IMG/VR virus record: IMGVR_UViG_3300022602_000083 | Location: 3,857-67,856 of that record | Source of the DNA: a virus | DNA length: 64,000 bases | Reading direction: 5' to 3' (one strand) | Shown here: positions 1 to 64,000 of the stretch, piece by piece | Position numbering within the stretch: position 1 is the first letter of the stretch | Layout of the letters: every line of letters begins with the position of its first letter | The notes under the pieces: generated by a model | Databases searched by the model: none | What the model saw: the letters and a program-made list of their open reading frames with translations, nothing else | Told to the model about the DNA's origin: nothing | Position numbers and translations under genes: made by a program

Positions 1-40
1 GTCGTTTCGAACAGCACGTAGACGACGCAGAGGCAGAATA

Positions 41-523
41 ATGTCTTACACGCCTCGTCCTGGTGACTACGGCGTAGTAAAGACTAACGGCTTTATTGGC
101 GGCCTAATCAGACTAACTACAACAAGTAGATGGAATCATGCCGTTATCTATATCGGTGCGGGCTCAATAGTCGAAGCCAGACCTACTGGAGTTAAGTTTG
201 GCAAGGTAGATCAGTACCCTGTCATTGCTTGGAATAAGCATGAGGATAGCCTTACTGATGAAAAGCGCACAGAAATAGTAGATTACGCTGTCGCTCAAAT
301 AGGCAAGCCATATGGGTACCTAGATATTCTTGTGATCTTCCTACGTGCTTTTGGATTAAAGCTCCCACCGTCTAAGCTATGGGTATCCCTAGCTAGAGGG
401 CAAGGATTCATCTGTTCGGAGTTGGTATCAGAAGCCTACGAACATGCGAACTACAGTTTAAGTAAGAAGCCAGATGCCTTAGTGACACCTGGAGATCTAG
501 CGGAAAGGCTCATCTATCAGTGA
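41..523 (+). CDS. Permuted papain-like NlpC/P60 (YiiX/YebB-like) amidase
   Basis: His motif first (SRWNHAVIYIG), Cys motif later (FICSELV), plus GKPYGY and VTPGDL. Confidence 0.8.
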   Translation: MSYTPRPGDYGVVKTNGFIGGLIRLTTTSRWNHAVIYIGAGSIVEARPTGVKFGKVDQYPVIAWNKHEDSLTDEKRTEIVDYAVAQIGKPYGYLDILVIFLRAFGLKLPPSKLWVSLARGQGFICSELVSEAYEHANYSLSKKPDALVTPGDLAERLIYQ

Positions 524-951
524 CTGATGCACATAAGCAAGCTATGAATTTACACCTGGCTGTTTCTATCCCTGCCCATGAACCTCGTGAAACAGACCCA
601 CACTATCATTTATTTAACCAGGCTAAAGCTAGAATTAAGAAGCAAGGCCTATGGAAGTGCATAATTAATGATGACCTATGCTCTGGCGGCCCTGAGCTAC
701 ATCACAGCCATATTGAGTTCTCTCAAATCAACAATATGGACATGCATAAAGTTGAGCAGGCTTTTGGCTTACATTTTGAGACCGATGAAGAGTTTCAGCA
801 ATGGATTGAGTCTCCTGGTAACTTAGAAGTTCTATGTGAAGCTCACCACCGAACACGTTTTGGAATCCATGAGATCCCAGCACCTTTGTGGGAAACCTTT
901 AGATATAGGAAGACCGGCACGGATCCGGCAGCGGAGGTAGTGCATGAGTAG
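520..951 (+). CDS. HNH-like / Zn-binding protein
   Basis: C-x6-C...ELHH and NLEVLCEAHH resemble an HNH core. Confidence 0.5.
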   Translation: MTDAHKQAMNLHLAVSIPAHEPRETDPHYHLFNQAKARIKKQGLWKCIINDDLCSGGPELHHSHIEFSQINNMDMHKVEQAFGLHFETDEEFQQWIESPGNLEVLCEAHHRTRFGIHEIPAPLWETFRYRKTGTDPAAEVVHE

Positions 952-1816
952 CGGCTTAGATGTAGTAAACATTGCACAGAAGCAAGTAAACTTTTACGGT
1001 GGAACAACAGATAAAAATCCCTATGGGGATTGGTACGGTATCCCTAACCAACCATGGTGTGCCATGTTTGTTAGCTGGTGTTTTGCTCAAGCTGGCCTAT
1101 CGGCATTGGTAGCTGCTGAAACTGAAAAAGGATTCTCCTACTGCCCTGCAGGTCTTTCCTGGTTTCAAAAAAAGGGTGCAGTAGTTGATAAATATTCCGG
1201 TCAACCAGGAGACTTAGTATTCTTCTCTTGGGCAGGTAACGGCGTCCCAGATCACGTTGAGATTATTCAAGCAGCCTCCAAAGATGGCATAACTACCATC
1301 GGAGGTAATACTGGTCCTGAGCACATGACAAATGCCTCTCAGTATGACGGCCATGGTGTATATCAACGCCATCGTGCGTACCTATACGTGCTGGCCATTG
1401 TACGGCCTGCGTACCCTGATGCAGTTAAGCCGGCACAGAGCAAGGCTGTAAACAATAAAGCATTAGCTACAGGTGTAGCAGGAGTCACTGCTCTTGGTGG
1501 AGCTGGTGTAGCCGGTGTTCATAACACCACTTCAACCACTCCAACAACAAAGACAACTGTTATTGCTGCCCCACCGTTTCCAGGTAGCTCTACATTTAAA
1601 GTAGGGGCTAAGGGAACCGCTGAACTTATCGTAGCTAGAGCTTTAGCTAATGCTGGGCTTTTGCCTACTACCCTTGTATCTAATGTGCTCACCGCAGAAG
1701 AAATCGCACTTATACCGGTCTACCAAGCTAAATATCCTGCGCTTGCTACGGATAAAAAGAATAAAGTGTTGGGGCAAAGTACTTATACCTCTATGGTGGC
1801 AAAGGCAGGCTCATGA
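944..1816 (+). CDS. Endolysin with CHAP domain
   Basis: PWCAMFVSWC, GDLVFF, DHVEII and TIGGNT motifs; C-terminal possible peptidoglycan-binding region. Confidence 0.85.
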   Translation: MSSGLDVVNIAQKQVNFYGGTTDKNPYGDWYGIPNQPWCAMFVSWCFAQAGLSALVAAETEKGFSYCPAGLSWFQKKGAVVDKYSGQPGDLVFFSWAGNGVPDHVEIIQAASKDGITTIGGNTGPEHMTNASQYDGHGVYQRHRAYLYVLAIVRPAYPDAVKPAQSKAVNNKALATGVAGVTALGGAGVAGVHNTTSTTPTTKTTVIAAPPFPGSSTFKVGAKGTAELIVARALANAGLLPTTLVSNVLTAEEIALIPVYQAKYPALATDKKNKVLGQSTYTSMVAKAGS

Positions 1817-2142
1817 AGCTATTTCAAAAACTATCAGACTGGGCAGCCATATCTTTTGGCTCCCCCTGGTTCTTTCTATTTCATTTACTATGGTGGAGTG
1901 CCTGGGTAATAATCCCAATAGAAGCGTTTCCCTATGGGCTATTAACTCTCATAGTATCTTTGGAATCTATCCTACTTTCAGGATTGATCCTGAACGCTAC
2001 TAACCGTTCCGGAGATGAAGATAGGCGCATCATCATTAAGGATCTCAAGTTAGACCAAGAAACTCATAATCACATTGAAGAGCTACGTAGACATACCTCT
2101 CTTATAATGGATCACCTAGGCGTAGAAGACTCTCGCCCCTGA
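1813..2142 (+). CDS. DUF1003-like membrane protein
   Basis: FGSPWF...FPYGLLTLIVSLESI pattern, two hydrophobic helices. Confidence 0.65.
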   Translation: MKLFQKLSDWAAISFGSPWFFLFHLLWWSAWVIIPIEAFPYGLLTLIVSLESILLSGLILNATNRSGDEDRRIIIKDLKLDQETHNHIEELRRHTSLIMDHLGVEDSRP

Positions 2143-2160
2143 TTTGCACACGTAATACTA

Positions 2161-2180
2161 ATCGGATATACTAACGGTAG
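2161..2180 (+). promoter_or_regulatory. Conserved phage promoter motif
   Basis: ATCGGATATACTAACGGTAG with TATACT -10; near-identical copies elsewhere. Confidence 0.7.
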
Positions 2181-2189
2181 GAGATAAAG

Positions 2190-2420
2190 ATGATTAAGTT
2201 CAACTTTAAAAGTCCTGTGTCTATGGGAATTGCCAGTTCAGCTGCGTTTAGTGCGTGGGCTGCCTCTGGCTTTGCACCAGATGTAAAGCATGTTGGTTTA
2301 GCCTTATCTGCTGGTTTAGCGGGTACAGCTCAGCCAAAGTTTTCATCGTCTCAGCCTAACGTACAGGCTGAGTCCCATATTGTTACACCTTACGTAAACA
2401 ACGTAACACCTACAGAATAA
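2190..2420 (+). CDS. Small membrane protein, holin-like
   Basis: Two Ala/Gly-rich hydrophobic segments, lysis context, GGAG RBS. Confidence 0.45.
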   Translation: MIKFNFKSPVSMGIASSAAFSAWAASGFAPDVKHVGLALSAGLAGTAQPKFSSSQPNVQAESHIVTPYVNNVTPTE

Positions 2421-2429
2421 GGAACACAA

Positions 2430-2729
2430 ATGCATCTACCAAAGTCAGAAAAGCTACTCGTTGAGCACTATGTATACGCAACTGCTGCGTCAGCTGTAGC
2501 CATCTATCAAACAGGTAACCACCACATTAAGCACGTTCTATGGGCTGCAGTAGTTGGTGTTGTTGGTCCTCTTATCGCTAAGTTCAACCCTAAGGGTGTT
2601 GTAAATGATCTTGCTAAGAAGGAACATTTAGACTCTATCACAACAGCAGCTATCACAAACGTAGCTACTGTAGCTGTAGCGGATGCCCAAAAGGCAGTCG
2701 CAGCAGCCTCTGTGAACGCAGCTAAGTAA
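2430..2729 (+). CDS. Holin-like protein
   Basis: Two hydrophobic segments ending GPLIAKFNPK, lysis context. Confidence 0.5.
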   Translation: MHLPKSEKLLVEHYVYATAASAVAIYQTGNHHIKHVLWAAVVGVVGPLIAKFNPKGVVNDLAKKEHLDSITTAAITNVATVAVADAQKAVAAASVNAAK

Positions 2730-2743
2730 ACTAATTAGATCGG

Positions 2744-2770
2744 AAGCCGGGGGATTACACCCCCGGTTTT
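2744..2770 (+). terminator. Intrinsic terminator
   Basis: AAGCCGGGG-loop-CCCCGGTTTT. Confidence 0.75.
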
Positions 2771-2777
2771 CGCATTT

Positions 2778-2795
2778 ACGGGTATACTAACGGTG
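2778..2795 (+). promoter_or_regulatory. Conserved phage promoter motif
   Basis: ACGGGTATACTAACGGTG directly after the terminator. Confidence 0.65.
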
Positions 2796-2809
2796 TCTAA
2801 GGAGTAAAT

Positions 2810-3352
2810 ATGCCAGAGTCGCATCAAAATTGGCAGTACCTCGGTGCTAGCGGATTTGTTGGAGCGTACACCACTACAGGTGGTGGCGGTACTCCTGTTG
2901 TGCCACGAAGTGAAATGGATTTCCTTCGTATCGGTGTTGGCCGTGCTCCTCAAGCCGAATATCCAGACGGTTACCTAGGAACGATTCGTTCTCGTCGTGA
3001 TGATAAGGGAAAGCCTTATGCAGTCTCCGACACTATTCTTGACTCTCTTAAGAATCGCCAGAATCAAAGAGCTTACCAACGTGGTGTTCACCGTGGTGAG
3101 CGTATTGATCCGGCCCAATATCTTTGGCCAGAAAATCTACAACCAGATCGCAGAGTAAAAGCAAAGCCTCAGCTTGTAGATAATGATGGCTCACTAACTA
3201 TGGACATGAAGAAGAACGCTCCTGCTATGTCTCTTGCTCCAGCACCTCATCTTGTTAATGATGGTAAGTCAAACATATCCGCAAATGTGCCTGCAGAGTT
3301 TAACCCTCGCACTGCAGATACATTCTCTCATTTGAAACCTAGGTGGGCATAA
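2810..3352 (+). CDS. Hypothetical phage protein
   Basis: 180 aa ORF with AAGGAG RBS. Confidence 0.7.
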   Translation: MPESHQNWQYLGASGFVGAYTTTGGGGTPVVPRSEMDFLRIGVGRAPQAEYPDGYLGTIRSRRDDKGKPYAVSDTILDSLKNRQNQRAYQRGVHRGERIDPAQYLWPENLQPDRRVKAKPQLVDNDGSLTMDMKKNAPAMSLAPAPHLVNDGKSNISANVPAEFNPRTADTFSHLKPRWA

Positions 3353-4008
3353 TGTCTTGGAACCCAACAGAGTCAGAACGTTCAGAGCATGGAGTTCGTC
3401 CAGACGCACGCTTTCCTGCACAACCTATTAAGAGCTACCAAGGTGCTGGTGCACCCTTGGATAAAGAAGGCATTCCTTTTCTAAGTGCTAACGGTATTGA
3501 TAGTTCACATGGTACGACTATGGGTCAGATCATAGGTAGAAGTTCCGGTAATGCTAAGCGTGTTGCTTGGGAAACTGATGCTCCTCAGTATATTGAGCGT
3601 CGTGGTCAATCACAAAGAGTTTGGTACAGCCTAGGAGAAGTAAAGAACTGGGTAGGAAGTAAAAGAGCTGCAGGTAGTTCCCCTGAACAAAAAGCTCAAA
3701 ATGAATCTCAATGGGGTCCATGGCACAACCATCTTACAAAACTTCATGAAGGTTTAACAGCCGCTAATGAGGTAAAGCGTAAGAATGGTGAGCCTGTAGG
3801 CGATTACTATAATCAAACACATAGAGATCATAAGAACATTCATCTTCGTATGGAAGAGGCGCCTGGCGGTCGTCCTAACGTATCAGATAGCGAAGATAGT
3901 CCTCAAGGTATTCAGGTAGATGCCCCTAGACCAGGTGCACGCCCAGATCTTAATAAGGCAAGACTTCACGGTTTCGTTAATCCTTCTCGTGCTCCTAAGG
4001 AGATGTAA
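3352..4008 (+). CDS. Hypothetical hydrophilic protein
   Basis: TAATG coupling at both ends. Confidence 0.65.
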   Translation: MSWNPTESERSEHGVRPDARFPAQPIKSYQGAGAPLDKEGIPFLSANGIDSSHGTTMGQIIGRSSGNAKRVAWETDAPQYIERRGQSQRVWYSLGEVKNWVGSKRAAGSSPEQKAQNESQWGPWHNHLTKLHEGLTAANEVKRKNGEPVGDYYNQTHRDHKNIHLRMEEAPGGRPNVSDSEDSPQGIQVDAPRPGARPDLNKARLHGFVNPSRAPKEM

Positions 4009-4367
4009 TGGGACAAGATAGCGTCTATGATCATACCAAGGGTCGTCCTATTGTAGCTGAAGAGCCAGAACCATCACTTCTTCGTTATGATTATATGGGT
4101 CCTTTTGCATCAATGCAAGAAGGTCTTATGACTAGAGCACTTTACTCTGTAACTATGCCTGGAGCATTGCTGCAGGATATTGTTCGCCCACCTCTCCCAC
4201 AAGTTAATCTTTTCCCTCCACGCTACGGCTACCGTACTCGTGAGCTAGGTATCTTTGACGTCATGGATGTTAACGAGGCCTATGATGAGCCACGTCGTGT
4301 TGATTATACTCGTGACCCTGCAGGCTATCAAGGTACTGCTCGCAACATGAGCGAAGGCATTTGGTAA
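4008..4367 (+). CDS. Hypothetical protein
   Basis: Coupled ORF with AAGGAG RBS. Confidence 0.65.
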   Translation: MGQDSVYDHTKGRPIVAEEPEPSLLRYDYMGPFASMQEGLMTRALYSVTMPGALLQDIVRPPLPQVNLFPPRYGYRTRELGIFDVMDVNEAYDEPRRVDYTRDPAGYQGTARNMSEGIW

Positions 4368-4491
4368 TGGAGAAACAACCGATCTATCAACGTGTCCTGG
4401 ATACTCGCCAGTCCTCAGTTAGTGGTATAGTGTTTGAGTACCGAGGTACCAGTAGAAAAGGCGAACTTAAAAAGGGCATGGAGGAAGCTAA

Positions 4492-4665
4492 GTGAGCGAC
4501 CATACCTTTACCGATACAGTTTATATGGGCAGCAAAGAGTGCAGCCGTTGCGGTGCAATCATGGATCCTTTACAGGTCATGTATAGCCATAATGGTGCTA
4601 CTTGCCCTAATTGTCGCAATGCTAAGATGGAAAGCCATGTTAGACAAGGAATGAGTGAGAAATGA
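4492..4665 (+). CDS. Small Zn-ribbon protein (not in ORF track)
   Basis: GTG start after GGAGG; CSRC...CPNC. Confidence 0.6.
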   Translation: MSDHTFTDTVYMGSKECSRCGAIMDPLQVMYSHNGATCPNCRNAKMESHVRQGMSEK

Positions 4666-4850
4666 AATCTAAAGTTAAAGGCCCAGACGGCGAAGATATG
4701 AAGGGCTACAAAGTGAAGCAGCTTAAAGTTCTAACTCCAGCTGATGCAGCTAAAGCTAAGATGGCTAAAGACACTCTTAAATCCAAGAAGGATGCTCCCG
4801 CTCTCAAGAAGGCGCATGCTGACACAAAGAAGAAGACTGATCGCAAGTGA
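4662..4850 (+). CDS. Small Lys-rich protein
   Basis: ATGA overlap, very basic. Confidence 0.6.
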   Translation: MKSKVKGPDGEDMKGYKVKQLKVLTPADAAKAKMAKDTLKSKKDAPALKKAHADTKKKTDRK

Positions 4851-5059
4851 ACACCAATCCAGCTTTCAGAGATATTGCTGAGGCAGCTCAAAGCAGAAAC
4901 CTTATGGACATAGGTAACCCTAACTTCCCTAATCCAAGAGGTGCAAATCCTGCTTATACGGTGGCTCCGCCTGTGGAGTCCACAAGAAATGTAATGATTG
5001 AGGACCCATCAGTACATGGAAATGGTAGTATTTCATCTAGTAATTATTTGACCAACTAG
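4847..5059 (+). CDS. Hypothetical protein
   Basis: GTGA overlap. Confidence 0.5.
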   Translation: MNTNPAFRDIAEAAQSRNLMDIGNPNFPNPRGANPAYTVAPPVESTRNVMIEDPSVHGNGSISSSNYLTN

Positions 5060-5068
5060 GAGTAAAAA

Positions 5069-5245
5069 ATGATGCCTATTAGACCTCGTAAGAAGGTAGA
5101 AGCATTCCGTGCAAAGGAGTGGTCACCTGATGCTGGTAAGGGCCATGTTAAGGTAAAGCACAACAACCCGCCATCAAGTCCTCAACAAGGTCATGAGCGT
5201 TTTATCGCTGATGGTCGTACAGGGATCCAAAAAGGAGAAATGTAA
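5069..5245 (+). CDS. Small basic protein (not in ORF track)
   Basis: AGGAG RBS, 58 aa, TAATG coupling to next gene. Confidence 0.55.
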   Translation: MMPIRPRKKVEAFRAKEWSPDAGKGHVKVKHNNPPSSPQQGHERFIADGRTGIQKGEM

Positions 5246-5526
5246 TGGCTGTTAACAATTCACGTTCACTCACAGGTGGGCTAACAGAGGGATCAACAGA
5301 CGGTAAATACCGTAAGATTCGTCCTAACACAGAAGTTGCCCCAGGCACCGGCGAAGATATTACTCTCGCTAACCGTCGTGGACTTCATCCTTATTGGAAC
5401 TATGATTTTATTGACCAAGAAGCTTCTTCAATGGTCGCACCTACAGATACAAAGAGCTCAGTAAAGCCTCGCTCGCCAATGCCAGTAGCAGACACCTTTA
5501 ATAATCAAATGGGCGCTAACTACTAG
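5245..5526 (+). CDS. Hypothetical protein
   Basis: AAGGAG RBS, coupled ORF. Confidence 0.65.
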   Translation: MAVNNSRSLTGGLTEGSTDGKYRKIRPNTEVAPGTGEDITLANRRGLHPYWNYDFIDQEASSMVAPTDTKSSVKPRSPMPVADTFNNQMGANY

Positions 5527-5527
5527 T

Positions 5528-5875
5528 ATGGAAGAGACACCAGACAATGTAGTCAAGTTTCCTATGACTAACGCTATGCGTGTTCGTCGTAAGGTAAACA
5601 GCACTAAAGACTCCTTGCTTGGTAAGCAACAAGTTACGTATAGCAAAGCTTGGTCGGAACCCACAGCTCCTGTAGAAGGGGCTTTGGATAACCATATTCA
5701 TAATGCTATTGCTGATTCCGGTATGAGCTTTGGCCGTAACAATGCAGACTTTGAGTCTGGACAACACGAAGCCAAGATTCTTTCTATTGGTGCACATAAG
5801 CTTAAAAAGAACATGTCGGCAGGAGATGCTTCCGTTGATCGTATGATCAATATGTCTGATCCAACTAAGGACTAG
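5528..5875 (+). CDS. Hypothetical protein
   Basis: ORF contiguous with the operon. Confidence 0.6.
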   Translation: MEETPDNVVKFPMTNAMRVRRKVNSTKDSLLGKQQVTYSKAWSEPTAPVEGALDNHIHNAIADSGMSFGRNNADFESGQHEAKILSIGAHKLKKNMSAGDASVDRMINMSDPTKD

Positions 5876-6014
5876 TAATGGTCTATGAACGTAGGCAGCA
5901 AAAAGCTATCATTCCCCTTAATAGGGATAAAGAATTTCGTACAGGGTTGCTCCCCTCTCCTGAACTTATGGAGATGGTAGAAAACCCAGGGGTTACACCG
6001 AGTGGAGAACATTA

Positions 6015-6665
6015 ATGGCTGGTTTTGAAGACGTACAGGGCACTGGTAAAGCAGCAAAAAAGGCCGGATTCAAAGATACTAGCTCAGTTGATAACGGTGT
6101 GTTTAGAGGAGTAGAGGATGTAGTCTCTCCTGAAAATAAGAAGACGAACACCGGTAAGACTGTAACCTGTGCTAAGGATAGCAATAGGGCTATTGTTCGT
6201 GTTAACTTTACCAGTCATCATAAGTTTACCGGGGATACTAACCTATGTCAAAGACATTGGGAACAAGAAAAGCATGATACCTCTACTTATGAGCCTGGCC
6301 CATACTGGTTAAAGGGTGGTGCTGATGAGGCTAACCAAATCCGTACAGAAGATCGCATTCGTCGTACAGAGGGCAGAAATGCCGCATCTAAAGCTCATTT
6401 TGAAGCTACAGGTGAGCACATACCTGTTAGCACTCCAGGTCGCCCATATACCAGTGAGCAAGAGAAGTTTGATAAAGAAAACCCAAACCCTGTACAAGAT
6501 GTAGTTGAGGGCAAGGCCCGTGAGGGTGGTCGCACTAAGCTCAGGCCTATTATGCATCCTAAAGAAGATCTTACAGCCAATATGCATCAGGCTGCTGCTG
6601 AGTACCAGGATTCGTATGGCGATGAAGAAGAGTACGAGAACCATTTAAAGGATTTGATGTCCTAG
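6015..6665 (+). CDS. Hypothetical charged protein
   Basis: GGAG RBS, 216 aa, acidic C-terminus. Confidence 0.65.
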   Translation: MAGFEDVQGTGKAAKKAGFKDTSSVDNGVFRGVEDVVSPENKKTNTGKTVTCAKDSNRAIVRVNFTSHHKFTGDTNLCQRHWEQEKHDTSTYEPGPYWLKGGADEANQIRTEDRIRRTEGRNAASKAHFEATGEHIPVSTPGRPYTSEQEKFDKENPNPVQDVVEGKAREGGRTKLRPIMHPKEDLTANMHQAAAEYQDSYGDEEEYENHLKDLMS

Positions 6666-6670
6666 GTTTT

Positions 6671-6690
6671 ATCGGCTATACTAAGGGTAG
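6671..6690 (+). promoter_or_regulatory. Conserved phage promoter motif
   Basis: ATCGGCTATACTAAGGGTAG. Confidence 0.7.
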
Positions 6691-6704
6691 ATGAAGGAGG
6701 CGAA

Positions 6705-7289
6705 ATGGGAGTACCTATTTTAGGCGGTGGAGCTAACCCCGCTGACCAGGGCAAGACTTGGACGAACATTAAGGACGATGGTCCGTATATCCGTTTGCTC
6801 TATTGCTATAACTGTAGAACTATTGAAGAACTGCCTGATTTTGAAGGCCACCCAGATGACGATGTCTTGTTGCAGGTCATGATTGAAAAGCATGAGTCTG
6901 CCGGCATTCCGCATAGCGGTTTCCTATCTAAGATCGGTATTAAGACATACTCACGTCCTGAGGTACGTAAACAAGTTATCGAAAACTTGCGGGATAAGGT
7001 CGGTGGCGGACTAGCTGATATTGATCCAGACTACTACACCACCAAAGCCACTTTCTATGATGATGCTATGAAGTGCTTTAACCTTCATTTACGTCCAGTA
7101 GAAGGCTGCTATGACTGGAAGACTAAGAACAAGCGTCTAGTTCCTAAGGGCACAGATGAGCTTCGTAAAGAAATTGGTCTAGAAAGTGCAGCCAAGTCAG
7201 CTAGTACCACAGTGTATCTATGCGACTTCTGCCCAGCTAAAACCTTTGTAGTTGAACAAAACCGTAAAAAAGCCGGACTATACGAATAG
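6705..7289 (+). CDS. Cys-rich metal-binding phage protein
   Basis: CYNC, C-x10-C and CDFC motifs; AAGGAGG RBS. Confidence 0.7.
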   Translation: MGVPILGGGANPADQGKTWTNIKDDGPYIRLLYCYNCRTIEELPDFEGHPDDDVLLQVMIEKHESAGIPHSGFLSKIGIKTYSRPEVRKQVIENLRDKVGGGLADIDPDYYTTKATFYDDAMKCFNLHLRPVEGCYDWKTKNKRLVPKGTDELRKEIGLESAAKSASTTVYLCDFCPAKTFVVEQNRKKAGLYE

Positions 7290-7298
7290 GAATATAAC

Positions 7299-7577
7299 AT
7301 GACTGACGAAACAACCACACCAGACGCAACTACTACTCCTGATGCACCCGCAGTACCTAATATTAAGTTTGGCTACGCAGTATTTGTAACAGATAATGGC
7401 GATGTATACGTAGAGCGCGATACCGCAGCCTTCTCTATTCCAGTAGAACGTCAGGCTACATTGCTTGAAGTTCGTCGCTATACCTCTGAAATCCTAATGG
7501 ATCTTCAGGCTCAATCGGCTGCCGAGTACGTCTCAATTAAGCTCGCTGCACAGGAAGCTACACCACCTAGCGCATAA
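7299..7577 (+). CDS. Hypothetical protein
   Basis: ORF with RBS. Confidence 0.65.
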   Translation: MTDETTTPDATTTPDAPAVPNIKFGYAVFVTDNGDVYVERDTAAFSIPVERQATLLEVRRYTSEILMDLQAQSAAEYVSIKLAAQEATPPSA

Positions 7578-7601
7578 TTATTTCCACCAAGCCATGACGT
7601 A

Positions 7602-8549
7602 ATGACGATGAGGGTGGAGAATATGCTTATGGACTATGGAGACTTTTCAGGAGATGCCCCGGTAATTATGCCGGGGTCTACGTCCTATTTCAGTGCACCA
7701 TCAACCGAGCTTGATCCAAATCTATTTCAGGGTGAGGGTCTAAAAGACTGGGTGAGAAGTGGCATACTTTCTATGCTCTTTGAGTACCTTAGTCAGAACT
7801 TCTCTGCCCCAGAGTCATGGACTCATGTGTGGCTTGCAGGATCCGGCGTCTCATATCAATGGGCTGCTGCTAGAGATCCAGGCGATCTTGATTGCCTAGT
7901 TGGAATTAACTATATCTCATTCAGAGAAAAGAACCAAGAGTTCAAATCATTCTCTGATCAAGAGATCGCTAAGACTCTTAACGAAGGTTTCAATGCTGAG
8001 CTTATGCCTAAAACCCGTAACTGGGAAGGTTATGAACTTACTTACTATGTGAATCCACAATCTGATATTCGGGATATCAACCCGTATGCAGCATATGATC
8101 TTACTAGAGATAGTTGGACAGTGCGACCAGATCGTAGCCCACAACCTCCTTATAGCCGTGCATGGGAGAATCACGTTCAGCGTGACCATGACAACGCTGT
8201 AGAGATGGTGAAGCGTTACACAGAGGCACTTAACGAAGTACGTAACTCAAGCAACCCTGCGTATAAGATCAACGCAGAGCGTAAGCTAAAGCTAGCTACA
8301 GAACAAGCTGTGGCCTTCTATGATGACATACACCAAAGTCGTCACATTGCATTCAGTAAGATCGGAAGTGGTTATGCAGACTATAACAACTACCGCTGGC
8401 AGGCTGGAAAGCGTTCCGGTGCTATCCAGGCCTTGAGATCAATTAAGGATACTCAGACTGCCTATGAATCCGGAAAGCAGAAAGAAATCTATGGTATGGA
8501 ATTACCTACCACTGACACCTTGATTAGGAGAGCAATTCGTGGCCAATAA
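7602..8549 (+). CDS. Pol-beta superfamily nucleotidyltransferase
   Basis: WLAGSG...GDLDCLV (GS plus DxD); true start may be a few codons downstream. Confidence 0.75.
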   Translation: MTMRVENMLMDYGDFSGDAPVIMPGSTSYFSAPSTELDPNLFQGEGLKDWVRSGILSMLFEYLSQNFSAPESWTHVWLAGSGVSYQWAAARDPGDLDCLVGINYISFREKNQEFKSFSDQEIAKTLNEGFNAELMPKTRNWEGYELTYYVNPQSDIRDINPYAAYDLTRDSWTVRPDRSPQPPYSRAWENHVQRDHDNAVEMVKRYTEALNEVRNSSNPAYKINAERKLKLATEQAVAFYDDIHQSRHIAFSKIGSGYADYNNYRWQAGKRSGAIQALRSIKDTQTAYESGKQKEIYGMELPTTDTLIRRAIRGQ

Positions 8550-8649
8550 AGAGCAAAAAGGCAATTCTAACGATAAGAAAGAGGCCAAGATGAGCCTCAA
8601 AGAGAAGCGTGAAGCTAAGAAGTCGAAGAGCGAAAACAAGTATAAGTAA
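8539..8649 (+). CDS. 36 aa Lys/Glu-rich peptide (not in ORF track)
   Basis: GTG start after AGGAG; ANKEQKGNSNDKKEAKMSLKEKREAKK. Confidence 0.55.
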   Translation: MANKEQKGNSNDKKEAKMSLKEKREAKKSKSENKYK

Positions 8650-8662
8650 CTATACTTAGGGC

Positions 8663-8761
8663 ATGGATAACTATCAGTGCCAGCTGTGTGATAAGAAATA
8701 CGTAGTACCTTCGCTTGCACGACATTGTGAACAGAAGCATTTGGCTAATGAAAAGGAATAA
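8663..8761 (+). CDS. 32 aa leaderless Zn-finger peptide (not in ORF track)
   Basis: TATACT-N6-ATG; YQCQLC...RHCEQKH. Confidence 0.55.
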   Translation: MDNYQCQLCDKKYVVPSLARHCEQKHLANEKE

Positions 8762-8764
8762 CAT

Positions 8765-9229
8765 ATGGCTACCGCATTGGTGTCTCTAGAAGGCGTATTA
8801 ATGACAGAGGTCGGGGATCCAATCCCAGATGGCGTCCGTCTATTTCGTGTATTAGCAGAGCACTATCGTGTTGTCATTACCTCCGATATGTCACAAGCAA
8901 AAACTGAGCACTGGCTCCGTGGCAATATGATCTTTGGCTATGGAGATGTCTATGATGATAGGTACTTCTTTGAAGGAACACCTCTAAGACTTCGCCAGCT
9001 TGATTATGCTATGGCTCAAGGTCGTGTAGAGCTCTTTGTAGATGCAGATGCCGATTATTGTGCGGAGGCTCTTGCTAAGGGCGTACCGGCTATTATGTTT
9101 GCACACCCTAAGTTCGTAAGAAGCAAGCGTCCAGTAAAGCAGTGGGATGCTCTAAGCGCCGAGGTTGAACGTCAGCGCCTAGCCCTTCTTGATGCTCATC
9201 TAGGCAGCAGAACTAATAGGTTCGAATGA
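8765..9229 (+). CDS. HAD-fold protein with degenerate motif I
   Basis: LVSLEGVL in place of DxDGxL; PIPDG, VVITS and LFVDAD motifs. Confidence 0.6.
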   Translation: MATALVSLEGVLMTEVGDPIPDGVRLFRVLAEHYRVVITSDMSQAKTEHWLRGNMIFGYGDVYDDRYFFEGTPLRLRQLDYAMAQGRVELFVDADADYCAEALAKGVPAIMFAHPKFVRSKRPVKQWDALSAEVERQRLALLDAHLGSRTNRFE

Positions 9230-10692
9230 ACATCGTATTTATGGGCGGAGAAGTACCGTCACACCGTATTCTACTGACCAATATGGACGTAAAGCACGTT
9301 AGCGTCAACTACTACCGTCTGGTAAAGCGAGGTCTTCCAAAGACTAAGCAATACCTCTTGGCTGAGCGTTTCCCAGAAGACGTGAAGATCTATGTAGATG
9401 GTGGCGGCCATAACCTCAACGATCTAAATATGACTGAGCGTGAGCTTGAGGAGTATGCGGCTGATTACCAGGACTTCCTGGCTATCAATGCCGATAGGAT
9501 CACCATGGCTACCGAGCTAGACGCCAAAGCTCTTGGCCAGAACTGGATCAATTACCAGAGGAAGACCTTTGGTGAGGAGTTCGGTCTGGATAAGTATGCG
9601 GTTGTCTGGCACCAGGAAACCGGTCACACTGGCCTTTTCAACCTAGCATCTCAGTTCCCTAACGTCGTACTGCTTGGGGAGTCCTTAGAGGACGACACGA
9701 GCCTGTCAGCACGTTCTAGGGCCCTTCTAAGTCAGTACCCTGACCTAGAATTTCATGGGGTGGCATGTGCCAAGCCGGATAACCTACGTCAGGTTCCTCT
9801 CACTACTGCTAGCACCCTCTCTTGGCTTAGCCCAATGATGAGAGGCGAGACAATAGTATGGGATGGCACTAGACTTATCCGCTATCAGAAGAAGCAGAAG
9901 GATCAAGCTCGTCCTCGTTATAAAGCTGTAATCGAGAGAGCCGGTCTAGACTTCGACAAGATTATGAATGATGATAGTAACGAGGTAACCCGCCTCGCTA
10001 TTTGGTCCTACCTGCAGTTGGAGAAGTCTTTGAACAGTAAGTTATCTGATCACAGTGGTGGAATGGATGACCCAGGTCTAGCGGAAACCAGGGGTTCTAC
10101 TCCTGATAACAGAGGGTCTGAGGTGCGGAAAGTTTTGTCGCCTGTAGCCCCTGAAGACCTCATGACATTGCCCGTTTTTGGTGTAAATAACAAGACGATC
10201 ATTGAGAAAGATGAGGCCGGACGAGACGTTATCGCTGACGTTCCTGTCCTTCAGAGCACTCAAACTTCGTTCCGTCAATGCAATAGTTGCTTCGTGGCTA
10301 GCAATTGTCCGGCCTTCACACCGAACAGTAGCTGCAAATTTAGTCTTCCTGTAGAGGTCAAGACTAAGGATCAGCTAAAGGGATTATTGAACGCAGTTAT
10401 CGAAATGCAGGGCGCTAGAGTCGCTTTTGCACGTTTTGCTGAAGAATTGAATGGTGGATACCCAGATCCTAATACCGGACAAGAGATTGACCGCCTATTC
10501 AAATTGGTAGGTGAGGTCAAGAAGTTAGAAGAGAATAAAGAGTTCATACAGATCACAGCACAGCGCCAATCCTCTGGTGGTATGCTTTCGGCCCTCTTCG
10601 GAGACCGGGCTAATACCCTCAGAGAAATCCCCGGTGGGGCAATAAGTGAGGGTGAAGTCAGCAAGATCATAGACCAAGGTCTAAACGGATAG
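9226..10692 (+). CDS. TGT (queuine tRNA-ribosyltransferase)-like TIM barrel fused to a Cys-cluster domain
   Basis: IYVDGGG, EFHGV and ASTLSW echo the LDSG/HGFG/DSTSW motifs; C-terminal CxxC-x5-C-x8-C. Confidence 0.5.
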   Translation: MNIVFMGGEVPSHRILLTNMDVKHVSVNYYRLVKRGLPKTKQYLLAERFPEDVKIYVDGGGHNLNDLNMTERELEEYAADYQDFLAINADRITMATELDAKALGQNWINYQRKTFGEEFGLDKYAVVWHQETGHTGLFNLASQFPNVVLLGESLEDDTSLSARSRALLSQYPDLEFHGVACAKPDNLRQVPLTTASTLSWLSPMMRGETIVWDGTRLIRYQKKQKDQARPRYKAVIERAGLDFDKIMNDDSNEVTRLAIWSYLQLEKSLNSKLSDHSGGMDDPGLAETRGSTPDNRGSEVRKVLSPVAPEDLMTLPVFGVNNKTIIEKDEAGRDVIADVPVLQSTQTSFRQCNSCFVASNCPAFTPNSSCKFSLPVEVKTKDQLKGLLNAVIEMQGARVAFARFAEELNGGYPDPNTGQEIDRLFKLVGEVKKLEENKEFIQITAQRQSSGGMLSALFGDRANTLREIPGGAISEGEVSKIIDQGLNG

Positions 10693-10733
10693 GACCTGTT
10701 AACAGTCAAAATATCTATAGAAAAGGGCGTCAC

Positions 10734-12770
10734 ATGTTTTCGTTTAAACTCGCAGACGAGTTTGTAGCATCATACCGATCCAAGAAGGTTCCGTGGGGAT
10801 ACCAGGATGCTGCCGGCAACTCCTTAGGAGAGATTACCTTTCTAAGAACTTACTCTCGTCTTAAAGAGGATGGGACCAAAGAGACTTGGGTGGATGTGTG
10901 CGAACGTGTAGTCAACGGCATGTACTCACTCCAAAAGGATCACGCCAAGCATAACCGACTACCTTGGTCTGACATGAAGGCTGCTACTTCAGCCAAAGAG
11001 GCGTTCGATCGCCTATTCAATCTTAAGTGGACTCCTCCTGGCCGTGGCCTATGGATGATGGGAACTCCACTAGTCAATGTACAGAAGAACTCTGCAGCGT
11101 TGCAGAACTGCTCCTTTGTATCTACAGAGTCTATGACCAAGAACAATCCGGCTAAGCCATTTGCCTTCCTCATGGAAGCATCCATGCTTGGCGTTGGCGT
11201 GGGCTTTGATGATAAGGGCGCAGATAAAGACTTTACTATCTATGATCCACAGAAAGGCGAAGAATATGTCATCCCCGACACCCGAGAAGGCTGGGTTGAA
11301 TCAACCACAGCTCTCATCAATGCTTACCTACGACCAGATTCAAAGGCTCCAACGTATAGTTACACAGAAATTCGAGCAGCAGGCGAACCAATCAAAACTT
11401 TCGGAGGAAAAGCTTCCGGACCAGAGCCTCTAATCAAGCTTCACAACCACATCATCAACCTATTTAAGAACAGAGCTGGCGATAAGCTGACTCGCCGTGA
11501 TATCGCAGATATCGGAAACATGATGGGCGTATGTGTGGTTGCAGGTAACGTTCGACGTTCAGCTGAACTTCTAATCGGCCGTATTGATGACGAAGACTTC
11601 CTAAATCTTAAGAACCATGAAGTATTCCCTGAGCGTAATGCCTACGACCCAACAGGGGAGAACTCTGGATGGGGCTGGATGTCTAACAACTCAGTAGAAG
11701 CGTCAGTAGGTCAAGACCTATCTCCAATCATTGACGGTATCGCCCGCAACGGTGAGCCGGGAGTAATCTGGATGGACGTCACTCGTAAGTACGGCCGTCT
11801 AGCAGATCCTGAGAACAACAAGGACTGGCGTGCCGCTGGCTACAACCCATGTGCTGAACAATCATTGGAATCCTTTGAGTGCTGCACATTGGTAGAAACC
11901 TACATCAACCGCCATGACAGCCTAGAAGATTTCAAGCGCACCCTCAAGTTCGCCTATCTCTATGCCAAGACTGTAACTCTCATCCCTACCCACTGGGAAG
12001 AAACCAACGCCATCATGCAGCGTAACCGTCGTATCGGAACCTCAATCTCCGGTATCGCTAACTTTGCTGACAGCAAGGGCTTGCCTCTACTCCGTACTTG
12101 GATGGACGAGGGATACAAGATCGTACAGTCCTATGATAAGAGCTATTCAGAATGGTTGGGTATTCGTGAGTCTATCAAGACGACCACAGTGAAGCCTTCC
12201 GGCACAGTCTCTATCCTCGCAGGTGAGTCTCCAGGAGTTCACTGGACACCAGGAGGCAAGTACTTCCTACGCACAATGCGCTTTAGTAAGGCTGACCCAA
12301 TGGTTGCCCTATTTAAGATGGCTAACTATCGTGTCGAAGACGCTGAGAGTGATCCTACAAATACTGCAGTTGTCTACTTCCCTATTAAGAGTAACTCCGA
12401 ACGCTCAGAGCACGATGTATCTATCTATGAGAAGATGGCTTTGGCTGCCACAGCTCAGCGTTATTGGTCAGATAACTCGGTGTCAGTAACTATCTCATTT
12501 AACCCTGAGACAGAGGCTAAGGCAATCGGTACAGCTCTGCATATGTATGACGGTCAGCTAAAGACCGTGTCATTCCTACCAATGGACAATGGCTCATACG
12601 CTCAGATGCCGTATACAAATAGTACCTCTGAAGAATACGAAGAAGGTACAATGACTTTGTTCCCAATTGATTTCTCGGGAATCTATGAAGGCATGGGTCT
12701 GGACGCAATTGGCGAAAGCTACTGCACCACAGATGCATGTGAAGTTAAGCTAATCAAAGACAACGCCTAA
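10734..12770 (+). CDS. nrdJ: Class II (B12-dependent) ribonucleotide reductase
   Basis: PPGRGLW, LQNC, GNVRRSA, NPCAEQ, TVKPSGT and C-terminal CTTDAC. Confidence 0.93.
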   Translation: MFSFKLADEFVASYRSKKVPWGYQDAAGNSLGEITFLRTYSRLKEDGTKETWVDVCERVVNGMYSLQKDHAKHNRLPWSDMKAATSAKEAFDRLFNLKWTPPGRGLWMMGTPLVNVQKNSAALQNCSFVSTESMTKNNPAKPFAFLMEASMLGVGVGFDDKGADKDFTIYDPQKGEEYVIPDTREGWVESTTALINAYLRPDSKAPTYSYTEIRAAGEPIKTFGGKASGPEPLIKLHNHIINLFKNRAGDKLTRRDIADIGNMMGVCVVAGNVRRSAELLIGRIDDEDFLNLKNHEVFPERNAYDPTGENSGWGWMSNNSVEASVGQDLSPIIDGIARNGEPGVIWMDVTRKYGRLADPENNKDWRAAGYNPCAEQSLESFECCTLVETYINRHDSLEDFKRTLKFAYLYAKTVTLIPTHWEETNAIMQRNRRIGTSISGIANFADSKGLPLLRTWMDEGYKIVQSYDKSYSEWLGIRESIKTTTVKPSGTVSILAGESPGVHWTPGGKYFLRTMRFSKADPMVALFKMANYRVEDAESDPTNTAVVYFPIKSNSERSEHDVSIYEKMALAATAQRYWSDNSVSVTISFNPETEAKAIGTALHMYDGQLKTVSFLPMDNGSYAQMPYTNSTSEEYEEGTMTLFPIDFSGIYEGMGLDAIGESYCTTDACEVKLIKDNA

Positions 12771-12778
12771 GGAGAAAC

Positions 12779-12910
12779 ATGCCAGAAGATATCAATCCAG
12801 ACCTATTTGATGAAGACTTCGAAGATGACTTCGAAGATGGATTCGATGATTTCGACTTCGATGAGGATGATCTAGAAGAACTAGAGGATGGCCTCACGGA
12901 CACCGAGTAA
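12779..12910 (+). CDS. 43 aa extremely acidic peptide (not in ORF track)
   Basis: AAGGAG RBS; MPEDINPDLFDEDFEDDFEDGFDDFDFDEDDLEELEDGLTDTE. Confidence 0.7.
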   Translation: MPEDINPDLFDEDFEDDFEDGFDDFDFDEDDLEELEDGLTDTE

Positions 12911-12929
12911 AATGGCCGACACAAACATT

Positions 12930-12958
12930 AGCCCCCGACCAAATGGCCGGGGGCTTTT
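12930..12958 (+). terminator. Intrinsic terminator between convergent operons
   Basis: AGCCCCCGACC-AAAT-GGCCGGGGGCT-TTT. Confidence 0.8.
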
Positions 12959-12968
12959 GCTTGCTTCC

Positions 12969-13178
12969 TTACTCTGCAATGAACTTACCTGAGTTATCGG
13001 TTAGCTCGTAGTATGTACTATCAGATACTTCTACATCCTCATAGGCTTCGAGTTCATCTGGATAGGTACTTCCGTTTATAAGGTTTTCATAGATCTCTTT
13101 AGCGTGTTCGGTATCCTCTGCTTCGAAGATTATCGTGCCGCTACGTGTTGTATCGAATTGGGCTCTGAACTTAGGCAT
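12969..13178 (-). CDS. Small acidic protein
   Basis: AAGGAGG RBS before MPKFRAQF. Confidence 0.65.
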   Translation of the reverse strand: MPKFRAQFDTTRSGTIIFEAEDTEHAKEIYENLINGSTYPDELEAYEDVEVSDSTYYELTDNSGKFIAE

Positions 13179-13305
13179 TTGTATCCTCCTTGTATTGGCA
13201 TTCACAGTCTCTTACTTCATACGTATCGTCATCTATGAACCACATAGTCTTTCCCGTACCATAACACATCTGACAGGTACGGGGGTATAACTTAATCATG
13301 TCCAC
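13171..13305 (-). CDS. Small CxxCxGxG Zn-finger protein (not in ORF track)
   Basis: AAGGAG RBS; CQMCYGTG...CEC. Confidence 0.55.
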   Translation of the reverse strand: MDMIKLYPRTCQMCYGTGKTMWFIDDDTYEVRDCECQYKEDTNA

Positions 13306-13393
13306 AATGATTCTCCTTATCTAGCATCCCACCAAGCTCTTAGGAATAACCCAAGAACTGATCCGACTATTGCCCCTATAGTTGGTAATAGAA

Positions 13394-13660
13394 TCATGCA
13401 TCCGCCTTCCAGGTTAGCTCACCTGATAGATGTGTTGGCTTGCCTAGATCGTTTGTAGCACCGATTACCATCTTGATTGACTTGCGTGGTGTGGTTGTTA
13501 GTACATAGGTCTTAAGATATCTCTTAGCTGCAGATGGGTTAGCCCATGCAGAGTGATTGACTCCGAGCACATCATCAATAGTCATGAGCCAAGCACCACC
13601 CTTCTCGACAGATGTATTCTTAGTTAGTGTTACCTTCAGTGTTTTTGTTACTTTAGCCAT
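13394..13660 (-). CDS. Hypothetical basic protein
   Basis: GGAG RBS. Confidence 0.65.
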   Translation of the reverse strand: MAKVTKTLKVTLTKNTSVEKGGAWLMTIDDVLGVNHSAWANPSAAKRYLKTYVLTTTPRKSIKMVIGATNDLGKPTHLSGELTWKADA

Positions 13661-13669
13661 TTTGCTCTC

Positions 13670-13903
13670 CTATAGTTTTATGTTTGTTTTGAAGCCAACA
13701 TGCTTTAGATCACGCATGATGTTCTTGCCAGCTCTTGGATCACCTAGACTTTGGGCCCCAAAGAATACAGACTTACCTGTCTTAGGATTTACTACCTTGA
13801 TGTGTTGATTAGCTGTAGTTCTGACTTTATAGCCAGCAGTTTCTAATGTGCCTATTAGCTTTCTTATCTCCTTATTTCGTATATTTAATTGTGCGAATTG
13901 CAT
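13670..13903 (-). CDS. HicA-like dsRBD-fold protein
   Basis: KEIRKLI...GYKV...HIKV...DPRAGKN..RDLK pattern. Confidence 0.55.
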   Translation of the reverse strand: MQFAQLNIRNKEIRKLIGTLETAGYKVRTTANQHIKVVNPKTGKSVFFGAQSLGDPRAGKNIMRDLKHVGFKTNIKL

Positions 13904-13910
13904 TTCATCA

Positions 13911-14111
13911 TCACTCCTCAACCTCTCTTATAGACTCTATGCTTCCATACTCTCCAGGTCTAGTTAGGTCATTGATGTTGACCCACTGTTCCTTGTTCCT
14001 ATCGAATACTTTAAGAGCCCACTCTCTATTGTTTAGATCTTGTTGGTCATCAATACGCCACCTCTTGAGCTTTACTCTGAAGGTTATACGTAAGTCATGT
14101 AGGTCATCCAT
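13911..14111 (-). CDS. Hypothetical protein
   Basis: AGGAGG RBS. Confidence 0.6.
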   Translation of the reverse strand: MDDLHDLRITFRVKLKRWRIDDQQDLNNREWALKVFDRNKEQWVNINDLTRPGEYGSIESIREVEE

Positions 14112-14161
14112 ATGTTTTTCCTCCTACTTTTAGTCTAGCCGATTGTTTGTGTTGAGTCAAA

Positions 14162-14617
14162 CTACTCCTCATCATCACCAATCTGGATATCTTTCTGACA
14201 TGCCTTAACCACCACTTGATCCAGCTCAGCTCGCATTAAGCTCAGTGCCTCAGCAGGGATCACGTCAAAGGCACGATCAAGCATCTGTGCCAATGAATAG
14301 TCTGAATTGATACTAAGTGCATACTCAATCATCTTGACTGCAGAGTCTAAGTTGCCACGCTCATACTCGAAGGCTGCATTGACTGTGATGAACGGCACAC
14401 CGTCTTCCTTCGTAGTATTTACAGCCATGTAGCGTACGAACTCAATAGACTCATCAAGACTGAACCTAGCAGGCATACCTAGGACCCAATCACGAACCTG
14501 TAGATCATTGTTAACGCCAAAGATAACCTTCTCAAGCCTCTCATCTTCAAGAGGGATGATGTTATTGATGCTATCTTCGATTAGATTAACTACCTCTTTG
14601 CGTGTTGTAGTTATCAT
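14162..14617 (-). CDS. DUF4192-like helical protein
   Basis: DLQVRD and ALSINSDYSLAQML motifs. Confidence 0.6.
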   Translation of the reverse strand: MITTTRKEVVNLIEDSINNIIPLEDERLEKVIFGVNNDLQVRDWVLGMPARFSLDESIEFVRYMAVNTTKEDGVPFITVNAAFEYERGNLDSAVKMIEYALSINSDYSLAQMLDRAFDVIPAEALSLMRAELDQVVVKACQKDIQIGDDEE

Positions 14618-15070
14618 TTACTTACCTTTCTTCTCGGTTGTACGGAATGTGCCTTCTGGTGTAGGCCATTGGTATGGTAGATCTTCAGCCACATCAAAAG
14701 CATAGTGCTCTGGGAGCTTACGCTTTAGATTGGACTGATGGCTTTCATGGAACTTCTCTGCACCTAACCACCAAGGCTTACTGACCGGACTAAGCTTGAA
14801 CCGTTTGACTAAGTCCAGTACCTGTTCCTTGGTGTTGTCTTGAAAGCCACGCTTTACCCACTCATCGCACATGGCTACTGTGTAGGCTGCTAGCTTTCCC
14901 TCGTGTCCACGCCACATTACTGAGGCTGGGTGATTACGCCATCCCTGGGTGATACCTAGGTTTGCTCGTAGGATCTGAAATGCTTCTACACGCTGCTTAC
15001 CAAGCCTCTGATTATCCAGAGACTTAGCAACCTGCTTGAAGTCTGCATAGGGTAGGAATGTGTTAACCAT
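14618..15070 (-). CDS. Pyrimidine-dimer DNA glycosylase family (DenV-like)
   Basis: TFLPY, LDNQRLGKQRVE, HPASVMW, EWVKRG and SHQSNL. Confidence 0.85.
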   Translation of the reverse strand: MVNTFLPYADFKQVAKSLDNQRLGKQRVEAFQILRANLGITQGWRNHPASVMWRGHEGKLAAYTVAMCDEWVKRGFQDNTKEQVLDLVKRFKLSPVSKPWWLGAEKFHESHQSNLKRKLPEHYAFDVAEDLPYQWPTPEGTFRTTEKKGK

Positions 15071-15180
15071 TAGTCCTCCTCATCTCCAAAGTAACAGTCC
15101 CAGCAGGTAACTCTTTGACTGTGTACAACATAGGAGTCGTCTTGGCCTAACACATCTTCACATAGACTGCATGTAATCAT
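15070..15180 (-). CDS. Small Zn-finger peptide (not in ORF track)
   Basis: CSLC...CWDC, GGAGG RBS. Confidence 0.5.
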   Translation of the reverse strand: MITCSLCEDVLGQDDSYVVHSQRVTCWDCYFGDEED

Positions 15181-15332
15181 TCGTCCTCCAATAGCATAGG
15201 GATTAGATCTTCAGCCCCATGTTTGATTAGTAGTTGGCGTACTGTTTCTTTGTTTGTGTTGAGCTGCTCAATCTCACGCTTTCTAAGCATCTCACTTAGC
15301 CAGCGTGCGGGGTCCTCTTGTCTCAGGCTCAT
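15177..15332 (-). CDS. Small hypothetical protein (not in ORF track)
   Basis: ATGA-coupled 51 aa ORF. Confidence 0.5.
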   Translation of the reverse strand: MSLRQEDPARWLSEMLRKREIEQLNTNKETVRQLLIKHGAEDLIPMLLEDE

Positions 15333-15520
15333 GCTAATACCGTTAGCACTACACCGTTATCCTGTGCCCATTCAACTGGCTCAGAGATAGACTCGATTGT
15401 TAGGTTGGCTCCACCATCTACTAAGTCATCAGAGATATGTAGTAGAAACATTTGTGCTGCTTCATAGTCATTGAAAGGACCTATCAATGACTCAGTGATA
15501 CTGTCGAATAGAACGTACAT
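15329..15520 (-). CDS. Hypothetical protein
   Basis: TAATG coupling. Confidence 0.6.
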   Translation of the reverse strand: MYVLFDSITESLIGPFNDYEAAQMFLLHISDDLVDGGANLTIESISEPVEWAQDNGVVLTVLA

Positions 15521-17325
15521 TATCTTCCTCTCTTTCTCATTGAACCTACGACTACAGACCTAGCAAACGGCAGAAGATCACGGGCGCTAGCTACTCGACC
15601 ATAGATCTCAACACCATGCTTGAACTTGTCATCGGTATACCCATAACGCTCTTCGTACCATACACGCTCTCTATCCTCCATGATTAAGGTCATGGTGGTT
15701 AGTACTCCACGCTTACTGATACGTTCAATAACTTCATCATTCTTGTCGGCATCGAAGACACCGTCAGTAATAATGAATAGCATCTTATTCTTCTTACGTG
15801 AAGACATAAGAAGTTGCTCAGCTGCTAGCAATGATGAGTACGGATTAGTACCACCATTACCATAGATGAACTTGTAGGTAGTTCTATCTGCAGACTCCTC
15901 ACGACGATACGCTGTCTCAGCAGCATCATCGAAGGCATAGACTGTTACCAGACCGCCTACTTGTTCTAGAGCACGCTTGATAGTCCAGCATGCAATAGAG
16001 GCTTCACGATCGTTGCCACCGCCCATAGAACCTGAGCGATCAACTAAGATCACAGCTTCGATATCAGCACCATCAGTACCCTCATCCCAACGATCGAAGG
16101 CTTCATCAATCTCACAGCCTCTGATTACACGTTGGACATTGAGCCTACCACTGGCTTCTTGCTTATGCCAAGCTGGTTCGCACTCATCACGCAAGCGTTC
16201 TAGCTCGTGTGCGAACTTACGATATACAGCCATAGCTTCAGCAGGGACGCTAGTCTTATCGAACCTACCATTCTTGATAGTATCGTTGTGCTTACCATCG
16301 CCTCCGACAATAACCTTTTGCTTTGTCTTGACGTCAGCTTGCACATCCTTACGTGCTAGTACATCCTCAACTACTTTATCGAGCATGTCGTGAACACTGT
16401 CTGGAATACCACCTAGACTTTCATGATGACCTTCTCCATCTAGCTTACCTCCTGGATTATCTGTATTGCGGTTGGCCATATCCAACGCATCCTGCTGTGT
16501 GGCAGGGGATTTGTTTGTGTTGGACGGCGTAGGTGACTCAGCTTTACCACTGTTCTTACCTTGGTTAGCGTCACGCTCCTGCGCCTTGCCAGGATCAGGA
16601 CGACCCTTACTTACTGGGTCACGAGAGGTACAACCATTCATACCTTCTGGTGTCTTATCAGACCAGTTAGCAAGCACCTCATTCTTGAATCGTCTAATCA
16701 ATTCAAGACCCTTGTCGTAGTCCTTAGGGAATGCTAATACACGATACTGATCAACGATGTCAACGATTGCGGGGATTAGTGAAGGCTCTGCGAACATATC
16801 TCTGAACGCTTCACGTACCTCAATCGGTAGATACCTACGACCACGCACCAGCATATAGTTACCCATAGCATCTTCAGGTGTGCGGCCTAGCCATCTAGCC
16901 ACAGTTGCAGTGAGGAATGGTGCAATAGATGGATACCTAGATACGAACAGCGTTTCGATACGCTGATCCTCTAGCATATTAGCTGCTTGCATCAAGTCTT
17001 CCTCAAGCACCTTCTTCATGAAGACTGTGCCTTTGCGTGGTGTATACAAGTGATGGGCTAACTCGTGGAAGTTAAGACCATTTACCTGAGTCAACGCATC
17101 AAGATCAATGTCTTCTATCTGATTGGCATTGATAAAGATTGCTTGACCATCTGACCAAGCAGGTGCAGGACCATCAGGAACAACATTCACAATCACTGGG
17201 TCACCAGTGATTACTCTGTCTGCCTGTTCATACACACGGCATAACGCATTAAGTCTCACAGCACGAAGCTGTGCTTCCTCTGTACGCTCTGCTATATACC
17301 TTTCATCTAAGTTGTCTTCGAACAT
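15520..17325 (-). CDS. vWA-domain protein with N-terminal HExxH (CobT-like)
   Basis: FHELAH, NMLEDQRIE, MIDAS VDRSGSM, GGT and IITDG. Confidence 0.85.
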   Translation of the reverse strand: MFEDNLDERYIAERTEEAQLRAVRLNALCRVYEQADRVITGDPVIVNVVPDGPAPAWSDGQAIFINANQIEDIDLDALTQVNGLNFHELAHHLYTPRKGTVFMKKVLEEDLMQAANMLEDQRIETLFVSRYPSIAPFLTATVARWLGRTPEDAMGNYMLVRGRRYLPIEVREAFRDMFAEPSLIPAIVDIVDQYRVLAFPKDYDKGLELIRRFKNEVLANWSDKTPEGMNGCTSRDPVSKGRPDPGKAQERDANQGKNSGKAESPTPSNTNKSPATQQDALDMANRNTDNPGGKLDGEGHHESLGGIPDSVHDMLDKVVEDVLARKDVQADVKTKQKVIVGGDGKHNDTIKNGRFDKTSVPAEAMAVYRKFAHELERLRDECEPAWHKQEASGRLNVQRVIRGCEIDEAFDRWDEGTDGADIEAVILVDRSGSMGGGNDREASIACWTIKRALEQVGGLVTVYAFDDAAETAYRREESADRTTYKFIYGNGGTNPYSSLLAAEQLLMSSRKKNKMLFIITDGVFDADKNDEVIERISKRGVLTTMTLIMEDRERVWYEERYGYTDDKFKHGVEIYGRVASARDLLPFARSVVVGSMRKRGR

Positions 17326-17336
17326 TTGTAGCCCCC

Positions 17337-18713
17337 TTATACGTTATATGCTGCTGCTACTACCCATTGTTGAAGTTCTTCATCAAGTGTTGGTGTCTTC
17401 TCAGCTTCTACTGCTTCTTCCTCAATTACTGGGGCAATACCGAAGTCTGATTGGATGTTGTACTGATGTGTCTGGAATACCAAACGAACTGATGCTTGCT
17501 CTTCAGCACCGAAGTGAGCGATGAAGTTTTCCACTGCGAACTCATAGCCAAGCTTGCCTACGAAGTCACTGAACTCAATGAGCATGTTTGTGCTGATTGG
17601 GGTGTCGTACTGACCCTTGGCTGCTTCTGCACGAAGCTGCTTAACTACTGTACGCAATGCCTTGCTTGCTACGAGCTTTTCCTCGACTGCATCATCGTAG
17701 TCCCACGCTAGCTGAATATCAAAGCGGTTACGCATTGCAAAGTTCAGCGGTGTTGTACCAATGTAATCTGGATTCATAGTAGCGAAGATGGTTAGATCTG
17801 GATGAGCCTCAATAGTTTCACCCATGTGATCTAGCAGTGTGATAGTACGACGACCATCAGTCAATGGATACAAGGTGGTATAGATCTTAGGACTAATGAA
17901 GTTCATCTCGTCTAGCAGCAACACGCCACCGTTACGAACCACATCGGTTACTGGACCATCAATCCAACCATAACCACCATTACCATCAGGAATGAAGCCA
18001 CCGAATAACTGGCGAGATTCCATAGATGCGTTACCAGATACTGTAGCCATACGCAGATCATTTTCAGCAGCCCATGCTTCTACAGCTGTTGTCTTACCTG
18101 GACCAGTTGGGCCATAGATAAGAACGTTAATGCCTTCGGCACGTGCGATATCAAAGGTCTTGAAGTCTTCGACTCCATACACCTTACGATGCACATAGCG
18201 TTCTGCCAGGTGCTTAGATGGAACTGTTGCTAACGACACGTTAAAAGCGGGGGTGCTGTCGTCTGTTTGTGTTGGCACAGGTACTACCAACGGACTTGTT
18301 GTTGCTCGGTTATCTATCACGTATTCCTCCAGGTTGTCGTCTCCTACCTCAACTTGAGAATAGAAGTCTTGGATTACATCTGCAATGGATGTCTTCATAT
18401 CCACTGTAGATTTATTGTGTGCACTTACTGCTTTAGTAGTAAGGACGGGAGAGTATCCCTTGGCATCAATAGCACGCAAGTCTGCTGCTGTCACATATAC
18501 ACCAACAGGCCTGTGAGTAACTACTTCGCCATCCTTAAAGGATGTATTTAGATTGGCAAGGGTGTCAGCCTCCCACTTATTGTGGGTACCCTTGGTTCCA
18601 TCAGTAAGACGTGAATAGACATTGATAGCTCCCTTGTAAGGAACTAGTAATATCTGACGTCTATGATTATTCATAGATGCTTCATATGACTCTGTGAACA
18701 TTGCGATGTCCAT
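17337..18713 (-). CDS. MoxR/CbbQ/CobS-like AAA+ ATPase
   Basis: GPTGPGKT, LLLDEMN, ATMNP and RNRF. Confidence 0.9.
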   Translation of the reverse strand: MDIAMFTESYEASMNNHRRQILLVPYKGAINVYSRLTDGTKGTHNKWEADTLANLNTSFKDGEVVTHRPVGVYVTAADLRAIDAKGYSPVLTTKAVSAHNKSTVDMKTSIADVIQDFYSQVEVGDDNLEEYVIDNRATTSPLVVPVPTQTDDSTPAFNVSLATVPSKHLAERYVHRKVYGVEDFKTFDIARAEGINVLIYGPTGPGKTTAVEAWAAENDLRMATVSGNASMESRQLFGGFIPDGNGGYGWIDGPVTDVVRNGGVLLLDEMNFISPKIYTTLYPLTDGRRTITLLDHMGETIEAHPDLTIFATMNPDYIGTTPLNFAMRNRFDIQLAWDYDDAVEEKLVASKALRTVVKQLRAEAAKGQYDTPISTNMLIEFSDFVGKLGYEFAVENFIAHFGAEEQASVRLVFQTHQYNIQSDFGIAPVIEEEAVEAEKTPTLDEELQQWVVAAAYNV

Positions 18714-18961
18714 TAGTACTCTCCTTCTTCATCATTGAGGATACCGTTCAGTCTACCCTCTAAGACTGTTGCAAGAGCAAACGCTGCTTGCTTCTCTCTA
18801 GTCCACTCAGTAATGAGTTCGTAGAGAAAACCTTTATCTTCTGCTTTATCAATGATCTTTGATACCTGCATGCAGGCGTAATCAATGAACTGTTCCATCT
18901 CTTCAGCTGGAATGCCGCTCATTTCTCCATCAAAGCCATCATAATCACATTGGTGACACAT
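18713..18961 (-). CDS. Hypothetical acidic protein
   Basis: AAGGAG RBS. Confidence 0.6.
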   Translation of the reverse strand: MCHQCDYDGFDGEMSGIPAEEMEQFIDYACMQVSKIIDKAEDKGFLYELITEWTREKQAAFALATVLEGRLNGILNDEEGEY

Positions 18962-18979
18962 GTTGTTCTCCTTATTTAG

Positions 18980-19140
18980 ATATTAGGCTGGCTTACCTCC
19001 GGTGCCCGCAGGGAAATCTGGACGCCGCAACTTTGGCTCAACATCGTCGCACAAAGTAACGTACCTTTGTGGCTGGTTTCTTGCGTACTCGTCTATAGGA
19101 GTGAGATATATACAAGAGGTTGGCTTAGCCAGCCCAACAT
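18980..19140 (-). ncRNA. Candidate multibranch structured RNA
   Basis: 14 bp closing stem AUGUUGGGCUGGCU/AGCCAGCCUAAUAU with two G-U pairs valid only on the - strand; internal hairpins; no ORF. Confidence 0.55.
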
Positions 19141-19143
19141 TAT

Positions 19144-19473
19144 CTATTCAGTAATTATTACTTCGCTTACATCATCTGACTCTAGATTGCTTCTATAGTC
19201 AGCCTCAAAGATTTCATTGATTCCTACATGAAAACGATTGAGGATACGACGAGGGCGTGAATTGCGACGCTGTGTTGATTCATAGCATCCCATGTAGCTC
19301 TCGTGGTAGTATTCATGTCCTTTAAACCGTAGGTTCTTGATTACGGTATAAGGTTGAGCTTTTGCTATTCCTTGCCCACAGTTACCACAAGTAACGTAGT
19401 CACTGAGGGCATCGTAGCCCTTAGCATCCTCGTCAGTTCGTGAGTTAACTGTGGCTACCTTTTTCTTTGGCAT
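19144..19473 (-). CDS. Zn-binding hypothetical protein
   Basis: CGNC...H..C; AGAAAGGG RBS. Confidence 0.65.
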   Translation of the reverse strand: MPKKKVATVNSRTDEDAKGYDALSDYVTCGNCGQGIAKAQPYTVIKNLRFKGHEYYHESYMGCYESTQRRNSRPRRILNRFHVGINEIFEADYRSNLESDDVSEVIITE

Positions 19474-19507
19474 TGGGTTCCCTTTCTCAGGAATTGTTTG
19501 TGTTGAG

Positions 19508-19981
19508 TTAGTTCTGCATCAATGATGCAGACATTGCTGTACTGCTCTGCAGTAACCCTTTAAAGGTCTCTGCTTTCATGCCATTAGCTAAACCAACGGC
19601 AATATTTTTGATGAGGCTGCTCGGTGTTGTACTTGGTGTGCGTAGAACGATTGCTTTAGCAAGATCTGTTTTATCATACGCATACGCAATCGCCGCACCA
19701 TACTCACACAATAGAGTTAGGTTTGAATCATCTGGTGAACATGAACTAATGGTTCTTGTTAGTACTTTCAAACTCTGACCAGGATCAGCGTTAACTAGAT
19801 GGTTTAACACCGCATCTCTGAAGTTACTATCCCTAAGAGAGTTTTCTAACAATGAGGTAGGTAAGTACCCTATTTGTAACCCATTCGCATGCTCTGCGAC
19901 ATTCTTTATCTCAGTAACCTGAAGCAGAGATACCTTCTTATCTTTATCGTAAGCAACTAGATCCTTATATTGATTGGACAT
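19508..19981 (-). CDS. Helical protein, weakly DUF4192-like
   Basis: DSNFRDAVL and AAIAY; resembles 14162..14617. Confidence 0.5.
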   Translation of the reverse strand: MSNQYKDLVAYDKDKKVSLLQVTEIKNVAEHANGLQIGYLPTSLLENSLRDSNFRDAVLNHLVNADPGQSLKVLTRTISSCSPDDSNLTLLCEYGAAIAYAYDKTDLAKAIVLRTPSTTPSSLIKNIAVGLANGMKAETFKGLLQSSTAMSASLMQN

Positions 19982-20699
19982 GGTTTGCTAACATCCTTTC
20001 TAGTTCAGTTAGTGGTTTCTTATATATGTTGCCATTCTGTACTCTGATAGGGGAACCATCCCAAAGTACAGAAACCTTGTTTGCGCCATACAGGCGTTTC
20101 TTTCTACCGCTGCAGCTATAGCAAACTTGAGCACGTTTAATAGTATGTCCTTTGATAATGCCGTGCTCACATGGAACGTAATGCCATCTTGATCCCGCAT
20201 ATCCCATAGACATATCAGGGTGTTTTGTACAGGATAGAGCACCTTCGTCATTGAAGGTACCGTCCCAACAAGTATTGCCCTGACACCAGCTATCCACAAG
20301 ACCAGTAGATGAGCATTGCCTACAACCCATCAACTTTCCTGGCTTGGTAGGTGCATCACGCTCGGTGATATAGAACTTAAAATTACGGCGGTTAACTTGC
20401 ACACCGGCATACTTCCAGATCGTATATCTAAGAGACTGTGAATCAAGGGAACTGAATGATCCACCCCAATGTGTTGATACCTGACCACCTTCAAGTGTCA
20501 TAGTATCGTCAGGGTGGATAGTGATAAGTGGGTGATAATTAGTCCATTTATTAACTATTTGGATGTCACCAGATTTATTCCACTTATTGGCATATCGAAC
20601 ACGATTACGCTGACCGTCATACAATGTGCGGTCCCATTTACTACGCCCATTGGCAAGATAGTCTTGCCACTCAGCGTATGTATATACTCTCCAACTCAT
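19965..20699 (-). CDS. Protein with Cys-rich Zn-binding insert
   Basis: CRQCSSTG...CYSCSG plus further Cys/His. Confidence 0.65.
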   Translation of the reverse strand: MSWRVYTYAEWQDYLANGRSKWDRTLYDGQRNRVRYANKWNKSGDIQIVNKWTNYHPLITIHPDDTMTLEGGQVSTHWGGSFSSLDSQSLRYTIWKYAGVQVNRRNFKFYITERDAPTKPGKLMGCRQCSSTGLVDSWCQGNTCWDGTFNDEGALSCTKHPDMSMGYAGSRWHYVPCEHGIIKGHTIKRAQVCYSCSGRKKRLYGANKVSVLWDGSPIRVQNGNIYKKPLTELERMLANHVQSI

Positions 20700-20998
20700 T
20701 GTGCCTCCATTGTCTCGAATAAGCCTACTGGCTCTGGGTCTGACATGTCAACATACTGGAACTCAATAAGTTGCTCCAGCGTGCGTTCGGATGTTTGTGT
20801 TGGGACATCATCTGTCCACCAAGTAGATGTGAGCGAGAGCACACTTGACTCAGGCTTGAGTAGTTTAAGTGCTACACCTAAGCCATCAACTAAACCATCA
20901 AAGTATGCACGGCTAAGCTGGTGCTCCTCGAAGCGTAGGTCATCCTGTGCTTCAATGATGCCACGTTCAATAGCTTTAACTATCTTCTTACGCTTCAT
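20696..20998 (-). CDS. Hypothetical protein
   Basis: ATGA coupling. Confidence 0.6.
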   Translation of the reverse strand: MKRKKIVKAIERGIIEAQDDLRFEEHQLSRAYFDGLVDGLGVALKLLKPESSVLSLTSTWWTDDVPTQTSERTLEQLIEFQYVDMSDPEPVGLFETMEAQ

Positions 20999-21255
20999 GC
21001 TTGTGCCTTAACTAGGATGCTGTGTGCATCAGCCTTGAATACTTTACCCGTCTTCCAATGAGGAATTGATGGGTGTGTTGCTGTACCGCCAGCAGCCTTC
21101 CAAGCTTCACGCTTTTCATAACTCTTGGCTGTACGACCATTGACATGGGTGAAGTTTGTCTTCTCCATCTGCTTTGGTCCTGGGTTCTTCTTAACGGCTT
21201 TGCCGTTCTTGCGATCACCAGAGGTGCTTACTTTTGCTTGTGTAACTTTTGCCAT
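20995..21255 (-). CDS. Basic hypothetical protein
   Basis: GAAAGGGG RBS, Lys-rich. Confidence 0.65.
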   Translation of the reverse strand: MAKVTQAKVSTSGDRKNGKAVKKNPGPKQMEKTNFTHVNGRTAKSYEKREAWKAAGGTATHPSIPHWKTGKVFKADAHSILVKAQA

Positions 21256-21276
21256 TTTAATGGCCCCTTTCGGAGG

Positions 21277-21429
21277 TTAGTTGGTTGCCTCTACACCTAC
21301 GTGTAGAGTAGTGATGCCGTCATTTAACAGCATCAATGCTTCTTGTCTTGTGCAGCCATGAAATAGTTGGGCCTCAATAATAAATAAGGCTTTATCCAAC
21401 CAGTTATCTGTTGTAATTTCAACTGACAT
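21277..21429 (-). CDS. 50 aa protein (not in ORF track)
   Basis: AGAAAGG RBS; MSVEITTDNWLDK... Confidence 0.55.
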   Translation of the reverse strand: MSVEITTDNWLDKALFIIEAQLFHGCTRQEALMLLNDGITTLHVGVEATN

Positions 21430-21458
21430 TGCTATGACCTTTCTCACGGTATAAGTAA

Positions 21459-21488
21459 TGAGCAGTTTTAATAGACATGCTCAGGTCT
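21459..21488 (-). ncRNA. H-type pseudoknot motif, copy 1
   Basis: AGAC-CU-GAGCA-U-GUCU-AUUAAAAC-UGCUC-A. Confidence 0.55.
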
Positions 21489-21560
21489 TCTAGTGTTGAG
21501 GGGAAAAGGGGGAATTTCGTGCCACGGCACTCCCATACACCCACAGGTACCTCACTAGCG

Positions 21561-21633
21561 TGCCCCCGGCTGGAATTGAACCAGCAACACCCACCTTAGG
21601 ACGATGGTGTTCTATCCATTGAACTACGGGGGC
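21561..21633 (-). tRNA. tRNA-Arg (anticodon CCT)
   Basis: Full cloverleaf: GCCCCCG/CGGGGGC acceptor, GTTC/GAAC D-arm, loop GT-CCT-AA, GCTGG-TTCAATT-CCAGC; no encoded CCA. Confidence 0.9.
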
Positions 21634-21636
21634 AGG

Positions 21637-21669
21637 TGAGCAGTTTTACCTCAGGTCATACTCAGGACC
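21637..21669 (-). ncRNA. H-type pseudoknot motif, copy 2
   Basis: GGUC-CU-GAGUA-U-GACC-UGAGGUAAAAC-UGCUC-A, ending 3 nt before the tRNA 5' end. Confidence 0.55.
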
Positions 21670-21677
21670 AAATCTAT

Positions 21678-21965
21678 CTATGACAATAGACCGTGCAGTT
21701 CTTCTGAAGAAAGGATGCGGTCAGTTGGTTGAGGCCAATTAACCCAGCCCTCTGGCTGTTCCTGTCCTTCTTCAAGCCATGGGGAAATACGAACTGCGTA
21801 AGGAACCTCCATTAGTCCTACTTCTGGATTTCCTGTGCCATTTTTGAATGCTTCTAGCGTAGCCTTGTAGATATCGTCTACATTATTGGCCGCTTCTACA
21901 TCCATAATGACTTGTGTAGCAACCATCATGGACACACGATGTGTGTATGTCGTTTGCTTAGTCAT
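21678..21965 (-). CDS. Hypothetical protein
   Basis: AGAAAGGG RBS before MTKQTTY. Confidence 0.65.
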   Translation of the reverse strand: MTKQTTYTHRVSMMVATQVIMDVEAANNVDDIYKATLEAFKNGTGNPEVGLMEVPYAVRISPWLEEGQEQPEGWVNWPQPTDRILSSEELHGLLS

Positions 21966-22063
21966 TTGTATCCCTTTCTGTATGTTTTGCGGATTGTTTG
22001 TGTTGGTGCATGCATGGTTTATACTCCCCATACTATGTGAGTTTATGTGCATACTATTCCTGT

Positions 22064-22360
22064 AACACTACTTGGGACAAGCCATCATCGTGTTGAGCCC
22101 ACGAAGTCTCAACGAGGATGAAGGTTCAACCAGGACGGGTCGGATACACCTATTAGCGAACTCATAAGAGTTGCGTTCGGAGCCTTAGCAGAACGTCTCC
22201 CTAACTCTTCCTTTCGTGCGGATATGTATGTCTTGGATTGCTATGCAATCCGAGGCCAGGACAGACCACAGTGATTACTCATCGAGTGTGCTGTCGAGGC
22301 TTCGCATGGCATAGAAAATAGGCGGGGGAGCGTACCCTCTGTCGCTCAACCCCGCCTTTC
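22064..22360 (+). ncRNA. Candidate ~300 nt rod-shaped sRNA, antisense to the early operon
   Basis: ORF-free; TACTAT at 22052; nested stems whose G-U pairs favour the + strand; terminal hairpin 22320-22360. Confidence 0.5.
22316..22360. terminator. Bidirectional terminator-like hairpin
   Basis: AAAAT-AGGCGGGG-GAGCG...CGCTC-AA-CCCCGCCT-TTC. Confidence 0.65.
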
Positions 22361-22507
22361 TCAGTTAAAGTTCTACTGCTATCCAAAAGCATAGGAAATC
22401 TAAACTAATGTAATATTTATCAATAGAGAAGCCAACGGCAAAGCGTTTAGACATGCCCATCTGTAACCAATACTTGTTGGCTATTCTAATCTCAGTACTC
22501 TTTATCA

Positions 22508-22762
22508 TTAGTGCTCACGCTCCTCATATGCCTGTAATGCATACTGTAGGTTGTTGAAATACTCACCACGATGGCAGGTACCACGGGCGTGGTTGTATGT
22601 CCACACTACAAAGGGGTCATATTCACTGCGTGGGGCTAGGCACAGCACCACATCGGTGTATTCGTCGGCTTGTTTGTGTTGGAGCACTGTTGCCCCTGTG
22701 GACTTACCACCATCACCCTGCAATACTATGCCGGGTTTGATTGTGCTTACATCTTCTCCCAT
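22508..22762 (-). CDS. Hypothetical phage protein
   Basis: GGAGG RBS; PFVVW...GEYF. Confidence 0.65.
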   Translation of the reverse strand: MGEDVSTIKPGIVLQGDGGKSTGATVLQHKQADEYTDVVLCLAPRSEYDPFVVWTYNHARGTCHRGEYFNNLQYALQAYEEREH

Positions 22763-22995
22763 TATTCCTCCAGTAGGTCTATGTCTACCACCGGTGTGGT
22801 AGAACGGATTTTGCGGGTGCCATTGAGCGACCACTCAATAAGCATAGGTTCACCAATAACAGCATGCTTAATCTGTATGTATGGTGTCCACTCTAAATCC
22901 CTGACTAAGAACTCACCTTGGTCAGGAATACGGCGGAATATCTTTTTCTTTGGGTCTATCTCATAGGTACTGTTCTTAGTTATTACTTGGTACAT
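22762..22995 (-). CDS. Hypothetical phage protein
   Basis: AAGGAG RBS; TKNSTYEID...RSTTPV. Confidence 0.65.
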   Translation of the reverse strand: MYQVITKNSTYEIDPKKKIFRRIPDQGEFLVRDLEWTPYIQIKHAVIGEPMLIEWSLNGTRKIRSTTPVVDIDLLEE

Positions 22996-23126
22996 GCCAG
23001 TCTCCTTGTACGATGGCTTGCTGTGTCTTAAGTGTGTGTACATCTAACTTAAGTCGGGTTATCTCAAGAGCCATAGCCTGTGCTTGTATAGTCAGTTCCA
23101 CTAGGCGTTGCTCCATTGCTCTCTTC

Positions 23127-23459
23127 TTACGCACTGATTCTCTCCTTTCTGTATAGGTTGGCTAATACCTGCTCTAATGAAAAGCAGGGTGTATTCATTG
23201 TGATAGCACCACGCTCTTCGGGTGTAGTGCCACCTTGGATTGAGTAACGATCATCTCTACTGACTGCGTCAGCAAGGCATTGTTGCTTGACTGGACAATC
23301 CGCACAGATACGCTTAGCTTCTGCTGCACGAGCCAGTTTGGCTGGGCCACGCTCATATACGCCGTAGTAGAAGATGTCCGTGTCCATACCTTTGCACTTG
23401 GCATCTTCGTGCCAACTGAGGTCTGCCCAGTCTGCTGAATGGTAGATTGCATCGCTCAC
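23127..23459 (-). CDS. whiB: WhiB-family Fe-S transcription factor
   Basis: W...AKC...AKRICADCPVKQQCL...GGTTPEER. Confidence 0.9.
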   Translation of the reverse strand: MSDAIYHSADWADLSWHEDAKCKGMDTDIFYYGVYERGPAKLARAAEAKRICADCPVKQQCLADAVSRDDRYSIQGGTTPEERGAITMNTPCFSLEQVLANLYRKERISA

Positions 23460-23614
23460 TCTTTGTCCTCTCTGAAATCCCAATCTTCTTGGTCAATCTT
23501 GTACTGACGCTCGATCAGGATAGCAGCTAACGACAGTACGATCAACAGTACGATAAATAATCCAAACATAATGCTTCCTTTCTTATAGAGGGTAAGAGGC
23601 ACACAGGATTACAT

Positions 23615-23779
23615 TTACGCCAGCACTTGGCGACCTGTGTACCTCTCGTCCGCTACAACTGGAGAAAAATCGGCGGGGACTTTGACAGTCTTAGATAAAG
23701 AGATAGAAGAAGAAGAACAACCACAAGATAGAGTTACCTTGATAGTAATCTTATGAGTAGTAGTGATAGTAGTAGTCAT
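23615..23779 (-). CDS. 54 aa Thr/Ser-rich peptide (not in ORF track)
   Basis: ATGA-coupled ORF MTTTITTTHKITIKVTLSCGCSSSS... Confidence 0.4.
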   Translation of the reverse strand: MTTTITTTHKITIKVTLSCGCSSSSISLSKTVKVPADFSPVVADERYTGRQVLA

Positions 23780-23979
23780 CTGCCAGAACTCCTTCCATTT
23801 AATAGGTCAGGGCTATCTGCCTTGACATAGGTAAAGCCTTGCTTAGGCATCAAGATAAGGCGAAAGCCCGCCATACGATCTCTAATGCCCTTAGATACAC
23901 ACTCACTAGCCATACAATAGGCATAGCCAGCCTCTATACGCTCAGGGCTAACCAAAGCGTCACAATACGGACAATTCAT
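23776..23979 (-). CDS. DksA/TraR-like Zn-finger small protein
   Basis: CPYC...ERIEAGYAYC...C; AGGAGG RBS. Confidence 0.55.
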   Translation of the reverse strand: MNCPYCDALVSPERIEAGYAYCMASECVSKGIRDRMAGFRLILMPKQGFTYVKADSPDLLNGRSSGR

Positions 23980-24017
23980 AATAACCTCCTAGTAGTAATA
24001 AAGTAATAGCCATACAA

Positions 24018-24113
24018 CACCAGTAATAACAGCACCCAAAGAGTTCACCAGTAATAACCTGACAGCCCCAAAGACTGCACTAGTAATAACCTGATAACAG
24101 CACCCGAAGGGTA
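24018..24113 (+). repeat. Three imperfect tandem repeats
   Basis: CACYAGTAATAAC at 24018, 24046 and 24078, each followed by AGC(A)CCC(A/G)AAG. Confidence 0.8.
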
Positions 24114-24309
24114 CGCTAGACCTGGTTGTACGGCTATGAAGCCACACGGCTACGCAGCCAGTGGCTTAAAATGAGTGGGGTAATCTCTCGCTTGGGGATT
24201 GCAGGACTGTAATCGCTGCTACAGGTGTTCCACCCCATCTATACCCATAGGGGCTACCTATGAGCATAGAAAGGGCGGGGGACAATACAGCCCCCGACCT
24301 TCCACCCTA

Positions 24310-24792
24310 TTAGACTAGGGAATCTACCTTGATAGAAGGCGCAAGCAACGCCAATTTCTCACGGATAGACATAAGCAAGAGGGATTCCTTCTCGCTATCC
24401 TCTGAAACAGCCAGAGTTAGATTGTTCAGAGCAGAGTTGATAGCCTTGTATTGGGCTAACAACGATGGTGCTGGCTTGACTGCCTGTGACTTAACACGCA
24501 TCAACTCGGCAATCATAGCCGTCTCGTTATCCTGCACTACAATCTCGTTGTAATGCTCCCCAATAAATGCGGGGGACAACAGGCTCACAGCGATACCCGA
24601 TTGAGTATGGTAGTAAGCAGCATAGACGAAGCCAACAGCAGACTTCTTGGTGAAATAGCCCAAGATGTCTGATGGCTTAGCGTCTGGGTACGCCTTGAAT
24701 AGTGGGGAGATAGTGTCTATCTTCCACTGCTTGGCATTGTTAAACAAGCCGGCAATAGCCTTGGCTTGGTCCTGCATTGTGGTTGTGGTCAT
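24310..24792 (-). CDS. First gene of the early operon, hypothetical
   Basis: GGAGAGG RBS before MTTTTMQDQ. Confidence 0.65.
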   Translation of the reverse strand: MTTTTMQDQAKAIAGLFNNAKQWKIDTISPLFKAYPDAKPSDILGYFTKKSAVGFVYAAYYHTQSGIAVSLLSPAFIGEHYNEIVVQDNETAMIAELMRVKSQAVKPAPSLLAQYKAINSALNNLTLAVSEDSEKESLLLMSIREKLALLAPSIKVDSLV

Positions 24793-24824
24793 AATGACCT
24801 CTCCGCTAGGGACACTCGCCCTAG

Positions 24825-24877
24825 TCGCCCCCACCTATGGGGTCGAACCATAGCCACGCCTATCGTGTGGGGAGCGA
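24825..24877 (-). ncRNA. tRNA-elbow-like three-way junction
   Basis: Closing stem, ACG-AUAGG-CGU D-like hairpin and CUAUGG-UUCGACC-CCAUAG T-like hairpin. Confidence 0.45.
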
Positions 24878-25133
24878 GAGATTACCCTTACTCTTCCTTC
24901 TGCCCCGCTTGGGTTACACCTATGATTTAACACCCCCTACCCTTAAACACCCTGCTACCCATGATTCGGGCAGACGAGATAGATGGTTGGATGTTTTTGG
25001 GCTAATACAGTGGCCTAAGGTGACGGGCATCACAGGCGGGAAAATTGGGGCAGCTGTGGAGCTATGAGCATAGGGTGGAAATTTTTTGGGGGTAGCTGGG
25101 GAGTAGGCAGTGGCTAAGTGGTAGAGTTACACC

Positions 25134-25598
25134 ATGGCTAAGAAGAAGATCTATCAGTTACCAGAGGACGAAGCTAACAAGCGTCTGAATCTGGGTTTGC
25201 GGACAGCTGAGAAGCTTGGGCTGCCTGAAGATGAGGTAGCGGTCCAGGTAGAGGGCTATAATGCCAATTACAGTAGCTATGTGGGTAGATACTACTGGCC
25301 TAAGGGTTTTGAGGTAATAGAAGCCCCTACGAGCGATAAGTCTAATTCTAAGGATAAAAGAGATAGAGCTATCGAGTGTGCATACAATCGGAAAGCTGAA
25401 GTGCTAGTGATTGTCTTTAGAGCTCCTAAGAGTACTAACATTCCTCCATTGATCAGATATAACGATGTGCCAGTGGAAATGTGGGAGAACCTGAAGCAGT
25501 CCGACTCTACAGGTAAGTTCTTGAAGTATTCAGGTATAGACGATGTAGCATGGTCAAAGACCAGTATTCCTGCTTTAACTGCAGAGTTTGGTGAATAA
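25134..25598 (+). CDS. KTSC-domain protein
   Basis: AYN...LVIVFR...YNDVP.EMWENL...STGKF; leaderless TAGAGT-N6-ATG. Confidence 0.7.
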   Translation: MAKKKIYQLPEDEANKRLNLGLRTAEKLGLPEDEVAVQVEGYNANYSSYVGRYYWPKGFEVIEAPTSDKSNSKDKRDRAIECAYNRKAEVLVIVFRAPKSTNIPPLIRYNDVPVEMWENLKQSDSTGKFLKYSGIDDVAWSKTSIPALTAEFGE

Positions 25599-25617
25599 TC
25601 GGGTATACTAAGGGTAG
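25598..25617 (+). promoter_or_regulatory. Conserved phage promoter motif
   Basis: ATCGGGTATACTAAGGGTAG. Confidence 0.7.
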
Positions 25618-25669
25618 AAGCGCCGAACGGGCTTCTTACTAACTTATATCGTCTAAGGAGATATATATC

Positions 25670-26161
25670 ATGGCACACCCATATCATCAGGATCGTTACA
25701 AGGATCCATTTACTACCAATAGCGTAAGTAATAATCTAAAGCCAAATGAGATCACAATCCAGTCGCTATTCCCACAGTTCAATCGTTGGGCTATCGGATT
25801 TGATCCACTTCTACATACCCTACAGCAGGTAAGCTCTACAGCTAAGGCTAGTAGCTATCCTCCATACAACATCTACAAGGATGAGGACAAATACGTCCTA
25901 GAACTGGCTGTAGCCGGTTTTGGTAAGGAAGATATCACCATTAGCGTCAAAGAGCTCCAGTTGACCGTAGAAGGCCAATTAGAGGCATCTGAGAAGGAAC
26001 CTATCCATAAGGGAATCGCTACCCGTGACTTCAAGCAAAACTTCGTTCTAGCGGAGTATGTAGTAGTCAAGGGAGCAGAGCTCAAGGATGGAATGCTCCG
26101 CATTACGCTAGAGCAAGAACTTCCTGAAGAGCTACAACCGAAGTTGATCAAAATCAAATAA
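25670..26161 (+). CDS. Small heat-shock protein (Hsp20/IbpA-like)
   Basis: IGFD, YPPYNI, LAVAGF, HKGIA.R.F and LKDGML. Confidence 0.92.
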   Translation: MAHPYHQDRYKDPFTTNSVSNNLKPNEITIQSLFPQFNRWAIGFDPLLHTLQQVSSTAKASSYPPYNIYKDEDKYVLELAVAGFGKEDITISVKELQLTVEGQLEASEKEPIHKGIATRDFKQNFVLAEYVVVKGAELKDGMLRITLEQELPEELQPKLIKIK

Positions 26162-26181
26162 ATCGGATATACTGTAAGTAG
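26162..26181 (+). promoter_or_regulatory. Promoter motif variant upstream of tRNA
   Basis: ATCGGATATACTGTAAGTAG. Confidence 0.6.
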
Positions 26182-26238
26182 AGCCCCTAGTTTCTACGGC
26201 GAATACGTGGCTAGGGGCTTCTTACTGGAGCATTTTAA

Positions 26239-26310
26239 TGGTCGTTAGCTCATTGGTAGAGCGCCCTACTCATAATCGGGAGGTACCTGGTTCGATTCCA
26301 GGAGGACCAA
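26239..26310 (+). tRNA. tRNA with CAT anticodon (Met or Ile2)
   Basis: TAGCTC-ATTGGTA-GAGC, loop CT-CAT-AA, CCTGG-TTCGATT-CCAGG; one mismatch each in the acceptor and anticodon stems. Confidence 0.8.
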
Positions 26311-26331
26311 CGTTGTCAAGCTCAATTCCGT

Positions 26332-26538
26332 ATGAAAGATTGCGATTGGCTAGGCAACCCTATTAAAGAAAGAAAGACGATGACAGAAGACAGTAGAGAT
26401 ATGATTGATAGAGCCCGCAAGGATAAACGCTTGCAGGAGTCAATAAAGCGAACGTTAGCCGAACATGGAGAGCTATTAGCTAAGCTAGACGATTACAAAG
26501 ATGGAATCCCATACTGGGAAGAACAAATACACGATTAA
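26332..26538 (+). CDS. Hypothetical protein
   Basis: ORF; start uncertain. Confidence 0.5.
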   Translation: MKDCDWLGNPIKERKTMTEDSRDMIDRARKDKRLQESIKRTLAEHGELLAKLDDYKDGIPYWEEQIHD

Positions 26539-26574
26539 GTACTGACACCGGCCCGGCGTCGAAAAGAGGAAACT

Positions 26575-26769
26575 ATGTATGCATTTGGTGTGGTATCAGG
26601 AATGCTGTTGAGTTGGGGATGGCTAGTCTTTGCCTCTCCTGCTGCTCGTAGAAATGTAAAAGACTCGCATGCAGGTATGGTTGAGGTTCGCTGTACCAAC
26701 TGTGGTCGCATGAACTGGACCGTCTATTCAGAGGTCCGTACCGATGGTTATTGCGTAAGGTGTGCATAA
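26575..26769 (+). CDS. Membrane-anchored Zn-ribbon protein
   Basis: N-terminal hydrophobic helix; CTNC...CVRC. Confidence 0.6.
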   Translation: MYAFGVVSGMLLSWGWLVFASPAARRNVKDSHAGMVEVRCTNCGRMNWTVYSEVRTDGYCVRCA

Positions 26770-26933
26770 TGCCTAAATATGACTTTAAGTGTAATGAGTG
26801 TTCTGGCGTACAAGAGGTCTGGAAAGACTTTGGTGATGATACTCTTCCCGTCTGCTGTCAGCAAAGCATGACAAAGATCTACTCTGTTCCTGGTGGGATC
26901 ATCTTTAGAGGTGGCGGCTGGGGCGGTCAGTGA
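26769..26933 (+). CDS. FmdB-family Zn-ribbon protein
   Basis: MPKYDFKC..C...CC...IFRGGGW. Confidence 0.8.
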   Translation: MPKYDFKCNECSGVQEVWKDFGDDTLPVCCQQSMTKIYSVPGGIIFRGGGWGGQ

Positions 26934-27145
26934 GTTTATGGTCATGGTTCCTTGCGGCACTGGGCACGATTGGCATGTTCTATCTAGGTAAGAAGAATAT
27001 ATGGTCTTGGATCATTCTTATCTTCAATGAGCTTATCTGGGTTGTCTACGCTACCGCTACAAAGCAATACGGGTTCTATCTTGGATCATTAGCCTATATT
27101 CTTGTTTACATCAAGAATTACAGAGAATGGAAGCGTACCCACTAG
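26930..27145 (+). CDS. Short PnuC-like membrane protein
   Basis: Three transmembrane segments; KKNIWSW, QYGF and Y..W. Confidence 0.55.
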   Translation: MSLWSWFLAALGTIGMFYLGKKNIWSWIILIFNELIWVVYATATKQYGFYLGSLAYILVYIKNYREWKRTH

Positions 27146-27159
27146 GGTAGACTCATCCT

Positions 27160-27552
27160 ATGGATAAATACAGAAGCAGACGGTATAAGCCCGCAAGCTA
27201 TGAAGATTATGCTGCTACGCTATCCGCCATTGATAAGGATGCTTCTAAGAGCCGTACCTTTGGCCCAGGTTATCAAGAGATCTATGCCCCCACAACTGGT
27301 GGGGATCGCCCCCGTGCCATGAAGGCGGGGTATAACTATGAGAATGAAACCCTTATCATCATTATGAGGGATAACTACACCTGGATCCAGTATGATCAGG
27401 TTAGCCCTGAGATGTGGGATTCCCTACTTACCGCCGGTTCTAGCAATGAATACGTACATACAGTTTTAGAGGGTTGGCCGTGGAAGGTGGTCAATTATGG
27501 CAATATCCCTCGCACCCGTGGCCAGCACTTCGAGCTAGGCTCTGGGGAATAA
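27160..27552 (+). CDS. KTSC-domain protein (second copy)
   Basis: GYN..NETLIII.RD...YDQVSPEMWDSL..A.S; leaderless TAGACT-N6-ATG. Confidence 0.65.
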   Translation: MDKYRSRRYKPASYEDYAATLSAIDKDASKSRTFGPGYQEIYAPTTGGDRPRAMKAGYNYENETLIIIMRDNYTWIQYDQVSPEMWDSLLTAGSSNEYVHTVLEGWPWKVVNYGNIPRTRGQHFELGSGE

Positions 27553-27588
27553 TCTGCTACGATTAGGCTCTAATTACGAGAGGGATTT

Positions 27589-28179
27589 ATGACAACGCTT
27601 GCAGCTTTTCAAGGTAACGGCTTCGCAATTATTGGAGCCGACTCACGGGCAACTGACGATAATGGTAGCCATATCGTATTGTCTAACCCTAAAGTAACTT
27701 GGGATGACGACGACAATTATCTTTTTGCTATCACAGGTGCAACACGTGGTGGCAACTTAGTACAACAAGGTTGGACTCCACCAGAGCCTCCTGCATTTAG
27801 CACTGTACACAAGCTAGATCAGTTTATGACCCAAATCTTTATCGCTCAGATGCGAGATCACTTTATTGATTCAGGTTTTGAATCTAAAGCTCGTGATACT
27901 GCTGCGTGGACTGATTCTGCATTCCTAGTAGCTGTTCAAGGTGTTATCTACCCAATTAACTCAGATTACGGTTGGGATCGTGACCGTCGTGGTATTTATG
28001 TCTTTGGTAGCGGTGGAGATGTATCTCTAGGTGTTATGCATGCTCTTGGTATTGAAAAGTGCAAAGATGATCCTAAGAAGGCTAAAGAGATTATCAAGAA
28101 GGCTATCGAAGCTGCATGTGAGTGGAATGCTTATTGCGCCCTTCCAGTCGTAATTGAAACCCAGGTATTTGAGCAGTAA
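27589..28179 (+). CDS. Ntn-hydrolase protease (HslV / proteasome beta-like)
   Basis: N-terminal MTT, GADSRAT, K-V and GSGG. Confidence 0.85.
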   Translation: MTTLAAFQGNGFAIIGADSRATDDNGSHIVLSNPKVTWDDDDNYLFAITGATRGGNLVQQGWTPPEPPAFSTVHKLDQFMTQIFIAQMRDHFIDSGFESKARDTAAWTDSAFLVAVQGVIYPINSDYGWDRDRRGIYVFGSGGDVSLGVMHALGIEKCKDDPKKAKEIIKKAIEAACEWNAYCALPVVIETQVFEQ

Positions 28180-28255
28180 TAGCTTAAAGCTTTTGTTACT
28201 ATTCTCTAGTCCCAAGCGCATGGGACTTTAACCTCTCTAGAGAAAAGGTAATACA

Positions 28256-29218
28256 ATGGCAACAAGCCTCGAAGGTAATAACCTCGATTCTGCCGGTAAC
28301 GTAGCAGTTGACTTCGTATGGGGTAACTTCCCTCTACAACCAAATGATGCACGTACCGCAGGAACACCATCAGCAACTGTAACAGTCGGCGGTTCACAGA
28401 ACGTCGGTTGGACAAACACATCAACAGTCGCTTCAGCTCTTCTTAACTATGCTTATGATAGCCACGCTATCGCAGAAGCTAACTACTCAGGACACCCAAG
28501 CTTTATCGCTGCAGACCCTGTTCTTCGTGTAACAGCAGTTTCAGGTAACGGCACAACAATTACTTACACCGCTCAGAACCCTGGCTTCTTGTATGCAGCT
28601 GGTTCTAACGTAACAATCACTGGTCTTACAAACTCAGCATTTAACCTCACAAACGCTACAATTGCTACAGCTAATGCTTATCAATTCACAGTAACCAACT
28701 CGGCTGGTTCAGGCGTATCAATCACAGGTCAGTCAGGCGTTGCAACACTTGGTGCAGGCGCAGCTGATTCAGATGGTTCATATGTCGGTTCCGTTGGTTA
28801 TGTAACAGTTCCAAACGTTCTTGGAAAGACTGCTACAAACGCAGCTACTCAGCTTACAGATCTAGAGCTTGTCGTAACAACAGCCTCTGCTTATGTTCCA
28901 GCAATCTCTAACGTAGTTCTTACATCTAACGTTGTAACAGTAACAACTGCTGCAGCACACGGATTTGCAGTTAATGACTCAGTAGTAGTTGCCGCTGTAA
29001 CTAACACAGCTATCAACGGTACATTTACTATCACAGCCGTAACATCAACAACCTTCTCATATGCCCTTACTCACACTAATATCTCTACTGGCGCTGATAC
29101 AGGTACAGCTAAGGTTGCAGCTCGCTTCAGCACTGTCTACAGCCAATCAGTTGCTGCAGGTACTGCTTCAATCGCAGCTGGTACAGCAATCACAATCACA
29201 CCTTACTCAGCTTCTTAA
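28256..29218 (+). CDS. Thr/Ala-rich virion protein with split PASTA-like domain
   Basis: VPNVLGKT...[insert]...VYSQSVAAGT; beta-sandwich repeats. Confidence 0.65.
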   Translation: MATSLEGNNLDSAGNVAVDFVWGNFPLQPNDARTAGTPSATVTVGGSQNVGWTNTSTVASALLNYAYDSHAIAEANYSGHPSFIAADPVLRVTAVSGNGTTITYTAQNPGFLYAAGSNVTITGLTNSAFNLTNATIATANAYQFTVTNSAGSGVSITGQSGVATLGAGAADSDGSYVGSVGYVTVPNVLGKTATNAATQLTDLELVVTTASAYVPAISNVVLTSNVVTVTTAAAHGFAVNDSVVVAAVTNTAINGTFTITAVTSTTFSYALTHTNISTGADTGTAKVAARFSTVYSQSVAAGTASIAAGTAITITPYSAS

Positions 29219-29226
29219 TCGAACTG

Positions 29227-29260
29227 AAAAAGAGCCGGGAGTTAACGCTCCCGGCTTTTT
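29227..29260 (+). terminator. Intrinsic terminator
   Basis: GAGCCGGGAG...CTCCCGGCTTTTT. Confidence 0.85.
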
Positions 29261-29282
29261 GCTTTAGTGGGAGAATAAAGCT

Positions 29283-29540
29283 ATGACCCACCCTAAAAAA
29301 GAGCATCGCCAGTTTAAGGTGCCAATGAAAGATCCCGCAACGGTGGGTAGGCTTGGGGACACTAGATTCCCTCTTCCCAATTCTGTAGTAGACTACGACC
29401 AGATCTACTATGGCTTAGGACCTGATTCTGACATAGATATGGACCAACATCAAGGGACGGATATAGATGACACAGCTAATGGAACCGGAGCTACAGGAGA
29501 TGCTGCAGGCGGAGGAATCGCAGGGGCGAATTCAGTGTGA
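29283..29540 (+). CDS. Hypothetical protein, leaderless
   Basis: GAGAAT-N6-ATG. Confidence 0.5.
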   Translation: MTHPKKEHRQFKVPMKDPATVGRLGDTRFPLPNSVVDYDQIYYGLGPDSDIDMDQHQGTDIDDTANGTGATGDAAGGGIAGANSV

Positions 29541-29679
29541 TGGCTGCTCAGCTAGAGCCCAAACCACAGTAATCCTTCCTTACGGGGAACTTTCCTTTTG
29601 CATGCATCACTATAATAAAAACGCTCAAGCGCTTACAAACCAAGGCGGAATTGCTAAACTCTTGTCTGAATCAGAATAG
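29467..29679 (+). CDS. Small actinobacterial-type Zn-binding protein
   Basis: CDGCSARA...GELSFCMHH. Confidence 0.6.
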   Translation: MTQLMEPELQEMLQAEESQGRIQCDGCSARAQTTVILPYGELSFCMHHYNKNAQALTNQGGIAKLLSESE

Positions 29680-29692
29680 ATGGGACATTAGC

Positions 29693-30226
29693 ATGCTACT
29701 TAATACTCCTGGCGGTCAGGGCGGACAGAATATTGCAGGTGCAGGCGGAGGCGGAGCAGCCGCTGCTATCTTTGGTGGTATTGCTAACCTTGCAAGTGCT
29801 AAAAATAAATTTGCTATTCAAAAGAGCCTTATGGACTATTCCCATCAGCAGAAGCTTGATGAGATCACCCACAGAGAAAAAGCTAAAGCTTTAGGCACTG
29901 GATTAACTATTGCTGCTGGTCATGCAGCATCTATGGCCGCATATCAAAATGCATTAGGTGATGCCGCAGGAAAAGAACTTTATGGTCAGCATCTTGCGGA
30001 AGCACCTCTAAATGAAAAAGGTGTATTTAGTCCCAGTGCTGCTATTCGTGCTGCCAAATATAGAACTGAAAAAAAGGCTAATAGTGGAGCTGAAACAACT
30101 CCTGCTGCAACAACATCTCCTGAAGATGTGTACAGTGAAGGAACTCCTATGGGAGAAAACCCAGGTCTTGAGGTAAATCCTAGTCGTACAAATAATCTTA
30201 GTGTTGGAATGGGAGAGGGTAAGTAA
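29693..30226 (+). CDS. Gly/Ala-rich possible internal virion (pilot-like) protein
   Basis: N-terminal Gly/Ala hydrophobic stretch followed by a helical region. Confidence 0.5.
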   Translation: MLLNTPGGQGGQNIAGAGGGGAAAAIFGGIANLASAKNKFAIQKSLMDYSHQQKLDEITHREKAKALGTGLTIAAGHAASMAAYQNALGDAAGKELYGQHLAEAPLNEKGVFSPSAAIRAAKYRTEKKANSGAETTPAATTSPEDVYSEGTPMGENPGLEVNPSRTNNLSVGMGEGK

Positions 30227-30228
30227 TC

Positions 30229-32592
30229 ATGGGTCAATTTGATAATATTGTAAAGAAGGCTCCTGAGGGACGCATACTTCTTAGTATTCCTCGTGAGGCA
30301 TTTCCTGAGAAGACACAGGGCAATCTTCCTGCAGGTAACGTTACTGTTGCCGGTGTAGAAGGATACAATCCTAAAGATACAAACCAAGGTGGGCCAGCTG
30401 CTACATCTCTTCCAGTTCGTGCTAACCGAGTACTTCCAAAAAAGGTTGACATAGCTGTTAATGGTAAGCGTTATGTTAAGCCTGAAGAACCAGCAAGTTC
30501 TGTAACAGGCGAAACTATTCCAGCGCCATCTGCAAGTGAGATCACTTCTCTTAGAAGAGCTCATGCTAAAGATCTTAAGATGCAGACTGTGCCTGGTGTA
30601 AAACCTACTTCACAACCATGGACTCCAGAAGAAGATACTAATCCTGAATCAACTACCACACTTGAGCTTGATGAAGAAGCAAGTAAGAAATTTGGAATTA
30701 CAAAAACAAAGCTAAAGCCTAAGTATGCTGAAGAGAAAGCACAGGCTGAATCTGGTGCGGAAACTGCTGGCATGATTGAACGCCATATCAAAGCATATGG
30801 CAAAGGACCTGAATCTAAGCCTCTTATTGAAGCTAATCAACAAGAAGTTAAGCCTGGAATAGAAGAACTACGTCGTGAGCGTAAGCTTAAGGGAAAGCGT
30901 GGAATTAAGAATTCTGGCATGTTTGATAAAGCTGGAAATCCAATTGAGTCTACAAATCCTGGAAATCAAGGTGGAACAGTAACATCTGCTCCACGAGTTA
31001 ATGGGGAAGAGGGTCTTCTTGCAGAATCTCGCCCAGCTGATGTATATCAAAAGCCAGAGGTACAGTCTACTGGTACTGTGATCCCACTTCACAATATCTT
31101 CCCTAAAGTAGATTTTGGAAAGACTACTCCTCAATTAGAAGCTATTAAGAAAAAGCAACTTGCTAATCAAGGTCCTAGAACAACTACTCAGGTTCTTGAT
31201 CAAAATAAGCTTAATGCTGTAACTTCAGGTGAGCGTTCTAATGAACAAGAGGTTGTTGCTAAGTCTAAGCTTAATGAGCGTTTTGATGCTGAAGAGCGTC
31301 GTCCTATACATTCCCCAGAGGTTATTTCTAAGGCTAAGGAATTGGCCGGTCGCCCTGTAGCTGCAGGCGGACATGGTCTTCCTCGTCAAGCTATTGAGCA
31401 CCCTGCATTTGAAGATACGCATAGAGATATTGTTCGTAAAGCATATGTTATGCATCACACAGGTATCACACAAGATACTGCTGGTACCGACGTAGAGAAG
31501 CTTGAAAAATACACAGGTAAAGGCCCTACTGCTAAAGGCCGTGTTGATCAAGCGTATAAGCTTATTCAAAATAAAGAACGCTTTGAAGCGTCTAAGGCTC
31601 CAGGTACAGGATACACATACAGTCCTGAACAAGGTAACGTTGATCTTGCAAGAGACAAGTTTAAGACACGCAGCGGTGAGATAGTACCTATGTCATTCAC
31701 AGCTCATCCAGAACATCCGTTGAAGAATGGACCTATGGAAGGCAGTGCTGTAGGATTTATTGGGTTTACCTCACATCCTGCAACAGGTGGAGTTCCACTT
31801 GTTAAGGGAAAGATGGAAGCAGGAGAAGGTGAGCCTCTTCATCAAGGTTATCATCCATATAAGGATAAAGAAGGTAACCGAGTATTTGAACACCACAATA
31901 TCCCTGCAAACGCTGTGCATGCTGCAGACTTAGTTAAGGATATGGTGCATCACGAAGTAGGACCTAGAAATGCTATTAGCAGACTAAAGAAGGGTTCTGA
32001 ACTTCCACTTGATATTGGAGGACTTGCAGTAACTGCTGCAAAGCCAGCCCCTATTGCTGGTTCAAAACCAACTGTATCTGTAGAAGGACCTGTACGTCAA
32101 GGAGAAGCACAACCACGTATGCCAGGAGATACTCAGTCACATTCATATCATGTATCTAGAGGAATTAACAGCCCTAGCTGCCCAGAGTGTGTAAAGACTG
32201 CGTCTGCTGCATCTAAAGAACGTGCTGCTGCTAAAGCTTCAGAGTTTACGATTCTTGCTGGAAAACTTAGCGAAGAAGGACGCCCACCACTTGCACAAAG
32301 CGGTGCTATAGGCACAGGCAGTGGCGAGACTCGTACGATGACCCCAGGAGAACGAGCTGCTCGTAATCCTAAGGTAAGTGAGAGAGAAGGCGGCTTTGTT
32401 GAAGTAAAGCAGGGCGCTGTCGAAGCTCGTAAGAACCTAGGCAATGCAGGTTCAACTGGAAGACCAGCAGTAAAATCTGATATTGATAAGGCAAGAGCTG
32501 ACAAACATATTACGAAATCTGAGGCTCTAGAACTTAAGGTAAGCTCTGGATCCCTATCTGCTGATAAGTCAAAATTTAAAGACAAGAAGTAA
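30229..32592 (+). CDS. Large, mostly disordered protein
   Basis: 787 aa, rich in K/E/P/G, with H..H...CPEC near the C-terminus. Confidence 0.75.
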   Translation: MGQFDNIVKKAPEGRILLSIPREAFPEKTQGNLPAGNVTVAGVEGYNPKDTNQGGPAATSLPVRANRVLPKKVDIAVNGKRYVKPEEPASSVTGETIPAPSASEITSLRRAHAKDLKMQTVPGVKPTSQPWTPEEDTNPESTTTLELDEEASKKFGITKTKLKPKYAEEKAQAESGAETAGMIERHIKAYGKGPESKPLIEANQQEVKPGIEELRRERKLKGKRGIKNSGMFDKAGNPIESTNPGNQGGTVTSAPRVNGEEGLLAESRPADVYQKPEVQSTGTVIPLHNIFPKVDFGKTTPQLEAIKKKQLANQGPRTTTQVLDQNKLNAVTSGERSNEQEVVAKSKLNERFDAEERRPIHSPEVISKAKELAGRPVAAGGHGLPRQAIEHPAFEDTHRDIVRKAYVMHHTGITQDTAGTDVEKLEKYTGKGPTAKGRVDQAYKLIQNKERFEASKAPGTGYTYSPEQGNVDLARDKFKTRSGEIVPMSFTAHPEHPLKNGPMEGSAVGFIGFTSHPATGGVPLVKGKMEAGEGEPLHQGYHPYKDKEGNRVFEHHNIPANAVHAADLVKDMVHHEVGPRNAISRLKKGSELPLDIGGLAVTAAKPAPIAGSKPTVSVEGPVRQGEAQPRMPGDTQSHSYHVSRGINSPSCPECVKTASAASKERAAAKASEFTILAGKLSEEGRPPLAQSGAIGTGSGETRTMTPGERAARNPKVSEREGGFVEVKQGAVEARKNLGNAGSTGRPAVKSDIDKARADKHITKSEALELKVSSGSLSADKSKFKDKK

Positions 32593-32597
32593 CCCTG

Positions 32598-32777
32598 ATG
32601 GCTAGGAACGCCAACTTCGTTCGACCAGAAGAACATTCACGTCAAGCCCCAAGCCTACGCTATGGGGCTCAAGACGCTAAGAATTACCTGACAGGTCAGA
32701 AGTATCAGAAAGATCCTAATAAGGAGACCTTTGTTGCACGTCCTGGACGTGGAGCTTCTGGAGAGTCGAGTAACTGA
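32598..32777 (+). CDS. 59 aa basic protein (not in ORF track)
   Basis: TGATG coupling to next gene. Confidence 0.5.
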   Translation: MARNANFVRPEEHSRQAPSLRYGAQDAKNYLTGQKYQKDPNKETFVARPGRGASGESSN

Positions 32778-33055
32778 TGCCTAAGAGAAAAAGCCTCTAT
32801 TACGGCTCTAAGACTAATCCTGATAGCCCTATAGCTCGTCAGGCCGTCTCTCAGCGGGGTTCTAAGGCCGCACGTCCATGGAATCATCCGGATGTTGTAA
32901 AAGCCACACACACCTATGGCGTACCGTTCAATAGTTACAAGCAAGTGCATAAATACGAGAACACCATTCAAGACATGGGATCTTTGGAAGATAGTGAGAG
33001 GTTTACTTGCAGAGAATGCGGTAAGCTTAACTCTGAACATAAGGAGCATATGTAA
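32777..33055 (+). CDS. Hypothetical protein with C-terminal CxxC...H
   Basis: CRECG...H. Confidence 0.6.
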   Translation: MPKRKSLYYGSKTNPDSPIARQAVSQRGSKAARPWNHPDVVKATHTYGVPFNSYKQVHKYENTIQDMGSLEDSERFTCRECGKLNSEHKEHM

Positions 33056-33318
33056 TGGCAACTAAAAAGAAATCTGCTGCTTGGACACGCAAAGAAGGTC
33101 AGAACCCTAATGGTGGGTTAAACGCCAAGGGACGTGCCTCTGCTAAGAAAGAGGGACATGATCTAAAGGCTCCTAGCAAAGATCATAAGAACAAGCGCCA
33201 TAAATCTTTCTGTGCACGCATGCAAGGCATGAAAAAGCACAACACATCTTCTAAGACGGCTAAAGATCCAAACAGCCGTATCAATAAGTCACTACGAGCA
33301 TGGGATTGTAACTGCTAA
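33055..33318 (+). CDS. Conserved basic phage protein
   Basis: GGLNAKGRAS, KSFCARM and SLRAWDC. Confidence 0.75.
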   Translation: MATKKKSAAWTRKEGQNPNGGLNAKGRASAKKEGHDLKAPSKDHKNKRHKSFCARMQGMKKHNTSSKTAKDPNSRINKSLRAWDCNC

Positions 33319-33476
33319 TGGCTAAAGAAGTTTGGGACACACCAGATCCTAAGAAAAAAAGCAAACCGCTGTCTTCTAAGAAGAAGTCTGCTGCTAAAGC
33401 TAGAGCTAAAGCTTCTGGGCGCCCTTATCCTAATCTTATTGATAATATGGCCGCATCTAAGAAAAAGGGCAAATAA
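33318..33476 (+). CDS. 52 aa Lys-rich protein (not in ORF track)
   Basis: AKARAKASGRPYPNLIDNM; TAATG coupling at both ends. Confidence 0.65.
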   Translation: MAKEVWDTPDPKKKSKPLSSKKKSAAKARAKASGRPYPNLIDNMAASKKKGK

Positions 33477-33769
33477 TGGCAACCAAGAAAAAAGAAGTAG
33501 CTGGCGGTAAAGAGTACAAAGGCTCTGCTGCTAATGGTGGTCGCAAGATTATCGTAGAGCATTACAAAGACAAGAACGGAAAGTGGCACACCACTTCCAA
33601 GAACGCTGCTCGTGCTAAGTATGAGAAGAAGCATGGCAAACTATCTAAAGATACAGACGTTGACCACCGTGATAATAATCACGATAACGACTCTGCGAGC
33701 AATCTGCGCCCATTAGCACACGGCAAGAATACTGCCAAGGAAAATAAGCGTAGGGCAGGTAAAAAATGA
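33476..33769 (+). CDS. HNH endonuclease-like protein
   Basis: DVDHRDNNHDNDSASNL...N. Confidence 0.75.
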   Translation: MATKKKEVAGGKEYKGSAANGGRKIIVEHYKDKNGKWHTTSKNAARAKYEKKHGKLSKDTDVDHRDNNHDNDSASNLRPLAHGKNTAKENKRRAGKK

Positions 33770-33969
33770 ATAAGGATGAATACGAAGCTATAGAGTACCC
33801 AGACTCAGAAAATCCAAAATGGGCCAAAGAACATAGTAAGTACAATAAGATACAAGGCTCTACTAATGGGGCCAACCTTAACCATGGAAATAAATGCCTT
33901 TGGTGCAACTATGCAAGTTTAATGAGTCGCAATGATCATTTTGATACAGGTACTTCAGAAGGAAAATAA
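33766..33969 (+). CDS. Hypothetical protein
   Basis: ATGA coupling. Confidence 0.55.
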   Translation: MNKDEYEAIEYPDSENPKWAKEHSKYNKIQGSTNGANLNHGNKCLWCNYASLMSRNDHFDTGTSEGK

Positions 33970-33997
33970 AAAAAGCCCCAGTTACGGGGCCTTCTTT
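33968..33997. terminator. Bidirectional terminator between convergent genes
   Basis: AAAAAA-GCCCC-AGTTAC-GGGGC-CTTCTTT. Confidence 0.7.
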
Positions 33998-34006
33998 ATT
34001 GTTGGC

Positions 34007-34528
34007 CTAAGCCTTTAGATATTGAGGGCAGAGCTTGATCCACTGCTGAACTAGCCAGTGATCTCGCTCACCTGGGTCTGCATGCCAAGGGGTCCAGTTC
34101 TTACCCCCAGAACTCATCCTGTAGGCGATCTGAGCGTTTGTAACCGGATCATGTAAGTCATTGGCTGACCTAAGCCCAAACTCCTTCACACGGCCCTTTA
34201 AAGCCCCGTAAAGGTTAATCTGGAAGACCCCATAGGAGTTATCTCCTGTGCGAGGGTTGTAATTGTGTGCCATAGGGTTTCCATGAGTTTCTTTCATGGC
34301 TACAGCCCAGGCCACCTTAAGTGAATGACCTTTAAACCCCGCAAGCTGCAATACCTGGTAAAGCTGCTTTGGGTTTAATTTTTTGGCTAGTCTGTACTCG
34401 CCTAGTGGGGTTAGGCACTTTCCTATTACGGGAGCCGCTGCCCTAGCAGGCGCAGATATAAGGTTCCCAAAGGACAGAAGTATTACGAGTCCTATTACTA
34501 GATAATTCCTTTTGTCATATAAATTCAC
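34007..34528 (-). CDS. Exported lysozyme-like lytic transglycosylase
   Basis: Signal-like N-terminus; AVAMKET, SYGVFQIN and NAQIAY; GTG start after AGGAG. Confidence 0.85.
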   Translation of the reverse strand: MNLYDKRNYLVIGLVILLSFGNLISAPARAAAPVIGKCLTPLGEYRLAKKLNPKQLYQVLQLAGFKGHSLKVAWAVAMKETHGNPMAHNYNPRTGDNSYGVFQINLYGALKGRVKEFGLRSANDLHDPVTNAQIAYRMSSGGKNWTPWHADPGERDHWLVQQWIKLCPQYLKA

Positions 34529-34663
34529 ACTATCTCCTAGGCTAGAGAGCCAACCCGAATCTTTATTCAACTGTCACTTGAATAAAAATAGCCTGGCGTC
34601 TGTCTGCCAAGCTAGTTGCAACTCTGTTGTTTCGTTGTTAGTGTTGAGAGGATTAACCTCTCT
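34529..34663 (-). ncRNA. Structured 5' leader (riboswitch-like candidate)
   Basis: Four hairpins between the promoter and RBS; two loops share GACAG. Confidence 0.45.
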
Positions 34664-34681
34664 ACCGTTAGTATAGCTGTA
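34662..34681 (-). promoter_or_regulatory. Conserved phage promoter motif
   Basis: TACAGCTATACTAACGGTAG on the - strand. Confidence 0.7.
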
Positions 34682-34749
34682 AATACGGCATCATGCCAAT
34701 CGCTAACATGGTGTAATATTAGGAGATAAATCACAATAAGGGGCAAAAA

Positions 34750-35028
34750 TTGAGTATTGAACGTATACCTACTAAGCAAGGTCATCCAGTTCCAGCATCT
34801 TCACATTCCCCTAAGGGACCGTTTCCACCTGACATTTATTTCCGTCCAGAGGTAATAAGCGAGTATTACAGACCCGGACAAGATGACATTGTTGAGGGCG
34901 CTACTGCTCAAAATAATTTCTCACCTCCTAAGGTGTTCAAGTGCAGAGACTGCTCTATGTTAGTATTAGAACACGAAATTCCAGATCATCAATGTCCGGA
35001 GGGGGATGAAGATGGCGCAGACGCATGA
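34750..35028 (+). CDS. Zn-finger protein
   Basis: FKCRDC...HQC. Confidence 0.65.
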   Translation: MSIERIPTKQGHPVPASSHSPKGPFPPDIYFRPEVISEYYRPGQDDIVEGATAQNNFSPPKVFKCRDCSMLVLEHEIPDHQCPEGDEDGADA

Positions 35029-35302
35029 TGTAGGTAACAAGTACTTCTGGCATTTTATGGTTTACCCATTGAAGCCTAAGGTAGTTATTGAAACCTCAAC
35101 TACACAAGAGATCGAAGATCCATTTAGATTTGGTAAAGGTATTGTCTTTAGACTCCCATTAACAAGACTGTCTATCGTCTTAGGTAAGTGGGTAGCACAA
35201 TATGAAGAAAGTCAAGCACTCACTAACGCTATAGCTGGCAGACCAGTAGCACAAGATGAGTTTGACTGGGACAACGTTAGAGGGGAAGAGTACGATGTTT
35301 AA
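35012..35302 (+). CDS. Hypothetical phage protein
   Basis: Overlapping operon ORF. Confidence 0.65.
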   Translation: MAQTHDVGNKYFWHFMVYPLKPKVVIETSTTQEIEDPFRFGKGIVFRLPLTRLSIVLGKWVAQYEESQALTNAIAGRPVAQDEFDWDNVRGEEYDV

Positions 35303-35522
35303 GAAGAAAGAAGAGCGGGTTAAGACACGTATTGAAAAGCGTGTATCTAAGCTATCTACACCGGAGCTACTTACCTGGTCGGATCAAGTTCTGTATTCAA
35401 TTGGACGTAACTTATCTAGTTGGCAGAAGACTGACGATTCTTTTCACCTAGAAGAGGCAAGAGTTGGGGCTGAATCCATCCATGCCATCCTTGAAACACT
35501 AACTGAAAGATTCCCTAAGTGA
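35295..35522 (+). CDS. Small helical protein upstream of terminase
   Basis: Position and GTGA coupling; could be a small terminase. Confidence 0.55.
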   Translation: MFKKKEERVKTRIEKRVSKLSTPELLTWSDQVLYSIGRNLSSWQKTDDSFHLEEARVGAESIHAILETLTERFPK

Positions 35523-37102
35523 GCGAACACGAGTTCGATGAAGTAGAACTAGATACCGTAGAGGACGAGGAATATAGTCCGCTAACGGAAGATGATCAAC
35601 CAGATGAGCTAGATGAGCTATCTAAAGAATTTGTTAAGGTCCTGATTGATAAGATCATGGACTTTATGGAAATGCTTGTAGGACATAAGCTTCACCCGTA
35701 TCAAGAGCCTCTAGCACGCCGTGTTATTGAGTCAGTATTGATTAACGATGGTGAAGAGATCACTGCACTGGCTTCACGTCAGTCAGGAAAGTCAGAGACT
35801 ATCGCCAATACGGTAGCTACCCTCATGGTTATTCTACCTCGCCTAGCGAGGATGTATCCAGAGCTGCTAGGTAAATTTGGCGATGGTATCTGGGTTGGTA
35901 TGTTCGCACCCACGCAAAACCAGGTAGAAACACTTTACTCACGTACAGTGTCCCGCCTCACATCTGAACGTGCTATGGAAGTCTTTGGTGATCCAGAGAT
36001 TGACGATATGCCTACTAAGGCTCCAGGCGTAGTAAGAAACCTGAAGCTTAAGAAGTCGGGCAGTACTCTAATGATGATGACTGCTAACCCAAGAGCTAAG
36101 ATTGAGTCTAAGTCTTTCCACTTAATGATCGTAGATGAGTGCCAAGAAGCAGATGACTTTGTAGTATCAAAGTCTATTGCTCCTATGGGTGCGTACTACA
36201 ACGCTACTATGGTTAAGACCGGAACACCTACAACTTCTAAGAACGGCTTCTACCGCTCTATCCAGTTGAATAAGCGACGTCAGACTCAAGGCAGAAATGC
36301 TAAGCAGAACCACTTCCAATGGGACTGGAAAGATGTTGCTAAGATCCAGCCTAACTATGAGAAGTACATCAAGAAAGAGATGCTTCGTATTGGTGAGGAC
36401 TCTGATGAGTTCCAGATGGCGTATAACTGTAAGTGGCTACTTGAGCGTGGCATGTTCGTTACCTCAGGCATCATGGATGATCTAGGCGATACCTCACAAG
36501 AGATTGTAAAGGGTTGGCACCGCTCCCCTGTAGTTGTCGGAATTGATCCGGCTCGTAAGATGGATAGCACAGTGGTCACAGTAGTCTGGGTAGACTGGGA
36601 TCGTCCAGATGAGTATGGTTACTATGATCATAGAGTGCTTAACTGGCTTGAACTTCAGGGCGATGACTGGGAAGAGCAATACTTCCAGATCCAGCAGTTC
36701 CTAAGTAACTATGACGTTCTAGCTATTGGAGTAGATGCTAATGGCGTAGGTGATGCAGTGGCCGGACGCTTGAAGATTCTTATGCCTCGTGCAGAAGTTA
36801 TCCCAGTTACATCTAGCCCTACTGAGCAGTCTAAGCGCTGGAAGCATCTGCAGGCCCTGATTCAACGTCAGATGGTCTCTTGGCCTTCCCATGCTAAAAC
36901 ACGTAGATTGCGTATCTGGAAGAAGTTTTACCAGCAAATGACAGATGCTGAGGTTCAATATAAGGGCCCTAACTTTATGGTAGCTGCCCCAGATGAAGCT
37001 CACGCACATGATGACTTTGTAGACTCTCTAGCCCTAGCTTGCTCCCTAACGCAAGACATGGTTATGCCTACAGTAGAAGTAAGCTCGAATCCTTTCTTCT
37101 AA
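35519..37102 (+). CDS. terL: Terminase large subunit
   Basis: ASRQSGKS, IVDECQ, TGTP, GIDPAR and HDDFVDS. Confidence 0.93.
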   Translation: MSEHEFDEVELDTVEDEEYSPLTEDDQPDELDELSKEFVKVLIDKIMDFMEMLVGHKLHPYQEPLARRVIESVLINDGEEITALASRQSGKSETIANTVATLMVILPRLARMYPELLGKFGDGIWVGMFAPTQNQVETLYSRTVSRLTSERAMEVFGDPEIDDMPTKAPGVVRNLKLKKSGSTLMMMTANPRAKIESKSFHLMIVDECQEADDFVVSKSIAPMGAYYNATMVKTGTPTTSKNGFYRSIQLNKRRQTQGRNAKQNHFQWDWKDVAKIQPNYEKYIKKEMLRIGEDSDEFQMAYNCKWLLERGMFVTSGIMDDLGDTSQEIVKGWHRSPVVVGIDPARKMDSTVVTVVWVDWDRPDEYGYYDHRVLNWLELQGDDWEEQYFQIQQFLSNYDVLAIGVDANGVGDAVAGRLKILMPRAEVIPVTSSPTEQSKRWKHLQALIQRQMVSWPSHAKTRRLRIWKKFYQQMTDAEVQYKGPNFMVAAPDEAHAHDDFVDSLALACSLTQDMVMPTVEVSSNPFF

Positions 37103-37181
37103 TTTACTATGACAAAAGGCCCTCTACAAGACAGAATTAGACCTGAGGAACCTCAATCCCTTATCCTATAGGAGATAACAA

Positions 37182-37589
37182 ATGGCAACACCAAATATCG
37201 CACCAACACCTCAGTACCCTGAGCGTCCAGGTAACGTTTACGAGCGTAAGTTCTCGCCTGCAACACCTGGTCTTCGTGGACCTCTTCGCTTTGAAGAAGG
37301 CATTGCATCAGACACTGATGTCCCAAATGATTTCCAAACCGGCTTGGACCAAGGTTACAACACACCAGAAGGTCGTCCAAACCACAATGAAAACGTATTC
37401 GAGAAGTATGCAGATGAGACAATGCGCCAACGTGCACACGTCGGTTCTGCTGCTTGGGTAGAAGCTCCAACATTCCTTGGTGAGTTCTCACAAGGTAACT
37501 TCGGAGATCACTCTACAGTTGTTATCGAAGAAGTCATCCGCAATGGCGCACGCCAGGAGCGTTTGAACCCTGCTTCAGTAAACGACTAA
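37182..37589 (+). CDS. Conserved phage protein between terminase and portal
   Basis: AGGAG RBS, 135 aa. Confidence 0.7.
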   Translation: MATPNIAPTPQYPERPGNVYERKFSPATPGLRGPLRFEEGIASDTDVPNDFQTGLDQGYNTPEGRPNHNENVFEKYADETMRQRAHVGSAAWVEAPTFLGEFSQGNFGDHSTVVIEEVIRNGARQERLNPASVND

Positions 37590-37700
37590 TAGTACGCTAG
37601 AATAATCCACGTTCCCAGCTCCGTACCCTTTCTCCGGGGCTGGTGAACTTAATATAAATGAGAAGGATCCCGGGGGCACAATCATGAATGGACTTAACCA

Positions 37701-39419
37701 ATGAGTGGTGGCGTTGACTTTTCACCTCCCTCCTACAGGGCGGCGTCTTCAGACCTTACCATCTCCATCTCACCTCTTGGCCTAGTAGAACTTGCTGATG
37801 AAGAGTTCGAAGTACATGGCCCACGTCTCAATCGTTACTCTCTTAACTGGGCAATGTATCTGGGACATCACTGGTCTTATCGCCGTGAAATTGGAGAGTC
37901 GCAGATGGTCTATAACTATTACCGTGCCTTTACAGATTACATTGTTAACTTTACATTTAGCCGTGGCGTAACATTCCGTAGCCCACAGGCAACCGAAGCT
38001 ATTGTTCCTGACATCCTAAAGCGTGTATGGGAAATTGATAATGATAAGCACAGCATCCTATGGGAAATGGGACAGCAAGGCGGAGTCTCAGGAGACTGCT
38101 TCGTTAAAGTAGCTTATGAAGAGGGCTTTGTAGATTCTATTGGCCGTCCACATCCAGGCCGTGTTCGTATTCTTCCTCTTAACTCATCCTTCTGCTTTCC
38201 AGAATTTCACCCCCATGATCGCTCACGCTTGATCCGCTTTAAGCTCAAGTATCGTTTCTGGGGTACATCTATTGAAGGAACTCGTCAGGTCTACACATAT
38301 ACTGAAATCTTGACTGATGATCGTATCGAGGAGTACATTAATGACGAGCTTATTGACTCTCGTGCTAATCCTATCGGAGTGGTACCAATCATCCATATCC
38401 CGAACGTACTCGTATCTGGATCTCCTTGGGGACTATCTGACTGCCACGATCTAATTATTCTTAACCGTAACTATAACGAGGTAGCTACAGATATCGCAGA
38501 TATCGTCAACTACCACGCTGCCCCAGTTACAGTCATCATCGGAGCTAAAGCTTCAGCACTTGAGAAGGGCCCTAAGAAAGTATGGGGCGGTCTTCCAAAG
38601 GATGCTAGAGTAGAGAACCTAGAAGGTGGAGGAGCTGGTCTTACTGGCGCCCTTGAATACCTTAAGGTTGTTAAAGCTGCTATGCATGAGATGGTCGGTG
38701 TTCCTGAAGCTGCTCTAGGCCAGGTACAACCTATTTCTAATACATCAGGTGTTGCCTTGGCTATCCAGTACCAGCCTTTGATGAATCGCTACCACCAGAA
38801 GATGGTGCAGTATAGCCAGGGTGTACGACGTATTAATGAGCTTGTGCTTCTAACCCTTGCGTTCAAAGAGCCTGAAGCATTCGTGTATAATCCAGATGTT
38901 AACGGACCTATCAAGGCTAATCAGCTTGCTAACCTTGACTTGTCTGATCCAATTACATATGAATCTATTATTCATTTCCCACCTCCACTGCCTCTTGATA
39001 AGCTTATTGTCTTGCAGGAGATCCAGGCGAAGATGCAGATGAATCTTGAGTCTCGTGAAGGTGCTCTACGCCAGCTTGGTGAGGAGTTCCCAGATGAGAA
39101 GCTTGAAGAGATCCGTTCTGAGCTTATTGCCGATGCTAAATCTGATGGTGCTCTAAACCTCATCAAACAACAGATCGCTTCAGCAATCACTTCATTAACT
39201 GGTATGATGCCTGATGGAACGCTTCCTCCAGGAGCAGCTCCAGCAGATGGCACAGGCCCTGGACCACTAGGTCAACCTGGAGTTATCACACCGTTTGAAG
39301 AGCAGACATTGGCTCAGATGCAAGCAGAGCTTGTAACTAAGGCCTATGGCACAAAACTTCCAGGACGTCAGGTAACTAACGATCAGGAAGATACTCCTAA
39401 CTCGGAGGAAAATAAGTAA
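37701..39419 (+). CDS. Portal protein (SPP1 gp6-like)
   Basis: PIIHIPN...G.SD, SGVAL...QPL, size and position. Confidence 0.88.
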   Translation: MSGGVDFSPPSYRAASSDLTISISPLGLVELADEEFEVHGPRLNRYSLNWAMYLGHHWSYRREIGESQMVYNYYRAFTDYIVNFTFSRGVTFRSPQATEAIVPDILKRVWEIDNDKHSILWEMGQQGGVSGDCFVKVAYEEGFVDSIGRPHPGRVRILPLNSSFCFPEFHPHDRSRLIRFKLKYRFWGTSIEGTRQVYTYTEILTDDRIEEYINDELIDSRANPIGVVPIIHIPNVLVSGSPWGLSDCHDLIILNRNYNEVATDIADIVNYHAAPVTVIIGAKASALEKGPKKVWGGLPKDARVENLEGGGAGLTGALEYLKVVKAAMHEMVGVPEAALGQVQPISNTSGVALAIQYQPLMNRYHQKMVQYSQGVRRINELVLLTLAFKEPEAFVYNPDVNGPIKANQLANLDLSDPITYESIIHFPPPLPLDKLIVLQEIQAKMQMNLESREGALRQLGEEFPDEKLEEIRSELIADAKSDGALNLIKQQIASAITSLTGMMPDGTLPPGAAPADGTGPGPLGQPGVITPFEEQTLAQMQAELVTKAYGTKLPGRQVTNDQEDTPNSEENK

Positions 39420-39530
39420 TTTAGGCTGACAAACTAGCTATAGTTTGGAAACCTATATACCACCAAACAAAACCTAAAGGTCATCGTGGCATTAATTCGG
39501 ACAACGACCTCTCAAACCTAAGGAATAAGC

Positions 39531-40295
39531 ATGTCAGAAAACTCAACAGCAGTAGAGAGTGCAGCGGCTCAAGAAGCTTTTGCATCAGAAGCTAACCCAA
39601 CACAAACAACAGCAACTGCTCCTGAGGGACAGTTCACTGCAGTTAAGGGTTACACAGAAACAGACTTGCAGCGTGTACGTGAGCAAGAAAAATCAAAACT
39701 TTATCCACAGATTGACTCTCTTAAAGAAGAACTTAATCTTCTTAAGAAAGATCGTGATGAGCGTTTAGCGGAGGCTCGTGCAGCAGCAGAAGCTGCAGCA
39801 GAAGCTGACCGCAAGAAGCTTGAAGCTGATATGGATGTCCGCCAACTCCTTGAAACAAAGGAAAAGGAATGGGCAGCAAAGATTGAAGCTGAGCGTCTAG
39901 AACGTGAACGTGCGTTCGCTCTCCTAGAGCGTGAGCGTGAATATGCAGAGATCACACAGTATCTCAACCGCCGCCTTAGTGAAGAGCAAGAGAACATTGC
40001 TCCAGAACTTATTGATATGGTTACTGGAAACAGTGTCGAAGAGATAGAAAATAGTATTTCCAAACTTAAGGACAAAACGTCCAAGCTTTTGGAAGCGATG
40101 GTACAGGCTAACCAGCAAGTCCGTCGAGAAATGAAAGGCACAAGTACTACCCTACCTCCAACTATGGAAAACAACTCGGATCAACAATCGTTTACAGCGG
40201 AACAAATCTCCGCTATGTCGGTAGCTGACTACGCAAAGAATCGCAGTCGTTTAATCCCTGGAGCTAACGCCCAATCTAAGGGCATCTTCGGGTAA
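39531..40295 (+). CDS. Capsid scaffolding protein
   Basis: E/K/R coiled coil directly upstream of the capsid gene. Confidence 0.8.
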   Translation: MSENSTAVESAAAQEAFASEANPTQTTATAPEGQFTAVKGYTETDLQRVREQEKSKLYPQIDSLKEELNLLKKDRDERLAEARAAAEAAAEADRKKLEADMDVRQLLETKEKEWAAKIEAERLERERAFALLEREREYAEITQYLNRRLSEEQENIAPELIDMVTGNSVEEIENSISKLKDKTSKLLEAMVQANQQVRREMKGTSTTLPPTMENNSDQQSFTAEQISAMSVADYAKNRSRLIPGANAQSKGIFG

Positions 40296-40349
40296 ATCTT
40301 TACCTCTTATTACTAACCTAACCATATATGAACAAGGAGTAACACCGAC

Positions 40350-41426
40350 ATGGCATCAGCCGTAACAGGTACCGGCAATCTCGCCGCAGCACCTACAGCG
40401 TACTCTGGCGCAAACAGCCAGCTTACACAAGCAATTCAGACCATCTGGTCTAAGGAAATTCTATTCCAGTCAATGCCTATCCTTCGCTTCGAACAGTTCG
40501 CTGTTAAGAAGACAGAACTAGGCGTCGCACCTGGTCTCCAAATCAACTTCATGCGTTACAACAACCTCGGATTCGCTTCAACACTTACTGAAGGTGTCCG
40601 TATGTCAACAAACGCATTGACTGCACAACAGTTCTCAATCACTGTTGCTGAGCAAGGATACGCAATCGCAGTATCAGAGCTTCTCCTCAACGCATCATTT
40701 GATGATGTTATGGCATCAGCTTCACGTCTTCTTGGACGTAACATGGCTCTCTATCTTGATGGCCAGGCTCGTGACACCCTCATGGCTGCTTCTTCAGTCA
40801 TCTACGGTGAAGATCGCTCAGCTCTCTCAGCTGTTAACAACTGGTATGCATATGGCACAGAAGCAACTTCTCGTGCAACAATGACCGGTGCTTCATACCT
40901 CTCAACACGTACTGTTAAAGACGCTGTCGAGACACTTGCAACAAAGAACATCCCTCGCTTGGGTGAGACCTATGTTGCTTTCGTGCACCCACACCAATCA
41001 CGTCGTCTTCGTGACCTCCCAGAGTTCATTGAAGTAACAAAGTACGCAGCTCCAGGTAACTTCATGCTCGGTGAAATCGGTCGTTTGTACGACACAGTCT
41101 TTATTGAGACAACACAGGTTACAAAGGTAACAAACGGTGCAGGTTCAGGCTACACAACTGACACAGCTGTGGCTACAGGATCAATCGCATACCCAACTGG
41201 TGGAGGATATACAACACCAGTAACAGCAACAGGTAACGGTTCATCTGACCGCTACTCAGCAATCTTCATCGGAGACAACGCCTTCGGTCACGCTATCTCA
41301 CTTCCAGTTGAGCTTCGTGATGGTGGTATCTTGGACTTCGGTCGTGAGCATGCACTTGCTTGGTACGCAATTTACGGTCTTGGTCTTATTACTGACCAAT
41401 CTGTAGTTATCGCAGAAACCAACTAA
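40350..41426 (+). CDS. Major capsid protein (N4-gp56-like, HK97 fold)
   Basis: LTEGV, AFVHP, GEIGRL..T.FIET; strong codon bias. Confidence 0.9.
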   Translation: MASAVTGTGNLAAAPTAYSGANSQLTQAIQTIWSKEILFQSMPILRFEQFAVKKTELGVAPGLQINFMRYNNLGFASTLTEGVRMSTNALTAQQFSITVAEQGYAIAVSELLLNASFDDVMASASRLLGRNMALYLDGQARDTLMAASSVIYGEDRSALSAVNNWYAYGTEATSRATMTGASYLSTRTVKDAVETLATKNIPRLGETYVAFVHPHQSRRLRDLPEFIEVTKYAAPGNFMLGEIGRLYDTVFIETTQVTKVTNGAGSGYTTDTAVATGSIAYPTGGGYTTPVTATGNGSSDRYSAIFIGDNAFGHAISLPVELRDGGILDFGREHALAWYAIYGLGLITDQSVVIAETN

Positions 41427-41437
41427 TTAAATAGCTT

Positions 41438-41470
41438 AAAGAGCGGGGGGTTTTAAAGCTCCCCGCTTTA
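41438..41470 (+). terminator. Terminator after capsid gene
   Basis: AGCGGGGG...TCCCCGCTTT. Confidence 0.65.
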
Positions 41471-41504
41471 TCTAATCAAACAACCAAACAGGAGAATATA
41501 CATC

Positions 41505-41873
41505 GTGGCAAAAGCAAAAGTTACAGACGTCACAGGACGTCAGCGTGAAGCTCTACTCGCAGCTAACGCAGAAGCACTAGCAGAACGTGCTAATGAAATT
41601 TCACTAGCTACACAGACAAAGGCGCATAAAGATGCGACTGAGATTGTGGACCTAACCCAGAACCCAGAAGCCCCTACAGTAATTGATGAGGTCGAAAGCG
41701 TTGGCGTAAGCCTTGCTGATGACCAGGTAGTCATTCGTGTAGCAGAAAACCTAGACATGGTAACAATCGGCTCGGGTAATCACTATTCTTTCCAGGCAGG
41801 TAAAAAGTACAAGGTTCCAAAGAACGTAGCGACACACCTTCAAGAAAAAGGTTACTTGTACGACCGTATGTAA
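41505..41873 (+). CDS. Head-associated protein
   Basis: AGGAG RBS, position after capsid gene. Confidence 0.65.
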   Translation: MAKAKVTDVTGRQREALLAANAEALAERANEISLATQTKAHKDATEIVDLTQNPEAPTVIDEVESVGVSLADDQVVIRVAENLDMVTIGSGNHYSFQAGKKYKVPKNVATHLQEKGYLYDRM

Positions 41874-41889
41874 GTCGCACCACTAGCTC

Positions 41890-41934
41890 GCTTAACTCCA
41901 ACAACCGCCCTCCTGTTGGAGTTAAGCCCTTTTT
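41890..41934 (+). terminator. 14 bp hairpin terminator
   Basis: GCTTAACTCCAACA/TGTTGGAGTTAAGC followed by TTTTT. Confidence 0.75.
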
Positions 41935-41981
41935 AGGGCTAGTATTCTTGTATCATTACCGTAATAACTAACGGAGGATCC

Positions 41982-43325
41982 GTGGCAACTTTAGATACAC
42001 TCTCAGATAGACTCAGAGATGAGATTGGCGATACTGCCAGATCCTTTATCAATACTTATACTGGCGATGGCTCTACTTCTCGCTTTCAACTCGAACAAGC
42101 CCCGGTTCAAGGCAGTAGCCTAACCGTAAAGGTCACTGTATCAGGCACCACAGCCACTGTAACGGGCGCAGGATCTGCAGGTGGAATAATCACCTACTAC
42201 GCCACAAATACTTTCTCAGCGGGCCAGCTAGTCTCTATTTCAGGCCTATCAACAACAGCCTTTAATCTAACCGGTGCAACTATTGCAAGCGCTATCGGAA
42301 CACAATTTACAGTAGTAAGCTCTGCTACAGGTGTCTCTGTAACAGGTCAATCTGCCCTTGCTGTAGGCGGCCCAGTAACAACGGACATTTCATCTACAGC
42401 GATTATTGAAGAAGGTGTAGGAGTTCTTACCCTTCCTTCCGCAACGCCTCCACCTAATGGATCAATCATTAACGTATCCGGTCAGGCATATCGCTACTTT
42501 ACTGACTCTGAGATTCAATACTACGTCAACACTGCTTTTGGTCAGCATACAAAAGGTGAGACAACAAGTCTAGGCAGTAGCATTACTCAACTAGCTTTTC
42601 TACCTCCTATGGAGGAATACCCAGTTGTTATTTTGGCATCAACTTTAGCGCTCTATACTTTAGCTAATGATGCCGCATTTGATATAAGCATCATGTCTCC
42701 AGATGGAGTATCCATACCACGTTCTGAACGTTATCAACAGCTCATGTCCATGGTTCAGACTCGTAAGGAACAGTATCGTGAACTTTGTGCGATGCTTAAT
42801 ATCGGTTTATACCGCATCGAGGTTACAAGCCTACGCCGTATCAGCCGTCTTACAAATCGTTATGTACCACTATATCGTCCACAAGAAATTGACGATTGGT
42901 CTCTACCACAGCGTGTCTATCTGCCTATGCCTACATATGGAGACGAGACCCCTCAAAGCCCTGTTATGACACAGGATCTAGAAATGTACTCAGGAGACGA
43001 TTTCTCAGAGGAATTTGGCTTTACTTTGGATCTTACTAACTACACTCCTAAGGCAGAGATTGTTCTTTATGAGAACCAGGAATTTGCTCAAGTTGGCCCA
43101 GTTATCCTAGGAACCTTCAATATCACCAAGGTAACTGCCTCAGGTCAGACAGTGCCTATGCTTCTGCAGATGTCACTTCCAGGCAGTGTCACAGAGACCC
43201 TTCCACGTGTAGCCTACTACGATCTACGCCTTACAGATCCAAACGGTCTGGTAAAGACGTACTTCGGAGGTAAGGTTTACACCTTCCCTTCAGTCACTAA
43301 CTCTACCCCACCAGGACAACTATAA
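41982..43325 (+). CDS. Head-tail adaptor-like protein with inserted beta modules
   Basis: LRDEIGD...YFTDSEI split by inserts; C-terminal BppU-like YYDLRL. Confidence 0.65.
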   Translation: MATLDTLSDRLRDEIGDTARSFINTYTGDGSTSRFQLEQAPVQGSSLTVKVTVSGTTATVTGAGSAGGIITYYATNTFSAGQLVSISGLSTTAFNLTGATIASAIGTQFTVVSSATGVSVTGQSALAVGGPVTTDISSTAIIEEGVGVLTLPSATPPPNGSIINVSGQAYRYFTDSEIQYYVNTAFGQHTKGETTSLGSSITQLAFLPPMEEYPVVILASTLALYTLANDAAFDISIMSPDGVSIPRSERYQQLMSMVQTRKEQYRELCAMLNIGLYRIEVTSLRRISRLTNRYVPLYRPQEIDDWSLPQRVYLPMPTYGDETPQSPVMTQDLEMYSGDDFSEEFGFTLDLTNYTPKAEIVLYENQEFAQVGPVILGTFNITKVTASGQTVPMLLQMSLPGSVTETLPRVAYYDLRLTDPNGLVKTYFGGKVYTFPSVTNSTPPGQL

Positions 43326-43672
43326 TGGCTACAGTATGGACCCCAAACCCAGGAAGCACCACCCAGTATGTTGCCCCATCCTCTGGCTCTACGGAAGACT
43401 GTGAAGACGAACAACAAGTCATCTCGGTAAATGTACCGCCATCAATTACCCTGACTAACCAGACAAACGCTATCCCAGCAATTGCCTATCACTTTGTACA
43501 GTCAGTACCCTCTGCTGTCTGGACAATTGAGCATAATTTGAACTTTTATCCGAACGTAACTGTTGTAGACTCAGCTGGTACCAACGTAGAAGGTGAACTC
43601 CACTACATTGACTCGAACAACCTAACAGTAACGTTTACGTCAGCTTTCAGTGGAAGCGCTTACCTCTCTTAA
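43325..43672 (+). CDS. Minor virion protein
   Basis: WTIEHNLNFYPNVTVVD. Confidence 0.7.
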   Translation: MATVWTPNPGSTTQYVAPSSGSTEDCEDEQQVISVNVPPSITLTNQTNAIPAIAYHFVQSVPSAVWTIEHNLNFYPNVTVVDSAGTNVEGELHYIDSNNLTVTFTSAFSGSAYLS

Positions 43673-43683
43673 GGAGAAAATGA

Positions 43684-45240
43684 ATGGCACGTAGTTTCTT
43701 AACCCCTATTAACCTGAATCAGCTTGAGCTTCAGAATGCTCGTATTCAGAACCTTGCCACAGCGCCGTCATCTCCCGTTGCCGGTCAGATCTACTATGAC
43801 ACAACAGTCAGCCAACTTAAGGTCTATGAAGGTACTGGTTGGGCTCCTGTAGGTGGCGTAGCTACTGGTGCAGGTGCACCAGCAACATCACCTCTTTCTA
43901 CAGGCTCAATGTATCTTGATACAACAAACAGCCTTCTCTATGTTTCTAACGGAACTGCTTCATCTGCTAACTGGATTCCAGTTATGCCTTATGGACTTAC
44001 ATCAGATATTGCCAACCTAAACTCGGCAAATGCTTCAGGTTCCTCTCTTAAGGTTGCTCGTGCAGATCACGTACACCGCCATATTGATACAGATCACTCT
44101 GGAATTCACCTTAACGCCCTTGCTACTGCAACCGGTGCGTACTCAATGGGTGGCTACCAGATCAACAACGTTGCCACACCTACAGCATCAACAGACGCTG
44201 CTAACAAAGGCTACGTAGATGCTACTGCTCAAGGTCTTTCTATTGTTGAGAGCGCTGAAGCAGCAACCACATCTTCTCTTACAACTAACTGGGCGTACAC
44301 AGCTGGAACTGCTGGCGCTGATGGTGGTACTGGTGTTGGAGCAACACTTGTTTACTCTGCTGCTGGAACTTTCACAATTGATGGTCACGCCCTTGTAACA
44401 GGCGACCGTGTTCTCGTTAAGAACCAAGTAACTGGGTCTCAAAACGGTATCTATACAGTTGGAACAACAGGGGGATCAACTCTTACTCTTACTCGTGCTA
44501 CCGACTATGATAACCACATTGCTGGTCAAGTTGGTCCAGGGGACTTTATCTTTGTAACTGCCGGTACAACTAACGGCTCTACTGGTTGGGTTCAAACACA
44601 GGCCGGTACATCAACAACACCAACTAATGGCACTAAGCTTGGAACTGATTCACTATCTTGGACACAGTTCTCAGGTACTGGAGCTTACACAGCTTCTAAT
44701 GGTGTTCTTCTTACCGGAACTAACTTTACTTTTAACCCACTATCTACTGGTGGTTTGGCTACCGGCTCTTCTGGAGGCTATGTACTTCTTCCATCTACTT
44801 CAGGTCTTGCAACCTCAAGCAGTGGCCTTACCCTCAACCCAACAAGCACAGGCGGTTTGACAACAAACTCTTCTGGTGCACTTATTCTTCTAAATACCAC
44901 CTCAGGTATGAATACCACAAGCAGTGGCTTAGCAGTAACCCCTGGCCTCGGTATCACAATCACAGGTCAAGGTGCGGCCGGAGCTGCAACTAATAACCAA
45001 GTAGCTATTAACACCGACGTAGTAGTCCGTAAATATGCTGCTACAATTGGTGACGGAACAACGACATCATTCACAATTACACACAATATGGCAACCAAGG
45101 ATGTACAGGTAACTCTGTACGACAACACAACTAACGTTGAGTACACAGCAGATGTTACACACTCTACGACTAACACAGTCACAGTAGCTTTTGCAAACGC
45201 TCCTTCTAGTAACCAAATTCGTGTAGTAGTATTCGCATAA
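43684..45240 (+). CDS. Tail-fibre / decoration protein
   Basis: DAANKGYVD, DRVLVKNQ..QNGIY and ITHN motifs. Confidence 0.8.
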   Translation: MARSFLTPINLNQLELQNARIQNLATAPSSPVAGQIYYDTTVSQLKVYEGTGWAPVGGVATGAGAPATSPLSTGSMYLDTTNSLLYVSNGTASSANWIPVMPYGLTSDIANLNSANASGSSLKVARADHVHRHIDTDHSGIHLNALATATGAYSMGGYQINNVATPTASTDAANKGYVDATAQGLSIVESAEAATTSSLTTNWAYTAGTAGADGGTGVGATLVYSAAGTFTIDGHALVTGDRVLVKNQVTGSQNGIYTVGTTGGSTLTLTRATDYDNHIAGQVGPGDFIFVTAGTTNGSTGWVQTQAGTSTTPTNGTKLGTDSLSWTQFSGTGAYTASNGVLLTGTNFTFNPLSTGGLATGSSGGYVLLPSTSGLATSSSGLTLNPTSTGGLTTNSSGALILLNTTSGMNTTSSGLAVTPGLGITITGQGAAGAATNNQVAINTDVVVRKYAATIGDGTTTSFTITHNMATKDVQVTLYDNTTNVEYTADVTHSTTNTVTVAFANAPSSNQIRVVVFA

Positions 45241-45252
45241 GGAGGTTAAGAA

Positions 45253-45453
45253 GTGTCAAAGCCCTTTTTAACCCCCATAAATCTGGTCCAAGCTGCCACA
45301 GATCCTGGTACTGCTACAGCCGGAGATATGTACTTCAATACCGTTGATCAAGCGGTAAAGGTGTATAACGGCACAAGTTGGAACGATGTAGGAACTGGAA
45401 CAGGCGGGGGCAACGGTAATGCCGATGCCTACACATATATGGGAGTTTATTAA
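45253..45453 (+). CDS. Minor virion protein
   Basis: N-terminus FLTPINL shared with 43684; GDMYFN. Confidence 0.65.
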   Translation: MSKPFLTPINLVQAATDPGTATAGDMYFNTVDQAVKVYNGTSWNDVGTGTGGGNGNADAYTYMGVY

Positions 45454-45785
45454 TGGCTACATACACACCTACGGCTACACCTACACTCTTTTATAGAGGC
45501 GCCGCTACTACAACCACTTCAACTCTTTATACAGTACCTACTAGTGGCACGTCTTATAGCACCGTGTCTATCTTGACTGATATTGTGATCTCTAGCACAG
45601 ACGTTAACCAACAGACCGCAAGTATCTATGTAGATGGCGTGGTCTTGGTCCCTAATGTGCCTATTCCGTCTAATAGCGTTATCAATTTTCAGTTCAAAAC
45701 AGTCATGACTACAGGAAAGCTTATTACGGCAATTGCTGGATCTACAAACGTTAGCTTTCATATTAGCGGAATTCAGTTGCAATAA
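45453..45785 (+). CDS. Minor virion beta protein
   Basis: TLYTVP...FHISG. Confidence 0.65.
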   Translation: MATYTPTATPTLFYRGAATTTTSTLYTVPTSGTSYSTVSILTDIVISSTDVNQQTASIYVDGVVLVPNVPIPSNSVINFQFKTVMTTGKLITAIAGSTNVSFHISGIQLQ

Positions 45786-46114
45786 TGGCCATACAACAAT
45801 ACCCTGCCTATAATAACGTAGTTAACGCCCTTACCTGGAAGTATCAGGCTGTGGGTGGAGAGACTACTGTCTCTGGTAAAGATAACTTTAACCAGGTTCT
45901 TTTATATACTGCCGGTATTGAGCAGGTCTATTTAAACGGAGTTTTACTCGTTAGGGCTGTAGATTATACGGCTGTAGACGGAAAGACAGTTACTTTTCCA
46001 ATACATCTAAATACAAATGACTACTTACAGATTTACTGCATCACTGCCTACTCAGTTGCTACAACATCTGGGTCAGGAGAATCGTTTCATCCTTTCTTAA
46101 TGATGGGTGCATAA
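45785..46114 (+). CDS. Minor virion protein
   Basis: VYLNGVLL...DYTA; C-terminal HPFLMMGA. Confidence 0.65.
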   Translation: MAIQQYPAYNNVVNALTWKYQAVGGETTVSGKDNFNQVLLYTAGIEQVYLNGVLLVRAVDYTAVDGKTVTFPIHLNTNDYLQIYCITAYSVATTSGSGESFHPFLMMGA

Positions 46115-46141
46115 AATGGTACAATACGTTGAGGAGAAAAA

Positions 46142-46474
46142 ATGACATCGCCGTACTATAAGGTTTTAGGCCAAGCCTATCCGGCTGCTACAACAAATAC
46201 CGACGTCTACACAGTAGGTGCCGGTAAGTCTGCTGTTCTCTCAACCATAGCAGTATGCAATCAAACAGGTAATCAAATCACCTTTAATATTGCCATCCGT
46301 CCAAGCGGAGCAACACTAACTAATAGCCAGTATATTGCCTATGGAACTCCAGTAAACGGTAATACAACAGACTTTATCACTATTGGTACTACACTTGGGG
46401 CTGGAGATGTAGTAACGGTTTACAGTGCCACCCAAGGCATCTCATTTAACGTATTTGGAACGGAGATCTACTAA
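46142..46474 (+). CDS. Minor virion beta protein
   Basis: YKVLGQ..P...SFNVFGTEI. Confidence 0.65.
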   Translation: MTSPYYKVLGQAYPAATTNTDVYTVGAGKSAVLSTIAVCNQTGNQITFNIAIRPSGATLTNSQYIAYGTPVNGNTTDFITIGTTLGAGDVVTVYSATQGISFNVFGTEIY

Positions 46475-48546
46475 TGTCAGTTTCCATTATTGGTTCTTCT
46501 TCTGCAGGCTCAGCATTTAACATCTCTATTACATCTACGTATGAGACTGTTCTTTTAACTAATCCACAACCAGCTGGAGCGTATACTTTTACCTCAGCCT
46601 TGTCTAACATTACTATGGACCTATACTTTTACAGTGCTACGGGTCAATTAGTGGCGTCTACAAATCTTAAGTCTATTAACCCAAGCATTTCATTTAGCAA
46701 GATTGTTATCTTAGGTGGAACTGTTGGAGACGTACTCTCTTTTACATTTCAACAGACTTATGGAGGTACAGCAGAAACTGCAGAAACTACAGCTGGACCG
46801 GTGATATTAAGCACATCTCCTACATCTTTACCTAATGCTAGTAGTACAACAGTGGTTACTGGACTTAATTTTCCTTCAAACATTACGGCTACATTTACTG
46901 GTACAGATAGCGTAGCAAGAACACCCGCATCAATTGTTTACGGATCCGCCACATCTCTTGTTATACAGCGCCCAGCTATTATGCCCATCTCTGCTGCCCC
47001 ATATACACTATCAGTAACAAACCCATCTGTAACTCCTCCAACAGGATCAACTAAAAATACAATTTCTAATTTAACTGCAGGTTCATTGCCAACATGGATT
47101 ACATCAACTTCTTTGGGAAGTTGGGCACAGGGTACACCTTTAAGTATTACTCTTCAGGCATCAGATACAAATCCAGGTGGCAGCATTACTTATTCAGTTG
47201 TTTCAGGATCATTGCCAACGGGAGTTACATTCAATACATCAACAGGAATAATTTCGGGAACTCCTATTGTTGCCACCCCAGCAAACTATACAATTACTAT
47301 TGCAGCAACAAATGCTGGAGGAAATGCAGTAAATAGAACATTCACCCTTGGACCAGATGCTGGTCCAGTATGGGTTAGTTCTGGAGCACTTACTACATAC
47401 GGACCATCTGCGTATTCATATCAATTAACAGCAACAGATGACTCTGGAACAGCACCCACATACTCTTTGGCATCTGGTTCTTTGCCAACTGGTCTTTCTT
47501 TATCTAGTTCTGGATTAATTTCTGGCTCTGCATACAGTGGAACTACATCTGGAACAAGCACATTTACAGTTACAGCTACCGATGCAAACGGAACCTCTAC
47601 TACTAGTGGAACTCTTACTATAGGGTACAGCTTCTTTGGTGTAGGAAGTTCATTTACATTTACAACTACAGGACTTTCAGGACCTACTGGGCCAACCCTT
47701 GGACAACTTCAATCCGCCTACTCAGCAACATCTTGGGCACAAAGCACTAGCAATTTAACTTTAGGTTCTTACAATGGTTATCAAGCTTGGATTGTTCCAG
47801 CTACAGGTACTTATGAATTTTTAGTTAAGGGTGCATTTGGTGGGTCAACAGGAGCCGCTGCAGATGGTGGCGCAGCAATAATTAGAGGAAGAACAACTTT
47901 AACTGCAGGTGAAACTATTATTATTACTTGTGGACAAACACAAGGGCCAAGTCAAAATACTTCTTGGTGGGGAGGAAATGGCGGAACATTTGTAGTTCGT
48001 AACAGTGGAAACATTCCACTATATGTGGCTGGCGGAGGACAAAACCATGCCGCCTCCAACCCAGGGTCAAATATGGCAATTACCACTAGTGGTCAGAACG
48101 GTTCTAATGGTGGAGTTGCCACCGCTGGAACTAACGGAAATGGTGGCAGCGGAAATCTTTCAGGAGGCGGTGGTGGTGGATTTTTTAGTGCTGGAGGAAA
48201 CTCTAGCTATGGTCAGGGCGGCGGTGGATATAATAATGGTTTAGTTGGCGGAAGCGGTACATCAAACAACGGATCCTATGGTGGATTTGGTGGTGGTGGT
48301 GGTGGAGACGGTCAGCAATATGGTGGTACAGGTGCTTCTGGAGGATATAGCGGAGGCGGAGGCGGAACATCTACTCAAGCAGCAGCAGCTTATGGAGGTT
48401 CTTACATAGTAACTGGCTCTACTAACGTTGCAACATCTTCAGGTCTTTATAATGGAGCCTCAACTTTTGAATCTCAAGGCACAATTGTTAACATAGGATA
48501 TAGCACATCTACCTCAGGCAGCGTTTTGGTTACAAGGATAAGCTAA
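46474..48546 (+). CDS. Ig-like plus glycine-rich tail protein
   Basis: SGSLPTG...G.ISG Ig repeats and poly-Gly C-terminal domain. Confidence 0.8.
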   Translation: MSVSIIGSSSAGSAFNISITSTYETVLLTNPQPAGAYTFTSALSNITMDLYFYSATGQLVASTNLKSINPSISFSKIVILGGTVGDVLSFTFQQTYGGTAETAETTAGPVILSTSPTSLPNASSTTVVTGLNFPSNITATFTGTDSVARTPASIVYGSATSLVIQRPAIMPISAAPYTLSVTNPSVTPPTGSTKNTISNLTAGSLPTWITSTSLGSWAQGTPLSITLQASDTNPGGSITYSVVSGSLPTGVTFNTSTGIISGTPIVATPANYTITIAATNAGGNAVNRTFTLGPDAGPVWVSSGALTTYGPSAYSYQLTATDDSGTAPTYSLASGSLPTGLSLSSSGLISGSAYSGTTSGTSTFTVTATDANGTSTTSGTLTIGYSFFGVGSSFTFTTTGLSGPTGPTLGQLQSAYSATSWAQSTSNLTLGSYNGYQAWIVPATGTYEFLVKGAFGGSTGAAADGGAAIIRGRTTLTAGETIIITCGQTQGPSQNTSWWGGNGGTFVVRNSGNIPLYVAGGGQNHAASNPGSNMAITTSGQNGSNGGVATAGTNGNGGSGNLSGGGGGGFFSAGGNSSYGQGGGGYNNGLVGGSGTSNNGSYGGFGGGGGGDGQQYGGTGASGGYSGGGGGTSTQAAAAYGGSYIVTGSTNVATSSGLYNGASTFESQGTIVNIGYSTSTSGSVLVTRIS

Positions 48547-48890
48547 TGGAAAATAAACATTGGGATGCACATCAACAAGCTTTAATTAAAAATAACATTG
48601 TTATTGCTGTTCTTGCTTTTCAAGAACATAACGATACCGACATGCAGCAGACTTTTTCAAAGTTTGATCATGATGAGGTAGTTGATCTGTGTCAAGTTCA
48701 AAAAGATGCTTTTATAGGCTCTTCTTGGGACGGTACTAATTTTAATATACAGCCTTTTCCATCATGGGATCTTAATTCAAGTTTTCAGTGGGAAGCTCCT
48801 GTAGCTATGCCTACCGATGGAAAATCTTATTATTGGGATGAACCTACAAAAAGTTGGGTTGAAGTTCCAGCGGATATGGTAACGGCATAA
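48546..48890 (+). CDS. Tail-fibre-associated small protein
   Basis: PFPSW...WEAPVAMP...WDE. Confidence 0.65.
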   Translation: MENKHWDAHQQALIKNNIVIAVLAFQEHNDTDMQQTFSKFDHDEVVDLCQVQKDAFIGSSWDGTNFNIQPFPSWDLNSSFQWEAPVAMPTDGKSYYWDEPTKSWVEVPADMVTA

Positions 48891-50341
48891 TGACAACATC
48901 AGTATACCCACAACCTACTTTACCTTTTGCAAACCCGCAGTGGCGTTATACAGCCGTGGGCGGAGAAACTTCCCTATCTGGATACGATAGCTTTGGAAAT
49001 GTTCTTAACTATACTGTTAACCAAGAAATGCTACACCTAAACGGTGTTTTACTTGTTAGGAGCGTAGACTATACGGCTACTACAGGTACTTCAGTAACAT
49101 TTACAAGTGCTCTACTTGCCAATGATTTTGTTGAGATACTTACGTACCAAACTAACATTGTCTCTACGATTCCTACTTCAAATATTACTGGAATCCTTAC
49201 TAACTCACAGCTACAAAATAGCAGCATTACTTTAGGCTCAACTGCGATCTCTTTGGGATCAGCTGCTACAAGTGTTAGCGGGCTAACTTTAAGCGGTGCG
49301 ACCAATACCCTTACTAATATTGGTAACTCTTCCCTTACAAATTCAGGTATTACCTTAGGTACTACTGGCGTATCTTTAGGTGGAACAGTCACCACTATTA
49401 ATGGAGTTACATTAACAGGATCTTCCATATCTGGTACTACAAACACTTTTGCTAATATCCCAAACTCAGGTCTTGCTAATAGCTCTATTACTATCAATGG
49501 AACACAGGTTTCTTTGGGAGGCTCTACAACAATTGCTACAGCATCTGCTGCAACTCCAACAGTATCAGGTACAGTTTATGGAAAAGTAAGTTCAAATGGC
49601 TATGATACTTTTATTGGACAAAATGCTGGCAATAATGCTACTTCATCTTTTAATATAAACACTGGAGTAGGAAATTATTCTTTAAACGCTTTAGCTTACG
49701 GTACTGGAAATACTGCAGTTGGTCAGTCTTCAATGATACAAATGACTGGAAATAGCAATGTAGATCAAGTAAGTAATAATACTTCAGTAGGCTCTCTATC
49801 TGGATTTGGCCTTCTTTATGGATCAAATAATACAATATTTGGATCACAAGCAGGATATAACAGTTTTCAGGGATCCAATAACATATTAATTGGATATGGT
49901 GCAAATACATCATCTTCTTCTGTATCAAATGAAATGACACTAGGTAATTCATCAATTACAGCATTTAGAATTCCAGGTCTTTCAGTTTCAATAAATAGCT
50001 TAGGATATTCTGGAAGAATTGCTCCAAGAACTACTTCAAATACTACTCTTACTACGGGAACACCCTCAGCAACAACAGATGATTTTTATGTTCTTACTGC
50101 ACAAGCTTCAGCAATAACTTTTAGTGCCCCTTCAGGCACGCCAGTAAACGGGCAAGCGCTCAAGATAAGAATTAAAGATAACGGCACAGCTCAGACACTT
50201 TCTTGGAACTCTATATATAGAGGATCATCAGATCTGGCCCTACCAACAACAACTGTAGTAAATAAGACTTTATATCTAGGTTTTGTATATAACTCAACAG
50301 ACTCACGTTGGGATATGATCGCCTCGTTAGGAAACTTCTAA
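48890..50341 (+). CDS. Tail-fibre protein
   Basis: L.NSSIT repeats and NTAVG beta-roll repeats. Confidence 0.75.
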   Translation: MTTSVYPQPTLPFANPQWRYTAVGGETSLSGYDSFGNVLNYTVNQEMLHLNGVLLVRSVDYTATTGTSVTFTSALLANDFVEILTYQTNIVSTIPTSNITGILTNSQLQNSSITLGSTAISLGSAATSVSGLTLSGATNTLTNIGNSSLTNSGITLGTTGVSLGGTVTTINGVTLTGSSISGTTNTFANIPNSGLANSSITINGTQVSLGGSTTIATASAATPTVSGTVYGKVSSNGYDTFIGQNAGNNATSSFNINTGVGNYSLNALAYGTGNTAVGQSSMIQMTGNSNVDQVSNNTSVGSLSGFGLLYGSNNTIFGSQAGYNSFQGSNNILIGYGANTSSSSVSNEMTLGNSSITAFRIPGLSVSINSLGYSGRIAPRTTSNTTLTTGTPSATTDDFYVLTAQASAITFSAPSGTPVNGQALKIRIKDNGTAQTLSWNSIYRGSSDLALPTTTVVNKTLYLGFVYNSTDSRWDMIASLGNF

Positions 50342-50904
50342 TGGCTGTCAGAAAGCACGTATGGATCTATCCTGATGCTAGCCCTAGCCTCTCTATAAGC
50401 ACTACTAGCAGTAGTGGAAGTAACTCCTTAACAAGCTCAGCAACAGCTGATTATTTTAGTGAGAGCTTTACTATTGCAGGACCAGCGGGAGGAAATGGGT
50501 ACTTATACTCAACGCTCTCATTCTCATCCTACACTATTCAAGCTGGAGATTATTTAGAGTACAGCATATATTTACCAAATACTACTTCTCCTCAAAACTT
50601 TGGTATAGATATCTTCTTTACCAATGGAGTGCTTAGAGATGCTGGAGTTACAGATCAAAACGGGATAACAGCCCACCCAGCGGCAGATCTATCCTCCGTG
50701 GCAGGACAGAAGTGGTATTATAGAAAAATTCCTATTACTACCTCAACAGGAGGAAGTACTATTGGAACTTCAATAACCGCTGTACAACCTACATGTGAAA
50801 ATGATGCTATAGCCACTTATACGGCCTATTTTAAAAATATTGCTATTACGGACGGTAATGGGGCAGCCATATATAATAGGTCTTCATTCCACTCACTTAT
50901 ATAA
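50341..50904 (+). CDS. Virion protein, possible carbohydrate-binding fold
   Basis: Beta-rich; LRD...DQNG...HP...WYYR. Confidence 0.55.
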   Translation: MAVRKHVWIYPDASPSLSISTTSSSGSNSLTSSATADYFSESFTIAGPAGGNGYLYSTLSFSSYTIQAGDYLEYSIYLPNTTSPQNFGIDIFFTNGVLRDAGVTDQNGITAHPAADLSSVAGQKWYYRKIPITTSTGGSTIGTSITAVQPTCENDAIATYTAYFKNIAITDGNGAAIYNRSSFHSLI

Positions 50905-50929
50905 TTTACCACTATTTGCTACAGGAGAT

Positions 50930-51262
50930 ATGATGTCTAAAGCACACAACATTGCCGGCTATGGAGCTAAGGCTGCCTACACCGATGTAGTGGTGACCTC
51001 TAATATTACCCTGACCGCCTTTACTCAATACTACGTAGATACCACTTCTACGGCTTATACCTTGACCCTACCTGCTACTCAGACCCAGGGCGATGAAATT
51101 CACGTTTTTGACATAGGCAACAATGCCGGCGCCAACAACATCACAATTAACCCAAATGGTGCTAAACTTAATGGTGTTGTACAGAGCTTGCTAATTGACG
51201 TAAATGGGGCAGCTGTTGTAATTGTCTATACAGGGTCTACATATGGTTGGAGAGTTGGATAA
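50930..51262 (+). CDS. Minor virion protein
   Basis: YYVDT...TLTLPA...GD...YGW. Confidence 0.65.
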   Translation: MMSKAHNIAGYGAKAAYTDVVVTSNITLTAFTQYYVDTTSTAYTLTLPATQTQGDEIHVFDIGNNAGANNITINPNGAKLNGVVQSLLIDVNGAAVVIVYTGSTYGWRVG

Positions 51263-53266
51263 ATGGCTGTTAAATATAGTACGATTTCTGGGGGAGGCTC
51301 TGGAACAGGCTTTAACGTACAAATTGGCTCACAATATTCGTATGCTGTTTTTCCATCACCTCTTGCATCGGGTGCGTATACCATTAAGTCAATTCAAGGA
51401 AAAAGTAACTTTGACGTATACCTCTTAGACTCTAATAATAATCTGGTTGTTTACTCAAATACCGCATCAATTACCCCATCTTCTGCTTTTTCTGGCATTG
51501 TTATTGTAAACGGTACCTTTGGAGACATCCTTCAATTCTCATATCAAACTACAGTCTACTCAAACTCAGAGACATCGTATGTAAATGTTGGACCGTATAT
51601 TACATCTGCAACACCTACGGCATTGCCTAATTTAAACAGCACTATTGCAATCTCTGGAGGTAACTTTAGTACAGCTATTTCTGCGACTTTTACAGGTACA
51701 GATAGCGTTGCTAGAGCTGCAAAATCTGTTATTAGAAACTCTGTAACTTCTCTTACTGTAACACGTCCAGATGTTCTGCCTATTTCCGCCGCACCATATA
51801 CGCTAACATTGACAAATCCAGGAGTAAGTAACCCAACTGCTTCTAGTGCAAACATTGTATCTGGAATTACAGCAGGTTCAGTTCCTGTATGGAATACAGC
51901 TACAACTCTTACTCAATTTGCTGAAAATGTACCATACTCAGTAACACTATCCGCAACTGACTCTAATCCAAGCGGATCAATAACATATGCGTACGTTTCT
52001 GGTAGCTTACCTTCTGGACTTTCTTTTAATTCAGGAACAGGAGTTATTAGCGGTACTCCAACGGTAGCAACACCTGGACTATATACATATACTGTTTCAG
52101 CAACAAATGCAGGCGGTAATACTCTAAATAGAACATTTACAATGCAAGATTCCGGACCAGTGTGGACTACCACAGGTACACTTCCTAACTTCACACTAGG
52201 AAGCTCATATTCATATACTTTACTGGCACCAGATGATTCGGGTGCAACGCCTACATTTGCATTAGTAAGTGGGTCTTTACCAACAGGTCTTTCACTATCC
52301 TCTTCAGGAGTTATATCAGGAACGCCAGCATCCAATGCCGGACCTTCTTCATTTTTAGTATCAGCAACAGATAACAACGGTACAACTACAAACTCTGGAA
52401 CACTAACATTAACAAGAGGAGCTAGTTCGTTTACCTCCTCAAGTCTTCCAGCATCTTTTGTAGTTGGAGATCAAATTACTTTTTCAGATAGCGCATCTTT
52501 TACAAACTGGAGCAATGCAAATACTGCCCAATTTAATGTTGCTGGGGCTGGTGGCGGTAATCCGACAGTTGAATCATCCGGTTACGGAAATACCGGTGTA
52601 GGTGGTGCGGGTGCACTAGTAGTTGTTACTGCAAATAAAACAAATTTGCCTTCTTTTAGTGTCCGTGTAGGTACTGGTGGAATAGGCGTAGGTTCAAGTA
52701 ACGACGGTTCAGGTGGTGGAGGTTATTCTCAAATCACACGCTCTACAGACAGCGCTGTTGCGGTAGTCGCAGCCGGCGGTGGCGGTGGTGGTGGAAATGA
52801 ACCGGGTGCTGGAGGTGCGGGAGGTGCTGGTGGATATTCCTTCAGTGGGTCTACAGCTTCAGGGTATAACGGCTCTAATGCTCCAAGTGGAGCAGGTGGA
52901 GGCGGTGGTGCTACAGGCTCTGGCGGCGGTAACGGTGGCGGCGGTGGTTATGGTTCTGGTGGTGGTGGATCTGCCTATCAAGGAGGCTACGGAGGAAGCA
53001 ATAACTCTGCTGGTTTAAATGGAGGAACTCCTGGCGGAGGTAAAGGCGGCTACGGCTACGGCGGTGGCGGTGGCGGTGGTGGCGGCTATTATGGCGGCGG
53101 TGGTGGTGGCGCAACTAGTGGCTCTTCAGCTGGAGGTGGAGGAGGATCTAGCTACTACAACAGCGGGATAGTTTCTTACTCTTCAAGTACTACTGGACCT
53201 TCAGGTGGAGTAGGGCAAGGAAGCAACGGACAAGCTGGATACATAACAATGACTATTACAGGCTAA
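51263..53266 (+). CDS. Ig-like plus glycine-rich tail protein (paralog of 46474)
   Basis: Shared ATFTGTDSVAR and ATNAGGN segments; poly-Gly domain. Confidence 0.8.
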   Translation: MAVKYSTISGGGSGTGFNVQIGSQYSYAVFPSPLASGAYTIKSIQGKSNFDVYLLDSNNNLVVYSNTASITPSSAFSGIVIVNGTFGDILQFSYQTTVYSNSETSYVNVGPYITSATPTALPNLNSTIAISGGNFSTAISATFTGTDSVARAAKSVIRNSVTSLTVTRPDVLPISAAPYTLTLTNPGVSNPTASSANIVSGITAGSVPVWNTATTLTQFAENVPYSVTLSATDSNPSGSITYAYVSGSLPSGLSFNSGTGVISGTPTVATPGLYTYTVSATNAGGNTLNRTFTMQDSGPVWTTTGTLPNFTLGSSYSYTLLAPDDSGATPTFALVSGSLPTGLSLSSSGVISGTPASNAGPSSFLVSATDNNGTTTNSGTLTLTRGASSFTSSSLPASFVVGDQITFSDSASFTNWSNANTAQFNVAGAGGGNPTVESSGYGNTGVGGAGALVVVTANKTNLPSFSVRVGTGGIGVGSSNDGSGGGGYSQITRSTDSAVAVVAAGGGGGGGNEPGAGGAGGAGGYSFSGSTASGYNGSNAPSGAGGGGGATGSGGGNGGGGGYGSGGGGSAYQGGYGGSNNSAGLNGGTPGGGKGGYGYGGGGGGGGGYYGGGGGGATSGSSAGGGGGSSYYNSGIVSYSSSTTGPSGGVGQGSNGQAGYITMTITG

Positions 53267-53308
53267 GGAAATGAAAATGTTAAAAGTATATTTAACATGG
53301 TGTAGATT

Positions 53309-53776
53309 ATGACAGCCGCCAGAACTCTAGCTAGCCTACTTAACGGCTCCGTAACCTTCGGTGGAGAGGTCGCTGTTCAGACCCCAATTAACCCAAGCGA
53401 TGCTGCCACTAAGTCCTATGTAGATAACCTTGCTGGACTAGATATTGGCATCCTAGACGATCTTAGCGGTAAGTTTGACGGTATAGAAAGCCGCTTCTTA
53501 CCTACTAATGGTGGGTCCAAAGTCACCATAACTAACCCCTATAAGCTATTAATTACAGTTAATGGTATAGTACAATCTGTCTACACACCTGATTGTGTCT
53601 GGCAATCCCCCCTTCCAAGGACAGGATTCCAGGTAGATAACGGTGGATACTTGAGTTTTTCGGAGGTCCCTCCTGCAGGTTCTTCCTTTAATGGTAGAGT
53701 ACTGGCCGGACCAACAACAAATACATCAAGTTCAACTTATCCGTTTAAGGCAACGGATATTCTACTAGGAGCGTAA
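53309..53776 (+). CDS. Minor virion protein
   Basis: DAATKSYVD, LDDLSGKFDG. Confidence 0.6.
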   Translation: MTAARTLASLLNGSVTFGGEVAVQTPINPSDAATKSYVDNLAGLDIGILDDLSGKFDGIESRFLPTNGGSKVTITNPYKLLITVNGIVQSVYTPDCVWQSPLPRTGFQVDNGGYLSFSEVPPAGSSFNGRVLAGPTTNTSSSTYPFKATDILLGA

Positions 53777-53779
53777 TAC

Positions 53780-56700
53780 ATGGCACGTAAGATTATTCTG
53801 GATACCCAATACACCTTTAACCCAACTACAGGTGTGGTAGTCCTCACAAACCGCTATATTCCACAAGAGCGTATGCTTCTTATCACCAACGTGACTAAGA
53901 ACAAGGTCATCTTTAACTTTTCTGACCCATCTCTTACAGCCACCTCCTACGTAACATCTATGACCGGTGCTACTGGCGTAACAACAATTACCCTTGCCTA
54001 TAACACAACCACAATGTCATCAACAGATAAGCTCCAAATCACAGTTGATGAGTATTCAGAAAAGATTCAGCCTTCAGAAGAACTTACTGATCCAGTAGGT
54101 AAGCTACGTGTTTCAACACCACAATCCCTTATTGATACCGACTTTGAATATGGTACACAGGTTTCTAAGTGGGAAAACCTATCAATGATTAATAACCGTC
54201 CTCTCGGTTATCAGACAGTCCCTAATATTCAGAACCTTCAATCTATGTACGTAGCTACTTCGACACGTAACGTAGTTGTAAGCTTTAACGGTACGCACTA
54301 TATTGGTGCAGGTACTCCAATTGTTATTCAGGATACTTATATTCCTATTGCTAACGGTAACTATGTAGTGGATGCCACATCAACCAATACAGGAACTACA
54401 GCCAGCCCTGTATGTGCTGCTGTTACAGGCTCTATCACAGCAATTTCTAATACAGGATCCGCAGTAACTTACGCAACATCTTCTACCGCTGGACTTGTAG
54501 TAGGACAGCAAGTAACTATTACCGGTGCATCTTCATCAGGTTACAACGTAACTAATCAGTTCATCACAGCTATCGTATCTAATACAAGCTTTACTATTGC
54601 ATCTACAGCAACAGGTTCAACATCAACAGCTAGCTTTACAGCTGCTCCTTGGATCTCATATACTGCTCGTGCAGCAAACTCATCTTCAATCACATCAATC
54701 TTGGATGCTAACAAGACCGCTCTTTATCAAGCAGCTTTCTACTCAGGTGTGGCTATCGGTGGAACAGCTCAAAATACAACCATCTCTGGTTTGTCAGGTT
54801 CTAATACAATTAACGTAGGATCAGCTTCAGGAATTATTGTAGGCATGACAGTTACTGGTGCTAATATTTCTGCAGGAACAACCGTTACAGCTGTAAACTC
54901 TGCAACGCAGGTTGTTACCCTTTCATCCTCAACAACGGGCGCTGTAACAGGATCAGGACAATTTGGCGGTATTACAAACCTTACCTATACAGGTAACTCA
55001 ATTACCATCACTACCGCACAAAACCATGGGTTAGCTCTAGGTAATGAAATCGCCATAACAGGACTTTCAACAACAGGTACAAACGTACCAAACGGCTCAT
55101 TCGTTGTTGCCACCATCAATACCCCGTCCACATTTACTATCTATACCCCTAATACACCGACAGGAACTATTACCTTTAATACAGGAACAGTATACGTACG
55201 TCCACAAGGTCAGTTCCTACACCGTCCATTTGATGGTGGAGTAATCTTCTCTACAAATGGCTCATCTAACTTTGAACAGGCTATTCGCCAAACACGTCGT
55301 TACTTCCGTTACCAGTCTGGTAAGGGAATTCAGATGTCTACCGGTACGATCCTTAAGCCTAATATTCAAGTTGACTCACTTACCTCTTCAGGTACAACTG
55401 TAACTGTTCAAACAAAAGATCAGCACAACCTTCAAGTTGGCGCAACTATTACTCTCAATGGTGCAAATGAAGTTGGGTATAACGGAACCTTCACGGTTAC
55501 CGGAGTAACTGGTTATAACACCTTTACATACACAGCACTTAGCGCCCCTTCAGCATCTCCTGCCTCTGGTGCATATGAGCTTGCCATCTCTGGTTGGTAC
55601 GGTGCTAAAAATCGCATGGGTATCTTTGATTTCCAAAACGGAATGTTTTGGGAGTTTGATGGTCAAACACTAAGCGTTGTACGTAGAACCTCTACCTTCC
55701 AAATTGCAGGTAAAGTTTCAGCTACAAACGGGTCTAACGTAATTACTCAGACAAACTCTTCATACCCAACAACATTCTCAAAGCAGTTAACACCTGGAGA
55801 CTATATCGTTCTTCGTGGAGCTTCTTACCGTGTTACGGATATTATCTCTGATACGACTCTTTGGATCTCTCCGGCATACCGTGGAACAACAGATAACTAC
55901 ATCATTCCTTCAAGAACCGTTGAGACACGTGTCCCACAATCATCATTTAATATTGATAAGCTAGACGGTACAGGACCTTCAGGTTACAACATTGATCTTT
56001 CAAAGATGCAAATGTGGTACATTGACTATTCTTGGTACGGTGCTGGAGCTATCAGATACGGCGTACGTGGTACAGATGGAAACATCATTTACGCACACAA
56101 GATTGCAAACAACAACCTTAACTATGAAGCATACATGCGTTCAGGTAACATGGCAGGTCGTTATGAAACTTCTACGATTCCTATGGCTACAACGCTAACA
56201 GCAAACGTTGCTGCATCAGATACCACTATTAACGTGGCATCTACAGCGGGCTTCCCTTCATCAGGTACTTTAGTAATTCGTAACTCCTCTGTGTATGAGT
56301 ACGTTAACTACACCGGAATTACTTCAACATCCTTTACAGGATTGACTCGTGGTCAAGCAGGTAACTCATCACTAGCGCTAACAATTGCGGTAGGTTCTAA
56401 TACTGCATCTGTATCAACAACTGCTGGCTTGCAGGTTGGACAGAAGGTTATTGCCCCACTTTCATTCCCAGATGGAACCTTTATTGCAGCAATCAGCGGA
56501 ACATCGTTAACCCTTTCACAAGGTGCCTTAACAGCTAACCCAGTGGTAATGGTGCCTCCAATGGGTGCGTCTTCAGGTCAGTCATTTACATATGCTGCAG
56601 GAACACCTATTTCTGTAGAATTTGGATTCCCAACATTTGCTCCTACTATCTCACACTGGGGTACTGCAGCAATCATGGATGGTGGCTTCACCCCAGATAA

Positions 56701-57787
56701 GTCTCTCTTGTTTACATACGGACAACAGACCCCTATCTCTATCCCAACTTCTTCTGTAGTATTTACCTCAGCAGCAAGCGGATCAGCAGCATCTAGCACA
56801 ATTACCCTCTCAGGTACAGGTACGAACACCACAGCCAATATCTTGCCAGGAATGACTGTTTCAGGTACGGGTATTGCTGCGGGAACATATGTAACTGCTG
56901 TAACAGGAACAACTACCTTTACAATCACACCGAACCCAACGACAACAATTACAAGCGGTACGATTACTCTTACAGGTAATACTACAAGAGCATTGATGTC
57001 AATTCGTTTGGCTCCAGCAGTAGATAACGGTGTTGGTGCAGGATTTGGACAACGAGATCTTATTAACCGTGCTCAGTTGATCCTTTCAACTCTTGACGTA
57101 TCACTCTTGAATACAAATATCGGTAACATTCTTGTACGTGGGTACATAAATGCACAGCCTTTTGCCGGATCTCAACAGGTCTACGGAAACGCAATTGGAG
57201 TACCTCTATATGTATCCACAGCTTCAGGAACAGGTTCAGTTGTAACAGTTACAACTACAACCCCACATGGCTTGAATGTAAATGACCAGGCTGTTATTTC
57301 TGGAATTACTTCGTCTACTGGATATAACGGAACATACACAATTCAATCAGTACCTTCAGCTACAACATTTACTGTTAATAGCACGTATTCCACATCTTAT
57401 AGCTCAACCGGTTCCCCAACCGTAATGGGTTACAAGCAATGGACAAACGCTGTCGGTAACATCTACGGCTCACTTACCTCTTCTCTAGCTCAAATTGCTG
57501 ACTATGCCCCTAACTCAGTAACAGGCGGTACAGCAGGAGCCTATAGCGTGACAGGCGGTGAAGTAACTGGCGGTTTCTTTGCTAACCAGACAACAGAACT
57601 TGATCTATCATTGCTACGTGATCTTGGTAACGCAATCATGGGCGGAGGCGGAGTTGGTACTCCTGCCTATGCAGGACAAAATGGATATCCAGACGGTCCA
57701 GACGTTCTTACCATTGTAGTAACTAACCTAGGAACTAACCCAGTACAGGTAATCGGACGTGTTGCTTGGACTGAAGCCCAAGCTTAA
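53780..57787 (+). CDS. Large virion structural protein
   Basis: 1335 aa; GKLRVSTPQSLIDTDFEYG, RQTRRYFRYQSGKG and WYGAG core with many beta-module inserts. Confidence 0.8.
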   Translation: MARKIILDTQYTFNPTTGVVVLTNRYIPQERMLLITNVTKNKVIFNFSDPSLTATSYVTSMTGATGVTTITLAYNTTTMSSTDKLQITVDEYSEKIQPSEELTDPVGKLRVSTPQSLIDTDFEYGTQVSKWENLSMINNRPLGYQTVPNIQNLQSMYVATSTRNVVVSFNGTHYIGAGTPIVIQDTYIPIANGNYVVDATSTNTGTTASPVCAAVTGSITAISNTGSAVTYATSSTAGLVVGQQVTITGASSSGYNVTNQFITAIVSNTSFTIASTATGSTSTASFTAAPWISYTARAANSSSITSILDANKTALYQAAFYSGVAIGGTAQNTTISGLSGSNTINVGSASGIIVGMTVTGANISAGTTVTAVNSATQVVTLSSSTTGAVTGSGQFGGITNLTYTGNSITITTAQNHGLALGNEIAITGLSTTGTNVPNGSFVVATINTPSTFTIYTPNTPTGTITFNTGTVYVRPQGQFLHRPFDGGVIFSTNGSSNFEQAIRQTRRYFRYQSGKGIQMSTGTILKPNIQVDSLTSSGTTVTVQTKDQHNLQVGATITLNGANEVGYNGTFTVTGVTGYNTFTYTALSAPSASPASGAYELAISGWYGAKNRMGIFDFQNGMFWEFDGQTLSVVRRTSTFQIAGKVSATNGSNVITQTNSSYPTTFSKQLTPGDYIVLRGASYRVTDIISDTTLWISPAYRGTTDNYIIPSRTVETRVPQSSFNIDKLDGTGPSGYNIDLSKMQMWYIDYSWYGAGAIRYGVRGTDGNIIYAHKIANNNLNYEAYMRSGNMAGRYETSTIPMATTLTANVAASDTTINVASTAGFPSSGTLVIRNSSVYEYVNYTGITSTSFTGLTRGQAGNSSLALTIAVGSNTASVSTTAGLQVGQKVIAPLSFPDGTFIAAISGTSLTLSQGALTANPVVMVPPMGASSGQSFTYAAGTPISVEFGFPTFAPTISHWGTAAIMDGGFTPDKSLLFTYGQQTPISIPTSSVVFTSAASGSAASSTITLSGTGTNTTANILPGMTVSGTGIAAGTYVTAVTGTTTFTITPNPTTTITSGTITLTGNTTRALMSIRLAPAVDNGVGAGFGQRDLINRAQLILSTLDVSLLNTNIGNILVRGYINAQPFAGSQQVYGNAIGVPLYVSTASGTGSVVTVTTTTPHGLNVNDQAVISGITSSTGYNGTYTIQSVPSATTFTVNSTYSTSYSSTGSPTVMGYKQWTNAVGNIYGSLTSSLAQIADYAPNSVTGGTAGAYSVTGGEVTGGFFANQTTELDLSLLRDLGNAIMGGGGVGTPAYAGQNGYPDGPDVLTIVVTNLGTNPVQVIGRVAWTEAQA

Positions 57788-57808
57788 AGAGAGGTCGGTA
57801 GAGACAAC

Positions 57809-64000: not shown

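Follow-up and report, generated by a model that had tools for sequence, protein, structure and literature searches.

Organization of the minority-strand operon

The window analyzed here is a stretch of 64,000 nucleotides from an uncultured lake phage that infects actinobacteria. The genome has a two-arm layout (about 88 kb and 12.5 kb), which relative G002 shares. The operon listed first in Table 1 carries WhiB, tRNA-Arg, CobS-like and CobT-like genes, DenV and many small ORFs. Together with the tRNA gene, it includes stretches of 180-420 nt without long ORFs, where a polymerase would run without ribosomes. At the junction with the convergent operon, the hairpin has a T-run on its + side, and on the - side the T-rich tail is provided by the complement of the repeated word that is the subject of this study. 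The last + strand gene before the junction (12779-12910) encodes an acidic peptide of 43 aa.

Table 1. The array-bearing operon, the junction hairpin and the copies of the word in the window
Feature	Position	Strand	Context
Array-bearing operon	12969..24834	-	only minus-strand block of the genome
GC-rich hairpin, 11 pairs	12930..12955		meeting point of two convergent operons
Terminal copy, tolerated variant CGACACAAACA	12917..12927	+	begins 6 nt past the stop of the last + strand gene
One-mismatch copy CAAAACAAACA	13681..13691	-	immediately upstream of gene 13394-13660; function doubtful
Perfect copy tCAACACAAACAa	14144..14154	-	intergenic; begins 2 nt past the TGA of gene 14162-14617
Perfect copy	15251..15261	-	within 51-aa ORF 15177-15332; frame NTNK
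Perfect copy	16512..16522	-	within CobT-like VWA gene 15520-17325, about 800 nt in; frame NTNK
One-mismatch copy CAGCACAAACA	17585..17595	-	CobS-like gene
Perfect copy	18264..18274	-	hypervariable linker of CobS-like AAA+ gene 17337-18713; frame PTQT
Perfect copy	19495..19505	-	intergenic; begins 2 nt past the TAA of gene 19508-19981
Perfect copy	20792..20802	-	within gene 20696-20998; frame PTQT
Perfect copy	21995..22005	-	12 nt downstream of a TATAAA element
Perfect copy	22671..22681	-	within ORF 22508-22834; frame QHKQ
Perfect remote copy cCAACACAAACAa	39598..39608	+	within + strand gene 39531-40295, co-directional
C6T tolerated variant, full flanks, CCAACATAAACAA	59966..59976	-	antisense to + strand tail gene 59538-60467

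Abundance and composition of the word

The word CAACACAAACA has nine perfect matches in the window, eight of them on the sense strand of the single 12-kb minus-strand operon, and it is the most frequent non-repetitive 11-mer of the genome. No further perfect copies exist in the whole 67.9-kb record. All nine were recovered where an earlier note had placed them, together with its three one-mismatch copies (12917 on the + strand, 17585 and 34636 on the - strand) and the gaps it had given between copies; two one-mismatch copies, at 13681 and 59966, were missing from its list. When up to one mismatch is allowed, the window holds 14 matches, whereas 100 dinucleotide shuffles gave 1.66 on average and never more than 5. 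A codon-preserving null is also exceeded, in agreement with the note's view that protein sequence does not explain the copies within genes: six were observed in 13 operon ORFs, for a shuffled mean of 0.66 and a maximum of 4, and none of 3000 shuffles reached six. The note had counted five of the eight operon copies within genes, in all three frames. The frames are correct (PTQT, xNTNx and QHKQ), and the longest ORFs raise the count to six of eight; the copy at 21995 is nevertheless probably upstream of the true start, despite the longest-ORF call. A start codon served by a good ribosome-binding site lies about 35 nt downstream of this copy, which comes after some 310 nt (22053-22364) devoid of any minus-strand ORF of at least 60 aa. 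The first copy of the array, at 22671, is located about 2.1 kb from the operon start. The gaps between the operon copies are regular (CV 0.26), to a degree attained by 0.07% of random placements, or by 1.9% when gaps below 500 bp are forbidden.

The full consensus of the word is YCRACAYAAACAA, followed by about ten T-poor bases. On the sense strand, 13 of the 13 conserved positions are A or C, and T falls to 0.10 in the 10 nt after the word, versus 0.24 in the background, so that the whole stretch is unable to pair with itself. Tolerance to change is confined to two positions of the word. The sense copies of 25 loci comprise 173 perfect versus 25 one-mismatch forms. Among the 21 unique one-mismatch forms, C6T accounts for 12; the A2G form is in use in L183, where the variant CGACACAAACA is used three times in the forward and once in the reverse orientation. 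The A3G change was found only once among these 21 forms, which makes the function of the 17585 copy doubtful. The copy at 59966 either arose by chance or departs from the orientation rule. Being antisense to a tail gene, it is the one possible exception to the claim that all copies are co-directional with transcription.

Conservation among related phages

The word is kept in all 59 related viral loci fetched, at 51-80% identity of the CobS-like protein, with 330 sense copies in the corresponding operon and no lineage dialects down to 51% identity. Orientation and approximate spacing, about one copy per 1-2 kb of the operon, are likewise kept in the 59 loci. The earlier note's interpretation, a periodic loading-site system, is thus partly supported: its approximate spacing is conserved, but strict periodicity is not required, the relatives carrying from 1 to 11 copies per locus. 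Some clades retain only the CobS-linker copy, one further copy and the terminal copy. No other site is as well conserved in the family as the CobS-linker copy (18264), which 54 of 57 loci possess. The word is there the longest invariant run of a hypervariable, indel-rich protein linker, and selection on it acts at the nucleotide level.

Five whole relatives have their copies within a single block of about 10 kb, apart from one or two others. The remote copies of the window, G001 and G002 are oriented with the opposite arm (gene context checked in the window and in G002), and the copy at 39598 is not orthologous to that of G002. An extra copy of the L169 clade is located among minus-strand genes. 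The polarity of the word tracks transcription and not a single physical strand. Moreover, 44 of the 49 loci with enough sequence possess one inverted copy right before the terminator of the convergent operon, and a hairpin of -12 kcal/mol or stronger follows 93% of the 42 unique terminal copies; in the window, this copy ends 2 nt ahead of the terminator hairpin. Conserved throughout the family together with its polarity and placement, the word is a selected control signal.

The arrows of the sites converge on this hairpin, with the array on one flank and the conserved single copy immediately adjacent on the other, in a genome of only two arms. Such a picture would suit a replication fork trap, in which polar sites, all aimed at the hairpin between the transcription arms, stop forks running head-on to transcription, much as Ter sites point to the replication terminus. 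Plain co-orientation with transcription would however give the same layout, no protein resembling Tus or RTP was seen, and a trap would impede rolling-circle replication. This explanation is regarded as extremely improbable.

Position of the word relative to genes and promoters

A crude ORF call places 50 of the 142 unique sites between genes. Most of the intergenic copies start 1-2 nt past the upstream stop, even when the next start is 50-200 nt off, and the distance from the word to the next start ranges from 10 to more than 200 nt. The order of elements is invariably stop, word, optional hairpin, ribosome-binding site and start. In the window, the 19495 copy stops 21 nt short of the ATG of gene 19144-19473.

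Sites wholly co-oriented with genes, mostly just upstream of them and right after the previous stop, would be expected of a promoter for a phage-directed form of RNA polymerase, marking a temporal gene class in the manner of T7 class II or T4 late genes. The T4 late promoters (word TATAAATA) are exact and conserved over deep divergence, as is the word described here. Those of T7 class II and T4 late genes are also co-oriented with genes, about 1-2 kb apart in one block and sometimes in-gene. The T-poor first 10 nt past the word agree with this reading, and the hairpin, where present, could act as a 5' stabilizer. No polymerase or sigma factor was found for the word, however. Sigma70_r2 (PF04542) gave no match in five genomes, with working controls; T7-type polymerase (PF00940) gave none in the same five, in a search whose control was also silent; and the DxDxD motif is absent from the large proteins without family match, one of which, of 787 aa, appears to be of low complexity. 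No -35 or -10 partner elements were found flanking the word, and its best-conserved extra copy would fire directly into a terminator. Promoter function is considered very unlikely.

The word does approach promoter elements in certain clades. It occupies the spacer of a strict TTGACY-N17/18-TANNNT promoter in one clade (12 of 60 loci), it lies 6-32 nt past a TATAAA element in 13 of 60 loci, and in the window a sigmaA-like promoter, TTGACT-N17-TAGACT, has the 14144 copy in its spacer. These contexts agree with polar roadblocks or operators on duplex DNA, where a later phage protein would bind the word and halt polymerases or forks one way, shutting off or insulating the sole operon whose direction is opposite to that of all other genes. 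The terminal copy sits precisely where read-through into the opposing operon would need stopping. The stoperators of Cluster A mycobacteriophages (L5 gp71) are similar in many respects: asymmetric 13-mers, in many copies oriented with transcription, with a preference for short intergenic spaces and some copies overlapping promoters. Cluster A phages are, however, temperate, with an immunity repressor, words that vary between subclusters and sites spread over the whole genome, as are those of L5. The phages described here look lytic, as judged from the absence of matches to integrase, sigma and HNH (PF01844) domains in five genomes; they mark one operon, with a word invariant across the family that is also found in coding linkers and at quasi-regular spacing. 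No integrase was detected in five genomes (PF00589 and PF00239 unmatched, positive controls working), which makes an immunity repressor unlikely, and no HTH, repressor-like or DNA-binding family is among the top 25 families listed per batch in a Pfam survey of one complete relative. The earlier note's remark that no L5-type repressor is evident agrees with these searches for tyrosine and serine recombinases and for HTH families. Operator-like contexts are, in addition, clade-specific, and neither the restriction of the word to A and C nor its abutment on stop codons is accounted for. Altogether, roadblocks appear unlikely.

Comparison with strand-specific nick sites

Another explanation is strand-specific nicking: as with T5, tf and the phiKMV group, mature DNA would carry a break in one strand at the word, made by a nickase of the phage. 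Copies kept on the non-template strand would leave early transcription unblocked before repair. In the tf study (PMC3517423), the nicks at TACTRTGMC number 14; they share a single strand, 11 fall in the early half, and their positions are similar in relatives. The traits of the word agree with this description of the tf motif (PMC3517423), and with T5 and phiKMV-like motifs in general: exact and asymmetric, with two tolerant positions and almost no variants, gathered in an early-looking block of a phage of lytic appearance, at positions conserved among relatives, and of enigmatic function in both cases. The motifs of those phages (PMC3517423) are irregularly spaced and found on one physical strand only, whereas the present word occurs on both, always with transcription, and its conserved copies on the other physical strand go against the T5/tf one-strand rule.

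Nick motifs correspond to physical, ligatable single-strand breaks at a fixed base in tf, T5 and phiKMV-like phages. For the present word, contigs from four of 24 runs span six of the eight operon copies unbroken at the word, although contigs cannot reveal nicks. A small HNH_3 ORF (PF13392), detected in four of five genomes and not found in G001, would be the candidate nickase. It adjoins the terminase genes, however, where HNH proteins usually serve packaging, and its score is at the cut-off (24.9 versus 24.8 bits). Nicking would also leave the stop-codon abutment and the terminator partner unexplained; it is a possible explanation, but not a probable one.

Searches for a reader of the word

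Among the scanned proteins, no NusG-, N- or Q-like protein was recognized, nor any NusG paralogue or NusB/E domain. The earlier note had proposed early proteins as binders, including the product of 24310-24792 and WhiB. Both are poor candidates, since relatives of the former, encoded by the first gene of the operon, were limited to 5 of 24 loci, and those of the operon WhiB to 4 of 24, whereas the word is universal.

The word is not enriched in 401 actinomycete genomes, a sample that may lack the true host. Only 82 of them hold any copy, mostly 1-3 in all, much like a control with the word reversed; higher counts were limited to G016 (4 copies) and G228 (7, all within 45 kb). A host genome-wide polar word, such as Chi, KOPS or uptake sequences, was rejected on the grounds that the word is not over-represented in this sample.

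A candidate signal for transcription elongation

The interpretation favored here, with limited confidence, is that the word is a transcription-polar signal, recognized either in the transcript or on the non-template strand. A single, highly conserved factor would bind YCRACAYAAACAA in single-stranded form, on the RNA as it emerges or on the DNA strand displaced opposite the template, and the signal would act on the elongating polymerase or on the message at the gene ends of the single minority-strand operon. We infer this single-strand reading and its effect on elongation or message fate from the polarity with transcription, the stop-codon abutment and the A/C-only, T-poor make-up. The lack of -35/-10 elements, the invariance of the word, its lack of enrichment in the sampled actinomycete genomes, and the presence of ORF-poor stretches and a tRNA gene in the operon point in the same direction. 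Several observations count against it: no reader was found among the scanned proteins; the most conserved copy is in-gene, where ribosomes cover the message; two or three copies suffice in some clades; one full variant copy is antisense in a tail gene; and the terminal copy would be pointless for an anti-terminator, with a strong intrinsic terminator only 2-6 nt on. Recognition of the word as duplex DNA may also be compatible with the data.

Functionally, the word would be a reiterated relative of the elongation-control words of the ops and boxA type. The ops (RfaH) and boxA/nut (Nus factors) elements are strictly conserved words of about 12 nt that follow the direction of transcription. They are recognized in single-stranded form, on non-template DNA or in nascent RNA, and distinguish certain long operons; boxA recurs within rRNA operons. 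The phage word is similarly short and oriented, on the sense strand of a long operon. Its A/C-only sequence, however, matches neither consensus, and it occurs up to 11 times, also within genes and beside a terminator, whereas an operon has only one or two ops or boxA elements, located in its leader or spacers. These elements have, moreover, a cognate factor, and none was found for the phage word among the scanned proteins. An ops/boxA-like loading word, renewed about every 1.3 kb even within coding sequence for a factor so far unrecognized, would be a new kind of elongation-control signal, a reading that is rather doubtful. If true, processivity or message fate in these apparently lytic actinophages would hinge on a word used repeatedly rather than on one element in the leader.

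The start-associated sequences of Cluster K mycobacteriophages, for which we know of no reader, are also conserved 13-mers at gene boundaries. Their position is set by the start codon, and the ribosome-binding site forms part of them, whereas the present word is tied to the upstream stop, lies at a variable distance from the start and also occurs within genes.

Conservation of the word across a phage family

The perfect copies of the 11-mer CAACACAAACA, hereafter the word, that had been claimed for the window were all recovered, nine in number, and are listed in the table with the other features discussed here. The viral record from which the window is taken measures 67.9 kb and is about 69% complete. 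With up to one mismatch, the window holds 14 matches against 1.66 expected (maximum 5), and the word is the most frequent non-repetitive 11-mer of this genome. The gene block that holds the eight minus-strand copies is the sole one on that strand, and each copy is in sense orientation. Their spacing is regular, with a coefficient of variation (CV) of 0.26 for the gaps; this value is reached by 0.07% of random placements, and by 1.9% when gaps <500 bp are forbidden.

In the GenBank phage collection, megablast returned zero matches and blastn a sole match, to a 76-nt tRNA-like sequence. With the CobS-like protein as query, viral contigs provided 24 loci, to which an alignment-based search added 35 at 51-79% identity. 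These relatives uphold the motif and its orientation: the same operon carries an identical word in sense orientation in 59 of 59 loci, for a total of 330 copies and 1 to 11 copies per locus. The gaps from distinct arrays, 253 in all, have a minimum of 502 bp and a median of 1313 bp, and 184 of them fall between 800 and 1900 bp. In five whole relatives (89-100 kb), the word is limited to a block of about 10 kb, with one inverted copy just outside and at most one remote copy. The existence of lineage dialects was rejected, as none was seen in the 35 further loci; two substitutions only are tolerated, and the word is replaced in no clade. What stands out is this letter-for-letter retention in every examined relative of a family of uncultured freshwater actinophages of roughly 100 kb. 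To our knowledge, few phage genomes have a block marked throughout by exact, oriented words.

The complete relative G002 possesses only two transcription arms, one of about 88 kb and the 12.5-kb operon bearing the word. The matches listed for the long arm include contractile-tailed phage structural genes, PolA, RecA, DnaB, DnaG, a SNF2 helicase and a class II RNR. Complete family genomes carry 2-3 WhiB genes each, and Hsp20, KTSC-domain proteins and proteasome-subunit and HicA family matches are also among the matches listed. On the basis of the WhiB genes, the origin of the sequences from lake and pond metagenomes and a G+C content of about 45%, abundant actinobacteria of lakes are the probable hosts. 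The 39-kb phages presented in PMC10202952 lie outside the word-bearing family.

Outside this family, a 14-mer scan of viral contigs produced mainly chance singletons. The 11-mer also forms tight tandem clusters, its copies separated by 12 to about 450 bp, in three unrelated viral contigs (L079, L080 and L046); these are probably CA-rich tandem repeats, distinct from the spaced array. Among the literature matches listed for the word string, only unrelated primer or oligo contexts were found.

Location of the word and of associated features
Feature	Location	Strand	Remarks
Word-bearing operon	window 12969-24834	-	WhiB protein, tRNA-Arg, CobS-like AAA+, CobT-like VWA, DenV-type glycosylase, many small ORFs
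Perfect operon copies	window 14144-22681	-	eight copies
Perfect remote copy	window 39598	+	one copy
Inverted (terminal) copy	window 12917	+	A2G variant, as in L183
Junction hairpin	window 12930-12955
Full tolerated variant CCAACATAAACAA	window 59966-59976		antisense within tail gene
A2G variant CGACACAAACA	L183 3277, 4680, 6144	+	beside two canonical copies
A2G variant, terminal	L183 12339	-
HNH_3 ORF, 97 aa	window 33476-33769		24.9 bits, at cut-off; ~1.7 kb upstream of large terminase gene
787-aa protein	window 30229-32592		low-complexity look, rich in Lys, Glu, Pro, Gly
Candidate modification module	window 7602-10692
488-aa protein	window 9226-10692		phrog_887, E 3e-50, full length
Tandem clusters	L079 4773-5025; L080 13095-14115; L046 9405-9993		unrelated viral contigs
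Actinomycete cluster	G228:C1:2854729-2899637		7 co-oriented perfect 11-mers in 45 kb, none elsewhere

Selection at the nucleotide level

When 20 distinct CobS-like genes are aligned by codon, the word falls within an indel-rich, hypervariable linker. The word still constitutes the longest invariant run of the alignment (11 nt; runner-up 8 nt); of 444 third codon positions elsewhere, just 34 show no variation. Of 57 loci, 54 possess this linker copy. Synonymous shuffling of 13 operon ORFs gave a mean of 0.66 copies versus 6 observed, a count attained in 0 of 3000 shuffles. Together with the use of three reading frames, these results rule out a protein-coding explanation, as the earlier note had maintained. 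Low complexity is dismissed by the reversed word, which as a control yields only 0-1 copies per genome, and a mobile element or longer repeat by the confinement of conservation to positions -1 to +11. The word is a real, strongly selected, family-wide cis-signal. Its exactness in all examined relatives, even when inserted into protein linkers, indicates that it matters for infection.

The full consensus is YCRACAYAAACAA, in which the conserved letters are exclusively A or C. Over 141 distinct contexts, conservation is restricted to position -1 (C 88%, T 12%), the 11-mer itself and position +11 (A 77%). The 10 nt that follow the word are poor in T (0.10) and rich in C (0.34) relative to backgrounds of 0.24 and 0.21, respectively, a bias that returns close to background by about +30. 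Sense copies in 25 loci comprise 173 perfect and 25 one-mismatch forms; of the latter, 21 are distinct, and C6T accounts for 12 of these.

Placement, polarity and possible modes of action

A crude ORF call places 50 of 142 distinct sites between genes, and many of the "in-gene" calls no more than 50 nt from an ORF start probably belong there as well. Most intergenic copies start 1-2 nt past the upstream stop codon, even with the next start lying 50-200 nt further on. There are just two long genes, and their linkers (CobS-like at about +450, CobT-like at about +830), together with one small gene, hold the true in-gene copies. Clustering of the sites into orthologous classes collapsed to one cluster, and "independent" site classes were counted by eye.

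The long arm ends in a gene whose stop codon is followed, 6-12 nt later, by the inverted copy; 2-6 nt beyond this copy comes a strong GC-rich hairpin that has a T-run. The inverted copy is present in 44 of the 49 loci that extend far enough, and a strong hairpin follows 93% of 42 distinct inverted copies. Like the inverted copy, the remote copy of the window, the non-orthologous remote copy of G002 and an extra copy in the clade of locus L169, again 1 nt past a stop codon, are co-directional with the long arm. The earlier statement that all copies follow transcription holds for operon, inverted and remote copies and fails at window 59966, where the variant is full and antisense; G002 shows no antisense variant copy. 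Among the relatives, the exception in orientation is position 11450 of L165, with poor flanks. In the junction hairpin and its equivalents in relatives, the stem is kept and the same loop CTCAATTAAGAG recurs in many relatives, a conservation that exceeds the need of a plain terminator. Downstream of sense copies, hairpins of -12 kcal/mol or stronger show no enrichment (10.9% versus 6.9% of controls); upstream, at 17.9%, they are somewhat enriched.

Stoperators, nick motifs, phage promoters and boxA arrays have each, once studied, exposed a distinct control mechanism. The word resembles several known kinds of element and shows the defining features of none. Our tentative preference is that it would be read on the transcript or on the non-template strand during elongation. 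This reading is favored by the transcription polarity seen on both strands, by the abutment to stop codons and by an A/C-only face unable to self-pair; the in-gene copies, the copy placed ahead of a terminator and the failure to find a reader, that is, a factor recognizing the word, speak against it. Possible, with rather more doubt, are strand-specific nick sites, which agree with the exactness of the word, with a lytic lifestyle and with the precedent of the Pseudomonas phage tf (PMC3517423), but leave the two-strand, transcription-following polarity unexplained. Contigs of 4 runs bridge the copies at 14144, 15251, 16512, 18264, 19495 and 20792, and their break points do not fall on the word; contigs are, however, uninformative on nicks. 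We regard a polar roadblock on duplex DNA as unlikely and a replication fork trap as very improbable.

The surroundings of the copies vary between sites. In 12 of 60 loci, a TTGACY-N17/18-TANNNT promoter has its spacer occupied by a copy, as at window 14144, and in 13 of 60 loci a copy is found 6-32 nt downstream of a TATAAA element, as at window 21995. A SigmaA promoter is ruled out, as no -35/-10 partner accompanies the word over the 141 distinct contexts. A phage-specific promoter is improbable; a search for a T7-type polymerase was empty, its control being also silent, and no Sigma70_r2 domain was detected in 5 genomes. The word would allow a discrimination at the level of sequencing reads among nick, promoter, processing site and roadblock.

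Host genomes and candidate readers

A word used throughout host genomes, like Chi, uptake or KOPS sequences, was discarded as an explanation, as no enrichment is seen across 401 sampled actinomycete genomes. Any copy is found in 82 of these genomes, mostly 1-3 each, in line with the control word read in reverse; only G016 (4 copies) and G228 (7 copies) stand out. The set includes three unpublished genomes (G269, G013 and G021), with 1-2 copies each, on which this claim does not depend. In the 5.4-Mb genome of G228, the copies form a single cluster with three gaps of about 4.6 kb, possibly a module of genes in several copies or an element of another kind. A search for the CobS-like gene in G016 and G228 was negative. 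Pairing with a phage or host RNA was likewise rejected: in the phage genomes the terminal copy is the sole complement of the word, and the sampled host genomes lack one.

Two of the binders proposed in the earlier note are too poorly conserved to be the reader, the first operon gene being present in 5 of 24 loci and the operon WhiB in 4 of 24; the first operon protein has no sequence match in the PDB. A search for the WhiA HTH domain found none. No tyrosine or serine recombinase was found in 5 genomes, and the word is not tied to lysogeny; the HNH domain PF01844 was equally not detected in 5 genomes. In 4 of 5 family genomes, a small HNH_3 ORF neighbors the terminase genes; it may act as an HNH in packaging or qualify as a candidate nickase. 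The 13-nt consensus, used as bait in the form of sense RNA, each DNA strand or duplex, provides a precise and cheap handle on the reader.

The 787-aa protein has no match in Pfam, PHROG or PDB and no usable protein-atlas match; G002 carries a 1142-aa ORF at a similar map position.

A candidate DNA modification module

The 488-aa protein belongs by its match to a phage family annotated as queuine tRNA-ribosyltransferase. It is preceded by a weak DUF6932-like ORF and an unassigned 154-aa ORF. The region is a possible module for DNA modification by guanine exchange (DpdA-like). The matches listed for G002 include NTP-transferase- and HAD-type proteins somewhere in the genome. The G/T-only strand of the word contains three TGT triplets.

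Follow-up and report, generated by a model that had tools for sequence, protein, structure and literature searches.

The two small pseudoknots beside a tRNA-Arg gene in the window (the whole stretch of 64,000 nt of viral DNA that was analysed) belong to a genuine, uncatalogued RNA family. At least 497 distinct copies of this H-type pseudoknot of about 30 nt are found in uncultured viral contigs and in bacterial genomes of many phyla. As a general rule they stand on the sense strand in the gaps between cistrons. By analogy with viral roadblock RNAs, we tentatively suggest that the knot may be a nuclease or ribosome roadblock, which caps the ends of processed message pieces; we hold this reading with a little less than even confidence.

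Two pseudoknots beside tRNA-Arg

The features of the region are listed below. P1 and P2 are the two helices, and L1 and L3 are the loops.

21669-21637, minus strand: pseudoknot copy 1, P1 being 21669-21666 with 21657-21654
21669-21666, minus strand: copy 1, P1 5' strand, GGUC
21665, minus strand: copy 1, L1, C
21664-21659, minus strand: copy 1, P2 5' strand, UGAGUA, then U 21658
21657-21654, minus strand: copy 1, P1 3' strand, GACC
21653-21643, minus strand: copy 1, L3, UGAGGUAAAAC
21642-21637, minus strand: copy 1, P2 3' strand, UGCUCA, followed by CCU and then tRNA-Arg
21488-21459, minus strand: pseudoknot copy 2, P1 being 21488-21485 with 21476-21473
21488-21485, minus strand: copy 2, P1 5' strand, AGAC
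21484, minus strand: copy 2, L1, C
21483-21478, minus strand: copy 2, P2 5' strand, UGAGCA, then U 21477
21476-21473, minus strand: copy 2, P1 3' strand, GUCU
21472-21465, minus strand: copy 2, L3, AUUAAAAC
21464-21459, minus strand: copy 2, P2 3' strand, UGCUCA
21633-21560, minus strand: tRNA-Arg (anticodon CCU), from ARAGORN; Rfam tRNA 61.3 bits
21678..22052, minus strand: 124-aa ORF upstream of copy 1, stop TAG 21680-21678
21277..21447, minus strand: small ORF downstream of copy 2, listed start GTG 21447

The covariance model, which has both copies as 2 of its 105 training rows, gives 38 bits to copy 1 and 48 bits to copy 2, and its next best match in the window reaches 10.9 bits. The pattern CTGAGN{8,30}AAAACTNCTCA occurs 2 times in the window against 0.01 expected from shuffles, and beyond these two copies it is found nowhere else in the 67,856-base record. 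Nested folding finds one helix per copy, P1 in copy 1 and P2 in copy 2, as is expected when two helices interleave. The first-pass annotation had described two compensatory changes in stem 1 (GGUC/GACC versus AGAC/GUCU), and they are confirmed on the minus strand. The same holds for the C-G to U-G change in stem 2, for the invariance of CUGAG and UAAAAC in both copies and for the spacing to the tRNA: copy 1 ends 3 nt before its 5' end and copy 2 starts 71 nt after its 3' end.

The TAG of the 124-aa ORF is separated from P1 of copy 1 by 8 nt, and the 5' end of tRNA-Arg, 3 nt past this copy, is a cutting site of RNase P, as is well established for tRNA maturation. Copy 2 is intergenic, with no ORF ending just upstream, and lies 29 nt before ATG 21429, which stands behind a Shine-Dalgarno-like GAGAAAGG and is a likelier start of the small ORF than GTG 21447. 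The 124-aa ORF and the downstream small ORF have no PHROG or Pfam match and fall into no known family. In contigs related to the window, from the four lake metatranscriptome runs compared, the similarity stops exactly at the 3' end of copy 2 (21461/21462).

Fold and covariation

P1 has 3-7 bp and is free in sequence save for its C-G top pair, which is kept in 104 of 105 rows and in all 82 non-fetch copies, those that fit none of the fetch patterns. It closes a hairpin loop of 8 nt that begins C-UGAGYA. P2 consists of a GAGY core paired with RCUC and flanked by one or two further pairs. In 495 of the 497 copies the single nucleotide of L1 is C. L3 is A-rich and ends AAAC (463 of 497), and the P2 partner UGCUC(A) comes next. 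Both window copies fit the loop and the spacer. Directly behind P2, 81% of viral and 50% of genome copies have an A, and a G-depleted, pyrimidine-rich tail follows.

Both predicted helices are supported by covariation among the sequences compared, and the H-type fold proposed earlier for the two window copies is thus borne out across hundreds of homologues, in which both stems covary. Two selections underlie the alignments: A1 took copies with at least 3 P1 pairs and exact P2, whereas A3 required 4 or more P1 pairs, allowed no more than 2 changes per half and kept a single length, the commonest (85 of the 103 non-fetch copies, 18 of other lengths being left out). Among 82 distinct non-fetch copies all four inner P2 pairs vary on both sides (5, 3, 4 and 5 cells), with 1, 1, 1 and 0 unpaired cells, respectively, and G-U pairs are tolerated. 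The compensated form CCTAAG..GCTT is carried by at least 114 loci, compared with 35 loci for the mismatched CCTAAG..GCTC. A third helix formed by the 5' and 3' flanks gains nothing over shuffled partners (3.87 vs 3.80 and 3.65 vs 3.73).

Distribution of the family

Covarying homologues of the window copies, fetched by patterns derived from the motif, come from phages and other viral contigs and from bacteria. The first viral scan gave at least 118 loci, with a P1 of at least 3 pairs in 110 of the 137 matches listed (about 5% by chance); the genome scan likewise gave at least 118 loci, with such a P1 in 113 of the 120 matches listed. Hosts of the genome copies include Saccharibacteria, Aminicenantes, Firmicutes, Actinobacteria and cyanobacteria. 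Among cultured phages, the Lactobacillus phages phi jlb1 and AQ113 carry the knot as model matches, and KC5a and Lj771 probably do as well, since a BLAST alignment with them begins at the knot. In the cultured phages the knot lies between a small ORF and the scaffold gene (about 1503-1532 in locus L385 and about 1513-1542 in locus L386). One copy is located in a 3-kb RNA-virus contig, 8 nt past the RdRP_1 ORF. A structure-only descriptor with free P2 sequence gave 407 matches in real against 283 in reversed sequence, a background too high for use; its excess consists of the UGAGYA/UGCUCN family alone.

No family of Rfam 15 matches the motif at E up to 10, and the Rfam scans bring up nothing besides the tRNA, an artefact antisense to a tRNA and a weak match to cobalamin. 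Full-text literature searches with 10-mers of the motif find only unrelated primers, and in the literature searched on phage pseudoknots, DUF2800, RAGATH, theta ribozymes, intercistronic elements and prokaryotic RNase J or xrRNA the family is not described. A catalogue of 10,006 viral candidate RNAs (PMC10690425) may include the knot. The main text of Weinberg 2017 (PMC5737381), as far as consulted, mentions neither DUF2800 nor the knot.

Several other identities were considered and rejected. A tRNA-acceptor mimic with CCA does not fit the family in general, since NCCA stands behind P2 in no more than 20 of 174 viral copies, most of them at a single syntenic tRNA-Asp site, and in 1 of the 129 genome copies. 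The window copies have no G+C-rich hairpin with U run as expected of an intrinsic terminator, and in the family such terminators are found in 6 of 172 viral copies (control 8), i.e. without enrichment, and in 14 of 129 genome copies (control 5). The preQ1-I riboswitch, a small H-type knot with an A-rich tail that would be expected in the 5' UTR of queuosine genes, gives no Rfam match at E up to 10, and the copies follow ORFs, precede tRNAs and have diverse neighbours. A resemblance to rrn boxA after P2 is seen in only about 8 of 33 copies of one bacterial class and is absent from the phage copies.

Placement in operons

All loci were fetched by patterns derived from the motif, so the context counts, such as the 289 of 344 viral copies (84%) in which the knot is in sense with its upstream flank, describe the sampled sub-families and not the whole family. 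Upstream gene families are diverse, DUF932 being the commonest (23 of 150). Copies also stand in consecutive intergenic gaps. Between co-oriented genes there are 141 copies, and operon ends (SA) have 9 and operon starts (AS) 8; there is no asymmetry between ends and starts, and the position favours neither direction of action.

Upstream stop codons come no nearer to the loop than 9 nt, a sharp limit that almost none oversteps and that leaves 4-5 nt or more before P1; the mode of the stop-to-knot spacing is 5-9 nt. This lower limit therefore places the knot just outside the terminating ribosome. The alternative upstream stop is the loop's own UGA. In one bacterial class the knot follows a 20-aa ORF and precedes an ordinary intrinsic terminator, and the ORF ends on the loop UGA in 29 of 32 copies; ORFs that end on the loop UGA are seen in Saccharibacteria too. 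The 20-aa ORF has no NCBIfam match at E up to 10. Neighbours of this class are housekeeping genes.

Behind the knot there is an RBS with a new ORF, a tRNA or an RNA motif. In 47 of 497 copies (viral 42 of 370, genome 5 of 127) the 5' end of a tRNA on the same strand lies 1-16 nt behind the knot, and a same-strand tRNA is found 5' of the knot within 20 nt in 1 of 497 and within 100 nt in 4 of 497 copies, including window copy 2. Bracketing of a tRNA, as it had been read from the window, is thus not a trait of the family, nor is the proposed specific tie to tRNA excision, as most copies stand between protein genes. Copy 2 is better read as an element of the next intercistronic gap. Hammerhead-like cores, counted with a regular expression of the hammerhead core together with a parse of one locus (L136), and reported by Rfam in no case at E up to 0.05, are present within 110 nt downstream in 12 of 478 copies and upstream in 1. 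In at least 9 loci such a core begins 0-12 nt behind the knot, and at L136 the predicted hammerhead cut falls 7 nt behind it. The DUF2800 RNA begins 1 nt behind the knot in 6 loci.

Proposed mechanism

Our best guess for the role stays with one of the ideas raised at the outset, a nuclease-blocking knot that would protect the flanking mRNA pieces. The knot would be transcribed within the polycistronic message and fold in the gap between cistrons, where, as a compact mechanical roadblock, it may mark and protect RNA ends. An endonucleolytic cut just behind it, made by RNase P at a tRNA, by a hammerhead or by a host endonuclease in the G-poor, U/C-rich tail, would leave the knot as the 3'-terminal structure of the upstream piece, which might then stop 3'-5' exonucleases. 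By analogy with coremin-type knots, it may equally stop 5'-3' movers, such as RNase J-type exonucleases and non-stopping ribosomes. In the window, copy 1 would cap the message of the 124-aa ORF once RNase P frees tRNA-Arg, and copy 2 would stand at the front of the message for the next ORFs or insulate it. The fold, its conservation, the placement and the neighbours are observed; the blocking or capping activity is what we infer.

Several observations weigh against a roadblock. The knot is small and AU-rich, with nested folds of about -7 to -8 kcal/mol, a low stability for a structure that is to hold up exonucleases, unless it is aided by tertiary contacts or a protein. In the 20-aa ORF class the intrinsic terminator already protects the 3' end. 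The near-invariant letters of P2, L1 and L3, the even split between operon ends and starts and the lack of enrichment for a coremin-like hairpin behind the knot count against it as well.

A bolder form of the roadblock reading would make the knot the first prokaryotic class of exoribonuclease- and ribosome-resistant RNA: a universal, protein-free roadblock of coremin-like build in DNA phages, in bacteria of many phyla and in at least one picorna-like RNA virus, which phages would pair with RNase P sites and hammerheads to cut their messages into separately stabilised units. We regard this extension as somewhat unlikely.

Alternative explanations

The near-invariant letters of P2, L1 and L3, which hold across phyla while P1 varies freely, suggest a specific partner over mere stability. 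They would suit a recognition signal at which such a partner binds and cuts or regulates at the gene boundary, with blocking only secondary. We consider this unlikely as the main role. The candidates would be RNase P or RNase Z, to which the knot would look like a tRNA minihelix, some other RNase of the host, or an RNA-binding protein of either phage or host. The A after P2 with its G-depleted pyrimidine tail and the position directly 5' of tRNAs in tRNA arrays are also consistent with recognition, and the wide spread, from Saccharibacteria and Aminicenantes through Firmicutes and Actinobacteria to cyanobacteria, points to a universal partner. However, NCCA is rare behind P2 (see the counts above), no protein family was found to co-occur and the upstream genes are diverse, and the cutters, tRNAs and hammerhead-like cores, are supplied separately beside the knot. 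The spacing to the stop codon argues for another role, quite improbable in our estimate, in which the knot is coupled to translation and acts on ribosomes that end the upstream ORF: it might halt ribosomes that read through or scan, insulate one cistron from the next, or adjust termination or recoding. The limit of 4-5 nt and the mode of 5-9 nt correspond to the geometry of recoding pseudoknots, the loop UGA ends the ORF in the 20-aa class and in Saccharibacteria, and coremin-type knots, screened in E. coli, are reported to block scanning ribosomes and to stimulate -1 frameshifting (PMC10321173). Yet copies also stand where no ORF ends (window copy 2 and the AS cases), the knot is succeeded by a tRNA, by an RNA motif or by the RBS of a new ORF and not by an extension frame, and the frame of the loop UGA relative to the upstream ORF has no preference (47, 39 and 32 copies).

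The neighbourhoods that the knot shares with hammerhead-like cores, tRNAs and phage RNAs, and its many highly conserved nucleotides in a pseudoknotted fold, would be compatible with a small self-cleaving ribozyme that releases tRNAs and message pieces, as had been proposed among the first ideas. We now give this very little credence: where a cut is evidently needed, a separate cutter, either a tRNA with its RNase P site or a hammerhead-like core, adjoins the knot directly behind it, and no ribozyme family matches at E up to 10. The latter agrees with the earlier remark that the motif is without HDV, hammerhead and pistol cores, and over the motif Rfam finds none of the known self-cleaving ribozymes (HDV-like, hammerhead, pistol, twister, hatchet). 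At 28-33 nt the knot is also, to our knowledge, smaller than any natural self-cleaving class. Equally remote is a DNA-level recombination or cassette-boundary site that shuffles gene modules, with the RNA fold incidental. It would account for copies in consecutive intergenic gaps and for the breaks of similarity between related contigs at the knots, but homologous recombination is expected to leave mosaic borders at any conserved 30-mer. Moreover, 84% of the viral copies are in sense with the genes, G-U pairs are tolerated that would be A-C mismatches on the opposite strand, conserved interleaved helices are impossible in a duplex cruciform, and one copy is in an RNA-virus contig.

Significance

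If the knot is a portable roadblock of 30 nt, it would explain how neighbouring genes on one phage transcript have different lifetimes with no need for extra promoters or terminators. The xrRNA concept would then extend from eukaryotic RNA viruses to bacteria and DNA phages, and synthetic biology would gain a very small part for use as an insulator or stabiliser. In viral and genome collections the family is abundant, and because it is absent from Rfam 15 it is missed by current genome annotation. Since cultured Lactobacillus phages carry the knot, the question is directly testable at the bench.

Comparison with known systems

The closest published relative of the knot is the plant-virus coremin xrRNA (xrRNA-C), described from beny-, cucumo- and other RNA viruses with the 20-mer GUCCGAAGACGUUAAACUAC (PMC10520033; see also PMC6546385). 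Coremin-type knots are reported to stall Xrn1 and scanning ribosomes and to stimulate -1 frameshifting (PMC10520033, PMC10321173). The likeness extends over a short first hairpin with top pairs U-A and C-G, a first loop nucleotide C that is essential there and is nearly invariant here, an A-rich spacer ending AAAC with the loop partner directly after it, and a location in 3' UTRs or intergenic regions. An exact GUC/GAC is present in 84 of the 497 knot copies, 5 of which continue GUUAAAC. The coremin loop rule YGAD / YGNNAD, by which the G at loop position 2 must stay while hepta- and octaloops are tolerated (PMC10520033), does not, in contrast, hold for the knot loop C-U-G-A-G-Y-A-H, with U at position 2. 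The loop-spacer helix of the knot has 5-6 Watson-Crick pairs, whereas coremin has a non-canonical contact as described. The second hairpin, given as obligatory for Xrn1 resistance of coremin, is not the rule downstream of the knot: within the downstream 35 nt it is not enriched (mean z -0.35 vs control -0.41, n=164), and in the window there is no hairpin directly behind copy 2 and a tRNA behind copy 1. Also, the knot is hosted by DNA phages and bacteria, which are without Xrn1.

Like the knot, the Watson-Crick variant of coremin (xrRNA-WCC) is described in PMC10321173 as a canonical antiparallel pseudoknot, in which the hairpin loop pairs with sequence past an A-rich spacer and L1 is a single nucleotide that cannot be changed; its S2 is 3 bp and its L1 is G, compared with 5-6 bp and C in the knot. 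According to that paper, it stimulates frameshifting without a second hairpin, still needs one for Xrn1 resistance, and is known from a screen and two viral species only (PMC10321173). The recoding knots of BWYV and SRV-1 (-1 frameshift), as given there, resemble the knot in their H-type fold, one-nucleotide L1 and A-rich L3 (PMC10321173). The distance of 5-9 nt from the A-site codon is also shared, but the knot has no extension frame and stands before tRNAs and where no ORF ends as well. The retroviral read-through knot is a further recoding pseudoknot.

Two systems resemble the knot by context. HDV-like theta ribozymes are described beside phage tRNAs (PMC10879173) and are, like the knot, small phage RNA motifs near tRNA genes; the knot differs by having no HDV-family match, by standing 5' of tRNAs, and by the location of most copies, which are not near any tRNA. 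Hammerhead ribozymes are reported to flank genes in the operons of phages and prophages (Perreault et al. 2011, PMC3088659), thus being, as the knot is, small structured RNAs in the gaps of phage operons. Unlike them, the knot, without a hammerhead core or Rfam hammerhead match, accompanies the cutter.

Two pseudoknots beside tRNA-Arg

The first-pass annotation described two H-type RNA pseudoknots of about 30 nt (hereafter knots; helices P1 and P2, loops L1 and L3) on either side of tRNA-Arg. Both are indeed located on the minus strand of the window.

Features of the tRNA-Arg region of the window
21669-21637, minus strand: knot copy 1, GGUC-C-UGAGUA-U-GACC-UGAGGUAAAAC-UGCUCA
21633-21560, minus strand: tRNA-Arg(CCU), 3 nt beyond the end of copy 1
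21488-21459, minus strand: knot copy 2, AGAC-C-UGAGCA-U-GUCU-AUUAAAAC-UGCUCA

The TAG stop of an upstream 124-aa ORF (ORF-124) is found 8 nt ahead of copy 1. Copy 2 starts 71 nt past tRNA-Arg and ends 29 nt ahead of ATG 21429, likely the start codon of a small ORF. A loose pattern fitting both copies has 2 matches in the window versus 0.01 expected, and no further match anywhere in the 67,856-base IMG/VR source record. Neither a sigma-70-like promoter nor a terminator-like site was found between the ORFs on the minus strand of the window; hence, the simplest picture is a single transcript with ORF-124, knot, tRNA, knot and ORFs. In metatranscriptome contigs of relatives the similarity to the window stops exactly at the 3' ends of knots, and knots occur at other module borders too. 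About 60 nt lying between the tRNA and copy 2 are common to these contigs together with the knot (window 21462-21545). L3 of copy 1 (window 21643-21653, minus strand) is unusually long and holds a second UGAG, which can pair with the 3' strand of the copy in a competing nested hairpin, present in the minimum-energy fold.

Family size and covariation

Knots of this kind form an abundant pseudoknot family, as yet uncatalogued, located at the gene boundaries of both phages and bacteria. At least 118 viral loci contain the exact pattern CTGAGN{8,30}AAAACTGCTCA. At least three consecutive P1 pairs stand beside the 8-nt loop in 110 of the 137 matches listed, versus about 5% by chance, and the shortest form makes up 83 of 139 matches listed (window copies counted twice). 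A model trained on 105 copies of the first viral set gives 164 matches in 100 loci at E up to 0.1; many of these matches fall outside the fetch pattern, that is, the motif-derived pattern by which loci were collected.

P2 is invariant by construction in the first viral set; therefore, copies matching no fetch pattern were gathered (103 in total; a gap-free alignment of the 85 with the most frequent length gives 82 distinct rows). In these rows the four inner P2 pairs are replaced by A-U, G-C, C-G, U-A and G-U with both sides changed, the unpaired cells number only 1, 1, 1 and 0, and the outer two pairs are frequently lost. None of the shuffles and slid registers comes near the observed covariation values. 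Variant counts provide an independent test of P2: the doubly changed form (loop G to A, partner C to U) is found in at least 114 viral loci versus 35 for the singly changed, mismatched one. Both helices thus covary, P2 in copies outside every fetch pattern, and the structural model proposed at first pass is correct. Among the 497 distinct copies in the matches listed, L1 is C in 495 and L3 ends with AAAC in 463; P1 has 3-7 bp (mode 4) and L3 mostly 4-8 nt.

A sub-class (loci L022, L042, L072, L077, L097, L102, L108 and others) has AAAAGGCUCA replacing AAAACUGCUCA and, therefore, a P2 without its inner terminal pair. It is the source of most of the 21 unpaired cells in the 82 distinct non-fetch copies.

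Over the window region Rfam 15 reports only the tRNA at gathering thresholds, and nothing relevant at E up to 10 there or over one bacterial copy, so no described Rfam family matches the knot. A preQ1-I riboswitch and, over the motif, a known ribozyme are ruled out by the lack of a match at the same E-value. The knot is not a terminator either, since no terminator-like site lies between the window ORFs and terminators behind knots are not a general companion in the copies listed. The literature searches turned up no description of it from phages or bacteria; the 2023 catalogue of viral candidate RNAs (PMC10690425), consulted as a partial text, could contain the family.

Hosts and genomic settings

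The family extends beyond phages. A stricter pattern has at least 120 matches in species-representative genomes. Of the 120 listed, 113 have a P1 of 3 pairs or more, and the taxa represented include Saccharibacteria, Aminicenantes, Clostridia, Lactobacillus, Weissella, Nocardia, cyanobacteria and two archaeal MAGs.

Loci from viral contigs and bacterial genomes with characteristic settings
L128:159-221, minus strand: 20-aa ORF class, also at 31 other genome loci, such as L123, L144 and L164
L367:1984-2013, minus strand: RNA-virus copy of the knot, on a 3,055-nt contig encoding a picorna-like RdRP (Pfam RdRP_1)
L020:285-445, L050:1616-1771, L148:5432-5592, L163:5051-5208, L200:912-1071, L222:1-137: DUF2800 RNA behind the knot
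L136:7380-7450, minus strand: type III hammerhead-like core 0-12 nt behind the knot, also in L232, L004, L254, L295, L342 and L347
L005, L008, L014, L042, L072, L074, L081, L101, L102, L108, L114: repeat-bearing gaps 50-150 nt behind knots

Lactobacillales copies are located in prophage head modules, between a minor-capsid or Mu-F-like gene and a scaffold gene. Among Lactobacillus phages, phi jlb1 and AQ113 have model hits to the knot (22.9 and 29.6 bits); KC5a and Lj771 probably carry it as well, given that their BLAST alignment with the L. kalixensis region starts at the knot. In Aminicenantes and in several further phyla, a conserved 20-aa ORF carries promoter-like and Shine-Dalgarno sequences of its own, and its end overlaps the knot; an intrinsic terminator comes next, and the neighbouring genes are housekeeping genes. 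The loop-internal UGA is the stop of this ORF in 29 of 32 copies listed. Its consensus, M-K-R-F/Y-x-V/I-P-R-x-x-H-C-x-x-G-C-x-x-x-S, has no match in NCBIfam (E up to 10). The L367 knot, in which one P2 pair is an A-C mismatch, is found 8 nt past the stop of the replicase, so that the family extends to RNA viruses.

The link to tRNA excision suggested at first pass proves too narrow, as a same-strand tRNA starts 1-16 nt behind the knot in just 42 of 370 viral and 5 of 127 genome copies listed. The viral tRNAs are of nine anticodon types, with tRNA-Asp in 29 of the 42 listed. Among copies listed, a tRNA end lies within 20 nt ahead of a knot once and within 100 nt four times, window copy 2 included. 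At six loci DUF2800 RNA (RF02960) begins one nt after the knot; perhaps the knot is a 5' module or processing mark of this RNA that has escaped recognition. Of 478 copies listed, 12 have a hammerhead-core pattern within 110 nt downstream and 1 has it upstream. By comparison with the hammerhead core, those behind knots are read as hammerhead-like, and the predicted self-cleavage site of L136 is 7 nt behind the knot; at E up to 0.05 Rfam lists none of them. In lake-phage relatives, promoter-like sequences and repeated operator-like ones are found in the long gaps behind the knot: TTATCCACA-like words, which resemble DnaA boxes, TGTGA-N6-TCACA palindromes, a recurring GGCGTGTCG word and -35/-10-like hexamers.

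Placement relative to genes

Of the 344 viral copies listed, 289 are in sense with the upstream flank and 281 with the downstream one, as judged by a rough longest-frame test. The upstream stop codon ends at least 9 nt ahead of the loop, a sharp limit, so that 4-5 nt or more separate it from P1 (mode 5-9) and hardly any stops are nearer; in a separate class the loop's own UGA serves as the stop. Owing to the ribosome mRNA channel, 4-5 nt is about the nearest that a structure can be to the A-site codon without unwinding. Hence, the knot is placed to stay folded during ribosome termination. The next start codon follows at a more variable distance (3-186 nt); 55 copies among the matches listed are within 40 nt of a start, 47 of them with a Shine-Dalgarno word. 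A follows P2 in 81% of the viral copies listed and in 50% of those from genomes; the next 7 nt or so are U/C-rich and G-depleted. The 35 nt ahead of P1 in viral loci fold better than controls (mean z -1.33 versus -0.41). An example is a hairpin that overlaps stop codons in several lake phages.

Proposed function

The knot is a conserved, strand-specific RNA fold, often directly ahead of RNA cutting sites, and it must stay folded beside terminating ribosomes. We tentatively suggest that it acts as a roadblock at the ends of processed message pieces. Once a cut is made, the upstream piece would end in the knot as its final structure and be shielded by it from 3'-5' exonucleases. The knot may act against 5'-3' enzymes and ribosomes too, because its build resembles knots that stop them. 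In the window, RNase P would free tRNA-Arg and leave copy 1 capping the ORF-124 message, and copy 2 would head the message after the tRNA, where tRNA 3' processing would otherwise leave an exposed 5' end.

We hold the roadblock role at somewhat under even chances, because genuine arguments count against it: the knot has weak helices, P2, L1 and L3 are more conserved in sequence than stability requires, in one bacterial class a terminator is already in place behind the knot, and operon-start and operon-end cases are equally frequent. Alternatively, the knot could be a specific recognition signal, which we regard as unlikely, or could have a role coupled to translation, a doubtful option. It is highly improbable that the knot is itself a ribozyme, and we give equally little credit to a site acting at the DNA level.

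Comparison with coremin

As coremin xrRNA is described in the parts of the sources available to us, the knot shares with it a first hairpin topped by U-A and C-G, a loop opening with an essential C, an A-rich spacer ending with AAAC, the loop-to-spacer contact and the location in UTRs or intergenic regions. The GUC/GAC stem of coremin is present in 84 of the 497 distinct copies among the matches listed. However, according to the available text of PMC10520033, coremin requires G at loop position 2, where the knot family has U, and its resistance needs a second hairpin directly downstream, which is not enriched behind knots in a fold test versus controls. Thus, by these two features, the family is outside coremin as defined there. 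The Watson-Crick coremin variant (PMC10321173, likewise seen in part) is nearer in principle, yet its S2 is 3 bp long and its L1 is G. The knot family may nevertheless work like coremin, and we suggest that it is akin in kind to the small viral roadblock knots, with a predicted function of the same sort.

Follow-up and report, generated by a model that had tools for sequence, protein, structure and literature searches.

The window analysed here is a stretch of 64,000 nucleotides, part of a 67.9-kb virus record (IMG/VR IMGVR_UViG_3300022602_000083) with an estimated completeness of 69%. From about 14.1 to 24.8 kb all of its genes are read on the minus strand. This block encodes, besides a WhiB-type regulator, an AAA ATPase, a VWA protein and a pyrimidine-dimer glycosylase; outside it, the window also has genes for terminase, portal and a B12-dependent ribonucleotide reductase. 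The terminase is closest to that of Streptomyces phage BRock (52% identity). Public sequencing runs containing the window stretch come from lake and other freshwater samples, and the stretch or parts of it are present in runs from 22 studies of such waters. Given its WhiB gene, BRock-like terminase and freshwater occurrence, the virus is therefore an uncultured freshwater actinophage. Freshwater Actinobacteria are among the most abundant lake bacteria.

Two adjacent genes of the minus-strand block, at 15520-18713, encode an AAA_5 ATPase, whose PHROG annotation is porphyrin biosynthesis (CobS-like), and a protein of 601 aa that has a VWA domain at its C-terminus. The ribonucleotide reductase gene at 10734-12770 accompanies this pair. 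A link to Ro60 and Y RNAs through the nearby VWA-domain protein was dropped, no TROVE domain having been found.

The features considered below surround a gap in the coding sequence.

21678-21965, minus strand: downstream ORF of 95 aa, without family match; not the gene found behind the RNA in relatives
21995-22005, minus strand: copy of an 11-nt motif behind the RNA, separated by 30 nt from the start codon of the gene that follows
22050-22295, minus strand in the preferred reading: RNA body of 246 nt, from helix P1 to the 3' strand of the proposed helix P3; extent taken from homology to 10 other distinct sequences
22321-22356, either strand: GC-rich, terminator-like hairpin (arms 22321-22327 and 22350-22356) between the 47-aa ORF and the RNA
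22365-22508, minus strand: upstream ORF of 47 aa, by eye homologous to the ORF ending just before the RNA in the related locus L085
23127-23483, minus strand: WhiB-type regulator, in the same gene block as the gap

The gap itself (21966-22364) is non-coding and lies between the two minus-strand ORFs. It holds three short ORFs of 31-37 aa, all unconserved; within the RNA no conserved ORF exists in any frame, and no reading frame is kept among its homologues. Save for these three ORFs, the gap is as free of coding sequence as a preliminary description of this DNA had it. That description proposed a structured non-coding RNA of about 300 nt, rod-shaped, transcribed antisense to its neighbours and perhaps serving as a decoy of RNA polymerase. 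The sequence items on which it was built, namely the hexamer at 22052-22057, the GC-rich hairpin, the stems and the side hairpins, are all present in the window. That a structured non-coding RNA lies in the gap is now supported by covariation in 11 homologues; the strand, the shape and the kinship proposed for it fared differently, as detailed below.

The 95-aa protein gave no relatives and the WhiB protein only two distant loci. ARAGORN called two tRNA genes in the window, tRNA-Arg (21560-21633) and tRNA-Met (26239-26311), and no tRNA-like or tmRNA gene in the gap. The tRNA-Arg gene is 417 nt away from the RNA.

Relatives of the 108-aa neighbour protein served as the starting point in the collection of homologues and led to five loci. 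L004 was found to have blocks in common with the gap, together with a hairpin whose stem has changed on both sides. Further homologues came from pattern scans and from a scan with the small protein that lies behind the RNA in relatives, real matches being separated from chance ones by profile search. Real homologues made up 1 of 3, 2 of 2, 3 of 28, 7 of 9 and 11 of 12 stretches in successive scans, and none of the 35 and 2 stretches returned from species genomes. The outcome was 10 further distinct homologues in 13 phage or metagenome contigs, i.e. 11 distinct sequences in 14 contigs with the window included: the window, L013, L004, L012 (identical to L023 and L039), L003, L076, L079, L080, L084, L085 (identical to L086) and L088. 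They represent about nine independent lineages. Homologues are 203-256 nt long in five sequences and 404-480 nt in five, so that the family ranges from about 203 to 480 nt; L013, which is 92% identical to the window over 271 nt, is truncated at its 5' end. No RNA homologue was detectable in L005 and L006, two relatives by the 108-aa protein, and L002 ends at a contig edge.

The fold assigned to the RNA consists of the following elements, listed from its 5' end.

22260-22295, minus strand: P1, 5' hairpin (strands 22287-22295 and 22260-22270), present in 10 of 10 full-length homologues
22235-22251, minus strand: P2, hairpin of 7 bp, from covariation
22220-22230 (5' strand) and 22050-22060 (3' strand), minus strand: P3, proposed closing helix, hand-read
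22130-22197, minus strand: central subdomain closed by P5 (22194-22197 / 22134-22137), from conserved blocks and P5 complementarity
22160-22171, minus strand: small hairpin with a GNRA-type tetraloop, from hand reading and folds in 5 of 8 sequences
22085-22121, minus strand: long hairpin arm made of P6a (22117-22121 / 22085-22089), an internal loop, PE (22092-22113) and a conserved 10-nt loop, from covariation
22071-22081, minus strand: P7, small 3' hairpin of 4 bp, hand-read, with 3-4 bp in 10 of 11 sequences

Evidence for selection on this fold is carried by P2 and the long hairpin arm. These correspond to the two side hairpins of the preliminary description (about 22230-22256 and 22086-22120, respectively) and proved to be the best-conserved parts of the RNA. 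In a MAFFT alignment of the 11 sequences, 15 pairs were tested, comprising P2, PE and two pairs of P6a. Paired bases occupy 94.5% of their cells, compared with 75.8% in shuffles, and 12 of the 15 pairs have changes on both sides. Taken separately, P2 is paired in 98.7% of cells with four of its seven pairs changed on both sides, and PE in 97% with all six pairs so changed. None of 500 shuffles was as high in any of four of the five measures, and slid registers reached at most 44%. Even the close pair of window and L013 differs by one compensatory change in P2 and one in P6a, which indicates, as far as sequences can, that the fold is under selection within the window's own lineage.

Compensatory changes are also seen in the variable 5' helix and in several smaller helices. 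P1 keeps its position in the 10 full-length sequences while being very different in sequence, and it occurs in two forms, a short hairpin of 10-15 bp in five of them and, in the other five, a long-range helix of 17 bp around some 190-230 nt. Helices beyond P2 and PE were mostly defined by hand on the minus strand, their strands being checked afterwards. Two-sequence and MAFFT-based consensus folding added little to P2 and PE, as the variable parts are misaligned by MAFFT. P3, together with the hand-read P4, lies between the stretch after P2 and the 3' end. Of 10 sequences compared with shuffles for perfect complementarity of P3, L080 alone is clearly above chance (9 bp, 1 in 1000) and L088 marginally so (7 bp); the window is not. 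P7 is constant in position and different in sequence, weak support for a helix so short.

The central subdomain contains three sequence-conserved blocks (22182-22191, 22155-22165 and 22137-22148), with little or no difference among the window, L013, L004 and L012. The strands of P5 vary between lineages and their complementarity is kept. The whole subdomain is absent or reduced in L003, L076 and L085, and its energy in single-sequence folds of eight sequences is weak (z from -1.75 to +1.18). By reading, the stem of the tetraloop hairpin in L079 differs from that in the group of L004, L012 and L088. A T-loop-like hairpin with a 7-nt loop was likewise read by hand in the subdomain and appears in one of the eight single-sequence folds.

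The conserved fold thus described appears to be branched and not a rod. The rod had been built from the following stems, each of which can be formed by the window.

22081-22085 / 22306-22310: outer closing stem
22120-22127 / 22296-22303: closing stem of 8 nt, including one G.G mismatch
22157-22161 / 22213-22217: stem
22166-22173 / 22202-22209: stem
22174-22178 / 22191-22195: stem

Both closing stems lie in sequence that is absent from the nine other lineages, and the stem 22166/22202 competes with the local tetraloop hairpin at 22160-22171, which covaries in relatives. A rod is thus not what has been conserved.

Folding energy by itself is weak evidence here. With the GC-rich hairpin included, the window folds better than shuffles, with z of -3.41 on the plus strand (0 of 100 shuffles) and -2.36 on the minus strand. 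Without that hairpin the values fall to -1.83 and -0.46, so the expectation that the plus strand would fold better than shuffled sequence was borne out for the stretch with the hairpin and only weakly for the remainder. Among the five short forms, again without the hairpin, z ranges from -0.03 to -2.79 in the minus sense and from +0.33 to -3.08 on the other strand. On the minus strand, neither the window nor L003 (z -0.03) folds better than its shuffles.

Which strand is transcribed can be judged from the wobble pairs of conserved helices. Counted against 366 Watson-Crick pairs of distinct helix variants, the interior non-Watson-Crick positions are 14 G.U and 3 A.C when read on the minus strand (binomial p=0.013), a count that could be biased by the helices having been picked by hand while reading that strand. 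P1 alone contributes 11 G.U and 2 A.C. In L013, one helix outside the count shows an A.C in its interior when the minus strand is read. The minus-strand form of P1 is the more stable one in 6 of 10 sequences (window, L003, L079, L080, L085 and L004), and in the remaining four the two strands are within 2.4 kcal/mol of each other. Pointing the other way, the minimum free energy of the whole molecule favours the plus strand in the window and L079, and the GC-rich hairpin of the window sits on the side where a plus-strand RNA would end. Weighing these results together with the motif described below, we regard it as probable that the RNA has the orientation of the flanking genes, on the minus strand. 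The wobble pairs had originally been taken as a sign of plus-strand transcription; this holds for a few stems found only in the window and is reversed in the conserved helices.

RNA-library runs say nothing for or against either strand. In six of them, 31-37% of sampled words of 21600-22600 were matched. Contigs from four such runs extended over the 95-aa gene and over a divergent copy of 21994-22110, but none covered 22139-22600 at 90% likeness, a hole that is uninformative, the contigs carrying neither strand nor end information. One 151-nt contig from an RNA run contained the conserved block of a relative.

Expression signals were sought around the RNA. The minus strand of the window carries eight exact copies of an 11-nt motif between 14144 and 22681, spaced by about 1-1.7 kb.

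Ends of exact copies, minus strand: 14154, 15261, 16522, 18274, 19505, 20802, 22005 and 22681

With up to one mismatch allowed, 15 matches are found where 2.8 are expected, a number reached by 0 of 100 shuffles. In 13 related loci the motif occurs 48 times in the sense orientation and never in antisense. It is located 2-30 nt before ribosome-binding sites, some copies lying inside ORFs, and once just before a tRNA gene (L006, about 5053). In eight of nine other full-length lineages it precedes P1 by 17-23 nt, L004 being the one without it, and the window, like L004, has no copy upstream of the RNA. The motif may serve these phages as a promoter, as a signal for translation or as a site of RNA processing. 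Related phages tend to lose their similarity where it occurs.

The GC-rich hairpin shows a reciprocal arrangement. Relatives have no hairpin at the position of 22321-22356 and carry the sense-strand motif there instead; in all nine other lineages a GC-rich hairpin is found downstream of the RNA. By reading, it begins a few nucleotides past the last conserved helix and does not overlap it. The window is thus without the order seen in relatives, motif before the RNA and hairpin after it. Consensus scans of both strands around the RNA in the window and two relatives called no sigma-70-type promoter and no canonical terminator, the hairpin at 22321-22356 included; the boundaries of the unit are therefore placed by position.

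In all nine lineages other than the window's own, the RNA is followed by a GC-rich hairpin, a second and a third hairpin, of which the third covers the ribosome-binding site, and then a gene for a CxxC protein of 62-81 aa. In the window and L013 a copy of the 11-nt motif and two different genes come after the RNA, and the three hairpins are absent from both. A distant homologue of the CxxC protein is nevertheless encoded in the window, preceded by its own copy of the 11-nt motif.

19144-19473, minus strand: distant CxxC homologue, 36-48% identity over 40-74 aa, 2.5 kb from the RNA

No Pfam family was matched by this homologue, and no NCBIfam entry by the L003 copy. The RNA is accordingly not in constant association with one downstream gene family. 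It behaves as a module of its own, because the window and L013 keep it without the CxxC arrangement and the 47-aa ORF upstream of it in the window resembles the upstream ORF of L085.

The hairpin trio between the RNA and the CxxC gene is itself conserved (about 4000-4080 in L003, also in L012, L076, L079, L084, L085 and L088). Its third hairpin pairs across the ribosome-binding site. Its second hairpin has the 5' flank and part of the sequence in common with the long arm of the RNA, and the two may bind one and the same factor.

Searches of known RNA families gave no counterpart. With the 4227 models of Rfam 15, only the two tRNAs of the window exceeded the gathering score; at E<=10 the gap had two matches at chance level, a microRNA and a snoRNA, and six related loci had one tRNA at E<=1. 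Neither the 6S (RF00013) nor the Ms1 (RF02566) model matched the gap or the whole 67.9-kb record at E<=10. In controls, the 6S model matched 7 of 14 genomes, four of them above cut-off, and the Ms1 model exceeded its cut-off in none of the 14. INPHARED, a collection of cultured phages, gave no DNA match to the gap or to the RNA of one relative, and a 7.5-kb stretch matched it only through the tRNA. Two exact-pattern scans of bacterial and archaeal species genomes returned the 35 and 2 stretches mentioned above, all chance by profile search; such scans detect near-identical blocks, and diverged host copies would escape them. Full-text literature searches and term look-ups in the main text of PMC5737381 gave no description of the RNA. 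On the strength of Rfam 15 and the literature search, the RNA most likely represents a new, previously uncatalogued family. Two local resemblances were dropped, one between a purine-rich block and a conserved part of RNase P RNA, the other between a junction and the hammerhead core, both being too short and without a model match.

What could such an RNA do? We lean, by a modest degree of confidence, towards a discrete, structured RNA of a new family, made on the sense strand by uncultured freshwater actinophages and acting through its fold. It would span about 22295 to 22050 on the minus strand. Its branched fold would begin with the variable 5' helix, able to hold a large insert, and proceed through a small invariant-looking hairpin, an optional central subdomain and a long hairpin arm with a conserved loop to a small 3' hairpin. 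In most relatives it seems to sit like a gene of its own, with the motif in front and the GC-rich hairpin behind. The discrete RNA would arise as a primary transcript or by cleavage of the operon transcript, in both cases at the motif-marked start of the unit, and its fold and conserved loops would bind a protein or RNA partner early or in the middle of infection. It would not be the leader of one particular gene. Only tentatively do we go on to suggest a new class of compactly folded phage RNA with an expression unit of its own, composed of an expandable 5' helix, an arm with a conserved loop, and T-loop-like and GNRA-type tetraloop hairpins. A whole group of abundant lake actinophages would employ it in host takeover, where it could be catalytic, sequester a host factor like a sponge or form the RNA component of a ribonucleoprotein.

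The alternative closest to these data is a cis-acting element of the sense-strand mRNA, such as a leader, a riboswitch-like sensor or a processing or stability module, controlling the gene behind it. The constant order of RNA, hairpins and CxxC gene in nine of nine lineages outside the window's own speaks for it, as do the conservation of the whole segment from the RNA to the CxxC gene, equal to that of the RNA, and two purine-rich stretches that, by reading, resemble ribosome-binding sites and lie inside helices of the RNA. In most relatives the succession of unit-start motif, structured domain, GC-rich hairpin, hairpin over the ribosome-binding site and gene is indeed what a riboswitch or leader would look like. 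Yet the gene behind is not constant: the window and L013 retain the RNA under structural selection with other genes behind it and without the three hairpins, and the CxxC homologue of the window is placed elsewhere with its own motif copy. No overlap of domain and GC-rich hairpin, hence no obvious pairing switch, was seen by reading, and no aptamer family was matched. The conserved order may, moreover, only mirror the relatedness of the phages. We therefore consider control of the following gene rather unlikely as the principal role of the RNA.

Further from the data is the antisense RNA of the preliminary description, a plus-strand rod of about 300 nt running from the hexamer at 22052 to the hairpin at 22321-22356 and acting as a 6S- or Ms1-like decoy of RNA polymerase. 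A short T-run follows the GC-rich hairpin on the plus strand of the window, the plus strand folds better relative to shuffles than the minus strand with that hairpin and somewhat better without it, a few window stems have G.U on the plus strand, and the presumed host belongs to Actinobacteria, where Ms1 occurs. Against this, the hairpin that would terminate the RNA is missing at that place in all nine other lineages, both closing stems use sequence that relatives lack, and the putative -10 hexamer (22052-22057) is covered by the 3' strand of P3 and would thus lie inside a helix strand. Antisense transcription is also opposed by the 14:3 ratio of conserved wobbles, by the stability of P1 and by the motif, sense-only in its 48 copies and placed before the RNA in relatives. 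Kinship with 6S or Ms1, whose models gave no match at E<=10, is not supported, nor is the decoy function, and the antisense RNA appears improbable. Even less credit is due to explanations without RNA, in which the locus would be a DNA-level element (protein-binding sites, a recombination hotspot or an origin) or conserved filler with chance helices. Folding energies near those of shuffles, the swapping of gene modules at this place between phages and the small number of independent lineages, about nine, are in keeping with them, but double compensatory changes in 12 of 15 tested pairs, which no shuffle or slid register approaches, are not. G.U is tolerated on one strand, and insertions and deletions preserve helices instead of reading frames. 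A single-stranded DNA fold is not expected because terminase and portal imply packaging of double-stranded DNA.

The preferred RNA can be compared with known systems. 6S RNA binds RNA polymerase holoenzyme and templates product RNA. 6S and Ms1 are non-coding and 200-300 nt in size, as is the RNA described here in its shorter forms, and Ms1 is found in Actinobacteria; a stand-alone RNA titrating a protein would also be the most likely kind of action here. 6S is a rod with a central bubble, whereas the phage RNA appears branched, with hairpin arms and short long-range helices, and, as far as tested, it is encoded by phages only. ROOL and GOLLD, large orphan structured RNAs, are associated with phages and occur in proximity to tRNAs according to PMC5737381, and their cryo-EM structures are presented in bioRxiv 10.1101/2024.12.08.627333. 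They resemble the present RNA in being non-coding, phage-carried and without an assigned function, in having many helices and conserved loops and in lying sometimes near tRNA genes. The present family differs from them by its much smaller size (203-480 nt), its lack of an Rfam match and its freshwater actinophage carriers.

To our knowledge, phage-encoded structured RNAs without an assigned function are few, and those studied have unusual architectures. The RNA reported here is clearly maintained by selection on its structure in phages that infect freshwater Actinobacteria and is small enough for probing and structure work, its natural short and long forms delimiting modules. Identification of its partner would throw light on a step of infection in bacteria that are difficult to cultivate. 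The strand-specific 11-nt motif at the starts of genes, tRNA and RNA is a second lead, to the organisation of expression in these phages.

Two further non-coding stretches were observed in the vicinity of the RNA or at its place. Just upstream of tRNA-Arg in the window, 39 nt (21635-21673, minus strand) are 95% identical to positions 2559-2597 of L004; the genes preceding this stretch differ between the two, and it is also present in RNA-library contigs. L006 has a 740-nt ORF-free gap (3243-3988) where closer relatives carry the RNA. In this gap, which has no detectable homology to the RNA, about 18 nt near 3345 are complementary to a distant segment near 3550; the gap may encode a different RNA.

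What the first reader, a model, noticed from the sequence alone, without database searches (positions are those of the whole stretch)
24173..24899. First early gene enclosed by a 15 bp inverted repeat that competes with a tRNA-elbow mimic
Seen: GGGTAATCTCTCGCT (24178-24192) and its exact complement (24873-24887), extendable by GAGT/ACTC, flank ORF 24310..24792 about 700 bp apart. The upstream arm overlaps a 53 nt element (24825-24877, - strand) with a closing stem UCGC(U)CCCCAC/GUGGGGGCGA, a D-like loop AUAGG and a T-like loop UUCGACC, but no anticodon arm. UCGCU is shared between the two pairings, so they partly exclude each other. A further hairpin (24806-24824) sits just before the RBS. Inference: an RNA switch or RNase III / RNase P processing cassette for the first-expressed gene, or a tRNA decoy against host nucleases. 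DNA inversion is less likely because no recombinase is visible.
Basis: partly seen in the sequence, partly recalled or inferred. Interest (0 to 1): 0.7.

Follow-up and report, generated by a model that had tools for sequence, protein, structure and literature searches.

The report
Phage message closed by paired ends
The first leftward gene of this lake phage and its relatives is enclosed by two stretches that pair across the whole gene, with a swappable folded piece, often a copy of the top half of a tRNA, at the inner end; it looks like a signal for cutting out and protecting that message, though no RNA data exist.

Summary
The exact 15-bp inverted repeat (24178-24192 / 24873-24887) encloses ORF 24310-24792 and is the only exact long-range repeat in the window.

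Related uncultured freshwater WhiB-encoding phages carry the same cassette. In 17 distinct cassettes with both flanks, a 5' arm about 60-125 nt before the ATG pairs with a 3' arm about 100-230 nt after the stop. The arm sequences differ between phages but stay complementary: cognate score 40.6 against 26.3 for non-cognate pairs, with 0 of 20000 permutations as high.

The 53-nt element next to the 5' arm is not a tRNA. It is a conserved anticodon-less tRNA top half: a 12-bp acceptor/T stack with a T-loop, and 9 of 12 pairs carry compensatory changes.

The same slot holds a T-loop module in 9 of 20 cassettes, a three-way junction without a T-loop in 2, and a plain long hairpin in 9. Near-identical strains have swapped it.

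Best reading: an RNA processing and stability cassette, combining an RNase III-type stalk with an RNase P-type or hairpin module. That function is inferred. DNA inversion and an anti-Shine-Dalgarno switch are rejected.

This scan has noted tRNA minihelices in other phage leaders before.

The parts
24935..24947 (-). TTTAAGGGTAGGG box upstream of the cassette; role unknown (promoter-proximal or RNA element)
   Evidence: It is the only exact copy in the window. TTAAGGGTRGGG occurs exactly once in 14 of 50 related records, and 0 times for the reversed control, always ahead of a cassette.
24873..24893 (-). 5' arm of the long-range helix (GAGU-AA-GGGUAAUCUCUCGCU)
   Evidence: Pairing with a cognate 3' arm is conserved in 17 distinct cassettes. 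The arm is unchanged in strain variants whose neighbouring module is replaced.
24825..24877 (-). Anticodon-less tRNA-like module. Extension UCGC/GCGA with U24873 unpaired at position -1. Acceptor-like stem 24867-24872 / 24829-24834. Linker 24854-24866. T-stem 24848-24853 / 24835-24840. T-loop UUCGACC 24841-24847.
   Evidence: Fold. Covariance model and pair counts. One strong hit in each of 5 genomes, always at this position. Not called as tRNA or tmRNA.
24806..24824 (-). Second leader hairpin CUAGGG-CGAGUGU-CCCUAG
   Evidence: Hairpins at the same place have different stems in relatives, and the loop CGAGUG recurs in L145/L149.
24798..24804 (-). Ribosome-binding site GGAGAGG, 5 nt before the ATG
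   Evidence: Read directly. It does not pair preferentially with the 5' arm.
24310..24792 (-). Enclosed gene: a 160-aa all-helical protein of unknown function
   Evidence: No Pfam or PHROG match. Four homologue clusters at 62-100% identity and distant homologues in related phages. AlphaFold2 pLDDT 84.2, with no fold match at E <= 0.001 in PDB or BFVD.
24276..24296 (-). G+C-rich hairpin just after the stop codon (terminator-like, with a weak U tract)
   Evidence: Present in all relatives read. The terminator scan does not call it.
24233..24275 (-). Long 3'-UTR hairpin built from two CUAUGnnCAUAG boxes
   Evidence: Conserved, with covarying outer pairs, in relatives. The same hairpin lies in another context in a contig of run X3.
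24173..24192 (-). 3' arm of the long-range helix (AGCGAGAGAUUACCC-C-ACUC), 118-137 nt after the stop

Best explanation
This is a conserved, modular cis-acting RNA architecture around the first gene of the leftward block in a family of uncultured freshwater WhiB-encoding phages of about 90-100 kb.

Shown:
- The message is closed by a helix of about 15-40 bp between its 5' leader and its 3' trailer.
- Directly inside the 5' arm sits an exchangeable structured module: in the window a tRNA top half without an anticodon arm, in other phages a pure 12-bp minihelix with a T-loop, a three-way junction, or a long hairpin.
- A second hairpin and the ribosome-binding site follow.

Inferred:
- The long-range helix acts like the processing stalks of ribosomal RNA operons and the RNase III sites of T7 early RNA. 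A host double-strand RNase cuts it and releases a one-gene message from the longer transcript.
- The inner module then marks or protects the new 5' end. A tRNA-like module would be cut by RNase P before C24872. A hairpin module would be cut by RNase III or would act as a 5' stabiliser.
- The G+C hairpins after the stop codon protect the 3' end.
- The few bases shared between the arm and the module's base let the two folds hand over to each other.
For: Long-range helix:
- It is present in 12 of 12 cassettes in minimum-energy folds of the full 740-880-nt RNAs (8-26 pairs).
- In my pairing score, cognate arms score 40.6 (minimum 30) and non-cognate arms 26.3 +/- 5.9. None of 20000 permutations is as high. 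The cognate partner is the row maximum in 9 of 17 and the column maximum in 12 of 17 (earlier sets).
- Arms differ in sequence between phages. L145 against L149 shows one compensatory G-C to A-U change and one G-C to G.U change.
- The sense strand scores higher than the antisense strand in 6 cassettes, equal in 4 and lower in 2.

tRNA-like module:
- 98.3% of 60 cells are paired, 9 of 12 pairs have changes on both sides, and 0 of 500 shuffles reach this. Slid controls give 37-50% paired (the alignment was fitted to the model).
- The model gives one strong hit in each of 5 genomes, always before this gene.
- A descriptor scan finds 7 hits in 0.99 Mb against 0-1 in shuffles. Five are these elements, one is the L071 minihelix and one is part of a real tRNA.
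- Four further cassettes have exactly 12 bp plus a 7-nt T-loop.

Slot exchange:
- A 97%-identical protein locus (L039) replaces only the module, keeping the fold.
- Contigs of runs X4 and X5 show this variant and a third variant.
- In 9 of 20 cassettes the slot holds a hairpin of about 16-25 bp.

Precedents:
- tRNA-like t-elements at mRNA ends (PMC1920247, abstract).
- Non-tRNA substrates of RNase P, including phage RNAs and mRNAs (PMC11143913, passage).
- 5'/3'-UTR pairing that creates an RNase III substrate (PMC3868564, abstract).
Against: - No RNA data exist. No listed run is RNA, so no end, cut or even co-transcription of the two arms is shown.
- A terminator-like G+C hairpin lies between the stop codon and the 3' arm and might end many transcripts before the arm is made.
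- The leader alone is not unusually stable (z -1.04).
- The tRNA-like modules lack a 3' CCA. Their 5' leader is base-paired in both conformations, which I recall disfavours RNase P.
- A T-loop is absent from 11 of 20 cassettes, so tRNA mimicry is not essential to whatever the slot does.
- The host and its RNases are unknown.
- The record encodes no RNase III of its own, so a host enzyme must be assumed.
- The pair counts rest on only 5 sequences.
Confidence: 0.55

Rival explanations
1. Conformational switch controlling expression. The 3' end of the 5' arm first pairs locally at the base of the module. Once the 3' arm is transcribed it is captured, and this changes translation or decay of the message without any required cleavage.
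For: In 8 of 12 cassettes at least 6 arm bases change partner between the leader-only fold and the full-length fold. The overlap recurs with unrelated sequences: UCGCU in the window, CUUACGG in L128, CCUGC in L121/L126/L133 and GCUCUG in L145/L149.
Against: The 5' arm does not pair with the ribosome-binding region better than shuffled arms do (mean z 0.13 over 11 cassettes). In the window, L039, L122 and L125 only 0-1 bases switch by minimum-energy folds. Adjacent G+C-rich helices often allow such branch migration by chance.
Confidence: 0.15
2. The tRNA-like piece is itself the product. Cut out of the leader, it acts as a small RNA that occupies a host tRNA-binding enzyme or a tRNA-directed defence nuclease.
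For: The 12-bp acceptor/T stack and a canonical T-loop are kept in 9 of 20 cassettes. The module is replaced between strains that are otherwise about 97-99% identical, as expected under an arms race.
Against: Plain hairpins or T-loop-less junctions fill the same slot in 11 of 20 cassettes. There is no anticodon arm and no CCA end. There is one copy per genome, always tied to this gene. The patchy divergence elsewhere in L039 fits ordinary recombination.
Confidence: 0.1
3. A DNA-level feature: an invertible or mobile gene cassette bounded by terminal inverted repeats, or retron-like a1/a2 repeats.
For: An exact 15-bp inverted repeat flanks one small gene. Look-alike words TAAGCCACTGG and TAGGCCACTGT lie outside both arms on the same strand.
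Against: The arms differ in sequence between orthologous cassettes and contain G.U pairs and bulges, which a recombinase site would not tolerate. No resolvase, tyrosine recombinase or reverse transcriptase is found in the record, which is 69% complete. No strand-change joint appears in contigs of 4 runs, although contigs hide rare forms.
Confidence: 0.03

Closest known systems
RNase III processing stalks of rRNA operons and RNase III sites of phage T7 early RNA (recalled, no call)
   Same: Sequences on both sides of the mature RNA pair into a helix of about two turns that encloses it. The setting is a phage early-type polycistronic region.
   Different: Here the enclosed RNA is a 160-aa protein message. 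T7 sites are local hairpins between genes. Cleavage is not shown here.
5'/3'-UTR pairing of icaR mRNA in Staphylococcus aureus (PMC3868564; abstract read)
   Same: The 3' UTR of a bacterial message pairs with its own 5' UTR. In that paper the pairing makes an RNase III substrate.
   Different: icaR pairs a short UCCCCUG motif with the Shine-Dalgarno region. Here the helix is 15-40 bp, lies 60-125 nt upstream of the ATG and does not involve the ribosome-binding site.
t-elements of plant mitochondria and tRNA punctuation (PMC1920247; abstract read)
   Same: tRNA-like folds inside transcripts at mRNA ends, proposed as RNase P or RNase Z signals. They show acceptor/T-arm mimicry without decoding function.
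   Different: This is a phage of bacteria. The module is combined with a gene-enclosing helix and is interchangeable with plain hairpins.
Acceptor/T-arm minihelix model substrates of bacterial RNase P, and natural non-tRNA substrates (list in PMC11143913, passage; the minihelix work itself is recalled)
   Same: A 12-bp coaxial stack capped by a T-loop. U is unpaired at position -1 in 4 of the 5 junction-type modules.
   Different: There is no 3' CCA, and the leader and trailer are paired.
tRNA-like domain of tmRNA and bacterial Y RNA (YrlA) (recalled)
   Same: Anticodon-less tRNA mimics with a T-arm and an acceptor-like stem, joined to a long helix.
   Different: The topology differs: both acceptor strands lie within 53 nt. 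ARAGORN calls no tmRNA, no Rfam hit appears even at E <= 10, and the record has no Ro/TROVE gene.

Membership tests
tRNA (Rfam RF00005) | Cloverleaf with anticodon arm, recognised by tRNA finders | tested here: not met
   ARAGORN and Rfam find only tRNA-Arg 21560-21633 and tRNA-Met 26239-26311. There is no tRNA hit in 23900-25200 even at E <= 10. ARAGORN calls no tRNA in 12 related loci.
tmRNA | tRNA-like domain formed by the 5' and 3' ends, plus a tag reading frame | tested here: not met
   ARAGORN reports no tmRNA in the window. Both acceptor strands lie within 53 nt.
tRNA-like processing signal (t-element / minihelix kind) | Acceptor-like stem stacked on a T-stem (about 12 bp) capped by a T-loop (UUCRANY) | tested here: met
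   The window has 6+6 bp and the loop UUCGACC. Covariation. Exactly 12 bp plus a T-loop in L154, L158 (with one bulge), L160 and L161.
tRNA-like processing signal (t-element / minihelix kind) | Cleavage by RNase P or RNase Z at the element, giving the mRNA end | not testable with these tools
   No RNA run was listed.
RNase III processing stalk | Duplex of roughly 20 bp or more formed by sequences flanking the released RNA | tested here: met
   19 pairs in the window, as 15+4 across a small loop. Arms of 11 to about 40 aligned positions in relatives. The helix is present in 12 of 12 full-length folds.
RNase III processing stalk | Staggered double-strand cleavage in the stalk | not testable with these tools
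   No RNA data. The record has no RNase III gene of its own.
icaR-type 5'/3'-UTR translational block | The 3'-UTR motif pairs with the Shine-Dalgarno region | tested here: not met
   The helix lies 81-101 nt upstream of the ATG in the window. Arm-to-RBS pairing is no better than for shuffled arms.
Invertible DNA segment / element with terminal inverted repeats | Sequence-conserved repeats, a cognate recombinase, and both orientations in the population | tested here: not met
   Arm sequences differ between orthologous cassettes. No PF00239 or PF00589 match in the record. No strand-change joint in 4 runs (contigs only).
Retron | Reverse transcriptase next to an ncRNA with a1/a2 repeats | tested here: not met
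   No RVT_1 match in the record, which is 69% complete.
Bacterial Y RNA (YrlA) | Adjacent Ro (TROVE) gene and a match to the Y RNA model | tested here: not met
   No TROVE match and no Rfam hit at E <= 10.

The most novel reading that the evidence does not exclude
The slot inside the stalk is a plug-in 'address label' that assigns the phage's first leftward message to one host RNase or another: a tRNA top half for RNase P, a long hairpin for RNase III. Co-circulating strains swap labels because hosts differ in these enzymes or in tRNA- or dsRNA-directed defences. In the tRNA-like versions the excised 45-60-nt piece also acts as a decoy. This would be a programmable, exchangeable RNA-processing module under arms-race selection in abundant lake phages.
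Probability: 0.12. Interest if true: 0.85.

Novelty: new variant of a known kind. Interest (0 to 1): 0.62.

Why it matters
Gene-enclosing 5'/3' pairing is textbook for ribosomal RNA but rare and little studied for bacterial or phage messages. tRNA top-half mimics as cut signals are documented in organelles, not in phages.

Here both occur together. They are conserved with covariation across a large family of abundant, uncultured freshwater phages, and the same slot is filled by alternative modules. That gives a natural experiment on how phages set the ends and lifetime of an early message using host tRNA- and dsRNA-processing enzymes. It also supplies compact parts (stalk, minihelix, hairpins) that can be tested directly in actinobacterial expression systems.

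My literature searches listed no paper describing such a cassette. These were term searches of an open-access library and I read listings only, so this is weak evidence that it is not in print.

Tried and rejected
Ideas tested and rejected:
- Anti-Shine-Dalgarno idea (5' arm masks the RBS, 3' arm mimics an SD). Arm-to-RBS duplexes are no better than for shuffled arms (mean z 0.13, 11 cassettes).
- attP or tRNA 3'-end remnant. The acceptor would start with C. An exact 24-mer search of IMG/VR found nothing, and the record has no integrase.
- Known RNA family. None was found at the gathering threshold or at E <= 10.

Searches that gave little:
- The 15-mer arm in IMG/VR gave 36 single, unrelated hits, about the chance level for that collection by my own estimate.
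- The neighbouring KTSC gene and the ORF itself found no locus in IMG/VR by pattern search.
- Whole-flank RNAduplex was uninformative because it pairs everything. I replaced it with a local pairing score.
- The MAFFT alignment of the modules was structurally wrong, so I built the model from two same-geometry sequences and re-aligned.
- Protein function: no Pfam or PHROG match, no fold match in PDB or BFVD at E <= 0.001, and no usable ESM Atlas lead.
- The L071 ORF is not detectably related to the ORF family (hhalign probability 1.4%).
- No RNA holder was listed among 24 runs. Laid contigs showed no inversion joint, and holes in coverage were not interpreted.
- The promoter scan found 0 sigma-70-like sites in 23500-25600, so the transcription start is unknown.
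The contigs of the 62-75%-identical homologues P0002-P0004, the best distance for arm covariation, could therefore not be read.
- No supplements were consulted.

Full report
**Setting**

The window is 64 kb of a 67.9-kb IMG/VR virus record estimated 69% complete. It encodes:
- WhiB (23127-23483, -), Hsp20 (25670-26161, +) and two KTSC-domain proteins;
- large terminase, portal, ribonucleotide reductase and a tRNA-guanine transglycosylase-like protein;
- tRNA-Arg and tRNA-Met.

INPHARED has no DNA relative apart from tRNA matches. The terminase finds more than 597 related IMG/VR contigs at 82-96% identity, including 88-100-kb genomes, two of them with terminal repeats. DNA holders are freshwater, pond and lake metagenomes. 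WhiB-encoding freshwater actinophages are known in print (listing only). The finding lies at the strand switch: genes left of about 24900 run leftward and genes right of 25134 run rightward.

**The observation**

- The 15-bp repeat is exact. It extends to 19 pairs across a 1x2 loop (-30.5 kcal/mol) and is unique in the record.
- It is the only exact non-local inverted repeat among the 8 found in the window.
- Folding the 761-nt minus-strand RNA pairs the two arms and gives -317.1 kcal/mol against -251.3 +/- 7.1 for 20 shuffles.
- The 131-nt leader alone is ordinary (z -1.04).

**Relatives**

The enclosed 160-aa protein has no family but four homologue clusters. I collected cassettes by four routes:
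- One metagenome contig (L039, 97% protein identity) covers the whole cassette.
- A profile of the protein found distant homologues (22-28% identity) in 8 of 24, 2 of 50 and 2 of 16 related records.
- The box TTAAGGGTRGGG upstream of the cassette occurs exactly once in 14 of 50 records and never in the reversed control. It led to five more cassettes, two of them identical, whose proteins the profile does not recognise.
- A pattern from the conserved 3'-UTR hairpin gave three more.

After dropping exact duplicates (L132 = L126, L147 = L145) and L040 (no leader), there are 20 distinct cassettes. Of these, 19 have both flanks; L127 has only the 5' part.

**The long-range helix is conserved by pairing, not by sequence**

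- In every cassette with both flanks, a stretch about 60-125 nt before the ATG is complementary to a stretch about 100-230 nt after the stop.
- I scored this with a local pairing score (G-C 3, A-U 2, G.U 1). The test used 17 cassettes, leaving out L039 and L160 as near-copies of the window and of L158.
  - Cognate arms average 40.6 (minimum 30). Non-cognate combinations average 26.3 +/- 5.9 (maximum 54, between the close relatives L158 and L161).
  - None of 20000 permutations reaches the cognate mean.
  - The cognate partner is the best in its row for 9 of 17 and in its column for 12 of 17.
- Minimum-energy folds of the whole 740-880-nt RNAs contain the helix in 12 of 12.
- L145 and L149 differ by one compensatory change and one G-C to G.U change.
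- Wobble pairs favour the sense strand in 6 cassettes, neither strand in 4 and the antisense strand in 2. This is modest support on its own.
- Close strains (L039; contigs of runs X4 and X5) leave both arms unchanged while neighbouring bases differ.

**The module beside the 5' arm**

- In the window it is a three-way junction. A 6-bp acceptor-like stem and a 6-bp T-stem stack to 12 bp under the loop UUCGACC. A 13-nt linker stands where the D arm, anticodon arm and variable region would be. U24873 is unpaired at position -1, and a 4-bp extension UCGC/GCGA follows.
- It is not a tRNA or tmRNA by ARAGORN or Rfam.
- A covariance model built from the window and L128 recovers L123, L125 and L127 and nothing else in 0.49 Mb.
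  - On that alignment 98.3% of cells pair and 9 of 12 pairs carry changes on both sides. No shuffle of 500 reaches these values, and slid registers give 37-50% paired. The caveat is five sequences, aligned to the model.
  - The rebuilt model gives one strong hit in each of five genomes among 50 records, always before this gene.
- A descriptor scan gives 7 hits in 0.99 Mb against 0-1 in shuffles. Five are these elements. One is part of a genuine tRNA. One (L071) is a pure 12-bp helix with a T-loop in a cassette with an unrelated-looking protein.
- Three relatives of that cassette have the same 12-bp plus T-loop design with covarying stems.

**The slot is exchangeable**

By my reading of the folds, the 20 cassettes divide as follows:

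| Module in the slot | Count | Cassettes |
|---|---|---|
| Junction-type T-loop module | 5 | window, L123, L125, L127, L128 |
| 12-bp minihelix with T-loop | 4 | L154, L158, L160, L161 |
| Three-way junction without a canonical T-loop | 2 | L039, L152 |
| Plain hairpin of about 16-25 bp | 9 | L121, L122, L124, L126, L133, L134, L135, L145, L149 |

- L039 is nearly identical to the window over 900 nt, but the module core is replaced by an unrelated sequence with the same fold: CUCUUUAC/GUAAAGAG instead of CCCCAC/GUGGGG.
- A contig of run X4 carries that variant. Contigs of run X5 break exactly at the module and show a third version with GCCG-UUCGAUU.
- L039 also shows other short patches of clustered differences, so recombination between co-circulating phages is a sufficient explanation for the swap.

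**Competition between pairings**

The last bases of the 5' arm can also pair locally at the base of the module. In 8 of 12 cassettes at least 6 arm bases change partner between leader-only and full-length folds. In the window, L039, L122 and L125 the minimum-energy folds show 0-1, and the overlap is the 4-5 nt UCGC(U) seen in the isolated element. The arm does not target the ribosome-binding site.

**Mechanism**

- Shown: the structures and their conservation.
- Inferred: their use.

The combination has three parts: a stalk of roughly two helical turns enclosing an RNA, a tRNA top half with the 12-bp ruler, and stable hairpins after the stop codon. This is what rRNA operons and T7 early RNA use for RNase III (recalled), and what organelles use for RNase P or Z (PMC1920247, abstract). 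RNase P has phage RNA and mRNA substrates (PMC11143913, passage). A 5'/3'-UTR duplex of a bacterial message is a documented RNase III substrate (PMC3868564, abstract). That hairpins of RNase III size replace the tRNA mimic in half of the cassettes fits a generic 'cut or protect here' role better than a tRNA-specific one.

Points against: no RNA evidence, a terminator-like hairpin before the 3' arm, no CCA, and paired leaders.

**Rivals**

- DNA inversion or mobility is very unlikely.
- A retron and a Y RNA are excluded as far as the record goes.
- A pure conformational switch or a decoy RNA remain possible minority readings.

**Relation to earlier notes of this scan**

- One first-reader note (e1-5966037) describes the same module in the L125-type genome.
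- Several followed-up notes report tRNA minihelices in leaders of unrelated phages and read them as cut sites.

These are not independent evidence. They do show that the tRNA-mimic part has been seen by this scan before on other DNA. The gene-enclosing helix and the exchangeable slot are what this locus adds.

Noticed in passing
window 24233-24275 and 25062-25073: The palindromic box CTATGnnCATAG occurs 12 times in the window (up to 1 mismatch) against 2.8 expected. Two copies form the conserved long 3'-UTR hairpin. An exact copy, CTATGAGCATAG followed by GGGTGGAAATTTTTT, lies on the + strand ahead of the first rightward gene. A contig of run X3 carries the same hairpin in another context. It could be a gene-end RNA module or a protein-binding site.
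   Followed up: partly
window 24935-24947; loci L144-L157: The box TTAAGGGTRGGG occurs once per genome, always upstream of the cassette, often followed at variable distance by GTGTAACCCAnnAGGGGCA. Whether it is a promoter or an RNA element was not decided.
   Followed up: partly
window 24018-24119: There are three to four direct repeats of about 13-28 nt (CACCAGTAATAAC and its extension) at 28-32-nt spacing, between the cassette and the next gene at 23979. Relatives have TCTATTATCAGGTA there.
   Followed up: no
window 24158-24168 and 25007-25017: The look-alike words TAAGCCACTGG and TAGGCCACTGT lie on the minus strand just outside both ends of the cassette. The count in the window is not above chance. 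Relatives keep GGCCACTGG after the 3' arm as the start of another long hairpin.
   Followed up: partly
window 22199-22213 and 24885-24899: The 15-mer AAGGAAGAGTWAGGG is shared between the leader just upstream of the 5' arm and the ORF-free gap 22052-22360. At 22199 it is part of a different local hairpin.
   Followed up: partly
L154 (G005), L158, L160, L161, upstream of the cassette: Five or six copies of CGGACAAA(A/T) are spaced about 8-20 nt apart around the TTTAAGGG box. They may be binding sites for a regulator.
   Followed up: no
L039 versus window 24100-25000: Differences between the two near-identical sequences fall in short patches: the module, codons 3-7, two spots in the ORF, and 24896-24900. 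This mosaic looks like patchy recombination.
   Followed up: no
L045 582-720 (G019): A genuine tRNA lies about 1.7 kb from the cassette on the opposite strand, as tRNA-Met does at 26239 in the window. The strand-switch region carries tRNA genes in more than one relative.
   Followed up: no
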